From Mayamaea pseudoterrestris (taxonomy: Eukaryota): a DNA stretch of 64,000 nucleotides. Made by a program: the position numbers and the translations under genes. The number at the start of each line of letters is the position of its first letter. Within the stretch, counting starts at the first letter, position 1. The stretch is taken from the NCBI GenBank assembly GCA_027923505.1, contig BROI01000016.1:62001-126000 (forward strand). Direction: 5' to 3'. The notes below the pieces were generated by a model. That model saw nothing but the letters and a program-made list of their open reading frames with translations. It was not told the DNA's origin and searched no databases. Below are positions 1 through 64,000 of this stretch, one piece after another.

Positions 1-399
1 AGTCAATAAATGAGACGAACTTAAAGTAGCCTTTGTTGAGCTTGCCATTGATTTTGCGGCCTTGGAAGAATTGGCTGCGAGTTGCTCCACGGCTTGGATT
101 GCGTCAAGGATTGCTTCGTCTTCCTCTAGCGTCACCAAGACATGCTCAAGTCCCAGGCATAAATCGTGAAACATTTCATGGCAGTATTCTATTGACAATG
201 TTTCCATGAGCCGCTGATAAGCGTGCTGGAGTTTTGTATAAACGGCTTGATCGCTGCTCGTGACGTCGCTGCATAAGCTTGCCATGATGCGACCCAATTG
301 AAACAAGTCCAAGGCATCAATCATAACATCATTATCACTTTTTGCTGCCTCCAGCTTGTCAAGCAGTTGTTGCGCAGTTATTGTTAACTGAGTATGCAT
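1..399 (-). CDS. Hypothetical protein, 5' part (runs off window start)
   Basis: Read by hand: ATG at 399 followed by 133 stop-free codons (MHTQLTITAQQLLDKLEAAK...) to position 1. Divergent from the next gene. Absent from the ORF track because it has no stop in the window. Confidence 0.6.
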   Translation of the reverse strand, partial: MHTQLTITAQQLLDKLEAAKSDNDVMIDALDLFQLGRIMASLCSDVTSSDQAVYTKLQHAYQRLMETLSIEYCHEMFHDLCLGLEHVLVTLEEDEAILDAIQAVEQLAANSSKAAKSMASSTKATLSSSHLLT

Positions 400-537
400 A
401 TTGTTGTTGTATTGTATAATTATCCATCGACGTGCTTTTGTGGTTGATCCATGGGACGACGATTTACGATGAGACATAGTTTTCATCATCGCTTAAAAAG
501 CGCGGTCGCCGCGCGCCCGTCTCAAAAAGGTTTCACC

Positions 538-1302
538 ATGACCACCACCAAGAAACGAAAGGCATCCAACGTTACCAAAAGGAGCAAGGATGCGACTGCA
601 TCAAGTGACTGGCTGAATGCGCTTGTCAAGCAGACTTCTTCAGAAGATCCAGAAAACAATGTCTCATCAAAGCAAGAGCGCATCGACAAACGACTAGCAA
701 AGAAGCAGCGCCAGCAGGAGAGACGTCAGGCGACCACTGCCATTCATAACACGTCTACTAGCGCTATTACGGAACCCGCAAAAACTAATTCGAATAAGAC
801 AAAGGCATCAAAGACGCAGTCATTTGACTCTGACCCGACGAGAAAAGGTCTCGTCCGAGTAGCCGGCAAGGTTCATTCCGCCATTGTCAAAAGCAGCGAG
901 CCGCAGCATGCACCATCGTCTACCAATATGTCTCGCCGACCTCGTCTCTACCAACCAGATACTAGTGCAACGACGACAAACTTTAAAAAGCGCCAATGGG
1001 AAGTATCCAGTATTCAGCCGCGTCGCAACGACTACGGTGGCATTGGACTCGCCCGAGATAGCTTGTACTTGGAACTGAGCGACCCTAGCTTTGGCGCCAA
1101 GCTCCAGCAGGAATTTGCGGAACATGTGTCTGGCTTCTTTGGCAAGCAGCGCACCAAGGCAATGAAGAAGCAGCTGAACAGCAACATGCTGTGGAAGCAA
1201 ATGGCGACGAAAAAGGATTTGCGGATTGATGGAAAACGATTGGGTGACATGAAACCAGATGATCAAGTCGAGGCATTAATCAAGGCTGGTGTAATAATGT
1301 AA
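538..1302 (+). CDS. Hypothetical basic (Lys/Arg-rich) protein, probably nuclear
   Basis: Long ORF 451-1302 with likely start MTTTKKRK. Ordered-looking C-terminus (IQPRRNDYGGIGLAR...FFGKQRTKAMKKQ). Confidence 0.65.
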   Translation: MTTTKKRKASNVTKRSKDATASSDWLNALVKQTSSEDPENNVSSKQERIDKRLAKKQRQQERRQATTAIHNTSTSAITEPAKTNSNKTKASKTQSFDSDPTRKGLVRVAGKVHSAIVKSSEPQHAPSSTNMSRRPRLYQPDTSATTTNFKKRQWEVSSIQPRRNDYGGIGLARDSLYLELSDPSFGAKLQQEFAEHVSGFFGKQRTKAMKKQLNSNMLWKQMATKKDLRIDGKRLGDMKPDDQVEALIKAGVIM

Positions 1303-2226
1303 TAGTGCGCAGTCAAGGTTTTGTAGTTACCAAGTATGTTTGTTTGCCAGTTTTTCAGTCGGCGAATACTGCAACTGTTACATTAGTGGAACCAGATGCA
1401 CAGCAAAGATTCATCTTTCTCAAACATTAAAGAGGTGTCTCTGCCATTGCCGGCCAAACAAGAAATCGCCCTCGCTGACTCGTGTTGTTGCATTCAATGA
1501 GCAAGTCTTCCGCCTCAACACCAATGGATCCTCCTTTGCTGTCCGTCTGTGAACCGTCGTCACTCAAGTGACTCATTTGCGGCGGACACTGATCCGTTGT
1601 ATCTTTGGCCATCTTGAAAATACTTTCGAAAAGCTGAATTGGATGGCAAACAGCCTTGACCGCATTGTCGTCACTGCACGGCATCTTGGCCAAATGCAAA
1701 GGCGGTGCCGAATCGGAGAAACATTTTGTTGCCATCGATGATGCCGGATCGCGTTTATTTCAAAAGTCCAAACTCCGATTCGTGAAACGAAGGGCTTCGC
1801 GTGTACGTCGCTGGTGGATCAGAGGACGGATGTAACACTGAGGGATCCATCAAGTCGGTCAAGTCACTTTCGACGCAAGTCAAACTGACACCAACGTCCC
1901 TTCCGACTACAACTACTGGCAATTGGGGAGCCACCATTACTCTAAACAAGAAATGTCTTCTTCCTCTTCACTGTTACAACAAGTCTATACTGCTCGGTGC
2001 AATGGCTTTTTGCTGCAACGACTCAGGATATTGCGCGCTCATATGTGTCGGTTGGATTTTCGAATTTTGAAAGTTTGATGAGCGCGGCGCGCCATTTCCG
2101 TCCGTGAGAAATGGTGTCGTAACGGGACTTCGTTTCATCGCAGCGGTACTACTCATGGCGCGGCAACCGCGCGCTGCGCCTCGAAACGAAAGTTCAGCGC
2201 ATGCCGCATGACCATGGGCAAACGCG

Positions 2227-3621
2227 ATGCGTTCTCCATTCTTGACTAGACGTCCTGCATCACTCTTTTGTCTGCTGACCACCTACTCTAAAGCTATTGG
2301 TGCAAATGCCTATGAAGAATCCCGATTTTCTCCGCAACAACGAGTTCCAGTAGCACGCCATGCTGCTCCGAACAACGAACTGCATCAGCATTTGGAAGCC
2401 TCTCGTAAAGCACCATTTCCTCCGCCTGGCCTTGCCGTCAAGACCACGGAAGATTATCAAGTTGTTAGACGACTTGGAACTGGAAAGTTTAGCGATGTTT
2501 TTGAAGCTGTGGACATGAATGTGGAACAACGACTGAACAATCAACACAACTTGCAGAACGAAAATGAAGCAAACATGGAGCACACAAAGAACATGAAGCA
2601 GCATTCTGGATCACTTGTTGTACTAAAGTGCTTAAAGCCAGTCAGCGAGCGCAAAATTCGACGCGAAATCGCCATTCTACAGCATGTTTCAAAGCTTCCC
2701 AATTTGGTGAAACTACTCGGCATTGTGCTGCCACCCAAGTATTTTGCAACAAGTCGCTCGCCAACCGAGTTGCCACAAATGCCATCGCTTGTTTTGGAAC
2801 ATGCTGGACCGCATGCGCAGTGGCTATGTCACGGCCATGGGCTGCTTGCTCCAAGCTCTTCTGAGAAGGCAGCGCCACCACATGATCAAGCAGCGACAGC
2901 TGAATCACAGTATCTTTCCGACTATGAGATACGTTACTACATGTTCCATCTTTTGATTGCACTAGACTCTTTACACTCCGTTGGAATCATGCATCGCGAC
3001 GTCAAGCCTAGGAACGTTTTGATCAATCGCGGCAACCACATTGTTGGAAAGGGTATGCAGCCGCACCACCACCGTCCGTTGGTGTTGATTGACTTGGGTC
3101 TCAGTGACTTTTACTCGCTGCATCAACGGTACAATGTTCGCGTTGCCTCAAGACACTACAAGAGCCCCGAGTTGCTTGTTGGTTATGAGTACTATCATTA
3201 CAGTCTCGACTTTTGGAGTCTTGGATGTGTTTTGGTGGGCTTACTGCTGCGACGAGAACCCTTCTTTCGAGGCAAGGACAATGTTGATCAGCTTGCCAAG
3301 ATTGTTGCAGTGCTCGGCACAAACGACTTGATTGCCTACATGCAGCGCTATCAGATACCCATTACGAGCGACATTCAAAGCATTATTCAAAAGCACTCTA
3401 CGACGCGAAGAGACTGGGCGTCAATGGTCGCGGCCGATTGTCCCATGCCGGGCTTGGACGCTTTGGATTTGCTAGACAAGCTCCTGGTGTATGACCATGA
3501 AGGCCGACTCACGGCCAAGCAGGCCATGGAACACCCTTACTTTGATTCTGTTCGCGATCGTGTCCATGCCGAGCTTTTGAGCTACACTACCTACTTGTAT
3601 CCTTCCTGTAGGTATCCATGA
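2227..3621 (+). CDS. Casein kinase 2 alpha-like Ser/Thr kinase with N-terminal extension
   Basis: Motifs LGTGKFSDVF, LKCLKPV, HRDVKPRNVL, IDLGL, YNVRVASRHYKSPELL, EPFFRGKDNVDQL and LLVYDH..RLTA..AM.HPYF are CK2alpha-type. Confidence 0.9.
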   Translation: MRSPFLTRRPASLFCLLTTYSKAIGANAYEESRFSPQQRVPVARHAAPNNELHQHLEASRKAPFPPPGLAVKTTEDYQVVRRLGTGKFSDVFEAVDMNVEQRLNNQHNLQNENEANMEHTKNMKQHSGSLVVLKCLKPVSERKIRREIAILQHVSKLPNLVKLLGIVLPPKYFATSRSPTELPQMPSLVLEHAGPHAQWLCHGHGLLAPSSSEKAAPPHDQAATAESQYLSDYEIRYYMFHLLIALDSLHSVGIMHRDVKPRNVLINRGNHIVGKGMQPHHHRPLVLIDLGLSDFYSLHQRYNVRVASRHYKSPELLVGYEYYHYSLDFWSLGCVLVGLLLRREPFFRGKDNVDQLAKIVAVLGTNDLIAYMQRYQIPITSDIQSIIQKHSTTRRDWASMVAADCPMPGLDALDLLDKLLVYDHEGRLTAKQAMEHPYFDSVRDRVHAELLSYTTYLYPSCRYP

Positions 3622-3820
3622 TTGAAAAATAATGCAATAATGAAGGGTCTTTGAGTTATGGCAAAAGTGCTAGATGGGATTTAACAGTAAGAGAGACGCC
3701 GCAGCATGCGGCCACTGGGCATGCTTGACAATGTCATAAATGCTAGGAGCGCTGGTTCTTTGATAGCTTCGACGACCTCTGAATACATAGATATAACATT
3801 TATAACTTCAGTCAGTCCAA

Positions 3821-4906
3821 CTAAAACGAGTCAGACGGCCAAATGAGATGCGAATCACCATTGGGTGGAGAATGACCATGGAACGATTTGTACATCCAGC
3901 CCATGTCATCTTCCGTCGTCACATTCGTTGAATCTAATAAATTGAACACGCTTGGTCCCCATTCGTGCAAAATTCGCTCATAAACCAGTGTCGGCATGGC
4001 CAACACTTGCGATTTCCCCGCGAACCCTTCCAATGCTTTATGGAGTAGCATTCCAACGTGACACCCCGTACTTGCAGCCTGCGTGGTTGACTTGTCGGCG
4101 AGTCCAAACTCTCGCAATTGAATCACATTGCCACGCTCACGAAGCGAGATCCACCCAAGGATTGTATTCCCTTCCTCAACTACAAGCAAGGATTCGCCCA
4201 GCTCTTGAGCAACATATTGTTCCCAATATTCCTTGGAACGAATAATACAGCCTTCAAAGTTATGCTCCGAGTTATCTTGGTATATCTGCATAAGTTGCTC
4301 TGTGTCTTGCGGAAACCGAGCGGTCCGAATTCTGAACAAGGCATCATAGCAGCCAGTACTTGACTGTGAACGAATGGGTAGATGCGTCCATTTTGTGCGC
4401 ACGCATTCATAGCCAGCGCTTTGGTAGACTGGAAAGAAGGCTGGACCCGAGTGTAAAAAGCTGACATGAAAGTTTTCTTCCTTCATAATGTCAAAGCAAT
4501 CCTTCAAGAGTTCCTTGGAAAGATTGCGCTTGCGGTGGTTGGCACTTGTACAAACTTCGCCAATTCCGCCAGCCTTGAGTTTTTTCAAGTTCTTGCTGTA
4601 AACAGAGCATTGCGCCGTTGATATATGACGGACAAAGATTCGACAGGACGCAACAATTTCATTGCTCAATTGACGACAGGCGACTCGAACAAAGGATGCC
4701 CTTCTGTCTGGATCGTTGCAATAGTGACGTTCGAAATAGGCTGCCGGTGGAGGCGAGTCCTTGTAGGCAAAGACGGAGGCGCAAAAGGCTGACCATTGCG
4801 GCATTTCGGATTCATCAAGACCTCTGAGCACATAATTTTCTGCTGGTAAGTCGTCTGGGAGCTTGACAGTCAAGACACGAGAGGATGATGCGGTCGCAGG
4901 CGCCAT
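3821..4906 (-). CDS. GNAT-family N-acetyltransferase (Eis-like N-terminal GNAT)
   Basis: GGIGEVCTSANHRKRNLSKELL (GNAT motif A) and FYQ..GY-like PVYQSAGY. Intronless. Start chosen at MAPATASS; the ORF extends to 5035. Confidence 0.75.
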   Translation of the reverse strand: MAPATASSSRVLTVKLPDDLPAENYVLRGLDESEMPQWSAFCASVFAYKDSPPPAAYFERHYCNDPDRRASFVRVACRQLSNEIVASCRIFVRHISTAQCSVYSKNLKKLKAGGIGEVCTSANHRKRNLSKELLKDCFDIMKEENFHVSFLHSGPAFFPVYQSAGYECVRTKWTHLPIRSQSSTGCYDALFRIRTARFPQDTEQLMQIYQDNSEHNFEGCIIRSKEYWEQYVAQELGESLLVVEEGNTILGWISLRERGNVIQLREFGLADKSTTQAASTGCHVGMLLHKALEGFAGKSQVLAMPTLVYERILHEWGPSVFNLLDSTNVTTEDDMGWMYKSFHGHSPPNGDSHLIWPSDSF

Positions 4907-5331
4907 GGTGAAGTAATGAAGGATTTGCGAGTCTTTATAGTCGCATTTAGTACCGCTAATCATCGCTCCGGTACTCGCGATGCCGCGCACAAAGGGCGAC
5001 ATCCAAAGATAAGCACTTTGCGTGCAATTTAACATGCATGATTATCTTTGGTGAACAAGGTAAACGTTTCTTTACAGAAAGTCGGTATCGCAGTGCAAGT
5101 TAGATCCTTTAGCTACCGTAAAAATATTGGTAGTCGCATCGGTTCTTAGCTTACTCTGCAGTGTTCGAATCCCCTGTCTCGGCCATCGTATCAATCGCTT
5201 GTGAGCAGTCCACTGGCCCGCAGCAATGGAGATTCTTGCCGCTTGCCGGGCACTCTCATCGAAGCTGCAAAATACCCGAGCAACGCGTCGCATACATCCA
5301 GCAAGACTATATACACTGAATTTAAGCTTTC

Positions 5332-7142
5332 ATGTCTGCAGCCAATCCTGCATCATCTGGTCTGGTAAGCCTGGCTGATTGCCTTATCGTGCGCATGGCG
5401 ACCTGACCCTCATTCATCTCGCATTGCGTCGAATCATTTTTGATTTTTTACTCTCCCTTGTAACTCAATTCTCTCTGCTTTCACTCCTCTTTTTTCAATG
5501 ATATTAGTTCATTGGTGGTTCTCGCGAATCCGGCTCCGATGTCCGCGTCCAAAATGTTCGGGCTGCAATTGCCGTGGCAAACATTGTCAAGTCGTCGCTT
5601 GGTCCTGTTGGCTTGGATAAAATGCTAGTCGATGAAATTGGAGACGTTACAATCACCAATGACGGCGCCACCATTCTGCAGCAACTCGAAGTGGAGCATC
5701 CAGCAGCTCGTTTACTGGTAGACTTGGCGCAGCTGCAGGATCGAGAAGTGGGTGATGGAACAACAAGCGTAGTCTTGGTGGCGGCGGAACTATTGAGACG
5801 AGGCAGCGACTTGATGCAAACGTCAAACGTTCATCCAACAACTGTCATTAGCGGATATCGGGCGGCACTCAAGGCAGCAGTCACCTATGTCAAGAGCAAC
5901 TTGGTAACACCAGTGACGCGACTGTCGGACGAGCATTTGCTCATGGCAGCCAAGACGAGCATGGCCAGCAAACTGATTGGCAATGAATCTGACTTTTTTG
6001 CGCAAATGGCAGTTCAAGCCATCAAGAGTGTTGCTACCAAAATGAGTGACGGCAAGACAAAGTATCCGCTGAGTGCCATTCATATTCTCAAAGCGCATGG
6101 CTTGTCGTCATTGGATAGTCGCTGCTTGCCGGGCGGCTTTGCCTTGAATGCGACGCGAGCCTCGCAAGGCATGCCGACGCATGTTGAAGCTGCTAGTGAA
6201 GACAATACTGTGAAGGTTTGCTTGTTGGACATGAACTTGCAGCGCCATCGCATGGCCATGGGTGTCAGTATTCAAGTGACGGATCCAGCCGAAATTGAAA
6301 AGATTAAGCAGGAGGAACTCACCATTACCAAGCGCAAGATTGATACAATCTTGGCCACGGGTGCCAAGGTTGTCTTGACGACAAAGGGACTGGATGATAC
6401 TTGCATGAAGTACTTTGTGCAGGCAGGTGTTTTATGTGCCAGACGCATTAACAAGGATGACATGAAGCTACTTGCGAAAGCAACGGGTGGCAAGATTGTT
6501 GTGACGCTGGCTGACATGGAGGGCGAGGAGAGTTTTGACGTTGCCAACTGTGGACAGTGCAAGAATGTACGTGAGGTACGAGTTGGAGATGGAGAAATGA
6601 TGCAGTTTGAAGGGTGTGTTGGGGGACCTGATGGAGGCTCCGCTTCCACAATTCTGCTGCGCGGACCAAACGAGTACTACTTGGACGAGGCGGATCGGGC
6701 ATTGCATGATGCGCTATGCGTGGTCAAGCGCATGTTGGAGAGTAGCTCGCTTGTGCCGGGTGGTGGTGCAGTCGAGGTGGCGCTTTCAGTGTATTTGGAT
6801 ACATTTGCTGAAACACTTAACACGCGCGAGCAGCTTGCCATTCAAGAGTTTGCTGCTGCCCTGCTGGTTATCCCTAAGACATTGGCAGTGAATGCAGCAA
6901 AGGATAGTTCTGAACTAGTAGCCAAGCTTCGTTCAATCCACGCCAAAAGTCAAAAGAACTCGGAAGATGAAGCCTTGAAAAACATGGGTTTGGACTTGGT
7001 GGAGGGAACAGTTCGTGACAACCTTGCGGCTGGTGTGGTAGAGCCTGCCGTCTCCAAAATTAAATCACTTCGATTCGCCTGCGAGGCTGCCATTACCATT
7101 CTGCGCATTGACGATCGTATTATTGTGGTGCCAAGTAATTAA
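5332..7142 (+). CDS. TCP1: T-complex protein 1 subunit alpha (CCT1), 2 exons: 5332-5364 and 5508-7142
   Basis: NIVKSSLGPVGLDKMLVD, TITNDGATIL, GDGTTSVV, GGGAVE. Removing the GTAAGC...TTAG intron at 5365-5507 gives MSAANPASSGL|FIGGSRESGSDVRVQNV. Confidence 0.95.
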
Positions 7143-7236
7143 CTACATTTATAAAATTTATTGGTAATATATAATCATGTATTGGTTTGCTTTGAGCCAT
7201 ACCTTCTTGGTGTTGTAAATTTACATAGTCAATTGA

Positions 7237-10200
7237 TTACATGAGTGCCACTTTCAAAGATTCTGGTGATAGTTGACCCTCTTTAAATTCCTTTTTATTG
7301 TCCCGAAACGACTCGTACACACGCTCCAGCTGTTGCCATCCATCCATAGACATGCTTGGCCTTGTTGTTCGAAAAGCATCAATTATATGCTCCCAGCGCA
7401 AGGAAATTTGATCAGTGTCTCGACCAAGAGCGATAGTCTCATGAGCAGCAGTGACTTCAGCTGTGTAAAAGACAGCATTGATATCTGCTGCTGTAAACTG
7501 CAACGCAAAGGGAGCTTTGTCACGCACATCTTTCAGTAACTGTCCTGATGAAATCCGTTCCACCATAGCACTGGACATGATATATCGCTTAGCAGTTTTG
7601 ATAACAATATCTGTCCATTCGTCGGGAGTGCGAGAAATTCCAACGTAAATGTGGCGCTCCAAACGTCCGGGTCGCAGCAGCGCTGGATCAATCTTGTCCG
7701 GCCGAGACGTCGCTGCAATGATATACACCGTCCCGGATGACGAATTGGAATCCTCAACGCCATCTAAGAATGTGAGGAGCTGATTCACGACGCGATCCGT
7801 CACGCCTGTGCTGTCCGAACCTCGTCTCGGCGCCAACGAGTCCAACTCGTCCAGAAAGAGAATCGACGGTGCGACGGAGGCTGCCCGCGCGAAAAGTGCC
7901 CGTACCTTTGCTTCCGATGCACCGATGTACTTTGACAAGAGCTCTGGACCATGACAAACGATCAGTGGATAGCCACATTTCTTAGCCAAAGCAGGAACAA
8001 TGAAGGACTTGCCGGCACCGGATGGACCAAACAAGAGAACACCTCGAGGAAGACGGATCTGAGCTTTGTCGTAAATGCGCTTGTACAAGCTAGGCCTCAG
8101 TACAATTGATGAAAGCTCATTCTTCACGTCGAAGAGCCCGCCGATATCCGACCATTCGTTGTTTGTCGGAAAATCATTGGTCACAGCCGACACTTTACCG
8201 AGTGGTGTATATCGGTCGAGTGATATTCTTGTCGCGCTGGCAAGGCAACTGTCAGCTAGTCCAACTCTTTGCTTCACTCTTGACGCTAATCTTTCCAAAT
8301 CACCAGGACGAAAACCACGAGACTTTCTCGCAAAGTCTGAAAACGCACGAGCAAATTTGTCTCGGCAGGAGATGTCTGCCACTTCCAGCAGGTCGAGATA
8401 AAAGTCCTTCCTTTCATCATCGAGTAGAAGTGGTAAGTTCATAACGCAACTAGGCGCGACATTGGATCGGAACGAATTGGGAATTGCATCCGATTCACTG
8501 CATGTTATCACTAGCACCGCACCAGAGTCTTGCAGCAATCGGGTCAGGGTCGATTCAATGGCAAAGCATTCATCTTTTAAAGCTGGATTCGGCTGCATAA
8601 TGTGGGCGCTTCCTGTCTCAGGACCTTCATTGCCGTGATTTGATAAAACGTCGTCCAGATTGTCTAATACAATAATCGAGTCTTCACTTTGCATTGCATC
8701 AACAAACAACGCCTCCAGTTCTTGTAGAATCGTTGACAGACGCATTGCTTTGCTCTCCTTCAAGCGTCGACAGTCAAGATATACCAAGTGCCGCTGCAAT
8801 CCAACTTGAGCAGCCACAAATAAAGCACTTTGTGTCTTGCCACTGCCAGTACCCCCGCAAAGCATGAAAGATCGCATATGCGGCGTCAGTTTGTCGAGGA
8901 GCAATAAGCCGTAAAAATTTTGCTTTTGCAATGACCTCGACAACGAGAAGCTCTCGCGTAGTATAACAGGATCCACAATGCTCGCCCTCACGCTCGAGTT
9001 TAAATTATCAATTGACTCCGTTGTCGCAGGTACCAATTTCATCAGCAAACGACGCATCTCGTGAGCAAACACGTACAAGTCGTCTTCTAATAAAGGCACC
9101 GCCGCAGCCTGATTGTCGGAGTGAAGCGCCACCCTATAATGAATAGAAGAACCAAGAGCTTGCCGCGAGTTTTCTGTATTCCAAGGTAAACTGATGAGGC
9201 TATTGATCTTAATTGGTGTAAAGTCAAAAGCAATGTCGTTGAACCACGATAACTTCACAGCAACCGCTTCTTCTATTACGTTATTGTCCACCGAGGATGT
9301 TATTTGCGACGAAGAAGCTACGCATGCACTTGGATATCGCCAAGCCGCCAAGTGACGGTGCCGCTGCACTGGAACTGCTTGTAGCTGGACGCCCATGAAC
9401 CGAGCAGTGGAACAGAGGCTTGAAACTTCTGAGCGTGTCACTAGTTCCACTCGAACGAAATCATTTGCGAGTGTTAGGTCAAGTTCTTGACGACAAAGTG
9501 GATGCAGTACTGCGTAAGGAGAAGAAGAACGCAAGTGAGAGGCTGATTCAAACGACTGCGGGAGTCGCTCATGTCAGGTTATTCTCAGAATCAAATTGAA
9601 CATAGTCGTCACGAGTTGACAACCAAATTGCCGTTCTGAATTAGCATGGTATAGATCCTCACAGAATAGCGGAAGGAGCCGAAATACAGGAAAGAGTAAA
9701 CTTACCAATCCATCCGTCCGACACTTGATCCATGACCTCGAGCCGAAGTATTCTGGTTGCTTTGCGATCCGCAATCGTCGCCGTACTGCTTGTACCGACG
9801 GCGACTGCGGTAATGCGAATGTAGCTCGGTTGTTGGAGCGATTCAAATGGTCGGGCGCCCTCCTCGCAAGTAAAAGCCGCCTTCTCGCACAATCGTTCAT
9901 ACAGTCGAGAATTCACCAATGCGCATCCTTGCGGAACACTCGATGGGAGCGAAGCGACGCAGGAATAGTCAAGTTTGCTGGGATACAAGCGACATTGAAG
10001 TCCGTTTAAAGGTCCTGCTTGCGGCGCTGGCGGCAAGACTGTGAGATCCGTGCTAGCTGCAAGTCGCCAACAGTTAAACGGCAATGGTTGCGCTTTAGTC
10101 GAAACCGTAACGGCGCACTGATCCAGAGACGAGCAGTGACCCTCATTTGCTTCTTGGACCGCTTGATCTTCCTCCCAAATGGTGCCACCATGTCCATCAC

Positions 10201-11030
10201 TTGCTATTTCTTGATTTGACAGCACGCGCACTTGAATGACGGTAACATCGTCCATTCGCAAGCTCAACAACTGGTTTGGATAAACAATTGACACTTGTTT
10301 CAAAAGACCTCCTTCTTCCAACCACTCGGCTGCTTGCGAAAGCCGAAGGTAGTCTTGCATTGACAAGGCTTGAATCGACAGCGAAGAAGCTGTTGGTGGA
10401 GCCACCGGCAAAACTCGGACTTGCACCATGGACGCAAGGTCGCATGACGCAATGATGGAACGTGGAAGCTCAATGCATGGTAAAGAACTCACGTTAGCTG
10501 TAAATAAACGAAACATTTTCGTTAGAAATATAGCGAAGCGTACGCCATTGGCAAGACAGTGCAAACAAAAGCTCCGCCATTCATCTAGATTTCTTCAAGC
10601 CTCGGTAGGAAGGCAACAGTTTGTTTAAATTCATCACTGTGATCAGCGGTAGTGACAACTTTTACTGATTCGTCATGGGCTCGAAGAAATGTAATGGAAG
10701 ATGGAACTGATGGCAAGCCTTTTTGTCGGAACGATCTACGTATTCTTCGCACGTACCATTCAAATCACTGTCCATCTCAGCACCATCATCAATCAATCCC
10801 CCGTTATATGAGACATATATAGATTCTCCATTACTCTTCTTTACTTCAAGAGCTAGGAATTCTACGGTAGCTTCATTTTGTCTTGCATCGTCGGCAGCAT
10901 GAAAATTACGAGCAACATTCGAGACGAAACGTTGCGAAAGTCGCGCGAAAAGGTTCAATCGATCATGCGGCCGAACAGACAGCTGATGATACTCATTGGC
11001 ACTGGTTTCCTCGCTTGACCCACGCGGCAT
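7237..11030 (-). CDS. PEX1: Peroxisome biogenesis AAA ATPase PEX1 (multi-exon; ORFs 10662-11030, 9659-10564, 7237-9534)
   Basis: Two AAA modules (GGTGSGKT; GPSGAGKS, FLDELD, TDRVVNQLLTFLDGVE, LLRPGRL) and an N-terminal YVSYNGG motif. GT donors near 10756 and 9705; exact exon ends not all resolved. Confidence 0.85.
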
Positions 11031-11269
11031 GGCAGCATGAATGAATCGACGCAGCAGCGTCGGTGATGAATCATGGTGGATTTGGATTTTGTGTGGAGGT
11101 CACGGCATCAATCGTTGCGAGTCGCACCGGTTAAAATCACTATATATTCGCTGTTGCTGCTTGTAAGCTATGCTATGCTCGCTACTATATAAGATAATAT
11201 ATCCATTTGCATTGAGCTTTCTTTGCTCGCTTATCCCCTTTTCCAACCTCGACTTGAATCAGTTCTGCA

Positions 11270-11863
11270 TCACTCCGCCATGGTTCGTTCGTGTACATGA
11301 ATCAAGTGCCATCCAAAGTGCGTCTGTATTGGCCCAATCGTGGTTCCAACGACAATGGCGTCTGGATCAAAAACGGCTCGCTCAAAGGGAGGTGCCATTT
11401 GGCCCGGATGAAACTTGCCCAAGTTGCCTCCATCCTTGGAGCTCGAACAGGTACTGACTTTTGCAGCCATTTCGGCAAACATTTCCGAATTATCTCCAAT
11501 CTCCGCCTTTAACTTGTGTAGCTCCTGTTCGTCGGGTGATAAAATGTGCGAAGCGACGGCATGGGAAGCTTTTGGACGGTGCGATCTTGATGATCTGGGA
11601 AGGCAGGAACATAGAAATGTGACTGAAATCCACAGAATCAAGAGTGTAACCGGACTAATTGGAAGCGTGAATCCTTGAATCTCAAGATTCTTTGCAAACC
11701 AAGGTTTGGCGTCGAGTCGCATTTGATCCGCTTCGGAAATTGATTCTTCTTTTGCGGAGACAACTGTTGTCGACATGGCGGCGACAGTCAACAGCATCAA
11801 GGATACATGGTGGAGATAATCAATCATTTCCTTCTGTAATCTTACAATCCTCGTTACGTTCAT
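11270..11863 (-). CDS. Parvulin/PpiC-type peptidyl-prolyl isomerase with N-terminal hydrophobic segments
   Basis: ASHIL...STCSSSKDGGNLGKF.PGQMAPPFERAVF...GPIQTHFGWHLI. Start codon uncertain. Confidence 0.85.
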   Translation of the reverse strand: MNVTRIVRLQKEMIDYLHHVSLMLLTVAAMSTTVVSAKEESISEADQMRLDAKPWFAKNLEIQGFTLPISPVTLLILWISVTFLCSCLPRSSRSHRPKASHAVASHILSPDEQELHKLKAEIGDNSEMFAEMAAKVSTCSSSKDGGNLGKFHPGQMAPPFERAVFDPDAIVVGTTIGPIQTHFGWHLIHVHERTMAE

Positions 11864-12094
11864 GTTACTCGTACGATATGATTCAGATAATGGCAATGGG
11901 TTCAATCTTGAGTTCAGACGGCGATGCATCAACAGCATGGTGCAGCAGAACGGTCCGTTTCCGATCGATGGATCGAAGCGAACGCGTTTTGTAGTCGGAG
12001 TGGTTCTCAAAGTATCTTAGCGCAACTGCAACGTCATCGTTTGCGCCTCCATTCATCGCGAACTGTTCCTTCGCAGCACAACCAGCACAGCACC

Positions 12095-14470
12095 ATGGTG
12101 CACCCAGCAACAAGAATGGCGCCTTTATATCAAGTTGCCATTGCCTTGCTGTTGTCTGGCTGTCATGCGTTTCAAGTTAGTGCTCCCACTATATTAAGGA
12201 CACCGCTTTTTTCGCACAGAACGTCAACAAGCCTCTTGTCATCGGCAACGTCATCACCTCCAACATTGCCATCACAAACGCAACATTCCGATGACGCCCG
12301 CGGAGCTGCCCTTTGGCTTGACGACGTCTCCGTCTACAGAGGTCCAAATCCGGTGCTGCGAGGGGTCGATTGGAGGATTGAACCAGGCCAAAAGTGGGCG
12401 ATTGTCGGCGCCAATGGCGCTGGAAAAAGCACCTTGCTGCAAGCCATTGTTGGACAAATTGGAGTTGCTCAAGGTCGCGTCTTTATGTCGCCACAATTTC
12501 AAAAGGGAATCGGCTACTTGCAGCAAACTGCCGTCGCAGGTAGCAACCGCACTGTGTACGAGGAAGCAGCGTCTGGCATGCATGCGCTGGCGCAGGCGAA
12601 GCAAGACATGGAGACTGCTTTGCTGCAGGCAAACATGGAAGCATATGATACCGCCTTGACCAAGTTTGAAGCACTTGATGGTTATCAGCAAGATAAAAAG
12701 ATTGCTAACATACTTAGTGGTCTAGGATTCGCTGATCCGTTTGACATTCGTTGCGACGAATTGTCGGGAGGCTGGCAGATGCGCGTCGCCTTGGCCAAAC
12801 TGTTGTTGAGTGAACCAACACTATGCATTCTCGACGAGCCATCGAACCATTTGGACGAATCAGCAAAGAGGTTTCTCGCGAAATACTTGCGTGACTATAC
12901 GGGTCAAGGATCCATGATCTTGGTGACGCATGATGTACAGCTTTTGCAAACCATGTCAAACATTGCTGAGCTCATTCCGGGAGCTCCAACGAAGAGCTTG
13001 CAAATATACAAATCTTGCAACTACGACCAGTATTTGAACCTTAAGGAACAGCGTGCCGCTGCTGCAATTAGCGAGTATGAAAGAAATTTGGAAATCGCCG
13101 CCAAGCTGCAAGCGTTCGTCGACAAGTGGGGCGCATCGGCGACAAAGGCCACGGCGGCGCAGTCACGACAAAAGCAGCTCGACAAGATGCGCAAGGATGG
13201 CTTGCTGGACGATCCGGCCATGGCTATTGTCGCCAAGCGATTTAAACCAACCGTTGTTTTGCCAAAACCACCGAAAGCAATGGGCAATGTGTTGCTTTCG
13301 TTGGAGAAGGCACTGGTGGGTCACGATGCCAGCAAGCCATTGGTATCGAACGTTAATTTGAAATTGACACAAGGCATGAAACTACTTATTCGCGGACCCA
13401 ACGGTTCTGGGAAAAGCACAACTCTGCATTCTCTACGAGGTTCCATTCCATTACTGGAGGGCGAACGCAAAGAGAATCCCAACTTGTACTTGGGCATGTT
13501 TACACAAGACTTGCCGCAGGAACTGGATGTGAACGCCCGCGCGGTAGACTTGGTCACGGCACACGCAAGAACCGGTCTGGGCGGTGACATTACCATATCT
13601 GACGAAAAAGCTCGCAGCGCAATGGGACGGCTGGGCCTGACGGGTGAAAAGCCGCTCCGGCGTATCAAGGACTTGTCGGGCGGTGAAAAAGCACGTGTGG
13701 CTTTGGCAATGTTTACGCTAAAGCCGTGCAATCTGTACCTCTTTGATGAGGTTTCGGTAGGTTGATGGGGATGTTTGTATTCCGACTGGTGGCCTATTAA
13801 TTTTGCTAAAACGTCCCTTTCCTTCTTTCGTACAGAACCATTTGGACCATGAATGGTAAAATTCCTGCCTGTGGCCCCTGCCTTTCTGTCCAGATAGCGT
13901 CTTTCGCCATTGTCCTTACTAACTATTAACTTCAACCTTCATTCTCACAGTGTGGAAGCTTTGGGAGACGCATTACGTCACTGGGGCGACGACTTTGGCG
14001 CCATTGTTGTTGTTTCGCACGACGAAGCATTTTGCTCACAGCTCGAGTTTACCCACGTGGCAACAGTGGCCGACGGCAAGCTGGTGTTGGAGCAGCGAGA
14101 TGCATGCGCCAGTGACTGGCTGGTTGGGGGCATGGCGGCACCGAAACATGCTGCTGATGCATTGATGTCTAGCGAGCCGGCAAACGGGCAACCAGTTGCT
14201 ACTCCATCAGCACCAGCACCGAAGGTAGTCACTGATCCAGATATTCGGAAAAAGCTTTTCAATGCCCCAAAGCGCATAAAGAAGATTGAACAGCAAGTTG
14301 CCAAGCTTGAGCAAGAGGTGAACACCGCTGACGAATCAATGTTATCTCACGGCAATGATTTGGTCGAGCTGAATGCACTTCAGAAGCAAAAGGATGTTAC
14401 CAGTAGAAAAATTGATGCCCTCATGCAGGAGTGGGACGAGCTAGAGTCACTCTTGGCAGAGTACAGCTAG
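12095..14470 (+). CDS. ABC-F family ATPase, predicted plastid-targeted; exons 12095-13756, 13836-13855, 13951-14470
   Basis: Two ABC domains (GANGAGKST/LSGGW/LDEPSNHLD and GPNGSGKST/LSGGE), no TM domain, C-terminal coiled coil. Signal peptide ends ..GCHA-F. Splicing restores FDEVS|NHLDHEC|VEAL. Confidence 0.9.
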
Positions 14471-14659
14471 CAATGCTTTAATGTTTACACTTGTAACTTG
14501 CTCTCGCCCAGTACGTCAAACTCAATGAGTCTACTACAGGCAACGTGTGGATGCCGCTGCATAATGTTTTCCATAACGGTCATTATGAAGGGCGACCAAA
14601 TAATTTTTACTGCTTAGCATTAATAACAAATAGCTATCTTACGTTCACAGACTACTGTT

Positions 14660-15871
14660 CTATGATTTGTTGAACAAGTTTTTAAGCTTGTCAATGTCCG
14701 CACTGCTCGCCTTGTTGTAGCCTGCATCGGGTGCGCCTCCTCGTCCGCCTTCGCCTCCTGACGGGCCGCGCGGAGATGGTCGCTTGGGTCGTCCACCTCG
14801 CGGTGGCGGCGGTGGTTCGTCCTCGTCGTCATCATCATCATCGTCGTCCGTCTTGGTTTCATTCTTGAGCCCCTTCAACTCATCCTCTAAATCAGCATCG
14901 TTTGCTGTTGACGTCACATTGAAATACTCGGCTCGCTGCGCTTCCATGATTTCCAATCCCTTCTTGACATACTTTTCCTCTCTACGTCGACGGAAGAACT
15001 CGCGCGTCCACAAAAAGCCAAAGGTTGGAATGAATAAGGCAGTAGCAATTTTTGCCGTCAAGACTCGCTGAGCCTGCTCGTTGGGCGTATTGTCAATGCC
15101 GGCAAACTGCGTGCGCGTATTTTTGTATGGACTAGCTCCCTTCGATTGTGATGCAGCCTGAGATGAAGGCGGAAGAATGTCACTTTCATCCATGAAATCT
15201 TCATCGTCTTCTTCATCAAGGTCGTCGTCATCCATGCCGGCATACAAACTATTCTTCTTCTTGGCTTGCTTTCCTTTGCGTCCAAATAGTGAAGAAGCCT
15301 TTTGCTTCGCCGAAGAAACCTTCGAATCCGATTCAGTCGTCGTCGTTGTCAAGCTGCTCCTGGTAGCCAATTGTTCCTGCAGTTCCTCAGCGTCAACGTC
15401 ACCCGTACTCAACTTTTGCGCCTGCTCCTGGTTCATGCCGGGCCGAATGCTGTACACCTTTTCGGTAATGTGCGAATTGCTCACGGGCGGAGCCGCAGCA
15501 GTCGATGATGATGCTATGGCGGGCTGACCAAGAAAGAAGGAAACGACGAGTGCCATGGAAGCAAAGAAACGCCATAGTTGCTGGAATTTAAACATTCGAA
15601 GGGAGCGAAGAAGGCGCTTTAATTTGCTGTGTTTAACATTGCTACTTTCACTGATTGCTGAAAATAGACGAGAAACTTTTTCATTGTCAATCCGTGCAGG
15701 CCAAATAAGGTGGTGCCTGTTGAAGCTGACACGTGGATTGCAATCACTTCGCCGCTGCTGCAACGAAACGCTCGAGTATTGTAGAGGCTGCAGCTGCTGA
15801 AAGCCATAGCATTTCAAGATCAAGCAACTTGATAGCAAGCATAAGCTTTGTAGCAGACTTGATCTCCTCAT
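14660..15871 (-). CDS. Hypothetical membrane protein, predicted plastid-targeted
   Basis: Signal peptide ..LKCYG-F, two hydrophobic segments, acidic and Pro/Gly-rich tail. Single long ORF. Confidence 0.7.
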   Translation of the reverse strand: MRRSSLLQSLCLLSSCLILKCYGFQQLQPLQYSSVSLQQRRSDCNPRVSFNRHHLIWPARIDNEKVSRLFSAISESSNVKHSKLKRLLRSLRMFKFQQLWRFFASMALVVSFFLGQPAIASSSTAAAPPVSNSHITEKVYSIRPGMNQEQAQKLSTGDVDAEELQEQLATRSSLTTTTTESDSKVSSAKQKASSLFGRKGKQAKKKNSLYAGMDDDDLDEEDDEDFMDESDILPPSSQAASQSKGASPYKNTRTQFAGIDNTPNEQAQRVLTAKIATALFIPTFGFLWTREFFRRRREEKYVKKGLEIMEAQRAEYFNVTSTANDADLEDELKGLKNETKTDDDDDDDDEDEPPPPPRGGRPKRPSPRGPSGGEGGRGGAPDAGYNKASSADIDKLKNLFNKS

Positions 15872-16329
15872 TGCTCTGTAGTTTGGTTGCAATGGTGCAG
15901 TAGATGGCATTGATTAATTTATATCCTTGGCAAGATATGTCGCCGCGTTCAGTCGAATCTACCGTAGGCGAGCGAACCAAAATTTTCAATCCTGTAGCTA
16001 CCGTAGAGATGATTCAAATCAATTATCGCAGCGTATAAAAGGGTCCTTCTTCGAGACGCCGTTCGAATGTCGATCGAGCGCGCATGGTCGATCGGATCCG
16101 TCCTCATCCGAGCGACAGACAGACACATCGTACCGGTAATGGCGGGCTCGCGACAATGTCTGCTGTCCTGTCCTCCCATACCGTAGCTGCTTGGAATCCG
16201 CTATGGATGATTTTTTTGCACCAATCTCACCGCAAGCATGTCCCCATGCATAGCCAAACAGGATTGATGGAACAAGACTACAATTGGGGGTAGATTTGGC
16301 AGGCCATGCACGGAAGGCCATGCACTGTA

Positions 16330-19300
16330 GCACCATGTAGCTGGTTCCAGTGTGAAATGCCCCTATAACATGCCATGTATACACCCAAATCACACCAGAA
16401 TAATGCCAACATCATTATTCAGTGTGCGCTACAAGTTGGCATGCCTGGCTGGTGTATCAGTAGACAGCAATGTGACTAGTGAGAACTTCTCACCAGTCTC
16501 AGCCCGCAGATGTTGTGACATTCAATTGCCCCTATAACATGCTCTGTATACGCTCAAATCACACCAGAATGGTGCCAGCATCATTATGCAGTCTGCGCTA
16601 CAAAAAAAATTGCCTGGCTGGTGTCTCAGTAGACTGCAATGTGATTGGTGACAAGTTGTCTCCAGTCTCAGCCTGCAGATGCCATGACATTCAATTGCCC
16701 CTATAACATGCCCTGTATAAGTCTAATCACACCAAAAATGGTGCCAACATCATTATTCAGTGTGCGCTACAAGTTGGCATGCCTGGCTGGTGTATCAATA
16801 GACTGCAATGTGACTAATGAGAACTTCTCACCAGTCTTAGCCCGCAGATGCTGTGACATTCAATTGCCCCTATAACATGCTCTGTATACGCTCAAATCAC
16901 ACCAGAATAGTGCCAGCATCATTATGCAGTCTGCGCTACAAAACAACATGCCTGGCTGGTGTCTCAGTAGACTGCTATGTGATTGGTGACAAGTTGTCAC
17001 CAGTCTCAGCCTGTAGATGCCATGACATTCAATTGCCCCTAAAACATGCCCTGTATAAGTATAAATCACACCAAAATGGTGCCAACATCATTATTCAGTC
17101 CGCGCTAAAAGATGGCATGCCTGGCTGGTGTCTTGGTAGACTGCAATGCATTTGGTTACAACTTGTCAACAGTCTCAGCCCGCAGGTGCTGTGACATTTA
17201 AACGCACCTACAGCAAGCCCTGTAGGTGCCCAAATTACACCAGAATGGTGCCAACATCATTATTCATTCTGAGCTACAAGATGGTAGGCTTGGCTGGTGT
17301 CTCAGGGGATGGCAATGTATTTGGTGACAACTTGTCACCAGTCTCAGCCCGCAGATGCCGTGACATTCAAACACCCCTACAGCAAGCCCTGTAGGTGCCC
17401 AAAATATACCAGAATGGTGCCAACATCATTATTCAGGCTGCGCTACAAGATGGTAGGCTTGGCTGGTGTCTCAGGGGATGGCAATGTATTTGGTGACAAC
17501 TTGTCACCAGTCTCAGCCTGCAGATGCCGTGACATTCAAACGCCCCTACAGCAAGCCCTGTAGGTGCCCAAAATACACCAGAATGGTGCCAACATCATTA
17601 TTTAGGCTGAACTACAAGATGGTAGGCTTGGCTGGTGTCTCAGGGGATGGCAATGTATTTGGTGACAACTTGTCACCAGTCTCAGCCCGCAGATGCCATG
17701 ACATTCAAACGCCCCTACAGCAAGCCCTGTAGGTGCCCAAAATACACCAGAATGGTGCCAACATCATTATTCAGGCTACGCTACAAGATGGTAGGCTTGG
17801 CTGGTGTCTCAGGGGATGGCAATGTATTTGGTGACAACTTGTCACCAGTCTCAGCCCGCAGATGCCATTACATTCAAACGCCCCTACAGCAAGCCCTGTA
17901 GGTGCCCAAAATACACCAGAATGGAGCCAACATCATTTTTCAGGCTGAACTACAAGATGGTAGGCTTGGCTGGTGTCTCAGGGGATGGCAATGTATTTGG
18001 TGACAACTTGTCACCAGTCTCAGCCCGCAGATGCCGTGACATTCAAACGCCCCTACAGCAAGCCCTGTAGGTGCCCAAAATACACCAGAATGGTGCCAAC
18101 ATCATAATTCAGGCTGCGCTACAAGATGGTAGGCTTGGCTGATGTCTCAGGGGATGGCAATGTATTTGGTGACAACTTGTCACCAGTCTCAGCCTGCAGA
18201 TGCCGTGACATTCAAACGCCCCTACAGCAAGCCCTGTAGGTGCCCAAAAACACCAGAATGGTGCCAACATCATTATTTAAGCTGCGGTACAAGATGGTAG
18301 GCTTGGCTGGTGTCTCAGGGGATGGCAATGTATTTGGTGACAACTTGTCACCAGTCTCAGCCGCAGATGCTGTGACATTCAAACGCCCCTACAGCAAGCC
18401 CTGTAGGTGCCCAAAATACACCAGAATGGTGCCAACATCATTATTCAGGCTGCGCTACAAGATGGTAGGCTTGGCTGGTGTCTCAGGGGATGTCAATGTA
18501 TTTGGTGACAACTTGTCACCAGTCTCAGCCCGCAGATGCCGGGACATTCAAACGCCCATACAGCAAGCCCTGTAGGTGCCCAAAATACACCAGAACGGTG
18601 CCAACATCATTATTCAGGCTGCGCTACAAGATGGTAGGCTTGGCTGATGTCTCAGGGGATGGCAATGTATTTGGTGACAACTTGTCACCAGTCTCAGCCT
18701 GCAGATGCCGTGACATTCAAACGCCCCTACAGCAAGCCCTGTAGGTGCCCAAATACACCAGAATGGTGCCAACATCATTATTCAGGCTGCGGTACAAGAT
18801 GGTAGGCTTGGCTGGTGTCTCAGGGGATGGCAATGTATTTGGTGACAACTTGTCACCAGTCTCAGCCCGCAGATGCCGTGACATTCAAACGCCCCTACAG
18901 CAAGCCCTGTAGGTGCCCAAAATACACCAGAATGGTGCCAACATCATTATTCAGGCTGCGCTACAAGATGGTAGGCTTGGCTGGTGTCACAGGGGATGGC
19001 AATGTATTTGGTGACAACTTGTCACCAGTCTCAGCCCGCAGATGCCGGGACATTCAAACGCCCCTACAGCAAGCCCTGTAGGTGCCCAAAATACACCAGA
19101 ATGGAGCCCACATCAGTATTCATGCTGCGCTACAAGATGGTAGGCTTGGCTGGTGTCTCAGGGGATGGCAATGTAATTGGTGACAACTTGTCACCAGTCT
19201 CAGCCCGCAGATGCCGTGACATTCAAACGCCCCTACAGCAAGCCCTGTAGGTGCCCAAAATACACCAGAATGGTGCCAACATCATAATTCAGGCTACGCT

Positions 19301-22300
19301 ACAAGATGGTAGGCTTGGCTGGTGTCTCAGGGGATGGCAATGTCTTTGGTGACAACTTGTCACCAGTCTCAGCCCGCAGATGCCGGGACATTCAAACGCC
19401 CATACAGCAAGCCCTGTAGGTGCCCAAAATACACCAGAATGGTGCCAACATCATTATTCAGGCTGCGCTACAAGATGGTAGGCTTGGCTGGTGTCTCAGG
19501 GGATGGAAATGTATTTGGTGACAACTTGTCACCAGTCTCAGCCCGCAGATGCCGGGACATTCAAACACCCCTACAGCAAGCCCTGTAGGTGCCCGAAATA
19601 CACCAGAATGGTGCCAACATCATTATTCAGGCTGCGCTACAAGATGGTAGGCTTGGCTGGTGTCTCTGGGGATGGCAATGTATTTGGTGACAACTTGTCA
19701 CCAGTCTCAGCCCGCAGATGCCGGGACATTCAAACGCCCCTACAGCAAGCCCTGTAGGTGCCCAAAATACACCAGAATGGTGCCAACATCATTATTCAGG
19801 CTGCGCTACAAGATGGTAGGCTTGGCTGGTGTCTCAGGGATGGCAATGTATTTGGTGACAACTTGTCACCAGTCTCAGCCCGCAGATGCCGTGACATTCA
19901 AACGCCCCTACAGCAAGCCCTGTAGGTGCCCAAAATACACCAGAATGGTGCCAACATCATTATTCAGGCTGCACTACAAGATGGTAGGCTTGGCTGGTGT
20001 CTCAGGGGATGGCAATGTATTTGGTGACAACCTGTCACCAGTCTCAGCCCGCAGATGCCGTGACATTCAAACGCCCCTACAGCAAGCCCTGTAGGTGCCC
20101 AAAATACACCAGAATGGTGCCCACATCATTATTCAGGCTGCGCTACAAGATGGTAGGCTTGGCTGGTGTCTCAGGGGATGGCAATGTATTTGGTGACAAC
20201 TTGTCACCAGTCTCAGCCCGCAGATGCCGGGACATTCAAAAGCCCTACAGCAAGCCCTGTAGGTGCCCAAAATACACCAGAATGGTGCCAACATCATTAT
20301 TCAGGCTGAACTACAAGATGGTAGGCTTGGCTGGTGTCTCAGGGGATGGCAATGTATTTGGTGACAACTTGTCACCAGTCTCAGCCGCAGATGCCGGGAC
20401 ATTCAAACACCCCTACAGCAAGCCCTGTAGGTGCCCGAAATACACCAGAATGGTGCCAACATCATTATTCAGGCTGCGCTACAAGATGGTAGGCTTGGCT
20501 GGTGTCTCTGGGGATGGCAATGTATTTGGTGACAACTTGTCACCAGTCTCAGCCCGCAGATGCCGTGACATTCAAAAGCCCTACAGCAAGCCCTGTAGGT
20601 GCCCAAAATACACCAGAATGGTGCCAACATCATTATTCAGGCTGAACTACAAGATGGTAGGCTTGGCTGGTGTCTCAGGGGATGGCAATGTATTTGGTGA
20701 CAACTTGTCACCAGTCTCAGCCCGCAGATGCCGGGACATTCAAACGCCCCTACGGCAAGCCCTGTAGGTGCCCAAAATACACCAGAATGGTGCCAACATC
20801 ATTATTCAGGCTGCGCTACAAGATGGTAGGCTTGGCTGGTGTCTCTGGGGATGGCAATGTATTTGGTGACAACTTGTCACCAGTCTCAGCCCGCAGATGC
20901 CGGGACATTCAAACACCCCTACAGCAAGCCCTGTAGGTGCCCAAAATACACCAGAATGGTGCCAACATCATTATTCAGGCTGAACTACAAGATGGTAGGC
21001 TTGGCTGGTGTCTCTGGGGATGGCAATGTATTTGGTGACAACTTGTCACCAGTCTCAGCCCGCAGATGCCGTGACATTCAAACGCCCCTACAGCAAGCCC
21101 TGTAGGTGCCCAAAATACACCAGAATGGTGCCAACATCATTATTCAGGCTGCGCTACAAGATGGTAGGCTTGGCTGGTGTCTCAGGTGATGGCAATGTAT
21201 TTGGTGACAACTTGTCACCAGTCTCAGCCTGCAGATGCCGGGACATTCAAACGCCCCATACGGCAAGCCCTGTAGGTGCCCGAAATACACCAGAATGGTG
21301 CCAACATCATTATTCAGGCTGCGCTACAAGATGGAAGGCTTGGCTGGTGTCTCAGGGGATGGCAATGTCTTTGGTGACAACCTGTCACCAGTCTCAGCCC
21401 GCAGATGCCGTGACAATCAAACGCCCCTACAGCAAGCCCTGTAGGTGCCCAAAATACACCAGAATGGAGCCCACATCAGTATTCATGCTGCGCTACAAGA
21501 TGGTAGGCTTGGCTGGTGTCTCAGGGGATGGCAATGTATTTGGTGACAACTTGTCACCAGTCTCAGCCCGCAGATGCCGTGACATTCAAACGCCCCTACA
21601 GCAAGCCCTGTAGGTGCCCAAAATACACCAGAATGGTGCCAACATCATTATTCAGGCTGAACTACAAGATGGTAGGCTTGGCTGGTGTCTCTGGGAATGG
21701 CAATGTATTTGGTGACAACTTGTCACCAGTCTCAGCCTGCAGATGCCGTGACATTCAAACTCCCCTACAGCAAGCCCTGTAGGTGCCCAAAATACACCAG
21801 AATGGTGCCAACATCATTACTCAGGCTGAACTACAAGATGGTAGGCTTGGCTGGTGTCTCAGGGGATGGCAATGTATTTGGTGACAACTTGTCACCAGTC
21901 TCAGCCCGCAGATGCCGGGACATTCAAACGCCCCTACGGCAAGCACTGTAGGTGCCCAAAATACACCAGAATGGTGCCAACATCATTATTCAGGCTGCGC
22001 TACAAGATGGAGCCCTGTAGGTGCCCAAAATACACCAGAATGGTGCCAACATCATTATTCAGGCTGCGCTACAAGATGGTTGGCTTGGCTGGTGTCTCAG
22101 GGGATGGCAATGTATTTGGTGACAACTTGTCACCAGTCCCAACCCGCAGATGCTGTGACATTCAAACGCCCCTACAGCAAGCCCTGTAGGTGCCCAAAAT
22201 ACACCAGAATAGTGCCAACATCATTATTCAGGCTGCACTACATATGGTAGGCTTGGCTGGTGTCTCAGGGGATGGAAATGTATTTGGTGACAACTTGTCA

Positions 22301-24130
22301 CCAGTCTCAGCCTGCAGATGCCGTGACATTCAAACGCCCCTACAGCAAGCCCTGTAGGTGCCCAAAATACACCAGAATGGTGCCAACATCATTATTCAGG
22401 CTGCGCTACAAGATGGTAGGCTTGGCTGGTGTCTCAGGGGATAGCAATGTATTTGGTGACAACTTGTCACCAGTCTCAGCCCGCAGATGCCGTGACATTC
22501 AAACGCCCCTACAGCAAGCCCTGTAGGTGCTCAAAATACACCAGAATGGTGCCAACATCATTATTCAGGCTGCGCTACAAGATGGTAGGCTTGGCTGGTG
22601 TTTCTAGTGATGGCAATGTATTTGGTGACAACTTGTCACCAGTCTCAGCCCGCAGATGTTGTGACATTCAAACACCCCTACAGCAAGCCCTGTAGGTGCC
22701 CAAAATACACCAGAATGGTGCCAACATCATTATTCAGGCTGCGCTACAAGATGGTAGGCTTGTCTGGTGTTTCAGGGGATGGCAATGTATTTGGTGACAA
22801 CTTGTCACCAGTCTCAGCCCGCAGATGCCGTGACATTCAAACGCCCCTACAGCAAGCCCTGTAGGTGCTCAAAATACACCAGAATGCTGCCAACATCATT
22901 ATTTAAGCTGAGCTACAAGATGGTAGGCTTGCTGGTGTCTCAGGGGATGGCAATGTATTTGGTGACAACTTGTCACCAGTCTCAGCCCGCAGATGCCATG
23001 ACATTCAAACGCCCCTACAGCAAGCCCTGTAGGTGCCCAAAATACACCAGAATGGTGCCAACATCATTATTCAGGCTGCGCTACAAGATGGTAGGCTTGG
23101 TTGGTGTCTCAGGGGATGGCAATGTATTTGGTGACAACTTGTCACCAGTCTCAGCCTGCAGATGCCAGGACATTCAAACGCCACTACAGCAAGCCCTGTA
23201 GGTGCCCAAAATACACCAGAATGGTGCCAACATCATTATTCAGGCTGCGCTACAAGATGGTAGGCTTGGCTGGTGTCTCAGGGGATGGCAATGTATTTGG
23301 TGACAACTTGTCACCAGTCCAGCCCGCTGAAGCCGGGACATTCAAACGCCCCTACAGCAAGCCCTGTAGGTGCCCAAAATACACCAGAATGGTGCCAACA
23401 TCATTATTCAGGCTGAGCTACAAGATGGTAGGCTTGGCTGGTGTCTCAGGGGATAGCAATGTATTTGGTGACAACTTGTCACCAGTCTCAGCCCGCAGAT
23501 GTTGTGACATTCAAACACCCCTACAGCAAGCCCTGTAGGTGCCCAAAATACACCAGAATGGTGCCAACATCATTATTCAGGCTGCGCTACAAGATGGTAG
23601 GCTTGTCTGGTGTCTCAGGGGATGGCAATGTATTTGGTGACAACTTGTCACCAGTCTCAGCCCGCAGATGCCGTGACATTCAAACGCCCCTACAGCAAGC
23701 CCTGTAGGTGCCCAAAATACACCAGAATGGTGCCAACATCATTATTTAAGCTGAGCTACAAGATGGTAGGCTTGGCTGGTGTCTCAGGGGATGGCAATGT
23801 ATTTGGTGACAACTTGTCACCAGTCTCAGCCCGCAGATGCCGTGACATTCAAACGCCCCTACAGCAAGCCCTGTAGGTGCCCAAAATACACCAGAATGGT
23901 GCCAACATCATTATTCAGGCTGCGCTACAAGATGGTAGGCTTGGTTGGTGTCTCAGGGGATGGCAATGTATTTGGTAACAACTTGTCACCAGTCTCAGCC
24001 CGCAGATGCCCAGACATTCAAAGGCCACTACAGCAAGCCCTGTAGGTGCCCAAAATACACCGCATTGGTGCCAACATCATTATTCAGGCTGCGCTACAAG
24101 ATGGTAGGCTTGGCTGGTGTCTCAGGGGAT
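16330..24130. repeat. Satellite A, 169-bp tandem array (~46 copies), left block
   Basis: Unit ...TTTGGTGACAACTTGTCACCAGTCTCAGCCCGCAGATGCCGTGACATTCAAACGCCCCTACAGCAAGCCCTGTAGGTGCCCAAAATACACCAGAATGGTGCC... recurs every 169 bp. The first ~5 copies are more diverged. Confidence 0.97.
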
Positions 24131-25950
24131 ATCTGACAGGGATGAATCTGCAACTTGTGGTGTTGGCCATACCCACAGTGGAGGCCGTACCCATGTTGTC
24201 AGCCTCCAGGCAGTCCTTTTTTGCACCATTTGAGACTATGCACCTGTCAATGGCATACCCTGGGCATGTTTTGCCTGACTCATTGGGTATTTGGGTGGCC
24301 AGGGCATGGGGCGTTTGACAGGGAAGAATCTGCAACTTGTGGTGTTGGCCATACCCACAGTGGAGGCCGTACCCATGGTGTCAGCCTCCAGGCAGTCCTT
24401 TTGCACCATTTGAGACTATGCACCTGTCAATGGCATACCCTGGACATGTTTTGCCTGACTCATTGGGTATTTGGGTGGCCAGGGCATGGGGCGTTTGACA
24501 GGGAAGAATCTGCAACTTGTGGTGTTGGCCATACCCACAGTGGAGGCCGTACCCATGTTGTCAGCCTCCAGGCAGTCCTTTTGCACCATTTGAGACTCTG
24601 CACCTGTCAATGGCATACCCTGGACATGTTTTGCCTGACTCATTGAGTATTTGGGTGGCCAGGGCATGGGGCGTTTGACAGGGAAGAATCTGCAACTTGT
24701 GGTGTTGGCCATACCCACAGTGGAGGCCGTACCCATGGTGTCAGCCTCCAGGCAGTCCTTTTTGCACCATTTGAGACTATGCACCTGTCAATGGCATACC
24801 CTGGACATGTTTTGCCTGACTCATTGGGTATTTGGGTGGCCAGGGCATGGGGCGTTTGACAGGGAAGAATCTGCAACTTGTGGTGTTGGCCATACCCACA
24901 GTGGAGGCCGTACCCATGGTGTCAGCCTCCAGGCAGTCCTTTTTGCACCATTTGAGACTCTGCACCTGTCAATGGCATACCCTGGACATGTTTTGCCTGA
25001 CTCATTGGGTATTTGGGTGGCCAGGGCATGGGGCGTTTGACAGGGAAGAATCTGCAACTTGTGGTGTTGGCCATACCCACAGTGGAGGCCGTACCCATGT
25101 TGTCAGCCTCCAGGCAGTCCTTTTTGCACCATTTGAGACTATGCACCTGTCAATGGCATACCCTGGACATGTTTTTGCCTGACTCATTGGGTATTTGGGT
25201 GGCCAGGGCATGGGGCGTTTGACAGGAAGAATCTGCAACTTGTGGTGTTGGCCATACCCACAGTGGAGGCCGTACCCATGTTGTCAGCCTCCAGGCAGTC
25301 CTTTTTGCACCATTTGAGACTATGCACCTGTCAATGGCATACCCTGGACATGTTTTGCCTGACTCATTGGGTATTTGGGTGGCCAGGGCATGGGGCGTTT
25401 GACAGGGAAGAATCTGCAACTTGTGGTGTTGGCCATACCCACAGTGGAGGCCGTACCCATGGTGTCAGCCTCCAGGCAGTCCTTTTTGCACCATTTGAGA
25501 CTCTGCACCTGTCAATGGCATACCCTGGACATGTTTTGCCTGACTCATTGGGTATTTGGGTGGCCAGGGCATGGGGCGTTTGACAGGGAAGAATCTGCAA
25601 CTTGTGGTGTTGGCCATACCCACAGTGGAGGCCGTACCCATGGTGTCAGCCTCCAGGCAGTCCTTTTTGCACCATTTGAGACTCTGCACCTGTCAATGGC
25701 ATACCCTGGACATGTTTTGCCTGACTCATTGGGTATTTGGGTGGCCAGGGCATGGGGCGTTTGACAGGTAAGAATCTGCAACTTGTGGTGTTGGCCATAC
25801 CCACAGTGGAGGCCGTACCCATGGTTTCAGCCTCCAGGCAGTCCTGTTTGCACTTTTTTAGACTCTGCACCTATCAATGGCTTTCCCTGCAATGTTTTGC
25901 CTGACTCATTGGGTATTTGGGTGGCCAGGGCATGGGGCATTTGACAGGTC
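24131..25950. repeat. Satellite B, 180-181-bp tandem array (~10 copies) inserted within satellite A
   Basis: TGACAGGGAAGAATCTGCAACTTGTGGTGTTGGCCATACCC... recurs at ~24317, 24497, 24677, 24858 and onward. Confidence 0.97.
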
Positions 25951-28900
25951 AATGTCAACTTGTCACCAGTCTCAGCCCGCAGATGCCATGACATTCAAAT
26001 GCCCCTACAGCAAGCCCTGTAGGTGCCCAAAATACACCAAAATAGTGCCAACATCCTTATTCAGGCTGCGCTACAAGATGGTAGGCTTGGCTGGTGTCTC
26101 AGGGGATGGCAATGTATTTGGTGACAACTTGTCACCAGTCTCAGCCCGCAAACACCAAGACAATCATACACCACTACAGCAAGCCCTGTAGGTGCCCAAA
26201 ATACACCAGAATGGTGCCAACATCATTATTCAGGCTGCGCTACAAGATGGTAGGCTTGGCTGGTGTCTCAGGGGATGGCAATGTATTTAGTGACAACTTG
26301 TCACCAGTCTCAGCCCGCAGATGCTGTGACATTCAAACGCCCCTACAGCAGGCCCTGTAGGTGCCCAAAATACACATGAATGGTACCACCATCATTATTC
26401 AGGCTGCGCTACAAGATGGTAGGCTTGGCTGGTGTCTCAGGGCATGGCAATGTATTTGGTGACAACTTGTCACCAATCTCAGCCCGCAGATGCCGTGACA
26501 TTCAAACCTCCCTACAGCAAGCCCTGTAGGTGCCCAAAATACACCTGAATGGTGCCAACATCATTATTCAGGCTGCACTACAAGATGGTAGGCTTGGCTG
26601 GTGTCTCAGGGGATGGCAATGTATTTAGTGACAACTTGTCACCAGTCTCAGCCCGCAGATGCCGTGACGTTCAAACGCCCCTACAGCAGGCCCTGTAGGT
26701 GCCCAAAATACACCAGAATGGTACCAACATCATTATTCAGGCTGCGCTACAAGATGGTAGGCTTGGCTGGTGTCTCAGGGCATGGCAATGTATTTGGTGA
26801 CAACTTGTCACCAGTCTCAGCCCGCAGATGCCGTGACATTCAAATGCCCCTACAGCAAGCCCTGTAGGTGCCCAAAATACACCAGAATGGTGCCAACATC
26901 TGACAACTTGTCACCAGTCTCAGCCCGCAAAAACCATGACAATCATACAGCACTACAGCAAGCCCTGTAGGTGCCCAAAATACACCAGAATGGTGCCAAC
27001 ATCATTATTCAGGCTGCGCTACAAGATGGTAGGCTTGGCTGGTGTCTCAGGGGATGGCAATGTATTTAGTGACAACTTGTCACCAGTCTCAGCCCGCAGA
27101 TGCTGTGACATTCAAACGCCCCTACAGCAGGCCCTGTAGGTGCCCAAAATACACATGAATGGTACCACCATCATTATTCAGGCTGCGCTACAAGATGGTA
27201 GGCTTGGCTGGTGTCTCAGGGGATGGCAATGTATTTGGTGACAACTTGTCACCAATCTCAGCCCGCAGATGCCGTGACATTCAAACCTCCCTACAGCAAG
27301 CCCTGTAGGTGCCCAAAATACACCTGAATGGTGCCAACATCATTATTCAGGCTGCACTACAAGATGGTAGGCTTGGCTGGTGTCTCAGGGGATGGCAATG
27401 TATTTAGTGACAACTTGTCACCAGTCTCAGCCCGCAGATGCCGTGACGTTCAAACGCCCCTACAGCAGGCCCTGTAGGTGCCCAAAATACACCAGAATGG
27501 TACCAACATCATTATTCAGGCTGCGCTACAAGATGGTAGGCTTGGCTGGTGTCTCAGGGCATGGCAATGTATTTGGTGACAACTTGTCACCAGTCTCAGC
27601 CCGCAGATGCCGTGACATTCAAATGCCCCTACAGCAAGCCCTGTAGGTGCCCAAAATACACCAGAATGGTGCCAACATCATCATTCAGGCTGCGCTACAA
27701 GATGGTAGGCTTGGCTGGTGTCTCAGGGGATGGCAATGTATTTGGTGACAACTTGTCACCAGTCTCAGCCCGCAGATGCCGTGACATTCAAACGCCCCTA
27801 CAGCAAGCCCTGTAGGTGCCCAAAATACACCAGAATGGTGCCAACATCATTATTCAGGCTGCGCTACAAGATGGTAGGCTTGGCTGGTGTCTCAGGGGAT
27901 GGCAATGTATTTGGTGACAACTTGTCACCAATCTCAGCCCGCAGATGCCGTGACATTCAAACGCCCCTACAGCAAGCCCTGTAGGTGCCCAAAATACACC
28001 AGAATGGTGCCAACATCAGTATTCAGGCTGCGCTACAAGATAGTAGGCTTGGCGGGTGTCTCAGGGCATGGCAATGTATTTGGTGACAACTTGTCACCAG
28101 TCTCAGCCCGCAGATGCCGTGACATTCAAATGCCCCTACAGCAAGCCCTGTAGGTGCCCAAAATACACCTGAATGGTGCCAACATCATTATTCAGGCTGC
28201 ACTACAAGATGGTAGGCTTGGCTGGTAGCTCAGGGGATTGCAATGTATTTGGTGACAACTTGTCACCAGTCTCAGTGCCATTCAAATGCCCCTACAGCAA
28301 GCCCTGTAGGTGCCCAAAATACACCAGAATGGTGCCAACATCATTATTCCGGCTGCGCTACAAGATGGTATGCTTGGCTGGTGTCTCAGGGGATGGCAAT
28401 GTATTTGGTGACAACTTGTCACCAGTCTCAGCCCGCAGATGCCGTGACATTCAAATGCCCCTACAGCAAGCCCTGTAGGTGCCCAAAATACACCAGAATG
28501 GTGCCAACATCATTATTCAGGCTGCGCTACAAGATGGTAGGCTTGGCTGGTGTCTCAGGGGATGGCAATGTATTTGGTGACAACTTGTCACCAGTCTCAG
28601 CCCGCAGATGTCGTGACATTCAAACGCCCCTACAGCAAGCCCTGTAGGTGCCCAAAATACACCAGAATGGTGCCAACATCATTATTCAGGTTGCGCTACA
28701 AGATGGTAGGCTTGGCTGGTGTCTCAGGGGATGGCAATGTATTGGTGACAACTTGTCACCAGTCTCAGCCCGCAGATGCCGTGACATTCAAACGCCCCTA
28801 AAGCAAGCCCTGTAGGTGCCCAAAATAGACCAGAATGGTGCCAACATCATTATTCAGGCTGAGCAACAAGATGGTATGCCTGGCTAGTGTCTCAGGGGAC

Positions 28901-29302
28901 GGCAATGATATTGGTGACAACTTGTCACCAGTCTCAGCCCGCAGATGCCGTGACAGTCATACACCCCTACAGCAAGCCCTGTAGGTGCCCAAAATACACC
29001 AGAATGGTGCCAACATCATTAATCAGGCTGCGCTACAAGATGGTAGGCTTGGCTGGTGTCTCAGGGGATGGCAATGTATTTGGTGACAACTTGTCACCAA
29101 TCTCAGCCCGCAGATGCCGTGACATTCAAACGCCCCTACAGCAAGTCCTGTAGGTGCCCAAAATACACCTGAATAGTGCCAACATCAAAATTCAGGCTGC
29201 GCTACAAGATGGTAGGCTTGGCGGGTGTCTCAGGGCATGGCAATGTATTTGGTGACAACTTGTCACCAGTCTCAGCCCGCAGATGCCGTGACATTCAAAC
29301 GC
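25951..29302. repeat. Satellite A, right block (~20 copies)
   Basis: Same 169-bp unit and orientation as the left block. Confidence 0.97.
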
Positions 29303-30806
29303 ACAGAACTTTGGCCATAAATCATTTGAAGCATTCCCACCTTTCATTAAGCTTTTGGTAAGGTCAATCAACCATTACAACCTTGGGGGTCATGCAAATC
29401 CTTTAAGTTTTTGGGAATAGACAAGCTAGCTTCCACATAGCTAAGTATCCCGTATGTCACCACACCACACCTCCAGGTCTGCTGGGCATCCCCATCAATT
29501 ACAAACATTGCCACCATTGGCCAAACTACCAATGAAGCCAACAAACACTGACACAACTGCCAAGCTCAAGTTTTTGGAAAGCTGTGGGAGTAGATGGGTC
29601 AAATTGACCAACAGCGCAGTCTTTGAATCCAAACCAATCAAACTATGGCTTTGACTGTCATTTTAGCCAATGCCACCTTTCAACAAGATTTACGTGAGCA
29701 ACTATGACTCATTCAATGTTGGACAACTCTTGTGTTCCTGGCAAAACAGGAGTAGATATGCTGTATTTAGTGCGACTGTATGTCACACAGCAGCAGCGGC
29801 AGCACCCACAAAACTTTGGCCTTCCCCATCATGTGAAGCATTCCCACCTTTCAAAAAGCTTTTTATAAAGTCAATCATCCACTACAACCTTGGCGGTCAT
29901 GCAAATCCTTCAAGTTTTTGGAGTAGACATGCTAGCTTCCACATAGCTAAGTATCCCGTATGTCGCCACACCACACCACTAGGTCAGCTGGGCATCCCCA
30001 TCAATTACCAACATTGCCACCATTGGCCAAGCTATCAATGAGGCCAACAAAACCAAACAAACCTGACATGCTCAAGTTTTGGGAAAGCTGTGGGAGTAGA
30101 TGGGCCAAATAGAGCAACAGCGCAGTCTTTGAATCCAATCAAACTATGGCTCTGACTGTCATTTTAGCCAATGCCACCTTTCAACAAGATTTACGTGAGC
30201 AACTATGACTCATTCAATGTTGGACAACTCATGTGTTCCTGGCAAAACAGGAGTAGATATGCTGTATTTTGTGCGACTGTATGTCACACAGCAGCAGCGG
30301 CAGCACCCACAAAACTTTGACCATCCCCATCATGTGAAGCATTCCCACCTTTCAAAAAGCTTTTTATATAGTCAATCATCCACTCCAACCTTGGCGATCA
30401 TGCAAATCCTTCAAGATTTGGGAGTAGACATGCTTGCTTTCACATAGCTAAGTATCCCGTATGTCGCCACACCACACCACCAGGTCCGCTGGGCATCCCC
30501 ATCAATTACCAACATTGCCACCATCGTCCAAGCTATCCATGAGGCCTACAAAGACAAACAAACCTGGCAAGCTCAAGTTTTGGGAAAGCTGTGGGAGTAG
30601 ATGGGCCAAATATAACAACAGCGCAGTCTATGAATCCGAACCAATCAATCTATGGCTGTGATTGTCTTTTTAGCCATTGCCACTGGTAAACATGAGATAC
30701 TATGACTCATTCAATGTTGGACACCTCATGTGTTCCTGGCAAAACAGGAGTAGATACCCTGTATTCCATGCGACTGTATATCACGCAGCAGCAGCGGCAG
30801 CACCCA
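29303..30806. repeat. Repeat C, ~501-507-bp unit, ~3 diverged copies
   Basis: GAAGCATTCCCACCTTTCA at 29328, 29835 and 30336. Confidence 0.9.
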
Positions 30807-31703
30807 GGCAGGACAGCAGTGGCTTGTTTGACTGATCAATGATGCACTGAAGCCTCCTTCAGCAAGTGGTGGGAGCCTGGTTGGTGTTTGGCAGTCAACT
30901 GGTGTGTTTGTGTAAAAACTGTCTCTGGAGCATTGGCCAGAGCTTGCCCAGAGCTAGGTGCCTGAAATCCATTCTTGGGATGTAGAACTTTGCTTACATA
31001 TATGTTTGGGTTTCTGCGCATGAATGGATCATTCCAAGTGCTTGGGGGTGTCAGAGCAAGTGGCATATAGCAGGAACAATTACTAGGCCCATCATTTTAT
31101 GGTTCATAAAACAAAGAAATGGAGACGATACTGTGCGATGGCGCCCTTCCACAACCATGGCAGGACAGCATTGGCTTGTTTGACTGATCAATGATGCACT
31201 GAAGCCTCCTTCAGCAAGTGGTGGGAGCCTGGTTGGTGTTTAGCAGTCAACTGGTGTGTTTGTGTTCAAACTCTCTCTGGAGCATTGGCCAGAGCTTGGT
31301 GCCTGAAATCCATTCTTGGAGTGTAGAACAGTCACTAACATTTATATTTTGGGTTTCTGCGCAAGAATGGATCATTCCAAGTGCTTGTGGGTGCTAGAGC
31401 AAGTGGCATATAGCAGGAACAATGGCTAGGCCCATCATTTTATGGTTCATAAAACAAAGAAATGGAGACTATACTGTGTCATGGCGCCCTTCCACTACCA
31501 TGGCAGGTCAGCAGTGGCTTGTTTGACTGATCAATGATGCACTGAAGCCTCCATCAGCAAGTGGTGGGAGCCTGATTGGTGTTTGGCAGTCAACTAAAGT
31601 GTTTGTTTTCACACAGTCTCTGAAGCATTGGCCAGAGCTTGGCCACAGCTTGGTGCCCCAAATCCATTATTGGCATGTAGAACAGTCACTTACATATATG
31701 TTG
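30807..31703. repeat. Repeat D, ~343-352-bp unit, ~2.6 copies (resumes at 32468-32600)
   Basis: GGCAGGWCAGCAKTGGCTTGTTTGACTGATCAATGATGCACTGAAGCCTCC at ~30807, 31159 and 31502. Confidence 0.9.
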
Positions 31704-32467
31704 AGCACTGTCTGGAGGCCTACACCATCTGCAAAATGGGTGTGGCCAACACCCCAAATTATGGAATCATACCACTACAATGCCCCGTCCCCTGATCACC
31801 CAACAACCCAATGAGTCATGCAAAACATGTCCAGGGTGTGCCATTGACCTGAGGATGGTCTGACATGGTACAAAACGGACTGCCTGGAGGCCTACAGCAT
31901 GGAATGGTCTACAAGATGGGTGTGGCCAACACCCCAAATTATGGAATCATACCACTACAATGCCCCATGCCCTGGCCACCCAACAGCCCAATGAGTCAGG
32001 CAAAACATGTCCTGGGTGTGCCATTGACATGAGGATGGGCTGAAATGGTGCAAAACGGACTGCCTGGAGGCCTACACCATCTGCAAAATGGGTGTGGCCA
32101 ACACCCCAAATTATGGAATCATACCACTACAATGCCCCGTCCCCTGATCACCCAACAACCCAATGAGTCATGCAAAACATGTCCAGGGTGTGCCATTGAC
32201 ATGAGGATGGTCTGACATGGTACAAAACGGACTGCCTGGAGGCCTACAGCATGGAATGGTCTACAAGATGGGTGTGGCCAACACCCCAAATTATGGAATC
32301 ATACCACTACAATGCCCCATGCCCTGGCCCCCCAACAACCCAATGAGTCAGGCAAAACATGTCCAGGGTGTGCCATTGACATGAGGATGGGCTGAAATGG
32401 TGCAAAACGGACTGCCTGGAGGCCTACACCATCTGCAAAATGGGTGTGGCCAACACCCCAAATTATG
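31704..32467. repeat. Satellite B' (inverted, diverged relative of B), alternating 172/180-bp monomers forming a 352-bp dimer
   Basis: CCAATGAGTCAGGCAAAACATGTCCAGGG is the reverse complement of B. CCTACA anchors lie at 31719, 31891, 32071, 32243 and 32423. Confidence 0.9.
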
Positions 32468-32600
32468 TAGGCCCATCATTTTATGGTTCATAAAACAAAG
32501 AAATGGAGACTATACTGTGTCATGGCGCCCTTCCACTACCATGGCAGGACAGCATTGGCCTGTTTGACTGATCAATAATGCATTGACTGTGAAGCCTTCT
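32468..32600. repeat. Terminal fragment of repeat D
   Basis: TAGGCCCATCATTTTATGGTTCATAAAACAAAGAAATGGAGAC also occurs at ~31084 and ~31427. Confidence 0.85.
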
Positions 32601-32806
32601 TAGATAGGCACGTGACGCGAATCCAACTGTTGCCCTGCCGGCGCGAGACTCGCTCCCTCCAACGACTGCCTGGATCGATTCATGTTCATGCACTGTACCA
32701 CGAGGCAAAGCAGTGAATGAAAGATACATAGCCAAAAGACACTGTATAGTTGAAAGGTGAAAATAGCGCATCTACTGCATTGCCAGCAGAAAGTTCAAAG
32801 GAAAGT

Positions 32807-32907
32807 ATGCGTCTCTATCAAGCATCCGCTTGCTTGCTTTTCGCCTCGCAGCTGCAGTCCACGGCATGCTCGTCGGACGTTCAGTCCACCATTGTTTCGG
32901 CGACTGG

Positions 32908-32943
<36 letters not shown>

Positions 32944-35900
32944 AGAAGCATCGTCGGTCTACGAGTCGCTAAAGGAAGCAAAGAAGAATGTCTCGTCGTC
33001 GGCATCAGCAGCAGCAGCATCAGCAGCAGCAGCAGCATCGAGCATTGATCATGGAAAGGCAATGATTGATTGGATTCGAGCGCATGGAGGCTTTGTCCAC
33101 GAGAGTCTTTACATTGGTCCCATTACTTCAGACGATAGTTTGAGTAGCATTGGGGAAGGCAAGGTGGAGCATTCATATAACAATACTCCCTACGGCTTGT
33201 TTACTCGCGACACTCTCCCTGTAGGCACGACGATTCTCCAAATTCCATACGAATTGACGATTCACACGCATGCCGACAAGGACTTTGATCAATGCGAAAC
33301 GGCGCGCAAATTGCACAAGGAGCTAATCAAAGGAGCCGATTCCTTTTATGCTCCATACGTACAATACTTGAGTGAGACGCAAACCAAAGGGCAAGTGCCG
33401 ACGCTTTGGAGCGCTGCCGGCAATCAGCTATTGAAGGATTTGCTGCGGCACAATGACAACGACGAAACGATTGCGCTGCCGCCCTACGACGTTTCTTCGT
33501 GGGAATACTTGGATGTTTGTCAAGCTTCACCGGAGGAAGAGTTCGCCTTGGAGCTATTGCGCTACCGCGGCTGGGACGAAGTCTTGGTTCCAGTCTACGA
33601 CATGATGTCGCACTCCAACGATCCAAATGTAATGAACACGGCATCGTCCAAGATTATGCGCAACCTTGACAAGGAGCCCATTGTTGTCAAGACAGTGTTG
33701 GAGGTGTCTGCAAAGTCGCAACTCTATTGCTCCTACAATGACTATACTGGCTCGCAAAACCTGAATGAATGGTATGGTACGCCTGGTTTGCTCATTGATT
33801 TTGGTTTTGTTGAATCGCTGCCACAAAGATGGTTCTTTGACCAGGATCGCTGGAATGCGGAAGGATTTTTGGACGAGGACAATTATTTCGAGGAACATGC
33901 GGCCATTAACTTTGAGCTGTCCAAATCGACCGTCAATGGAGAAGTGGTCGTCACGTGGATGCACGAGGATTTGCGGGAGATTGACGTGCTGTTTGCTCGC
34001 GAAGCACTGGAACATTTGAAGAGTTTTGGCTCCATGCGTCTGCAGAGTCGTCCCGAAGGAGTCTTGGAGCGAGAGTTCAACATGATCAAGGAGTACGGAG
34101 CGGCCATGCAATTTGCTCTCGAAACGGCATTGTATCAACACTTTTACGACCCGTTGCTCTTTGGCTCAGCCGATACATACAGCAATATCAATGAAGAGCT
34201 ATATTCGGAGGATCGGCACTACACTTGCGATCACATTCAGTCGCATTCATTCCACGGGCATGAAACGCTTGAAAAGGTTGTTTCACACTATCAGCGACTC
34301 GAATTTGATGTGCATCCAGAGACGCGCGAAACATGCTTTTGGCTCGACATGTACGTTCAGCAGTGCACTTCGTATCGGCCGCATTATCATGAGGTTGCCA
34401 TTCACTACACGGCTCGATATTTGGATAAGGTGCAGCGAATCGCGTGGATTGGTGGCGGCGACTCCATGCTTCTGCATGATGCGTTAAAATATCCGACACT
34501 GGAACTGGCGCTCGGATTGGAGCTGGATCAAAAGGTAACACGCTACAATTACAAGTACATGGGATCGCAGCCACACTATGATAACGACAAGGTGCAATGG
34601 TGGTATGGCGACGCGACAAAGAGTTTGTTGATGCTTCCTGAGTCATACTTTGGTAGTTTTGACATGGTAGTGATTGACTTGTCAGACACGGCCATGCAGC
34701 TTTCGGTGACTTCGGACTTGAGCATCTTTGCAGCACTCTCCTTGCTGCTTCGACCCGGTGGAATCATGGTAAAGAATGAGGAGTACTTGGAGCAATTCTC
34801 GCGCGTCTTTGACTACACTCTGCAGGCGCACTTTTACGATGTTCCCATAGTTTGCTCGCAATCGTTTATTCTTGGCAGCTACGGTACGGATTTTTTGGCG
34901 ACGAAACCCAAGGACCATGAGCCGTCGGATCTTATGTTTGTCAATCAGCGTCCAGACATTCAAAGCGATTTTGGTATTTGGCATGATTATCGACGCAATA
35001 TTACGCGAACAAATGCCCATTGTCGCGACGACGGTGAGGATGCGACTGCCTCACCAGTGGAGCAAACAACTAGCCCTGGTATTCTCATGGTTGTTGAAGC
35101 CGAAAATGTTACAGCCAACCTTGCGTCAACCATGGCTGTAAAAGAGCTTCTAGTGACGGCGCTTGAGCGCGACGCAAAAATGATAGTGACGGATGCTGTT
35201 GTTCAAGAAGGCTCGGGCGTTATTGGATTGGCGCTTAGAACTGGTTATGTCATCGCCCGAATGTATCCAAAGTACAATTACTGTGCGCTCGACATCCACT
35301 TCTGGAGTAGCTTTGAGTTACAAGAGAGCGTCAAGAAGGTGTTGATTGATGCTCTTGGAGGCGGCATTGTACCGAAGTCCGTCTCTTCCTATCGCATTGT
35401 GGCTGGCGGTATGTTCGGCGTCGATACTTGGAAGGATGACGCAAAGAAGCAAGGTCCGCGCAAGGTGCACGACTGCCAGCGCCAGCAAGAGTCTTTGCGT
35501 GGCCCCTTTACAGATCAGCATAATGTTGATTTGATTATGAAGGAAATGTTGTCGTCGCTGGTGAGCAACGAAGCCAAAAATATGGACGTATTGGTTGTGT
35601 GTGGAGCTGCTGGAGCAGACTGCAAAACTGCCAATACTTTAAAAACGATTTCCACTGTTGGGCAAGTACATGAATTGCGAGCTTGCGATAGCCTCGGTGA
35701 TTACATGAGTATGGAAATTTGCGAGATGCAAACGTTTACGTCATTAGACAAGTTTGCCAAGGCGTCTGTCGAATTCGAGGGCTTTCGCGCTTTGATAATC
35801 GATCCCGAAGCTCCATTAGAGATTATGCAGATTGTCCTGAACCTATTTAAAACTGGAAATATCTGGAAGTACACGAAACAAGAAGGATTTTTGATTCTTG

Positions 35901-36892
35901 CAAACTCCTTGGACCCAACGCTCTCGGCCCGTCGAGCATTTCTTGATCGCTTCCGGAGGGAAACGACTGATCCTGCGTTCCGAGCAGAAGTTTTGTTCAA
36001 TAGCACTGATAGCAGCATGGAAGCTGGACTTTTCCTATATGGCGTTGCTGATGCAGTTGACAAAGTTACCAAGGTTGTCGCCAAGATTGAAGCGGACACT
36101 GGTCTTGTTTCTGAAATGCGAAACATTGCTGGCGGCATGTTCCGTTATCAGTACGATTTTGATCCGGCTCAAGTTTACAAGCATAGTGACTTTGACATGA
36201 CGGACGTGCTAGCGCAATGGCAATCGCAGCGGCCTACTGGCTTTCAGTCAATATTTCAGTTTGTCAAGCTGACTCCGGAGGAGCAACTGGACGTTCACGA
36301 CAAGGTTATGATATTCTATCCAGCCGACGAACAGTGGTATCCAGGCAAGGTCGTTTGGGTTCATCCTGCGGACGATACCGTTGACGTTCGTTACGACAGT
36401 GGCGATATTGGTAAGGGTGTTTCATCTAGGCTGATTAAGAAGGATGCGAGCGACACTGCCGCGTCCAAGGATGCAAGCAGCAAGAACACTGACATGATTA
36501 CGGCCGAAGGAATCCGTGACGCATTGCAGTTCGCCCTCACCGAAACCAACTTTGAGGGAATGGAGGAAGCCAAAGTGCACCACTATGTTGGCCCCGGAGA
36601 AGGATCGTTGACCATGGCGTTTTGGTCTGGCGGAAATGCCGTGGCACTATGGGACGGCCGTAGTCACATTGATGTTAACTTGTTTACATACACCGAAAGC
36701 GTGACGGTTGCTGATTCTGTTCAAGAATTGTTCAAAAAGCGCATACCTTTTTTGAAGACTGCACTCCGTGACGAGCAGCCCCGCGGATATGGACGCGTAG
36801 TAAACTACATGCGCGACGTGGAAGAATACAAGGACGACGTTCCTGTGTGGGCCTTGCATTTTAGTGATAAGGCAGAAACGTCGATGGAGTAA
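32807..36892 (+). CDS. Multidomain fusion: signal peptide, SET-like methyltransferase, spermidine-synthase-like aminopropyltransferase, AdoMetDC-like repeats, Tudor-like domain (putative long-chain polyamine synthase)
   Basis: LVPVYDMMSHSN...YCSYN (SET-like); RPHYHE, WIGGGDSM, LELDQKV, YGDATK, DMVVIDL (aminopropyltransferase); YCALDIHFW and WDGRSHIDVNLF (AdoMetDC-like); WYPGKV..V....TVDVRYDSGD (Tudor-like). Intronless. Confidence 0.85.
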
Positions 36893-37688
36893 ATTGGCGC
36901 CGTCTATGCCCGCAAGTTAGTTAGAATTGAGTAGATGACGCTATAATCTAAATTACCGTCAAACGTATTACGAAAGATTAACTCGCTTGTAGTGTTGTCG
37001 AAACTTTTAATTAATAGCAAACAAAACAACAGTGTTGGGAACATGCTGGTGCTCGTTTGTTTGGAGAGGGTAGAAAAAAGTTCTGTCCAGAGACATTACG
37101 AAGTCAATGAGGTTCTACAAATGCGTTGCAAATTAAAAGCTGTGACGAAAGAGGGAACGAAATGAAGCCTCGAGGTACAAAAAAAAAAGACGGCGCTCGA
37201 GATGGAAACAGTAGTGTAGCTGCATAAAAGTTGCCGCGAACTGACCACTCCAAAGAATTCATGCAGCGCCCTGGTGTGCTATGCACGTGATAGTACAGTG
37301 ACCAGCCTGTTACCAAAGCGCTCGTTCGAAGCGCCGCATGGTCGTGCTTCGAAAGAACGAAATAGAATGTCAAATGAATGCAAAGGAATCACGCCTTGCG
37401 CTTGGTTCAGAGCGAAATGTTTCGGCGAGCTGATTCCTAAAGTTGCTCATTCCAGAAACCGCAAACACTCTAGGCAGACGGGGCAAATGCATTTGTGTTG
37501 CCACGGTACAAGGTCATGTCACTTGATTGATGTAGCATGTATATGGGCCGACAAGAGTGATCCATGCGGCACGAGCGGAGTGAGCAATCCACAACGCCAT
37601 GGTGATTGTACTCCTTCGTCGGTGCTCGACTCACCATATGTAGATCGCATGACAGCAAATCAACTCTGTACAGTCCAAACTTGCAGAG

Positions 37689-38108
37689 ATGAGTTTGCTC
37701 AGACGGGCCAGGGAAATGGTAGCTTCGTTGCCGACAACATTGTGCGCCCCGGCAGTAAGTCTTGTTGCCAATGATCATGCCATGCATTCCAGTAACCAAG
37801 AAAGGGTTGAACGAGCAGAGCCAGTCGTCAATACCACAACGACCGATGCTGTAATGCCGCAAAGAATATCCAATGGAACACCAAGGCCAATTCTGCCAGC
37901 GCGAGCCCATTATGTCGAGTTTATTTTGGACAGAAGCGACGACGACCGACTTCCAGCGGTAATCGCAGTTAAGGATTCCGTTGATGATTGTAATTGTACG
38001 ATAACGCCACATCCGGACTCTGAGTGCTTCCTGCTGTTCGACTGGCTTGCCTGTAGAGCAACAAACAATAAACCTTCCACCAATCTGCAACCATCATCCT
38101 TGCCATAG
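37689..38108 (+). CDS. Possible short hypothetical protein
   Basis: 139-aa ATG-initiated ORF with no recognised motif. Confidence 0.2.
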   Translation: MSLLRRAREMVASLPTTLCAPAVSLVANDHAMHSSNQERVERAEPVVNTTTTDAVMPQRISNGTPRPILPARAHYVEFILDRSDDDRLPAVIAVKDSVDDCNCTITPHPDSECFLLFDWLACRATNNKPSTNLQPSSLP

Positions 38109-38766
38109 CTCGTCATGCATTGAGACTCTCCTGAACCGATTCTTCAAGTTATCATGGAACTGATTGTGTCGTGTCTACATTCACAAGTCCTACGCAAGAA
38201 AGCAAGGCTCGATACCCTCGTTCGTCATATTCGAATGAGGTACAGTCGTTGGAGCCGTCGTCGTCGATGGTTTAGAGTGCAGAGACTGCTTCATTGTTCC
38301 GCGGCAAGTTCGTTCGATGTTCGATGGATGGATGAATGGATCGATCGATGAATGGCATGGACTACCGTATGGGAAGTGAATACGTAGACGTTCCAAGAGT
38401 CGAAGCCGAAAGTGTCCTCAACAAGATTCACTCAACGCGAAATGTCAAAGACGGCCAAGTGCATTGGGGCCGAACTCATTTAATTGTATAGTCATGCTGA
38501 CGGGTGCGAGAGTATTGGTACGTCAGTTGCTTGCATGTTGTTGCTTCACTGTCGGCAGTGCGCAGTGCAGGAAGGACCTTCGTCGGCAATGGATTCGTCG
38601 CGTGGATTAGCAAGTAAAGTATACATCTTGTTATCTAACAGATAGTCTGATCATTGGATCGCCGCGTTCCAATCAGCAGCAATGTGGTAGAGTGTACAAT
38701 AATGATGTAATGGAGCAACTTGCTCGAATTCATGGTCATGGTCGAATTCTTGGTGCTCGCCTGAAG

Positions 38767-39132
38767 CGTTTTCACACTGGCACTCGTTTCATACATAACC
38801 CCTTAGGCTTCGTTTTCACTGGCACTCGTTTCGTACATAACCCATTTAGCCTTCGTTTTCACTGGCACTCGTTTCGTGCTTAACCCCTTCAGGCTTCGTT
38901 TTCACTGGAACTCGTTTCATCATATAACCCCTTGGGCTTCGTTTTCACTGGCACTCGTTTCATATATAACCCCTTGGGTTTCGTTTTCACTGGCACTCGT
39001 TTCGTACTTAACCCCTTTAGGCTTCGTTTTCACTGGCACTCGTTTCTTACATAACCCCATTAGCCTTCGTTTTCACTGGCACTCGTTTCGTGCTTAACCC
39101 CTTAGGCTTCGTTTTCACTGGCACTCGTTTCA
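38767..39132. repeat. Minisatellite, 42-43-bp unit, 9 copies
   Basis: CTTCGTTTTCACTGGCACTCGTTTC plus a variable TAACCC-containing segment. Anchors at 38779, 38821, 38864, 38907, 38950, 38992, 39035, 39078 and 39120. Confidence 0.95.
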
Positions 39133-40311
39133 TACTATGGCCCGCTCCGATCAACCATCCACTTCGCACACATTATTCGATCTTTCGGTTCATTCATTGT
39201 AACACCACCATGGCCATGCCTCCTCCAAGTAGCAGCATCGTGCTTTGGACAGCTCTCACTCCATCCTCGCAGTCTATCGTGGCAGTACTGGATCCAAGCA
39301 GTATTGATAATGGAGGCAGTCTTCGTGTAGACCGGCCCTCACTCCGTTTGAAAAGTCGAGATGTTGGATGTTTGATGCAGTAGTAAACCTGGCTCTAGCG
39401 GAGCTGCTGAAAGATTACTGGAAATGATTAACGGTTGGAAATATGGATGGGTCTTTGACTGGCGTGTCGCTTCGAGAGTCGAGAGGACTGCCTGCCTGCA
39501 TGGCTGCTGACAATTGACAATTCGCCAGCAACATGCGCTAACGCTGAATATTAAGGCCACAATACATTTAGTGCCTCACGAAAGACGATCGCAAGAGCCT
39601 GGCGGAAATCGACAAGTCGCCAAAGGCAAGCGTAGTGACGTTGTCTTCTTCAAACGGACGGACTGCGCGGCATCGCGGCAGATTGATACGTCCAAATGCC
39701 TACATGATGCTTCCAATCGTCGCGCCAACGACAAATCTGGGCCTGGATTATAATGTGTCCATTGCAGTGGACAGAAAATGTCTTGCGACTGGATTCTTTT
39801 GAGCTCGAGCCATTGGCATCATGTCCCTGTCCCTCGCCGACCTAGCCGCATTGTCGGATTGAAGATAACAAGTGGCGCTTGGTCTGTCAGACTCGTAGTA
39901 TGTGGCAAGCCGAGTCATCCGATGGCTCTCATTGCTTTCCAGAACAATAACGAACCGACGGCTACATGTTTCAAGAAAAATCACTTATGGCTGATGAAGA
40001 TGGTTGATGGCTACGAGTGTATTTGTGACGAGCATTATTCCGGCCTTTTCGTCGTCTCGGTGAGCGGTGAGCATGCAAACATCCAACAGCTAGCACACGC
40101 CTGTATCCGCTCAATTGTTGAAATGTTTGTTGAGGTATAAAAGATTGCCGCAAAGGAGCGCGATGGTGAAGTTGCTCGCTTGATACTTGAGCGTATCTTG
40201 GCAGCAACTCATCGGACAACCTGACGCGGCAATCGATCGTGAACACACATCCCGTAATACAATATGCTGTTAGTTATAGTATACTGTTTTGTACTGTGCA
40301 GCTAATCTAGT

Positions 40312-41557
40312 CTATGGAGATGCTCGCTCTTCGTCAATGTCGTCATCGTCGAGAGCTTTCTCGATCGCATCATTTTCGTCATCCGCACTCGAAAGAACTT
40401 GACTCTCTGACTTTTCTATATCCGCACCTTTGGCAGTTTCGTCGTATACAAGCTTGCCCGAGGCAAGGTCCGCGTCAATTTTCTTTGTTTGCCTGATTTT
40501 GAAGTAGTGCAAAGCTCCGCAAACTGCCAACCATCCCCAAAACAAGCAAATCTCTGCCAGTGTCCGTTCGCTCGTGTACCCAAAAGGCTTGATAATAACC
40601 ATCGGCAATCGATTGTCGTACCAGAACTTGTGCCGAACCTCCCAAACCACTCGGCTCTCTTCGGAAACCTCTTCAAACTCGTGTGCGCCGCCAACTAATA
40701 GTCCTGTCGCAAGAAACACTGCGACCAGTGTTGACAGAATGCACAAATAGAACTTGTTCTTCATTTTTTGGTTTGCCATGTAGATACCAAACCCGGCGAG
40801 GCATCCAACGAAAATTCCAATGACAGCTGAGAGAGGTATCGACCCTAGATGATGGCCGGTCAAGAAGCTCGGCAACAAGAACATGCCGCACTCTGCAGTT
40901 TCCCGCCAAATGTTCCACGCGACATTGAATCGAATCGTCGTCAAGTTGAGGTCCAAGCCCGTCTGCACTTTGCCTCCTTTAGTCGACTTGTAAAAGCCGA
41001 GCCACTTTGGCATCTTTAGCGAAAGCTGTGTAACGCAGATGGTCGCTACCATTTTGCTCACACCCTCGATGGTGGAGCCAATGTGACCGTTAATGCCTTT
41101 GGAAAGGACGGCCAAAGGAATGGCGACTATCGTGACAACCAGTATAGCAACAAATGCCGCCGCCAAAGCTGATGTGGTAACGGCTCGTAGTAACTTCTTT
41201 TGTGTTGTTTCGTCGCATTTATTTTCACTGCGTAGAATGGCCGTTCGAAACTCGCCTGTAGGTGAATGAAGAAGAGGCGAATGAGCAAGCCATGACTTAC
41301 ATGCATTGGGAAGATGCATTGTAAAATTGTTAAGATGACATGTTGATCGCATAGCTGCATTGATTCAGCTTAGAGCGCCCTCGTGACCCGCCTGGATGTG
41401 ACTTTCCCGCGGCGAAAAAGTGGTGCAACTCATAACTACCGGTCGACTCATGCGGATAGCGCCATCTGCGGAACATACCTATAATGATCATGGCTTCCAT
41501 ACACTCGCGTGCAAAGATTGTGGCGACGGCCATGTTGAAAAGATCTTTGTTGCCCAT
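40312..41557 (-). CDS. FTR1-family iron permease; exons 41479-41557 and 40312-41255
   Basis: Two RExxE motifs (FARECME, WRETAE), multiple TM segments and GAHEFEE. Removing the GTATGT...TACAG intron at 41256-41478 gives MIIIG|EFRTAIL. Confidence 0.88.
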
Positions 41558-42825
41558 TTTAGATTGGGACGAAGAAGTTTGCAAAGCAAGCGCCGATTGT
41601 TGCGCAAGTCGAATGGGCCAACTTGTGAGGCTTGTGGATGATTATGCAAGCCTGATCGACATGGATTGGGCATTGCAAATACATGAGCATGCTCCGCATG
41701 CTCCGGTCGCGTGTCACCTCGCACCTTCACACGCAAAAGAAGGAGTAGGGGGCTGTGCTTTTCTTGATAAAGGTAGCTTGATGTCGCAGCAACACTCATG
41801 ACTTGCATCAGTCGAGTCGCGCCGCGCCGTCGCGCCACAAGCAATCACATCAACTGACTGTGAGTTCCTCTTCCAGAGCACCTTTCCCACGCATCTCTTG
41901 CGCTCGACGAGTCATGAAGCAAACGAACGACTTGAAGCAACAATTATGACGTCTCGAGCATTGAGCTTCAAGTCGCGGCGACTACTCGACAATCTACCGT
42001 CCATTATGGCGGCTCTGCGGCTCTGCGGCTCTTGGTGCGAGCAAGAAGCAAGAGCGAACGCATGCTTTAAGAGTAGGGAATGTTGATGCAAATTCAGTGT
42101 GACCAGCGATCCCATGTGTACAAATGTATACTCGGAAGCTGCAAATGGTTCCTGCGGCTACGCAATATGCATTGTGCGTCGCTTGCAGCCTGCAATGGTG
42201 CACTCCAACGAATAACTCGACGGAAGAATGAGCTTTTCCGAGCCAGCAACTCGTATTATCAATAACCAAGCTCCTGCAGCAATGTCAAGAAGGTGAAGCG
42301 AAAAATTGAAACTCTGGTTTGCCTTGCTCGATTGCCGAGGCGCGGAAGCGTTTTGGCAAGAATAGAAGTCTACTTGCATGCGCATCAAATGACCCCGATT
42401 CTTCATTATTTGATCGACATTGATTGATGGCTGAAAGGCGAACTCTAATCTCGCTCTAGTGTTCGAAATTCCGAAACTCTGTCAAGCATCCAGACTGTAC
42501 ACACTGCAACATTAAGGCTCTGGGGAGCGATGGACGACAACATTCATGTCAACACAGAATGACTCGAGGCTGCAAATTGTCGATGCTTGCTCACCACATG
42601 GCATGCCTCACACCAGCTCAATGCCTCTCCAAAGACTCCGTTGTGCTTGTGACTTTGGATATGATTGCGATTCTCCGTTTGCCGGATACATGTAGCTGTG
42701 ACGTCCGGCTTGGAAAGACGGATCATACGCCTATTTCACTATCTGTACGGAGAACCTTGGCCTAGTCTCGTTCGACTAGCAAAACAGTTTGCTCCTACTA
42801 CGACAGTCGCTATTCTCTCTTCACC

Positions 42826-42905
42826 CGCCATATTCCGCTGTCGGCAAGAGTTGAGTGACCGTGCTCTTCACCCGCCATACTCCCGCTGTCGGCAAGAGTT
42901 GAGTT
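42826..42905. repeat. Direct tandem duplication (~47-bp period, 2 copies)
   Basis: CTCTTCACCCGCCATA..CCGCTGTCGGCAAGAGTTGAGT occurs twice. Confidence 0.85.
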
Positions 42906-43798
42906 TCCGCACAGCTGTCTCGGAGCAACGACTACAACCATACAGTTGTGTCTTCAAATTTGGTCAAACCCACCTAGAGCCGGCGATAATCTGAGAATGA
43001 CCTCGCATGCCAGGGCTTTCTGATGAGCTGCGCATAGCGCGAGCCTGACGAGACTGGGAAATTACCCTACATAACGTCCAAGACGTGTTTCCGTCCAGCT
43101 TTTCTTTTCTGCGAGCAGTGTGTTGCATTTGAACAGAACGTGACAATTTATAACAGTATAACAGTCAATAGATTAGTGAGTAGAATTATACCAGATGATT
43201 AATAGAGGGTCGTTAGTGACCGGCAACCCAATAGAATGATGCAAGCATTTCGCATTTGCACCTCGACTGTCGCGACGCGTCATACCATTCCACGTTCCAC
43301 AGGAGCGTCCGGTAAAATGACTTTTCGCCAAAAGTGTCGCACTGGCACTCATCATTCCGTTGACGAGACACTAAATCCGTTGGAAAGCGGCTGGCGTGGC
43401 GCGCCGGCACACCCAGCTGTTGCGCGAAGGCTAAATTCTTCTATCAGCACTTCGCTATAAGAACTTTGCTTAATCAGCACATCGCTATCAGAACTTTACT
43501 TTATCAGCAAAGTTCTATCAGAACTTTGCTTTATCAGCAGAATGCTATCTGTGACTGTACGTGAAACAGTACGAATCGTTAGTATGGCCTTCGACGACGC
43601 TCTTTGCCGCTTGCTGCTCGTGCATCCTTTACGTACAGGCACCACCATAATAAGAAGCTGAAGAAGAGCGCTGCTCTTTATTTAGCAATCAAAGTAGACT
43701 AATTAACATATGACGATTCGATCTGTCCAGTTGGTTTGCTCGCGCGGGCACTGTGGATCCCGCGACAGCACGATTTATTTATGTTCATGGAGCATCAG

Positions 43799-44009
43799 TG
43801 TTGAGCATGGATGAGAACCCAAACCGAAGCGGCAGCGGTGACGTCACGAAGACGGTCACGTTTAAGTAAGCGCGGTAAGCGGCAACCGAAGGAGTGGATC
43901 GAGGACGATCACTTCTTGGAGAAAATAAGTAAAGTGGTTTTATTGACTCTGTTCTGCTTAATCATTAGTGTCGCTTCAAGGGCGCGCAAGATATATTCTA
44001 GATCCAACA
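43799..44009 (+). repeat. 5' LTR
   Basis: Direct repeat of 48807-49017. Confidence 0.97.
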
Positions 44010-44036
44010 TTTTCTCCAAGAAGGGAGTGAAAAGAC

Positions 44037-47000
44037 ATGTCTTCGACGAGCAATACTCCGACGACAGGAGCGGCGTCGAGCGGTGGAGGTGCGCCTCCCG
44101 CTCCGCCAGCAAGCGAAGGAAACCGACGCAACCGTCATTATCGTCGTGGGAATCGTGCTGGGAATCGTTCCGGGAATCAAGGCAATGGTAACAGACTCAA
44201 CGGACCGAGTCGTGCGCCGAATGGAAATTTCCAAGGAAGCGAGCCGACGCTCGCTGGATTCATCTTCGACTACAACGGTTCGCGCGATCCCGATGGATTC
44301 ATCCGCACGACGAACGAGATCATCACTTTCGTTGGGCGCTCCTACAAGAAATATACCAAGGAGCTGCTCAAGGGCATGCGCAACGTGGAACTGGAGATTC
44401 CTGACGAGCCTGCGCGTCCAACGAAGGATGCCGACACGACGGACTCGGACTGGTCCATAATGCTCGAGGAATACAAGGCCGACAAGAAGGAGCATGTCGA
44501 GCGCGTGCGTGTGTACTCCGACTTCCTCGCTGGTCTCTACGCCGTGTTGTATGGACAATGCACGGAGCGTATGAAGGATCGTGTCAAGTCGCACGCCAAG
44601 TTCCGAGACGCCGAGGAGGACACGGACGGAATTAAGTTGCTGGCGATTATCAAGGAGATCTCGCATACGTACGAAGGGCGCTGCAAACTTGTGGATCAAG
44701 TCGTGGACATTCAAGCTGAGTTGTTCGGACGTACTCAAGGAGCGCGCGAAAGCCTGCAGAAATATTACGAAAGCATGGTCACGCTCGCAGACGTGGCGAA
44801 GGCGGTTGGCGTCACGATGCACAACGAGATCGTGGCATTGAACATTGCCAAGGATGACAATCGTAACAAGGCGAACAAGGAGGATATCAAGGCCGCCGAA
44901 GAGCTCGAGCTTGCGATGCTTTTCGTGCGTGGCGCAACGGGCGAATACGCTGGGTATTGCAAGCACTTGCGCAACTGCTACCTCGACGGGCACGACAACT
45001 TCCCGTTGACGATCCACGATGCATACAACATCATGCAGCGTCGTGAGCATGCGGATGGAGAAGCCACGTTGCCAACGAACGAGGGCGTGGCGTTTCACAC
45101 GACTGGTACAGCGCGTGACCCTCCTAGATGCTGGACCTGCCAACAGGTTGGTCATGTGCAGCGAGACTGTCCTACGAGAACGGAGTCTACGGAGAGTGCG
45201 CCGGCTGCAGAGGCTAGCGGGGCGCAGCACTTCACGCTGGGTAGCGAGGAAGATAGCGATGACGACGACGAGGTCGGATACATGTTCGCGCAGCCGCCGA
45301 AGGTGAACATCTCGAAGAAGGCTGTGCTCTTGGACAATCAGTCGACAGTGGATCTGTTCTGCAACGCCAAGATGCTGACGAACATTCGCCCGGTGCCAAC
45401 GTGGATGGTGATCAAGTGCAACGCTGGTACAGTAAGGACGAACATGATGGGCGACCTGGAGGGCTACGGTCCGGTGTGGTGGTATCCGCAGGGACTGGCG
45501 AACATTTTGAGTTTGGCGCAAGTCCGAAAGAAGTTTACCGTGGAGTATCTCATGCACGGCGTGGAGCGTCCAATGTTTGTCGTGGAGAAGCCGGACGGTA
45601 AGCAGCGCGAGTTTGTCGAGACTGACTCTGGGCTGTATGTTTGCGAGAGCTTTTCGAAGGGCAAGCGCGGTGATGTCAAGGATGGAGTGGCGATGTTGAC
45701 TACGGTAGACGATAACCGTACTAACTACACCAATGATGACTATTTACGCGCTGTTAGAGCTAGGGAACTGCAAATCAAAATTGGACGGCCAAGCCTCAAG
45801 GATTACCTGCGTATCGTTACTAGCAATCAGTTGCCGAACTGTCCTGTGACGAAAGCCGACATCCTGGCTGCTGAGCACATCTTTGGACCAGATGTTGGCT
45901 CGTTAAAAGGAAAGACGACGCGTCGCGCGTCGCATCTGGTGAAGCCAGCGATTGTTGAGCAACTTCCACCGGCTATCATGAGTCGCTATCGAGACGTTAC
46001 TCTTTGTGCAGACATCATGTATATCAATAAGGTCCCTATGTTGGTGACGTTCTCCCGCAGCATTCGTTTTGCTACGGTCGAGGTGATTCAAAACCGTACG
46101 CTTCCGGTTATGTTGAAGGCAATCGAGTCTGTGTTGAAGATTTACGCACGCGGTGGGTTCCGTGTCGTCGCGGCTCTGATGGATGGGGAGTTTGCTCCCA
46201 TGCTGGGCGCGTTGGCTGATCTCGGAGTAGCGCTCAATGCGACGTCTGAGGATGAGCACGTTGGCGAAATCGAACGTTTTATCCGTGTCGTGAAGGAACG
46301 GGTGCGAGCGACATACAACACGTTGCCGTTTAAGCACGTGCCAGCACGCTTGGTTATCGAAATGACGAAGTCTGCCGTGTTTTGGTTGAATGCGTTTCCG
46401 CACGAGCGTGGCATTTCGAAGGATCTCAGTCCACGCACCATTGTGACTGGTCAGACAGTTGACTTTAATCGGCATTGCAAGTATGAATTCGGTCAGTATG
46501 TGCAAACGCATGAGTCGCACAGCAATGACATGCAGGCGCGCACGATTGGTGCGCTGGCTCTGCGCCCGACTGGTAATGTGCAGGGCGGGTTTTATTTCCT
46601 CAGTTTGTCTTCGGGGAAAATTCTGAATCGTGGCCACGCTACGCCTTTGCCCATGCCTGATGATGTCATTGAACGCGTGCACCGTCTCGCTCGTCAACAG
46701 AAGGCTAATCCGGGCATCGTGTTCATGGACCGCCACCGTGTTGCGGAGGCTGCTGAGCCCGTCATGTGGCACGATGATGACGACGCGGATGATGATGACT
46801 CTGATTACGATGACGACGCTTCTCGCGGCGACGACGACTCTGCCGGCGGAAGCGAAGGAGTGAATGCGACCGATGACGATGACAGCGACGACGACGCTGG
46901 TGCTGACGGCGCAATCGAAGGAGTGCCGGGCGATGAGGCTGGTGATGGTGAGGCCATTGACGATGAACGTGACGACGCGCCGGCCGTGGATGATGGCGAA

Positions 47001-48877
47001 ATTGAAGGAGTGCCCGATGAAGGCGAAATTGAAGGAGTGCCAGCTGCTGCAGACGAAGAGGATTTCGATGCGCGCTATGGCCCACGCACTGGTCGGTATG
47101 GCCTGCGTGCACGCAGACCTCGATCGTTCGCTCATTTGTTCACGCTCGACGCTGCAGAGGAAGTGTCGGAGCCACTCGTCACGGCACAGATGAACATGCG
47201 ACAAGGTTTAAAGGCTTTTGGCGATGCTGGAGTGGAGGCAGTGCGCAAGGAAATGCAGCAGCTACACGACAGGCACGTCATGAAGGCAGTCCCCCAGTGC
47301 ACTCTGACTCCGCAGCAGCGCAAGGACGCGCTGGCGTATTTGATGTTTCTCAAGCGCAAGCGATGCGGGACTGTGAAGGGACGCGGATGCGCAGATGGAC
47401 GCAAGCAACGCGCATACACTGCAAAGGAAGACGCAGCATCTCCAACGATAGCGACAGAGGCCATATTTCTGACGGCTATCATTGACGCTATGGAAGGGCG
47501 CGAGGTTGCTGTGGTCGATGTACCGGGCGCTTTCATGCAAGCGGAAATGGATGAGTTGGTGCACGTTCGTTTCACTGGAAAGATGGTGGAGCTACTGTTG
47601 GAAATTGATCGCGAGATGTACGAGCCTTGCGTCACAATGGAGAATGGCGAGAAAGTCATGTACGTCGAATTACTCATGGCGCTTTATGGTACGCTTCGCG
47701 CAGCGCGACTATTCTGGGAGAAGTTGTCTGCAAAATTGCTTGAGTGGGGCTTTGAGAAGAACCCGTACGATCCGTGTGTGTGTAACAAGATTGTCAATGG
47801 AAAGCAAATCACCGTGGGATGGCACGTGGACGATTTGAAGATTTCACACGTCGACGTGAGCGTAGTGGATGAGTTCATCGCGCAGATGGATGAGGAGTTC
47901 GGCAAGGAGACTCCCATGAATAAGTCACGTGGAAAAGTGCACGACTACCTCGGCATGGTATTGGACTATACTAAGCCTGGAGAAGTAGCAATCAACATGA
48001 TTGACTATGTGAAGAACATCCTTCATCATGCGCCGGACGACATGGATGGAACGGCAGCTACTCCGGCCGCCAGTCACTTGTTTCAGATCTCGGAAAATCC
48101 AGTCATGTTGAGCGAAACAAAGAAGCAGATTTTTGTGACGATTGTGATGCAGTGTCTGTATCTGAGTCAGCGAGCGCGACCGGATATTCGCACAGCGATT
48201 TCTTTCTTGAGCACGAGGCTGCAGCAGCCTGACGAAGACGACTATAAGAAGGCTGCAAGAGTGATTAAATATTTTTGGGAAGCGTGGATATGGTGTTGAC
48301 GCTGAAGGCGGACCAGTCCGGGATAGTCCAGTGGTGGGTGGATGCGTCGTACGCGGTACACCCAGACATGAAGGGTCACACTGGTGGAACAATGACACTT
48401 GGTCAAGGATCAGTGTACAGTACGTCGGCTAAACAGAAGTTGGTAACAAGAAGCTCGACGGAGAGTGAGGTCGTGGGAGTTCATGATGTGCTACCGCAGT
48501 TGCTGTGGAGGGATATTTTTCAGGGGGGTTTGGGGGCAGACGTGTATCAAGACAATATGAGTTCAATGCTGTTGGAAAAGAATGGCAGAAGCTCAAGTAC
48601 AAAGCGCACGCGACACATGAATGTTCGGTACTTCTTTGTGAAGGATCGCGTGGCTGCTGGTGAAGTCAACATTGAGCATTGCCCGACCGGAGACATGGTC
48701 GCGGATTTCTTTACGAAACCATTGCAGGGAGCCCAGTTTGGAAAGCTCCGCAACCTGGTTATGAATCTGGCCTCGAGCAGTAAGTACTACTCGGACCAAA
48801 GGAGTGTGTTGAGCATGGATGAGAACCCAAACCGAAGCGGCAGCGGTGACGTCACGAAGACGGTCACGTTTAAGTAA
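44037..48877 (+). CDS. Copia Gag-Pol polyprotein, split by a frameshift at ~48270 before RNase H
   Basis: CCHC knuckle CWTCQQVGHVQRDC; protease LLDNQST; integrase ADIMY..MDGEF..EIERFIR; RT VDVPGAF..WHVDDL; RNase H WVDAS..SSTESE..YQDN..ADFFTK in ORF 48275-48877, which ends inside the 3' LTR. Confidence 0.93.
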
Positions 48878-49017
48878 GCGCGGTAAGCGGCAACCGAAGG
48901 AGTGGATCGAGGACGATCACTTCTTGGAGAAAATAAGTAAAGTGGTTTTATTGACTCTGTTCTGCTTAATCATTAGTGTCGCTTCAAGGGCGCGCAAGAT
49001 ATATTCTAGATCCAACA
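48807..49017 (+). repeat. 3' LTR
   Basis: Direct repeat of the 5' LTR, preceded by a short purine tract AAAGGAGTG. Confidence 0.97.
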
Positions 49018-49712
49018 ATCAGTTCTGCTGTCGCAGCAAACTCGTCGTACTTTTCATAGGGAATCATCATTATAACACCCAGTACAAGGCTCAAGCAAGC
49101 TTCTTGTCATGGCAAATACAAACATCCATCTTTAGCAGCAATCAGTATGGCTAGCCAGTGCTTGTCGATGGTGCCATGGTCGTTTTCGTCGTCGTCAAAG
49201 TCGGTTGGTGGCAGTTGTACAATCATCAACAAGACATAAGTAAAAAACAGCTGATTTGTTGCTAGCAACGAATCACAATCAACAAGAATGTCAAATGTGC
49301 AATCAATCTTTTTCAAGAGTGTACTTAGACAAAAACCGTTATCAGCAAACTGCTATCAGCACATTGCTGACTAAGTAAATCGCTATCAGCAAAGTGCTGA
49401 CTAAGTAAATCGCTATCAGCAAACAGCTGACTAAGTAAATTACTGATAAGCCCATTGGCGATCCGTCGCCGCGCAAGCATAGCCTGGCTATGCTCGCGCG
49501 CATTTTCGCCAATCAAATCTCATCCACGACTGACAGCTGACCCGGTGCGACATTTTTCGTCGAAAAAGTCTTTTTACCGGAAGCTCCAGTGCATACTCGC
49601 CGCGAAATGAATCGACTGTTCAACTCGCTGCGAAGATAATGGACTGCATTGGTCTTCGGTTTCATAAATCACGCAATCGAGTATTGTGCAGCCTCAATTA
49701 ATCGCTTCGACC

Positions 49713-50615
49713 ATGACAACAACCCATGCCGACCCCGAAGAGGTAGCCGCCTGCGCCAAAGAGCCCAGCGTCGAGATAGACAAACTTGACCACGACGAAA
49801 AAGAAGAGGAGAAAATTGCGGATATTGAAGAAGACGAGGAGGAGGAGGAGGAGGAGGAGGAGGAGGAGGAGGAAGAAGACGATGACGACGACGAAGACTT
49901 CGTCTTGTCCAACGCCAAGAAGCGCAAAGCGCCCAAATCAAAGGCCAAGTCCCCGGCGAAGAAAGCCGTCAAGAAACACACGCCCGCCAAGACCAAAAAG
50001 CCCGCCGCCAAACCCAAAGCGATTCGCGCTCCAAAGAAGACGCCTGGTGGTAAGTAAGGCTCCGACAATGGTACCACTGTCAAGGGAGGCAACCCGAAGG
50101 ACAATATTATCAATGGTCTCCTCGAACTGGCCAACTTTAACATTGTCGATGCATCTCGCGTCCATACTGCTTTGCTTGCTGGTTACAAGAACCCTCGTAG
50201 TGACGGATTTGCCAAAGCTCTCAAGGCGTTGGAATCGGAAGGCAAGATCGCGCTGACAAAAAACTCGGTCCGTGTGACCGACAAAGGCAAGCAGTCGGTC
50301 CCACCCGTGCCTCCCACCAAGGACAATATTGAAGCCCTGGAGCGTTTGAAGAAGATTATGAAGATGGTTTGCGGCAAGAAGGGTCCCAAGTCCGACTTGA
50401 TTTGCGACTTTCTTGGCGACGGCCAAGCGCACTCACTCAAATCGGTTGCAATGGCATGTGGCTATACGAACGTTCGATCAGAGGGTTTGACCAGTGTCTT
50501 GACCACCTTGACGGACTTGAAGCTACTCGACAAGGATGCAGGATCCTTCATGTTGGCGGATATTGCCTTCCCGCATGGCCGTTCCGGTGGAACCGTTACC
50601 AGTGAGAGTGAGTAG
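49713..50615 (+). CDS. Paralog 1: acidic tract, H1-like basic tail and tandem winged-helix-like repeats; in-frame TAA at 50055-50057
   Basis: ORFs 49686-50057 and 50172-50615 share a frame, and the intervening codons (GGNPKDNIINGLLEL) align to paralogs 2-3. Ends LADIAFPHGR. Confidence 0.7.
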
Positions 50616-51144
50616 ATCATGTCGGATCGTTCCGTTCCATTGTGCCGTGACGCATAGTTTACCAGGATAAGGTAACTGTTGTTAAGCGATCAATTTTCGA
50701 CATTCGTATAAAAGTTGAGCATCCGCAAATGTATTCTCAACATCCAATTTGCGCCAGCCACTGGCAATTACAACCGTCATGATCGTCATATGGCTTTGTG
50801 TCGTAGGCGACAAGACTCCAATCAGCTCATGCACCTCATAAGTTGCGACATTTACAGTTAGTTGAGCGTGCGAACCTTGATCGTGGCTAGACCGTCGCGT
50901 TCGATGGCGTGAGCGTTCTCGACCGACTTTGACCGCCCGCGAATGTGCCCTTTGACAATGTCAGCATCTTCGAAAGCCGCCATTCCACTAGCGCTAATTG
51001 AGGAAAGCGGACAGCGTGGATTGACTTCACAACGGTTCGTCGAGCGCAACCAAATCACACGGCCACCGCCAGTTCAGAATCGTCGTCGAAAGGTCAAGCA
51101 CGCTTACAATACGCACAATCCTCATTTCCTGCTTTGATCGAACC

Positions 51145-51762
51145 ATGCCAAAGGTCAAGAAAGCCACAACTCATACTTCTGCGAAGAAGACAACCACCAA
51201 GAAGAAGTCAAAGGCAAACGGTGCTTCCAGCAAGTATGCAGGTGGGCCCAAGGATCAGATTTTGGCGGGTCTTGCGGATTGTGAGAGTCTCGGTATTCTC
51301 GTCGTATCACGCCGTCATGCTCTTGCTTTTACAAAGTACCAAAACCTCAACAGTCATGGGTTTGCCGATGCCATGATCGAGCTCAAGCGCGAGGGTATGA
51401 TTGAGTATGTTTCTGGCGATACGGTTGGTCTCACCGACAAGGGACGGAGCGCGACCCCGTCAGTGGCGCCACCAAAGAGCAACGCCGAAGTAATTTCGCA
51501 TCTTCAAGACATTGTCAACATGGTTTGCGCAGCAAGCGGTCCCAAGACTCCCTTGATATTTCAACTACTCAGTGACGGCAAGGAACATTCCACCGAAGCA
51601 GTCCTCAAGGCAACTGGATACAAGCACAAAAACTCCAAGGGTTTTTCGGAAGTGTTGGCAACCTTGTCAGATCTTGGCTTTGTAGAACGCAGTAACGGGA
51701 CGGTCAAGCTCGCGGATTGCGCTTTTCCACTCGGTCGACCAGGCAGCAGCGGCGATAAGTAA
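51145..51762 (+). CDS. Paralog 2: Lys-rich N-tail and tandem winged-helix-like repeats
   Basis: GF..A...LKREGMIEY...VGLTDKG and GYKHKNSKGF..VL..L.DLGFVER.NG.VKLADCAFPLGRP. Confidence 0.8.
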   Translation: MPKVKKATTHTSAKKTTTKKKSKANGASSKYAGGPKDQILAGLADCESLGILVVSRRHALAFTKYQNLNSHGFADAMIELKREGMIEYVSGDTVGLTDKGRSATPSVAPPKSNAEVISHLQDIVNMVCAASGPKTPLIFQLLSDGKEHSTEAVLKATGYKHKNSKGFSEVLATLSDLGFVERSNGTVKLADCAFPLGRPGSSGDK

Positions 51763-52641
51763 TGGCGCCGCTCATCATCGTTAGCGGATTGTCGAGTGAC
51801 ATGTTTCTGGGAATAATATAGTTGTGATTCCTTTAAAACGACTTGTTATCACAATAGCCACGATCAGTCTGTACAATTGATTGATCGTAGCGCCATGGCA
51901 GCGGTCGCGCTTGGCGGAGTGGTCATGCAGTGATCGGTGCGGAAGGCCCCTTTGCGGTTTCAAAGTCAACGAGCAACGCCGCGAACTCGTTACAACAGAC
52001 AGCCCCTTCCAAGAAGACGAGCGAGCATGAACAAAATCTGGATAGCTGAGACGGCGCGCGGTAGGATCCAAGCCATTGGTAGCCCAAACAATCAGCAACC
52101 AGTAAGCTCAAGTCGTGCGGCAATAAAGCTAGCCGACTGGCCCATCGACAACGAATCAATCCAGCAATCGCCTCGTATCAAAGCGCCACAGAATGAATTG
52201 TTTAACAAGTTCGCATGCCCTAATTTTGCCATAAAAGGCACGTCGCGTCGTCGTCCATATTTCTTTGCGTCCATTCATGCTGTAGCTGCAATATTCACTG
52301 TTATAATTTCTCTAGCATGTAAGCAGTCATTGAAAGAAACGACCAAAGCGAACAAGCCAGCCAAGATGCGAGATGAAAGCGAATCATGTTTCGTTGCTTT
52401 TAATCAAGACGCCGCTTGTCCAGTCGAGTCGTCATCAAAAAGGACATGTCGCAAGAGGACAATCGACAACTGGAATGCAAAACATCGTCGCATCATTCGA
52501 TGCTGTCAAACTGCAAGAAAGCTATAAAACGACATTTGGTGTAGAATGTAGAAGAATTAACCTGTAGATGTACTGCAACTCCCTGCAAAAAAACATCGTA
52601 CAAGCATCATTTTGCTTGGTCGGCATGCATCGGGTCCGATC

Positions 52642-52863
52642 GTGCCAAATTTGTCAGAGTACACTCTGACCTAGTGCCAATAACTTTGATTTTCAACGGC
52701 TGTCAGTTGTACACTCCGGAGTACAGTGCCAAAAACTTTGATTTTCAACGGCTGTCAGCGCTACACTCTGAACCAGTGTGCCAATAACTTTGATTCTCAA
52801 CGGCTATCGATAGTACACTTCGTGTCACAGTGCCAAAAACTTTGATTTTCAACGGCTATCGAT
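52642..52863. repeat. Minisatellite, 50-52-bp unit, 4 copies
   Basis: TACACT-N7-9-AGTG(TG)CCAAWAACTTTGATTYTCAACGGCT. Anchors at 52660, 52710, 52762 and 52814. Confidence 0.9.
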
Positions 52864-54282
52864 GAAAGGCTCACCATGGAACAAAGCTTGCCTTTGAGGC
52901 GATATCGTTCGACGATACCTCACCTTTGACACTACCACGCCAGTAGCTTGGTAAAGGAAGATAGCATTGTGTAACGTGCTGTCATGACTATTCATGTGGC
53001 GTGGCGACGAATGGCACGAATCGACGACGCACGACGCGATTCATTCTTTCATCATCAAGACAATCGACTTGCCCATGGCCTTTCCATTGCTAGACACTCT
53101 GTAGGGACATGGTGCCGACTTACAACTACGTCGTGGCATCGCAGATGTGAGAAATGACGAAACATGCCGGCAAGGGGATCCGATCCGGCTACTGGTTGCT
53201 TCACCATGCATATTATGGATTGTTGAGAGCTGCGCCAGCAGATGCTCGCGCACAGGACCCAAGAGTGCTCGCGATGCACTCAACACTTGCACAATCGAAT
53301 GCAATTGACCATTTAAAATGAGTCTCAACTCGTTCATCTTCATCACGAGTGCTCAAACTACCGGAACAGCTGCTGGCTTGGCAGCGTTGTCATTCGGCGG
53401 CTCGCTCAATGCATGCGTGACAGCGAACTAATGTTTGATTAATGTTCGCTGACATCTTGACAGTTGGACTTGGCGCATCCATTGGACCAGCAACATGCTA
53501 GCCATATGCCGTTTCGGTCGGATCATTCCATCGCTTGGAGCAAGAGGCAAATGCGGCAATCGCTATTGATCGGTTGCGTTTCTTGATTTGTAACTCAAAT
53601 TTGGTTATGCGGGACGCAGCCTTGTCGGAGGCAACTCTCCAGCGTCACTCTCGCGAAAGGTCAAGCAGTAGAAGGCAACTCTACATCCACGCGAAACGTC
53701 GAGCAGCAAACTGCAATCATTCGACAAACGGACGCGATGAAGAGCAAGAGCATGTGTAACTTTTAAAGTGTGTGATAATGAACGCTGGTGATCGGTTTTA
53801 TCTGCATCACGTTGCAACCGGCGGCCGAAATCGCGATGTTAGTATACAAGTCGATGGAAGGAATAAGCGTATCGGAGCAATGCCAATCACTATAGTTGAG
53901 GTGCATTACAAGCCTTGGCAAAGACCTTTTGTATCGACGCTAACGTCATTGATGAGGCAGCGCGTCAATTCCATTGCACCTTTTCTGCGAGCGGCGAAAT
54001 GTGTCGAGGTATGGCACACGGAGCGAAGCGATTGATCGCCTTTGACTGCCGTGAAAAGTTTCGTTTCGTGGATTCCTTTACAAAACGCATGGTTGTACCA
54101 TAATGTATAAATTTGCGGTGACTCCTGCTGCCATGCCAAAAGCATCGGAACGATACTTTGCCACCATGTCATCCTATGCCTCTCTCGAAACTTGCACACA
54201 AGATCCAAGCACTCCGAATCCAATTGAAGAGACCGATTTTAGCCGCAAAGTAGCCGCCAGTCAGTTCAAAAAGCCTTTCGCC

Positions 54283-54933
54283 ATGCGATCCTTGCCCAAG
54301 CCAATGGCAAAGCAGGCTCCAATCAGGAAGGATAGTGCAGCCAAGCCCAAGACGAAGAAACCGCCAACAAAAACTAAGCCATCGTCCAGCAGCAGCAAGG
54401 AGGATCCCAAGGCCAAGATTTGCGCCGGTTTGTTGCAACTGGACATGCTTGGCGCGACGCAAATTTCTCGTCTCCACGCTGCCACCTTTGCCAATTACAA
54501 GCATGTCAAGTCGACTGGTTTTGTCGCCGCCACCAAGGCTCTAAAGAATGACGGGTTGATTGAGTATCCGACGGCAACAAGCATTCGTTTGACGGCCAAG
54601 GGTAAGCAAGAAACACCTCCAGTTGACGCACCAAAGTCGAATGCCGATGCTTTGTTGCGCTTGCAAAAGGTGGTGGAGTTGACGTCTGACAAGGCTAGTC
54701 CAAAGTGTCAAGTGATTTGCCAGTTTTTGAGCGACGGCAAGGAGCATTCCATCGATGCTGTATTAAAGGCGAGCGGATACAAGCATGCAAAGTCGACTGG
54801 CTTTGCTACTTGCTTGTCGGCCTTGGCGAATCTTGGTTTTGTGGAGCGCGGCAATGGAAGCATCAAGCTGGCGGACATCGCCTTTCCGTATGGCCGTCCA
54901 GGAGCGACGAGTGTTTCGACGTCAAGCATGTAG
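54283..54933 (+). CDS. Paralog 3: Lys/Pro-rich N-tail and tandem winged-helix-like repeats
   Basis: Internal repeat NYKHVKSTGF / GYKHAKSTGF; ends LADIAFPYGRP. Start uncertain (54283 or 54304). Confidence 0.8.
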   Translation: MRSLPKPMAKQAPIRKDSAAKPKTKKPPTKTKPSSSSSKEDPKAKICAGLLQLDMLGATQISRLHAATFANYKHVKSTGFVAATKALKNDGLIEYPTATSIRLTAKGKQETPPVDAPKSNADALLRLQKVVELTSDKASPKCQVICQFLSDGKEHSIDAVLKASGYKHAKSTGFATCLSALANLGFVERGNGSIKLADIAFPYGRPGATSVSTSSM

Positions 54934-55496
54934 ATGACCAACCATGGACTATTGAGAAAGAAGCACGGCCTGAACTACCGTAGTAACTTGCTTTCTTTTG
55001 CCATTGATTCTTGAATTGTATCAAAGTACCGATGAGCATTGAATGTAAATGGTTTTGTAACGAGCAGCGATGCAACGCGTACTGTGCGGTAGCCGCAGCT
55101 CGTCTTTCCGTCGTTATCAGCTGCATCGACAACATTTGCTACAGCTAGTAGCTGCTTTTGTTTCGACAACCTTCGCATGCTGCACTCGCTGAACTCTGTC
55201 GTTGGTCGTTGAACAATTGAACAAACTCTGCTGCCTTGCTTCCGCCGACGAAAGAATCAAGTCATTGCGTCGTGACGTCAACGTTTCGCTCCGTCATGAA
55301 TTCTGACTTTGCGCCAGTTGTATGAGAGAGCAGAGCTGAAAGCAATCAAGACTGCTCGATTCTGGTGCAAAGCATCATGCATCATGATCATTGTGCGTTC
55401 GATCACTGCACATCAAGGTCTAGCCGTTTCGAAGGCCGTGTCCGACGCGTGCTGAGATCAGTATACTACTGTTAAGACGATAGTAAATTGCTTTTG

Positions 55497-55566
55497 ATGT
55501 CACACTCTCTTGACAGGCAATAGTAATTCGTTTTTAATGTCACTTTCTCTTGACAGGCTATAGTAA
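55497..55566. repeat. Direct repeat (~41-bp period, 2 copies)
   Basis: ATGTCAC..TCTCTTGACAGGC.ATAGTAA occurs twice. Confidence 0.8.
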
Positions 55567-56181
55567 AACAAATATCAATGGCTTTTATGTCTTTTCGCGT
55601 CTCGCGTCCAGTCATCGCAAAATGCACCGCATCATACGCTGCGCTTTAGATACATACGTATTATACCCAGTAGTCCTTTACAATATTCATCGTGTAAAAA
55701 ACGAGCGGATACTGATGACGAATCGATGCAGCAGCCAATGGTTTTGGCCAGGAAATTCCGATGGTCTTTTCGAGGCGACTCCATATTCCATATGATAGAC
55801 GATGCTTGTCGCTTGTCGCTCCGGATCCGGAATACATACTCATCCAGTAACGCCTTTCAATCGACCACAATCATCACTACAATTAGCAAAGGGATTTAGA
55901 ACGAAGAATACTTGTTTTACAAGACCGCTTTCAGTGCTGGTGAGCCTAGTCGCTCCGTTACACTTTCAACGCCGTTAGTCAGCAGTGTCGGAGTGACGCT
56001 TCATTTCGGTTTACAGTTCCACGGTCACGGTCGTTCAAGCAAGAATCCGACGAGGCACCAGCGTGGAACAGCCAGGATGGAGCGTCGTCAAGCGTGATGC
56101 GCGAGCAGCTTTTTGTTTGCAGTTTGCAGCATTCTACTTCATCGCGGCTCGACGCTTGCCACAGTCGCTTTGACGTTTGCC

Positions 56182-56904
56182 ATGATGCCGCCGCACCTGA
56201 AACCAGTCGCTGTCAAGCAAGAGCCATTTGCCGCTGACCATGTCTTGCCTGACGTAGCCGTTTCATCCTTGCCGGTCATGCATATTGCTCCGGATACTAT
56301 TGGAAGCAATGGTGTGGCAGTTGCTCTTCAGTCTCCATTGTTGGCGCACGGCAGCGTGGAGGAAACGATTTGCAAGGCGCTTTCGGAACTGCATACCCTT
56401 GGCATTCACGAGGCTCTTCGCATCCATGTTGCATTATTTTCCAACTACACGCATATCCGCAGTCCTGGGTTCCAGCTAGCAGTTAAGACGTTGAAGAGTG
56501 ACGGACTGATTGAAGACGCTGGTCGCGGGCGAGTGCGCCTCACCGAGCGGGGCCATATCGCTACCCCATTGGTTCATCCACCGCACAGCAACGAGGAAAC
56601 GCTTCACCGCATTGTACGAGTGATTCAGCGCACCTGTGGTAAGCGTGGTGGTGGCGCCAAGGCTGGCTTGATTTGCGAGCTTTTGAGTGACGGCCAATGT
56701 CATTGTTTGACTGACATTATGAAGCAAAGTGGCTACAAGAACGCTCGCTCTACCGGGTTCAACAAGGTTCTCGCTATTTTGACCAATTATGGATTGCTTG
56801 AGCGAACAAATGGAAAGTTAAAGTTGACGGATGTTTGCTTTCCGTATGGTCGGCCAAGTACTGTTGCAGTCTTGCGGCGAACTGTGAAGCAGGAACTCTA
56901 TTAA
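56182..56904 (+). CDS. Paralog 4: tandem winged-helix-like repeats with a non-basic N-terminus
   Basis: NYTHIRSPGF..LKSDGLIE..VRLTERG and GYKNARSTGF..LKLTDVCFPYGRP. Confidence 0.8.
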   Translation: MMPPHLKPVAVKQEPFAADHVLPDVAVSSLPVMHIAPDTIGSNGVAVALQSPLLAHGSVEETICKALSELHTLGIHEALRIHVALFSNYTHIRSPGFQLAVKTLKSDGLIEDAGRGRVRLTERGHIATPLVHPPHSNEETLHRIVRVIQRTCGKRGGGAKAGLICELLSDGQCHCLTDIMKQSGYKNARSTGFNKVLAILTNYGLLERTNGKLKLTDVCFPYGRPSTVAVLRRTVKQELY

Positions 56905-57372
56905 AGGTGTTTGTCTGCGTAAACCGTATAACAATGTATTCTGCCTATATTATGTTTGTGCAGAAGGCATAACACCGTGTAAAGTTCCATGCGCTGCAAC
57001 GAGAATGTCTCCAACCACTTACAGCATGACCTTTAGCATCCAGACTTTATATCTATATGCCCATACCACACGAGAGGAGCGCCAACAACGCATCGAGTAT
57101 GATTGGTAGCTACTTGAAAGGATGCTGGGAAAACTAAACTACTACTCCTATCTCATGCAAACTGGTCAGTGTGTGTGCCCCCGGTCGGACCGGGAATGAA
57201 ACGTCGCATAACCGATGAGACGGAGGCTCATTTTTGGCGACGGACGATGTTCGAAAGTTCGAAATCAATCGACTTTCTTGGAAGCAAGCGAACTCGATGA
57301 GTTGGTCGAAGCGTATGCCTGGACGATTGATGGATACTGGTACAATTAAAAGAGATTATTCCAAATCCCACC

Positions 57373-58053
57373 ATGAAACTGACCATGACGACATTGAGAG
57401 CAACGACGGCCATGCTGCTCGCAGCCCGTACCTTTCACCGCACCAACGCCTTTGTGGTTCGCAATAAGGTTGCTGCCACTTCCTTGACGCAAACCTTTCG
57501 AGAAATTCATCACGCAGGAATGGAAACGACAAGCCATGAAGGCAACGTAGAGGAGAATGAGTTGATCAAGACATACAATAAGCAAGTTACCAATGAGCTC
57601 ACTGCCTCTCAGCTCTACTTGTCGGCTAGTCTTTGGTGTCGCCGGCAAGACTTGGTTGGCATGGCAGCCTACATGAGAGAAGAATCCGACGAGGAACGCG
57701 GACACGCCTTGGAACTCATTGACTTTGCCAACCAGCGCAACTTTCATTTGCAACTGCAGCCGCTTGATGCGCCGCCGCACGAATGGAAGAACGTTTTGGA
57801 GCTTTGGGAAAGCTTGCTGCAGGCCGAGCTTGATAATACACAGGCGCTGAACCACTTGGCGGATCTGGCTGATAATGCGCATGATCATGCGCTTTCGGCG
57901 CTATTGGATCCATTTCACATGGAACAGGTCGAGTCGGAAGACGCCCTTCGCACCATGGTGGCCAAGATTGCCGATGAAGGGAAGACGCCAGGCTTGCTGC
58001 GGCAGCTTGACTCGGAGCTGGCGCCCGAGACGAGACCAAAAGTAGAAAAGTAA
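57373..58053 (+). CDS. FTN: Ferritin, predicted plastid-targeted
   Basis: QVTNELTASQLYLS, EESDEERGHA, ELDNTQ and FHMEQVESE ferroxidase-helix motifs. Presequence ..TNA-F. Confidence 0.9.
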   Translation: MKLTMTTLRATTAMLLAARTFHRTNAFVVRNKVAATSLTQTFREIHHAGMETTSHEGNVEENELIKTYNKQVTNELTASQLYLSASLWCRRQDLVGMAAYMREESDEERGHALELIDFANQRNFHLQLQPLDAPPHEWKNVLELWESLLQAELDNTQALNHLADLADNAHDHALSALLDPFHMEQVESEDALRTMVAKIADEGKTPGLLRQLDSELAPETRPKVEK

Positions 58054-58439
58054 ATTACGTAGACTATACGAGTCGATTATATTATGAAGAATATGATTTT
58101 GCGAATGGAACTATTCGCCAGGTGCTGCTACATTGAAAATGTAGTTCAATCGAATCCTGGCGCACAGCATCGCCTTGCAAAGACAATAGTCGACTACGGT
58201 AGATTGTAATGTTCGTTTGGTACAAACAAATTTCAAGTTCGTGCTTCCGGTAGTGATCTCTCATTCGCCATTTTCACCCGATTGCTATCGTTTTGCGCGA
58301 ATCGCATAGTGTTTTCCCAGTCCGATACTTGAAAAGTTTTGCCGCGTTGGCCCGCCTGCATGCATCGGATACACTTGAGGTTGGCAGCGCTTTTGCATGG
58401 CCGTAGACAATATTATATGTAAGCCATGGCAGCCTCACG

Positions 58440-59640
58440 TTAATGAGTGACAAAGAATACAAATAACGGAGATCCGCTAGAAACAGTTATAGGTCGCCGT
58501 ACCGCCGACAATGTAATTTTAGCTTTGCTTTTTGGAAGCCGAGGCGAACAAAGTGGTGTCGCGCGGGCGTCGCTGGACAGCTTTAAAGGCGCCAGTAAAC
58601 GTAACAATGAGCGCCTTTTTGCGTTCGTCTTCCACACATACTTGGTGACACGCGGATTGGTTCTATTTCGTGCGGCGCCAAAATGAACGACAGTTTCGCA
58701 GAAGGCCCGTAGCAGATCAGATACATCCAGTGTACAGTGCAGTAGGCCGCAACGCTCCAATTTGCGTATTGCGTAAGTACAATAGCAACATGTCCATGGC
58801 CAAGTCTTGAAAGAGCAAATTGCTGTGACGAAACTACGAATGTGCAGTTGCATTGCTGACCAAAGCGCGACCATTGATGCTTGTTCGTGCCGCAAGTGAC
58901 CGACACCGATGGCGCATATGAACCAAACCTGCTCCGGTCCGGCAATGACGTACTCTTGCAAGGCTTGCTCCGCAAAAACCATACCGACCCTTTGGCGAGT
59001 GTGCATTAACATGCAGAGACGCAAGTAACGATTAATCCGTGAGAATGGAAACATCCGCCTCGGCCACGACCACTCAGCATGCTCATCGTTTAATCGTTTT
59101 CGTTCGTGGTACCAAAGCACTGCTCCGTCCACCTATGCGCAAGCAACACGAATGCCGAAAATACATCCATTGATTCGCACATAATGCGCAGTTCGCGCTG
59201 CTAGCGCCATCCGTTGCTCCTCCCGAAAGTAAAAGTGGCGGCAAGCTCTCAATGGCCGGTCGAAGCGCGGATCCAGTGGCTGTTTCGACGGTAATGGTGC
59301 GGCGATGGTCGGCATGCGAAAAGAAATCGTCAGCGAGAGTTCCGTACATGGCGGGTTTGTAATCAAGATACCGATGAATCAATATGGAGTCTTGTGTTTG
59401 TGAATGACATCAATGTCGCTTGTAGAAACGACAATAAACTCCTTGCTGGTAAAAGTGTAGACTAGCTGTAAATTGTCGTTAAACATCCAATGCGAAAACC
59501 TTCATTGACCGGCGAGACAATGAAGCCACGCTTGTCTTGCTATACTGCTCGTCCAGCTCGAACGCTGACGAAGATATTTGGGAAAAGGTCTGCATCGTCT
59601 TCTTCCTTGTCGTCCTTCTTTGCGTACATTGTCATGTCAT
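58440..59640 (-). pseudogene. Possible decayed coding sequence (fragmented ORFs)
   Basis: Several overlapping minus-strand ORF pieces with protein-like stretches broken by stops (e.g. YAKKDDKEEDDADLFPNIFVSVRAGRAV*QDKRGF). No recognised family. Confidence 0.25.
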
Positions 59641-60564
59641 CTGCGAATCAGTGTTTGAAACGCTCGTTGACGACACGAGATTAATATGCTTGCCGGGGGA
59701 AGAAAAAGGCTCGAAAGACTCCAAAATCTGCGCAGTGTCATTTTTGGAACCCTTTGGCGCATCATGTTGCAATCAAATACATGGAAAAGAGGCTTGCTTG
59801 GTCAAGAGCTGCGGTGCAAGTATCGTTGGTTCGTTGGTACGGACGAAATGATTACTCATGACTGTAAAACGTCTTTGCCTTCCAACCTGGCCAAACTTGT
59901 TGTCGAAAATATGTCTTGGAGACCTTGGGATACTGTCTTGGGCAGCAAGCCATCGGACTTTAATAACAGCAAGCTCAGATAATGACATGATCGACATGGA
60001 TGGACGAAAGATCCGATGCCGCGCGATGTGAAAATGGCAAGATGAAAATGAGGCAAGTGACGTCATCCATGTCGTACTGGCTGCCACATCATCCTAGTAG
60101 CTATCAGTCGAGGACGGTCGCTTTTAGCATATTGTAAGCCATGATACCAACCTATGCCGCGGTTTGGAGCGCCGCAGCCAATGAAGGCAGTATCGCATTG
60201 ATTATTACGCATGATGCATGCATGCTTGCTTCTTGCTTGCTTGTTTGCTTGTATGTAAAGGTCTTGTTTGTATTGGATTTGCGATCAAGGTTGCTGGCCG
60301 TCGAACGACTTGGTTTAGACGTTAAATGACGCCGATGCAAAGTTGGCGGTATAGACAGCCTTTCGGCTAGCATACACATAACTTGTTAGCTTCAAGCTGC
60401 GGCTACTCATGATGAATGTCGTCGCTGACACGGAACGTTGTGTGGCACTACGGCAACTCTCGCTCGCCCGTTTCCTTTTTACGCACAACCGAGAATGCGA
60501 GACTGCATGTATTGTGTAAAGTATGTATCTTATGTATGTGTTAGTGGTGGCTGCTACCACCGTT

Positions 60565-63500
60565 TTACGGCACGACGACTTGCTCAATGATGCTCACGAC
60601 TTCCGGTTCCTGCCAGACTGGAACAACACTGGTGCAGTCTGCAGTCACTGTCAAGCTCCCAATACCAATCAACGAGTTGCGAATACCAATTGGCAGTCGA
60701 CCCGTGTCCTTGTAGAACTCTGGCGGCACAGTCAGCAATACCAAGTCTGTTCTGGCACCGTCACTTACAATGTCGACGCTCACGCCACCTGTCGACTTGA
60801 AACTTTTGCCGTCGTGTTCTTCGCAGTCAAAGACACCCAGATCCACCATGACGGAACCAACAAGCAGCGTTACATTGGCAGCTTCGCTGCAATCAATCTC
60901 GTAAACCTCCAAACCGATGCGGATGCTGTTGGCCGTCGCTGGGACTCGATAAGTCTTGGACGTACCAGCATTTAATTCCAAAAATGAACCGACAGCCTTA
61001 ATGCTACTTATGTCGCTAAAGACCCATGAGTCAGTGTCGTTGAAATTGCTGTTGAAAACGTCCGTCGCGACAGCGAAATTGGCGGAGCCGTCGCACATTG
61101 GTTCCGATGCTAACGGCAATGGACACTGCGGACCCTCGAGGCTGCATGGCAAGGTGATGGAATGCACGTAGCTGTTGGATGTGACGATGCCAGCGGCACT
61201 GCAAAGCTTGGTGATGGAACTGCCGATTGCCGTCACACCAATGGACGGATCGTTGGCGTAGAGCTTGACAACTGCAATACCTTCCGTGCACTTTGCTTCA
61301 TACACGCCAAACTCGCCGGGGAACACTTCTGTCGTCGAGTCGCAATGCGGTGCACCGTCCAATCCCATGTAGTGAACTGCAACCTTGTCAATCGTATCCG
61401 ACGACCAGACCTGCGACATGGCGAACTGGACCGATGTGTCGTTGAACGAGACGATGCGGATTGGCTTGTAAGTAAAGTCGAACCGGCGGTCGTTGGAAAC
61501 AATACTGATGTCAGGGATGCAGTCGTTTGGGTTGCCAGCGTTGAAGCAACGGAACAACTCGGTGAAATTTTCCATTCCTTGCATAGCAATCCATTCGGGC
61601 GACGCTAACAGGGGATTGCCTTGTGCCTCACATTCGCGGTAAGCGATTGTGTTGAGAATGTCTTGCGGAGGAAGTCCTTGAGCTGACAAGCTTGCCCACA
61701 TGAGCTGTGTGGTGATGTTGCTAAACGGAGGGACATCTTCGGAAATACCAAGGGTGTTGCTCGCTTCAGCAACGGTGATGTTTCCACTGCTGCCATCGCT
61801 GCCAACTTCTTCCAGTCGGCGCGAACAGATAACTTCATCGACCGGTCCACTCGCACGTTTGATCCAGGTCTGATTGTTCTTGGCGACATACGAGGGATCG
61901 GTGCTAGCCAGAAGGCGTCCCAAGGAGTCATTTATGTACGAGACCTGCACCGTGTCCCCCATCGAGTGGTGAACGTCTCTCGGAGTTGGCCACTCACCGT
62001 TTCGCAGAAAGAAGCTTGGGTATGTGCCTGCTTCATTAAAAGGAAGTGGCGTGTCAAGGGTAATGTCGCGCCCTTCTGAGTAGCAATTCTCAGAGATAAC
62101 GTCTTTCGCAGTGCGATCTTGGTTGTAGTAATCCTGATAAAGTGCCCAAATCCTGTCAACGTTTGCTACGAATGATTAAACACACGGTAAGTTATTCACT
62201 AAATGTGCGCGCAAGCAACATGATGGCTCAAAACGTACCATGATGTAGATAAAAGAGAGGGTCGTCTGCAAGTGCAAGGGAGGCGATACATCAGAGGCCA
62301 TCATTGCAAGAGCAACTGTTTTGTCAAAAGACACGTACCTGGAGAAGACATATAGGCCATGTTTCCATTGATGAAGTTATGCACTGAAAAAATGGAAGGT
62401 TTGTGAGGTGAAACTATATACGAATAGGCCACCTGCGGTTGTGCTAGACTTACCTTGACCATGAGGCGTGCCTTGTAAATTATTACTGAAACCCGACAAT
62501 CCTCCTGCGAATGTTGAACGAGAGATCAATGAGATTCGCTTCTCGACTATTTTTAGCTTCAACAAAAGCGACTCACCTCCGAAGTTTGGATAGTTCATGA
62601 TCAGTCGGACGAGTTGATCCTCGGAATAGAATTTGTTCACATATGATTTCTCAAAGCCGCTGCGCAAACAACAATAAAAAGGAGAGCTTAGTATTTTCCA
62701 AGCACGGTGCTAATTACAGCCCATGCTTTTGCTTACCGTCGGAGGCAGCCACCTCCCGCTCGAGTCGTCTGCTTCCAAAAACCACTAAAGCTGCTAATAC
62801 CTTCTGTCACACACCCATTTCCGTCGATTCCGTTAGATGATCCAAACGTTTCTGCTTTAAGGACAGTTGCCTGAAGCTCTCTGCCCTTGTCTTTGGACCA
62901 GTCCCAGTAAGGAACGGTTAAGCATGTGCCAGATACGGTTTGCAGAGCCTTCTCATATTTCCAAAGGTACCATCGATGCCACGGCAAGAACGGTCCATCA
63001 TTAGAACCATGCGCCACTTTATTTAATGTAGATGCATGGATTTTTGCAAAGGTAGCATAATTTGGAATCTTATACGTATTCGTGGCTGGCAGCTTGTACA
63101 GCAACTCGACAGCGCGCAGGTAAGCAGCCTGGTCAGCGCAGCTTGTATCATGCCAGGCTCGTCGAACTGACGGTCCACAATTCGCGGCAGAAAATGTAGG
63201 AGCTTTCGTAGGTGCTTTTACGGGTGTTTTCACTGGCGACCTCGTAGGAGGCTTTGTTGGAGACAATAATCGGAATGGTGAGCGAGTGAACATCACAATA
63301 ATCCAAAGACAATGATCCGTTTGGTCGGCCATACCTTTGTGGGTGTGTTAGTAGGTGACTGTGGAGCGAAAAAAGACGGTTAACAACAGGTGAACAAAGC
63401 ACAGTGGTTGGCGAGTGTTACGAAGTGCATCAATCCTACCTTAGTGGGCTTTTTTGTTGGAGCTGCAGTTGGGGCCTTCGTCGGTGCTTTACTAGGCTTT

Positions 63501-64000
63501 TTCGTTGGAGCCGCAGTCGGGGCCTTCGTCGGTGCTTTACTTGGCTTTTTCGTTGGAGCTGCAGTTGGGGCCTTCGTCGGTGCTTTACTAGGCTTTTTCG
63601 TTGGAGCCGCAGTTGGGGCCTTCGTCGGTGCTTTACTAGGCTTTTTCGTTGGAGCCGCAGTCGGGGCCTTTGTCGGTGCTTTGCTTGGCTGTTTCGTTGG
63701 AGCCGCAGTCGGGGCCTTTGTCGGTGCTTTGCTTGGCTGTTTCGTTGGAGCTGCAGTCGGGGCCTTCGTCGGTGCTTTGCTTGGCTGTTTCGTTGGAGCT
63801 GCAGTCGGCGACGCAGTTGGTCCAACAGAAGGCGTCTCTGTTGGCTGGCTCGTCGGCTTAGCTGTGGGTAGAGATGTTGGCGTAGAAGTGAATGGCGCTG
63901 CTGACGGTGCGTCCGCGGGAGAACCAATAGCAAAGTCAAATTCCGGGGCGAAATCGATTCCGCGGAAGAAGTTTGACGTCGGCGAACTAGTAGTAGGAGC
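60565..64000 (-). CDS. Tyrosinase (type-3 copper) protein with mucin-like Pro/Thr stalk and long C-terminal extension; multi-exon, 5' end outside window
   Basis: CuA region AHGSNDGPFLPWHRWYL, plus PYWDW. The CuB region reassembles by splicing: GTPHGQ|VHNFINGNMAYMSSP|DDPLFYLHH|ANVDRIW. The last exon continues in frame into ORF 60565-61962. Confidence 0.88.
63440..63810 (-). repeat. 48-bp coding tandem repeat (APTKAPTAAPTK(Q/K)PSK)n in the tyrosinase stalk
   Basis: GGGGCCTTYGTCGGTGCTTT...TTCGTTGGAGCYGCAGT recurs every 48 bp, ~7 copies. Confidence 0.9.

What the first reader, a model, noticed from the sequence alone, without database searches (positions are those of the whole stretch)
16330..32600. 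16-kb compound satellite island with all periods near multiples of ~170-180 bp: candidate satellite centromere or heterochromatin domain
Seen: five repeat types abut with no genes between them. Periods are 169 (A), 180-181 (B), 172+180=352 (B'), 343-352 (D) and 501-507 (C; 507=3x169), i.e. mono-, di- and tri-nucleosome-sized. The island separates a compact housekeeping block from an accessory zone. Known: nucleosome-length satellites are typical of plant and animal centromeres, whereas characterised Phaeodactylum centromeres are short low-GC unique sequences. Inference: this may be a satellite-type centromere or nucleosome-phasing domain unusual for diatoms.
Basis: partly seen in the sequence, partly recalled or inferred. 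Interest (0 to 1): 0.78.

Follow-up and report, generated by a model that had tools for sequence, protein, structure and literature searches.

The report
Methylation-scarred satellite DNA block in diatom
A 16-kb gene-free stretch of a diatom chromosome is a real patchwork of four unrelated nucleosome-sized tandem repeats that looks long silenced by DNA methylation; it could mark a centromere, but nothing available here can show that.

Summary
Window 16326-32586 is one uninterrupted, non-coding block of tandem repeats. It has a 169-bp array A (about 66 units) split by a 181-bp array B, then three 501-505-bp units (C). A 343-352-bp array D follows, split by B', an inverted 172+180-bp relative of B.

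A, B/B', C and D are unrelated to each other. The block is the only CpG-depleted part of the 64 kb: observed/expected 0.26 against 1.03-1.12 in the flanks. The switch happens within 200 bp at each edge, which is the footprint of long-term cytosine methylation.

Summed contig depth in two public runs suggests that A and B-type units occur roughly 10^4-10^5 times per genome, and C and D tens to hundreds of times. The island therefore holds under 1% of its main families.

The best protein match names Mayamaea pseudoterrestris. Its genome paper lists 0 bp of satellites.

Most likely this is satellite heterochromatin (0.65). Centromere function is untested (about 0.2), and the array may be collapsed in the assembly. 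This scan has already noted similar satellite islands on other pieces of the same genome.

The parts
14660..15910 (-). Left flanking ORF (416 aa, no Pfam family). It is transcribed away from the island, and its ATG lies about 420 bp from the first A sequence.
16326..17228 (+). A-edge subfamily: one partial unit and 5 full 168-170-bp units. Four of them form two dimers (alternate units 93-95% alike). They are only 77-83% identical to core A units.
   Evidence: Loose ends show that the same subfamily motif is common elsewhere in the reads.
17229..24130 (+). A core array, part 1: 40 full 169-bp units, 94-96% alike, with no higher-order period. There is a 69-bp irregular piece at 21955-22023. The array ends at unit position 82.
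24131..25952 (+). B array: about 10 units of 180-181 bp, 97% alike. It is pasted into a broken A unit, from which A positions 83-96 are lost.
25953..29298 (+). A core array, part 2: 18 full units plus partial ones. It resumes at unit position 97 and shows no diagnostic difference from part 1. It holds a 103-bp irregular piece at 26798-27003 and a recent duplication, 26195-26870 = 26974-27649, in which 3 of the 4 unit pairs are identical and one is 99.4% alike.
29299..30806 (+). C: three units of 501-505 bp, 85-90% alike. This is the lowest-GC part of the island (45%). It has a weak inner period near 171 bp.
30807..31702 (+). D array: 2.6 units with starts 352 and 343 bp apart, 89-90% alike. 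It breaks off at unit position 200.
31703..32467 (-). B' array: a 352-bp dimer (172+180 bp) x 2.2. Dimers are 98.6% alike and the two halves 87% alike. It is 78-81% identical to B in inverted orientation. It is pasted into a broken D unit, from which D positions 201-277 are lost.
32468..32586 (+). D remnant: unit positions 278-343 plus 44 bp of the next unit. This is the right edge of the island.
   Evidence: A 385-nt contig of run X2 matches 32553-32902 without a difference, bridging the edge into unique DNA (table 8).
32807..36892 (+). Right flanking gene: a SET domain plus spermine/spermidine synthase plus an AdoMet-decarboxylase-like ORF. It is transcribed away from the island, and its first ATG lies about 220 bp from the edge.

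Best explanation
This is a compound block of non-coding satellite DNA in the nuclear genome of a raphid pennate diatom. The best protein match names Mayamaea pseudoterrestris. The block is kept as CpG-methylated, silent chromatin, that is, constitutive heterochromatin.

It is built from four unrelated repeat families. Families A (169 bp) and B/B' (172-181 bp) belong to the genome's major satellites. Only a small share of their copies lies here. C and D are low-copy families.

Shown from sequence:
- The arrays grew by local tandem duplication or unequal exchange.
- B-type arrays were pasted into broken A and D units with loss of 14 and 77 host bases and no target duplication. That is repair-type insertion, not transposition.
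- CpG has decayed to TpG/CpA across the whole block and nowhere else in the window.
- The borders are sharp and lie next to the 5' ends of two genes transcribed away from the block.

Inferred:
- Methylation and silencing are the cause of the CpG decay.
- The unit lengths reflect one, two or three nucleosomes.
- The block itself has no sequence-specific job, unless it is also where the kinetochore forms, which is untested.
For: Anatomy: searches give the arrays, periods and nesting. One search shows junctions with host bases deleted and none duplicated. One search shows the four families are unrelated: all cross-family local alignments have z <= 3.0, against z 47-94 within families.

Local growth: four units are duplicated almost exactly, 3 pairs 100% and 1 pair 99.4%. 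B' and the A edge have a dimeric higher order. The 47 variants carried by 2-6 units lie closer together than chance, mean nearest distance 6.1 units against 13.5.

Methylation footprint:
- CpG observed/expected is 0.26 for the island and 0.12-0.31 in each of the six array segments.
- The flanks give 1.03-1.12 and a young Copia element 1.29. TpG and CpA are at 1.68 and 1.67.
- All 33 one-kb windows with CpG o/e below 0.6 lie between 16001 and 33000. The value flips within one 200-bp step at about 16200 and about 32600.
- In 58 core A units, CpG sites differ from the consensus in 62 of 464 cells (13.4%), against 173 of 9338 (1.85%) at other sites. 43 of the 62 are C>T or G>A.

Non-coding: 0 Rfam matches at E <= 0.1. 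Five of 6 island ORFs have no Pfam family, and the sixth has only a weak hit in which no stretch passes on its own.

Abundance:
- Summed contig depth over A is 2.9-9.8 million in run X1 against 100.5 on the unique gene. In X2 it is 0.37-1.14 million against 28.
- B' gives 1.6-3.3 million (X1) and 0.27-0.53 million (X2).
- C is 29-315 times and D 8-71 times the unique depth.
- 98135 of 555133 contigs of X1, and 16479 of 182933 of X2, fit this 7.1-kb stretch.
Against: Methylation, histone marks and silencing were not measured. CpG decay is a footprint of the past and may have been acquired by the families elsewhere.

Each family is effectively one sample, so the CpG statistic rests on four independent consensus sequences. 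The per-site counts count cells, not events. One shared CG>AA variant gives 24 of the 62 cells.

The read-laying tool itself warns that summed contig depth is no copy number. An A content of several Mb also sits badly with the published 27.2-Mb k-mer estimate and 30.6-Mb assembly (PMC9724779, passages). I recall, and did not test, that k-mer estimators discount very high-copy words.

Genes with normal CpG content start within 220-420 bp of both edges, which is unusually close for heterochromatin. The core A array has no higher-order or distance-dependent structure.
Confidence: 0.65

Rival explanations
1. This is the functional regional centromere, or its pericentromere, of this chromosome. CENH3 nucleosomes sit on the A array, and the other families form the flanking layers, as in plant and animal satellite centromeres.
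For: The units are nucleosome-sized, several families are layered, methylation has left a footprint, and the block is gene-free. A is extremely abundant in the reads. From recall of Melters et al. 2013 (PMC4053949; only the listing was seen), the most abundant tandem repeat is usually the centromeric one. Earlier unchecked notes of this scan describe 12-37-kb compound satellite islands between ordinary genes on other pieces of this genome, which would fit one island per chromosome. The window has no Phaeodactylum-type low-GC block as an alternative candidate.
Against: No CENH3, Hi-C or per-chromosome count could be obtained. The only diatom centromeres described in the papers I found are short, low-GC and repeat-free: Phaeodactylum (10.1101/096016) and the putative ones of Fistulifera (10.1101/2021.11.10.468027). 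The island has 50% GC and never less than 37% per 100 bp. There is no higher-order repeat in the A core. As assembled, the island holds under 1% of the A units implied, so the bulk arrays are elsewhere. The single-strand fold energy of the units is not unusual (z -1.3 to +0.8; only the A edge reaches -2.7).
Confidence: 0.2
2. The island as drawn is an assembly product. Either a much longer array has been collapsed to 16 kb, or two different chromosomes have been joined through their shared A arrays. This rival is not exclusive of the best explanation.
For: The published assembly of the best-matching species used Nanopore reads with N50 8.6 kb (PMC9724779), which is shorter than the island. implies 10^4-10^5 A units in the reads, but the assembly totals 30.6 Mb with 0 bp called satellite and 2.26 Mb unclassified. 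Most copies must therefore be missing or collapsed. A part 1 and part 2 carry no locus-specific variants. There are phase breaks at 22010/22024 and 26900/26901.
Against: Variation among units is biological in kind: it is CpG-biased, shared and locally clustered. It is not consensus-flat. The nested order A-B-A-C-D-B'-D is specific. One short-read contig bridges the right edge into the unique flank without a difference (table 8). It is not certain that the window comes from that published assembly.
Confidence: 0.3
3. The tandem arrays are cargo of a transposon, such as a Helitron/Helentron or an LTR element, which spread them around the genome.
For: B-type arrays occur twice here, in opposite orientation, each inside another family's unit. 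All four families are multi-copy. A Copia element lies 11 kb away.
Against: The two B-type arrays begin and end at different unit phases: B runs from about position 1 to about 9, and B' from about 16 to about 73. Host bases are deleted, not duplicated, at both insertions. There are no terminal inverted or long terminal repeats at the array ends (one search lists only B/B' pairs among the 25 longest of 48). There is no transposon domain in the island ORFs. No unit matches anything else in the window, including the Copia. Arrays of 40 or more units and 10^4-10^5 copies are far beyond typical transposon-borne arrays.
Confidence: 0.05

Closest known systems
Classical satellite DNA of plant and animal (peri)centromeric heterochromatin, such as Arabidopsis CEN178/180, human alpha satellite and Tribolium major satellites. 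These names are recalled; the general features are as in the satellite reviews listed, of which only listings were seen.
   Same: Head-to-tail arrays of about 170-180-bp units and their multiples. Very high copy number. Several unrelated families layered side by side. Local dimers. More diverged units at an array edge. A CpG-decay footprint of methylation. No coding capacity.
   Different: The host is a small-genome diatom, a lineage for which my searches turned up no paper about a satellite family. There is no higher-order repeat in the main array. The assembled block is only 16 kb and lies tightly between active-looking genes. There is no evidence of CENH3.
Centromeres of Phaeodactylum tricornutum (Diner et al., 10.1101/096016; abstract and passages read) and putative centromeres of Fistulifera solaris (10.1101/2021.11.10.468027; passages read).
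   Same: A gene-free stretch between ordinary genes in a related raphid pennate diatom.
   Different: Those centromeres are short (about 1.4-3 kb), low in GC (100-bp windows at or below 32%, or 36-42% overall) and lack repeats. This block is 16 kb, 50% GC and wholly repetitive. The low-GC test was run here and not met.
PpSat1 and PpSat2 satellites of the oomycete Phytophthora parasitica (PMC7290008; abstract read).
   Same: Abundant satellite families in another stramenopile. They were found only after a better assembly, and their function is unknown.
   Different: Different lineage and sequences. I did not read their unit lengths or locations, so no closer comparison is made.
Dispersed euchromatic satellite-like arrays, such as those of Tribolium castaneum (PMC4675708) and the oyster Helentron-borne arrays (PMC7492417). 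Only listings and abstract openings were seen.
   Same: Short arrays of about 170-bp units lying between genes, copies of families that also form large blocks elsewhere.
   Different: No transposon hallmarks were found here. This block is compound and CpG-decayed.

Membership tests
Satellite DNA (classical definition) | Long head-to-tail arrays of a monomer of about 100 bp or more | tested here: met
   A has 63 full and 7 partial units, B about 10, C 3, D 2.6 plus a remnant, and B' 4.3 half-units.
Satellite DNA (classical definition) | High copy number in the genome | tested here: inconclusive
   Summed contig depth is 10^4-10^5 times the unique depth for A and B', and 8-315 times for C and D, in two runs. 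The tool warns that this is not a copy number, and no raw reads or genome were available.
Satellite DNA (classical definition) | Non-coding | tested here: met
   0 Rfam matches. 5 of 6 island ORFs have no Pfam family. The Mpo1-like hit (25.1 bits, no stretch passing) in a repeat-derived ORF is taken as spurious.
Satellite DNA (classical definition) | Packaged as heterochromatin / methylated | tested here: inconclusive
   Only the sequence footprint could be tested: CpG o/e 0.26 against 1.03-1.12, with sharp borders, and a 7-fold excess of change at CpG sites. No methylome or ChIP data.
Satellite-type regional centromere | CENH3/CENP-A occupancy and kinetochore assembly | not testable with these tools
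   No ChIP data. No RNA or raw-read runs were listed.
Satellite-type regional centromere | One such locus per chromosome | not testable with these tools
   No genome is held. Earlier notes mention islands on other pieces, but these are unchecked and give no per-chromosome count.
Satellite-type regional centromere | Higher-order repeat or homogenised core (common, not universal) | tested here: not met
   Identity among the 40 core A units is flat at 95.6-96.1% for lags 1-12. Only B' and the A edge are dimeric.
Phaeodactylum-type diatom centromere | Cluster of 100-bp windows at or below 32% GC over 500 bp or more | tested here: not met
   158 of 63901 windows are at or below 32% GC. They fall in six clusters of 100-217 bp, none in the island. 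The island minimum is 37%. The lowest 500-bp GC in the window is 39.6%.
Phaeodactylum-type diatom centromere | No repeats | tested here: not met
   The block is entirely tandem repeats.
Transposon-borne tandem arrays | Fixed element ends, target-site duplication, linked transposon gene or terminal repeats | tested here: not met
   The array ends fall at different unit phases, and host bases are deleted at both insertions. There are no terminal repeats and no transposon domain.

The most novel reading that the evidence does not exclude
This small-genome diatom carries megabases of nucleosome-sized satellites that its published assembly and annotation miss (0 bp called satellite). On this reading, compound islands like this one are the collapsed images of its centromeres. 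They would be the first satellite-based regional centromeres in a diatom, and a switch of centromere type between close relatives of Phaeodactylum and Fistulifera. The three of four CpGs of the A unit that cluster within 24 bp (positions 122-145) could then mark methylated linkers that phase the nucleosomes.
Probability: 0.2. Interest if true: 0.8.

Novelty: new member of a known kind. Interest (0 to 1): 0.5.

Why it matters
Diatom chromosome biology and diatom artificial chromosomes rest on one model, Phaeodactylum, whose centromeres are short, low-GC and repeat-free.

A related freshwater diatom may hold very abundant 169-181-bp satellites with a methylation footprint, unnoticed in its genome paper. 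That would show that repeat-rich heterochromatin exists in compact diatom genomes. It would also mean that k-mer and assembly sizes may understate the genome.

It makes one open question directly testable: is the low-GC centromere general in diatoms, or can satellites take over? Probes for A and B, plus a CENH3 antibody or tag, would answer it.

Tried and rejected
- **Whole genome.** None is held, so islands per contig could not be counted.
- **RNA evidence.** No RNA holder was listed, so nothing can be said on expression.
- **Runs X6 and X7.** These are other organism labels from the same study. They hold A and B' words at far lower depth, plus 151-240-nt exact pieces of the unique flank at depth about 2. 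I read this as carry-over of the same organism's DNA, not as conservation in other species.
- **Metagenome scans.** Exact-match scans of metagenome contigs with an A motif and a motif shared by B and B' gave 0 loci each.
- **Scan-notes index.** Searches with an A stretch, a B' stretch and by words found nothing.
- **C as a trimer of A.** Rejected (z 0.7).
- **D as a dimer.** No signal (z 1.0).
- **One inversion explaining B and B'.** Rejected. The A parts on both sides of B, and the D parts on both sides of B', keep the same orientation. B and B' are also only 78-81% alike.
- **Dyad symmetry or non-B DNA as a centromere hint.** A carries short perfect palindromes, but whole-unit DNA fold energies are ordinary.
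- **Coding origin.** The many + strand ORFs in A, up to 256 aa, have no family.
- **Ten-bp AA/TT phasing.** No consistent peak across families.
- **Literature.** Three searches showed no paper on a diatom satellite family among the rows listed (20, 20 and 25 rows). Subscription papers are not covered by the library.


Full report

Yes. Tandem Repeats Finder on the whole window reports these arrays:
- 169-bp arrays at 16384-24130 and 25956-29302
- a 181-bp array at 24134-25948
- a 343-bp array at 30807-31642
- a 180/352-bp array at 31707-32467

Self-BLAST adds three units of about 505 bp at 29299-30806, beyond the tool's 500-bp limit. It also adds a D remnant at 32468-32586.

A partial A unit extends the left edge to about 16326. 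The block has 50.3% GC, like its flanks.

Nothing inside looks like a gene:
- There are 0 Rfam matches at E <= 0.1 over 15500-33500.
- The + strand ORFs that run through A units have no Pfam family.
- The one weak hit, Mpo1-like at 25.1 bits with no stretch passing on its own, lies in a B-derived ORF and is taken as spurious (6 island ORFs and 2 flank ORFs scanned).

**2. Anatomy**

*Family A.* It has 63 full and 7 partial units, about 11.2 kb.
- The 58 core units are 94-96% alike.
- Among the 40 units left of B, mean identity is flat at 95.6-96.1% for lags 1 to 12. There is no higher-order repeat.
- The five leftmost units are only 77-83% like the core. Four of them form two dimers, with alternate units 93-95% alike.
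- Loose ends of read contigs show that this edge type is a subfamily common elsewhere, not only local decay (table 7).
- The A units left and right of B carry no diagnostic differences, so they are one array.
- Variation is real and local. Of 235 substitution cells, 51 are singletons. The 47 variants carried by 2-6 units sit closer together than chance, 6.1 against 13.5 units.
- Four units are duplicated almost exactly: 26195-26870 = 26974-27649.

*Family B.* Ten units, 97% alike, sit inside a broken A unit. A stops at unit position 82 and resumes at 97.

*Family B'.* It is a 172+180-bp dimer repeated 2.2 times. Dimers are 98.6% alike and the halves 87% alike. It is 78-81% identical to B in inverted orientation. 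It sits inside a broken D unit: D stops at position 200 and resumes at 278.

*How B and B' got there.*
- Both insertions deleted host bases (14 and 77) and duplicated none.
- The two arrays start and end at different unit phases.
- This is what break repair with captured satellite DNA gives, not transposition.
- A single inversion cannot explain the pair. A keeps its orientation across B, and D keeps its orientation across B'.

*Relatedness of the families.*
- A, B/B', C and D are unrelated. All cross-family local alignments have z <= 3.0, against z 47-94 within families.
- C is not a visible trimer of A. Its best self-match lag is 171 bp (34.5% matches), and its first and last thirds align at z 5.8-5.9. 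C may therefore be an old trimer of about 170-bp units.
- D shows no half-period (z 1.0).

*The 'all near multiples of 170-180 bp' claim.* It is true for 169, 181, 172+180, 343-352 and 501-505. With four independent families, by my own rough estimate it is mildly more than chance. It is also the usual length spectrum of satellites.

**3. The strongest new evidence: a methylation footprint**

- CpG observed/expected is 0.26 for the island. The segments give A 0.29 and 0.30, B 0.15, C 0.31, D 0.12 and B' 0.12.
- Flanking genes give 1.03-1.12, and the Copia element at 44037-48299 gives 1.29.
- TpG and CpA are raised to 1.68 and 1.67.
- All 33 one-kb windows with CpG o/e below 0.6 lie between 16001 and 33000.
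- In 200-bp steps the value flips from 1.51 to 0.17 at about 16200, and from 0.18 to 0.94 at about 32600.
- Within core A units, the four CpG sites differ from the consensus in 62 of 464 cells (13.4%), against 173 of 9338 (1.85%) elsewhere. 43 of the 62 are C>T or G>A.
- These counts are cells, not events. One shared CG>AA variant gives 24 of them.

Diatoms are known to methylate repeats at CG. This is recalled; for PMC9998398 only the listing and the start of the abstract were seen. The simplest reading is long-standing CpG methylation of these families, that is, heterochromatin.

The borders lie next to the 5' ends of two genes transcribed away from the block. These are the ORF at 14660-15910 on the minus strand and the SET / spermine-synthase ORF whose first ATG is at 32807.

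**4. How common are the families?**

No genome is held. One run search listed eleven runs, all kept as contigs, none RNA. I laid four of them on 28900-36000.

Summed contig depth, with the unique gene (33166-36000) as the yardstick:

| Part | Run X1 | Run X2 |
|---|---|---|
| Unique gene | 100.5 | 28 |
| A bins | 2.9-9.8 million | 0.37-1.14 million |
| B' bins | 1.6-3.3 million | 0.27-0.53 million |
| C bins | 5.6-31.7 thousand | 0.8-2.4 thousand |
| D bins | 1.5-7.1 thousand | 0.23-0.68 thousand |

In addition, 98135 of 555133 contigs of X1 and 16479 of 182933 of X2 fit this 7.1-kb stretch.

Taken at face value:
- A and B-type units occur about 10^4-10^5 times per unique-depth equivalent. That is megabases.
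- C occurs about 29-315 times and D about 8-71 times.

The tool warns that such sums are not copy numbers, so I use them only for orders of magnitude. Even so, the island holds well under 1% of its two main families.

Runs X6 and X7 carry other organism labels. They show the satellites at much lower depth, together with tiny exact pieces of the unique flank at depth about 2. I take that as carry-over, not conservation.

**5. Which organism, and what is in print?**

The window's TCP-1 alpha ORF (5574-7142) is 100% identical to an NCBI protein named from Mayamaea pseudoterrestris. The next hits are unnamed at 88% and 84%, and named diatoms follow at 70-75%.

The flanks carry typical diatom genes: TCP-1, a PEX1-like AAA ATPase, an ABC-F protein, a SET / spermine-synthase fusion, FTR1, ferritin and a Copia element.

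The genome paper of that species (PMC9724779; passages, Table S3) reports:
- 30.6 Mb in 41 contigs
- a k-mer estimate of 27.2 Mb
- Nanopore read N50 of 8.6 kb
- 19% repeats, mainly Copia
- 'Satellites 0 elements, 0 bp', with 2.26 Mb unclassified

The words 'satellite' and 'centromere' do not occur in its main text.

Three literature searches showed no paper on a satellite family in a diatom among the rows listed.

The diatom centromeres in print are short, low-GC and repeat-free: Phaeodactylum (10.1101/096016, abstract and passages) and the putative ones of Fistulifera (36-42% GC, 1.4-2 kb; 10.1101/2021.11.10.468027, passages).

Applying the Phaeodactylum criterion here gives 158 of 63901 100-bp windows at or below 32% GC. 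They fall in six clusters of 100-217 bp, none in the island, whose minimum is 37%.

**6. Explanations**

*Best (0.65): satellite heterochromatin.* The block is made from genome-wide major satellites (A, B) and minor ones (C, D). It grew by local duplication, was invaded by satellite fragments during break repair, and was methylated for a long time.

*Centromere (about 0.2).*
- For: it fits the unit lengths, the layering, the abundance of A, and the unchecked earlier notes of similar 12-37-kb islands on other pieces.
- Against: nothing here measures CENH3 or counts islands per chromosome. The A core lacks a higher-order repeat. Unit fold energies are ordinary. The bulk of A lies elsewhere.

*Assembly collapse or a chimeric join through A (about 0.3, not exclusive).*
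- For: reads were shorter than the island, and the reads imply far more satellite than the assembly holds.
- Against: the variation is CpG-biased and locally clustered, the nested order is specific, and one short-read contig bridges the right edge exactly (table 8).

*Transposon cargo (0.05).* This fails every hallmark tested.

**7. Novelty and verdict**

Satellite DNA is an ordinary eukaryotic feature, so this is a new member of a known kind. The interest lies in the host.

It is a compact diatom genome, close to the model whose centromeres are repeat-free. The satellites are apparently very abundant, yet absent from the published annotation.

This scan has already reported similar islands on other DNA of the same genome. 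This report adds:
- the nested insertion anatomy
- the sharp CpG borders
- the depth figures for these four families
- the negative low-GC test

The centromere claim remains an untested possibility.

Noticed in passing
window 25953 and 26900/26901 (A unit position about 97); also 24130 (position 82): Two of the rearrangement breakpoints inside the A array restart at the same unit position, 97. These are the B|A junction and a jump from position 30 to 97. Position 97 lies at the left arm of the perfect palindrome in the A unit (8-bp arms around one base, unit positions 94-110). The B insertion removed positions 83-96, right beside it. B and A also share an 8-base word at that junction. With n = 2-3 this is only a hint that the palindrome is a fragile site.
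   Followed up: partly
window 32750-36892 (+): A single 1380-aa ORF joins a SET domain, a spermine/spermidine synthase domain and a weak AdoMet-decarboxylase match. It starts about 220 bp from the edge of the CpG-decayed block.
   Followed up: no
window 63447-63808: A 48-bp unit x 7.5, 95% alike, lies inside an ORF that is open to the window's end (63390-63998). It is probably a coding 16-residue repeat.
   Followed up: no
window 38775-39135: A 43-bp minisatellite x 8.5, 88% alike, with 128- and 171-bp higher orders. It lies outside the island.
   Followed up: no
window 43436-43549 and 49340-49440: Similar 14/30-bp repeat clusters lie on both sides of the Copia ORF at 44037-48299. They are probably inside its two LTRs. 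The element has CpG o/e 1.29, so unlike the satellites it shows no methylation decay.
   Followed up: no
runs X6, X7 laid on window 28900-36000: Runs labelled as other organisms of the same study hold the A and B' satellites, plus exact 151-240-nt pieces of the unique flank at depth about 2. This is most simply carry-over between libraries. High-copy satellites would be the first sign of such carry-over.
   Followed up: partly
PMC9724779, Table S3: The published repeat table of the best-matching species lists 0 satellites and 2.26 Mb of unclassified repeats. The satellites seen here are presumably hidden in that class or missing from the assembly.
   Followed up: partly
window 16853-29153 (+): The + strand of the A array is unusually open. 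There are dozens of 88-aa ORFs, one per unit, and one of 256 aa that reads through 4.5 units in shifting frames. No family matches, and I did not test whether the lack of stops exceeds chance.
   Followed up: partly

Follow-up and report, generated by a model that had tools for sequence, protein, structure and literature searches.

How does a Ty1/copia-type retrotransposon begin reverse transcription when the sequence behind its 5' long terminal repeat (LTR) offers no TGG-type site for a tRNA primer? The question is raised by an element at positions 43799-49017 of the 64,000-nucleotide stretch of Mayamaea pseudoterrestris DNA analyzed here (contig BROI01000016.1; hereafter the window), for which a first-pass annotation had suggested priming from the element's own 5' end. 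The comparisons described below lead us to consider it probable that this diatom copia element primes reverse transcription itself, in the style of the fission yeast element Tf1.

Anatomy and classification of the element

A direct-repeat scan returned an identical pair of 212-nt copies spaced 5,008 nt apart, which trimming to TG...CA reduced to LTRs of 211 nt (this and all features below are on the forward strand). The 5' LTR (43799-44009; TGTTG...CAACA) agrees with the 3' LTR (48807-49017) at 211 of 211 positions, and the element is bordered on its left (43794-43798) and right (49018-49022) by the same five bases, ATCAG, as a target-site duplication. Positions 48798-48806, directly ahead of the 3' LTR, hold the polypurine tract AAAGGAG followed by TG; AGGAGTG ahead of TGTTG is also seen in this region of relatives. 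The window holds a single copy of the element. Two tandem-repeat arrays elsewhere in the window, at 38775-39149 (period of about 43 nt) and 52674-52860 (about 52 nt), are unrelated to it.

The internal region carries a gag-pol frame of 1,420 amino acids (44037-48299), identified from the open reading frame list, Pfam, and an integrase fold. Pfam places a CCHC zinc knuckle of gag at 45126-45173, which was also the only match of a sequence search against the PDB, and an RVT_2 reverse transcriptase of copia type at 47361-48032 (PF07727; E value of 2.9e-16; residues 1109-1332). Over the 380 residues preceding the reverse transcriptase, Pfam gave no integrase match. A structure model of residues 560-940 (mean pLDDT, 78.7) matched PDB entries of retroviral integrases (top E value, 5.4e-8; probability, 1.00), putting an integrase-like region within 45714-46856. 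Since this match lies ahead of the reverse transcriptase, the gene order is that of copia elements. With its integrase ahead of an RVT_2 reverse transcriptase, the element is thus Tf1-like in its proposed working but stands outside the Tf1/sushi clade of Ty3/gypsy elements.

Pfam gave no credible match over the stretches where protease, integrase, and RNase H would lie; the protease and RNase H regions are conserved among relatives. Around the expected protease site (approximately 45320-45360; residues ~430-440), relatives keep LLDNQST, with L431 and D433 invariant, and this region shows no obvious D-T/S-G motif and no Pfam protease match. Between integrase and reverse transcriptase runs an acidic, D/E-rich linker (46750-47110) with an internal 63-nt repeat (46874-46936 versus 46958-47020; 75% identical); other copies are shorter in this linker by 3 bases at 46883 and by 6 bases at 46938. 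Near the 3' end, a frame break at 48270-48299, which relatives do not have, separates the reverse transcriptase from an RNase H-like tail. That conserved C-terminal part of pol lies in a second frame (48275-48877), which is present in the open reading frame list, has no Pfam match, and aligns to the C termini of the relatives' polyproteins. The pol frame stops 71 nt inside the 3' LTR (48807-48877).

The nearest named protein comes from Mayamaea pseudoterrestris itself (99% identity over the reverse transcriptase part), and further named matches are from Nitzschia; these matches support a diatom as the host. One relative with 71% identity, protein P0019, carries the label of an archaeal (Nitrososphaerota) metagenome-assembled genome, which most likely reflects eukaryotic contamination of the bin. 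A scan of viral_contigs with the polyprotein found no relative.

State of the window copy

The first-pass annotation had called the element young. Its 100% identical LTRs agree with that description, but the pol frame of the window copy breaks near 48277, between the reverse transcriptase and RNase H, a frameshift that other copies lack. In an alignment of 20 polyproteins, the relatives' pol reads continuously across this junction, and contigs from two runs (X2 and X3) carry one extra base behind 48277. Because neither the relatives nor these contigs show the break, it is, as far as these sequences tell, either private to the window copy or an assembly error. If the frameshift is real, this copy would depend for its mobility on proteins from other copies. 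In a further run, X1, which covers the flanks as well, the internal parts of the element are about twenty-fold deeper than the flanks (depth not being equal to copy number), and loose ends at both LTR edges lead to other sequence. Both observations are consistent with a multicopy family.

The LTR is complementary to the sequence that abuts it

The absence of a TGG-type primer site after the 5' LTR was borne out: there is no TGG in 44009-44030. The best match within the LTR to the reverse complement of 44005-44036 is instead 43912-43926, which pairs with 44009-44023 at 15 of 15 positions. This is the perfect 15-nt reverse complement that the annotation had pointed to; 15 nt is indeed the longest match, and the two further pairs that it reported past one mismatch are present as well, the mismatch being 43911/44024. 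We refer to 43912-43926 as the 5' arm, or proposed self-primer, and to 44009-44023, whose first base is the last base of the LTR, as the 3' arm, or primer-binding site; the rest of R plus U5 forms an 82-nt loop between them (43927-44008). In the lowest-energy RNA fold of 43911-44040, the 15-bp duplex is the closing helix.

As a chance control, we recorded the longest perfect inverted repeat with a loop of 30 to 320 nt in the 680 nt ahead of gag. Repeats of at least 14 nt occur in 21 of 38 such regions (37 loci plus the window). The longest repeat did not exceed 11 nt in any of 111 coding blocks from the same loci; 189 of 190 shuffles likewise stayed at or below 11 nt, one reached 13 nt, and none reached 14 nt.

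The duplex recurs at the same two anchors in related elements

Relatives were recruited with the alignment of 20 polyproteins, yielding 79 loci on metagenome contigs with 33 to 69% identity to the window protein over the best segment. The duplex is found at the same two anchors in 44 of these 79 loci. It is perfect and 14 to 17 nt long in 43 of them; the remaining one, L026, has 13 Watson-Crick and two G-U pairs (14 of 14 pairs by count, with the 15th pair and the split between pair types read by eye). L040 and L075 share the layout, spoiled by an indel or by mismatches. At L067, part of the leader is on the contig and the duplex was not found; at L060, the binding site is present on a contig that lacks the LTR part. 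The contigs of the other 31 loci lack the border between LTR and leader, 29 being without the gag start and two beginning within gag. Five pairs of 12 to 13 nt (in L006, L030, L066, and twice in L057) lie away from this border and were left out. The contigs of L027 and L041 stop 11 to 16 nt past the arm, as RNA 3' ends might; the L027 contig, however, closes into a cycle through an overlap of 15 nt and is uninformative about RNA ends.

Including the window, the set comprises 36 distinct arm sequences, of which 15 are 14 nt, 14 are 15 nt, six are 16 nt, and one is 17 nt long. The loop measures 82 to 126 nt in most relatives and 150 nt in one; seven loci (L016, L033, L042, L051, L053, and L076; L040 is not counted) have short loops of 45 to 53 nt. 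The gag ATG follows 1 to 30 nt past the arm in most relatives, and no second candidate binding site was seen.

The anchoring is strict on both sides. The first base of the 3' arm is the last base of the LTR in 20 of the 36 elements and the next base in the other 16, and the 5' arm is preceded by a conserved (G)CTCA. Between these fixed points, the arm sequences themselves diverge: their cores have 13% G+C, two cores differ on average at 7.1 of 13 positions, and each of arm positions 2 to 13 is occupied by two to four types of Watson-Crick pair. When arms are placed in register from the LTR end and counted by script, all 36 pair with their own site at 13 of 13 positions, compared with a mean of 5.9 of 13 (standard deviation, 1.8) for the sites of other elements; since arms were found as the longest inverted repeats, these pair counts are partly circular, whereas the two anchors were not selected for. 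In MAFFT alignments A3 (32 rows) and A4 (19 rows), gaps broke up the AT-rich arms, and both were left out of the counts. Compensated changes are also seen between close pairs of elements, e.g., L002/L003, L007/L017, and window/L033. The covariation between binding site and LTR that the first-pass annotation had proposed looking for in related copia families is therefore present, with 36 distinct arm pairs that all match themselves, and the self-priming that it had put forward gains support from an anchored, covarying duplex across the family. Given 36 different AT-rich sites, each of which follows the LTR of its own element, no conserved host tRNA or tRNA half, judged from these sequences, can be their common primer.

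A conserved fold spans R and U5

Twelve relatives with loops of 93 to 105 nt were used for a structure test (alignment A5: L002, L003, L004, L005, L014, L020, L022, L030, L038, L045, L055, and L057). Their consensus consists of five helices. The first is the primer/site helix, in which all 13 pairs show changes on both sides. Two bases past the primer follows a 5-bp hairpin, then a long stem, a helix of two pairs (columns 57-58 against 101-102 of the alignment), and lastly a bulged terminal hairpin. Compensatory changes occur in all 34 pairs of the fold among the 12 relatives, and 89.1% of cells are paired, versus 63.9% in shuffles (none of 500 reaching the observed value) and 35 to 54% with slid partners; the structure was derived from the same 12 sequences on which it was evaluated and is thus somewhat favored in these comparisons. 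The window RNA has a bulged hairpin of like shape at 43968-43987 in the fold of 43911-44040 and is without the small hairpin after the primer. Tf1, for its part, reportedly requires a complex 5' structure and a stem-loop resembling the U5-IR (studies cited in PMC4600332).

Predicted transcription start

For the duplex to form from the RNA 5' end, transcription would have to begin close to the 5' arm. The motif TCAH(+1)W has been proposed as a diatom initiator-like element, partly from mapped starts of FCP genes (Kadono et al., PMC4686930). TCACT at 43909-43913 fits this motif, and the first transcribed base is therefore predicted to be C 43912, which would make 43799-43911 the U3 region. The first-pass annotation had recognized the TCAC motif and taken its A, 43911, as the start; the motif stands, while the diatom form of it predicts the next base. 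TCAHW is found at the border between LTR and arm in 28 of the 36 distinct arms: in 22 of them, TCA stands immediately ahead of the first paired base and the motif fits, and in six the first paired base is the A of TCA itself. The remaining eight borders have CA (six), TA (one), or AT (one).

Further upstream, the AT-rich TTTAAGTAA noted about 50 nt before the motif is present in the window but is not conserved in relatives, among which no TATA-like box is conserved at a fixed upstream distance. Many relatives have one or more copies of (G/A)AATAG 10 to 40 nt upstream of the LTR arm, a motif that the window copy does not have. The palindrome TGACGTCA, which we take to be a CRE/bZIP-like site, occurs at 43839-43846 in the putative U3 and again at 48847-48854; a similar TGACGTCA lies upstream of the arm in L035.

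Contigs were compared from four of five sequencing runs, none of which is recorded as RNA, and they bear on the extent of R in different ways. In X2, a run of unrecorded kind, two contigs (43922-47464 and 47529-48945) are unbroken over both borders between LTR and internal region, and their outer ends fall within the LTRs, at 43922 and 48945. These ends resemble a genomic RNA of the form R-U5...U3-R, which we take as a weak hint. A contig of X3 spans 43817-43994, that is, U3 to most of U5, in one piece; if this run was RNA, the contig would mean read-through transcription or a long R and would not fit a short one.

Proposed mechanism and alternatives

Fitted to the observed anatomy, anchoring, covariation, and R-U5 fold, and with start site, cleavage, and order of strand transfers taken by analogy from Tf1, the cycle would run as follows. 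Transcription would begin at TCA|C in the 5' LTR, with 43912 as the predicted +1. The RNA segment 43912-43926 would fold back over the 82-nt R-U5 loop onto 44009-44023, abutting the LTR, and the element's RNase H would cut the RNA at the duplex's inner end. The resulting 14- to 15-nt RNA would then use its 3' OH to prime minus-strand DNA synthesis across U5 and R. Transferred to the R of the 3' LTR, which holds a second copy of the primer sequence (48920-48934), the minus strand would have the primer sequence restored. Finally, plus-strand DNA started from the polypurine tract would copy the still-attached RNA primer, and the binding site would be rewritten in each cycle. Such rewriting would explain why the match between arms is perfect nearly everywhere. 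We know of no copia-type enzyme demonstrated to cleave an RNA duplex by its RNase H.

Could the duplex have another meaning? The conventional expectation would be a host tRNA, or a tRNA half of the kind used by Drosophila copia and the plant lineages Osser or Bianca, that primes from 44010 onward, the LTR match being incidental: tRNA-Met or tRNA halves serve most copia elements (Neumann et al., PMC6317226). Yet the site lacks TGG, takes 36 forms that always track the element's own LTR, has arm cores of low G+C content, and pairs over lengths that the chance controls never reached. Rfam gave no match in 43700-44150 at E values up to 1, and a tRNA gene scan of the window and of 25 of the 79 loci found none. 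We regard a host primer as extremely improbable. A different possibility is that the duplex is a structural RNA that serves packaging, dimerization, translation control, or closing of the leader, while another primer starts the minus strand. Retroviral and Ty1 leaders contain long-range pairings with such roles, and the conserved five-helix fold could suit packaging as well as priming. What speaks against a purely structural role is the position of the 3' arm, whose first base is the final LTR base or the one after it in 36 of 36 elements: the minus-strand start sets the LTR end, so the primer must sit on this arm. The arm's only conserved partner is the element's own LTR arm, and the short distance to the gag ATG in most relatives shows no second candidate site. 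This reading is accordingly quite unlikely in our assessment.

The primer might also be encoded by the element but act in trans, coming from a second packaged RNA, from the 3' LTR copy of the arm, or from a short promoter-proximal transcript. A full-length RNA would carry the arm sequence twice if the arm lies within R, and priming in cis and in trans are indistinguishable from sequence alone. Use of the 3' copy, however, would require a cut of the template between U3 and R, and the conserved fold that joins 5' arm and binding site within one molecule favors action in cis. Priming in trans thus appears unlikely, and self-priming from the folded-back 5' end is the reading that we prefer.

Relation to known self-priming elements

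The proposed arrangement has close counterparts in Tf1 and Tf2 of Schizosaccharomyces pombe and Tj1 of S. japonicus, in which the binding site likewise abuts the 5' LTR, dispenses with a tRNA, and has its complement at the very start of the element's own transcript, a structured R-U5 lying in between. The Tf1 duplex involves the 11 bases at the RNA 5' end, directly behind which (between bases 11 and 12) RNase H cleaves (PMC7175516, PMC4600332). These elements belong to Ty3/gypsy, whereas the diatom element is of copia type, with integrase followed by an RVT_2 reverse transcriptase; its duplex, at 14 to 17 bp, is longer than the 11 of Tf1 and very AT-rich, and its self-priming is predicted from sequence only.

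The first-pass annotation was not aware of self-priming in Ty1/copia elements, but it has already been predicted there: Neumann et al. (PMC6317226) propose it from sequence for the plant TAR lineage, which includes Houba and Osr-1, and cite an earlier proposal for these two elements. Like the diatom element, TAR elements are of copia type and their self-priming is a prediction from sequence; they differ in being elements of land plants. Among diatoms, the CoDi elements (CoDiI and CoDiII; Blackbeard and Surcouf) have been described as Ty1/copia-like, with the order PR-IN-RT-RH, and as occurring in environmental samples too (PMC2806351). They share the diatom host with the element studied here, and a term search of the main text of that paper found no mention of primer-binding sites or tRNA priming. 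The fungal copia element GalEa offers another parallel, as its description (PMC5445492) reports no tRNA-type site but a "Conserved Hairpin Site" where one would be expected. Both are thus copia elements with a conserved structure in place of a tRNA-type binding site; the GalEa site, however, is described there as a local palindrome with no complementary LTR sequence, while the partner of the diatom site lies 45 to 150 nt upstream, in the LTR. A full-text literature search returned no report of self-priming for diatom copia elements. Self-priming in Ty1/copia as such has thus been predicted before, and its diatom case appears to be new.

A possible footprint of the cap

One further regularity concerns the base directly 3' of the binding site. 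It is C in 23 of the 36 distinct elements, versus an expected 25.5% (binomial P = 1.4e-6, uncorrected for relatedness). At this position (44024), the window copy carries G, while the contigs of all four runs compared have C. The base ahead of the LTR arm is A in 29 of 36 elements, C in six, and T in one; because it is always one of these three, a C past the site cannot pair with any genome-encoded base at that place. It is tempting to speculate that each cycle renews the binding site from the RNA's capped 5' end and that the C is the footprint left by reverse transcriptase on the G of the cap, although we hold this idea to be doubtful. If it is true, the transcription start could be read to single-base precision from the outer end of the duplex. 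A large copia radiation specific to diatoms would then also have self-priming as its ancestral and general mode, and this mode would either be an ancient trait that the plant TAR lineage shares or have been invented independently for a third time.

Implications for diatom copia elements

The analysis extends self-priming, which is proven only in gypsy elements of the Tf1 type, to what is probably its use by a widespread clade of diatom copia elements, with comparative support that is unusually clean: 36 independent arm pairs together with a covarying R-U5 fold. Repeat annotation pipelines that demand a tRNA-type binding site, of which the LTRdigest filter described for Cyclotella cryptica is an example (PMC7466962), would drop such elements, and diatom copia elements may be undercounted as a result. 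For the elements themselves, a primer of their own would bring independence from host tRNA pools, and it would presumably also let them escape small RNAs that target tRNA-type binding sites.
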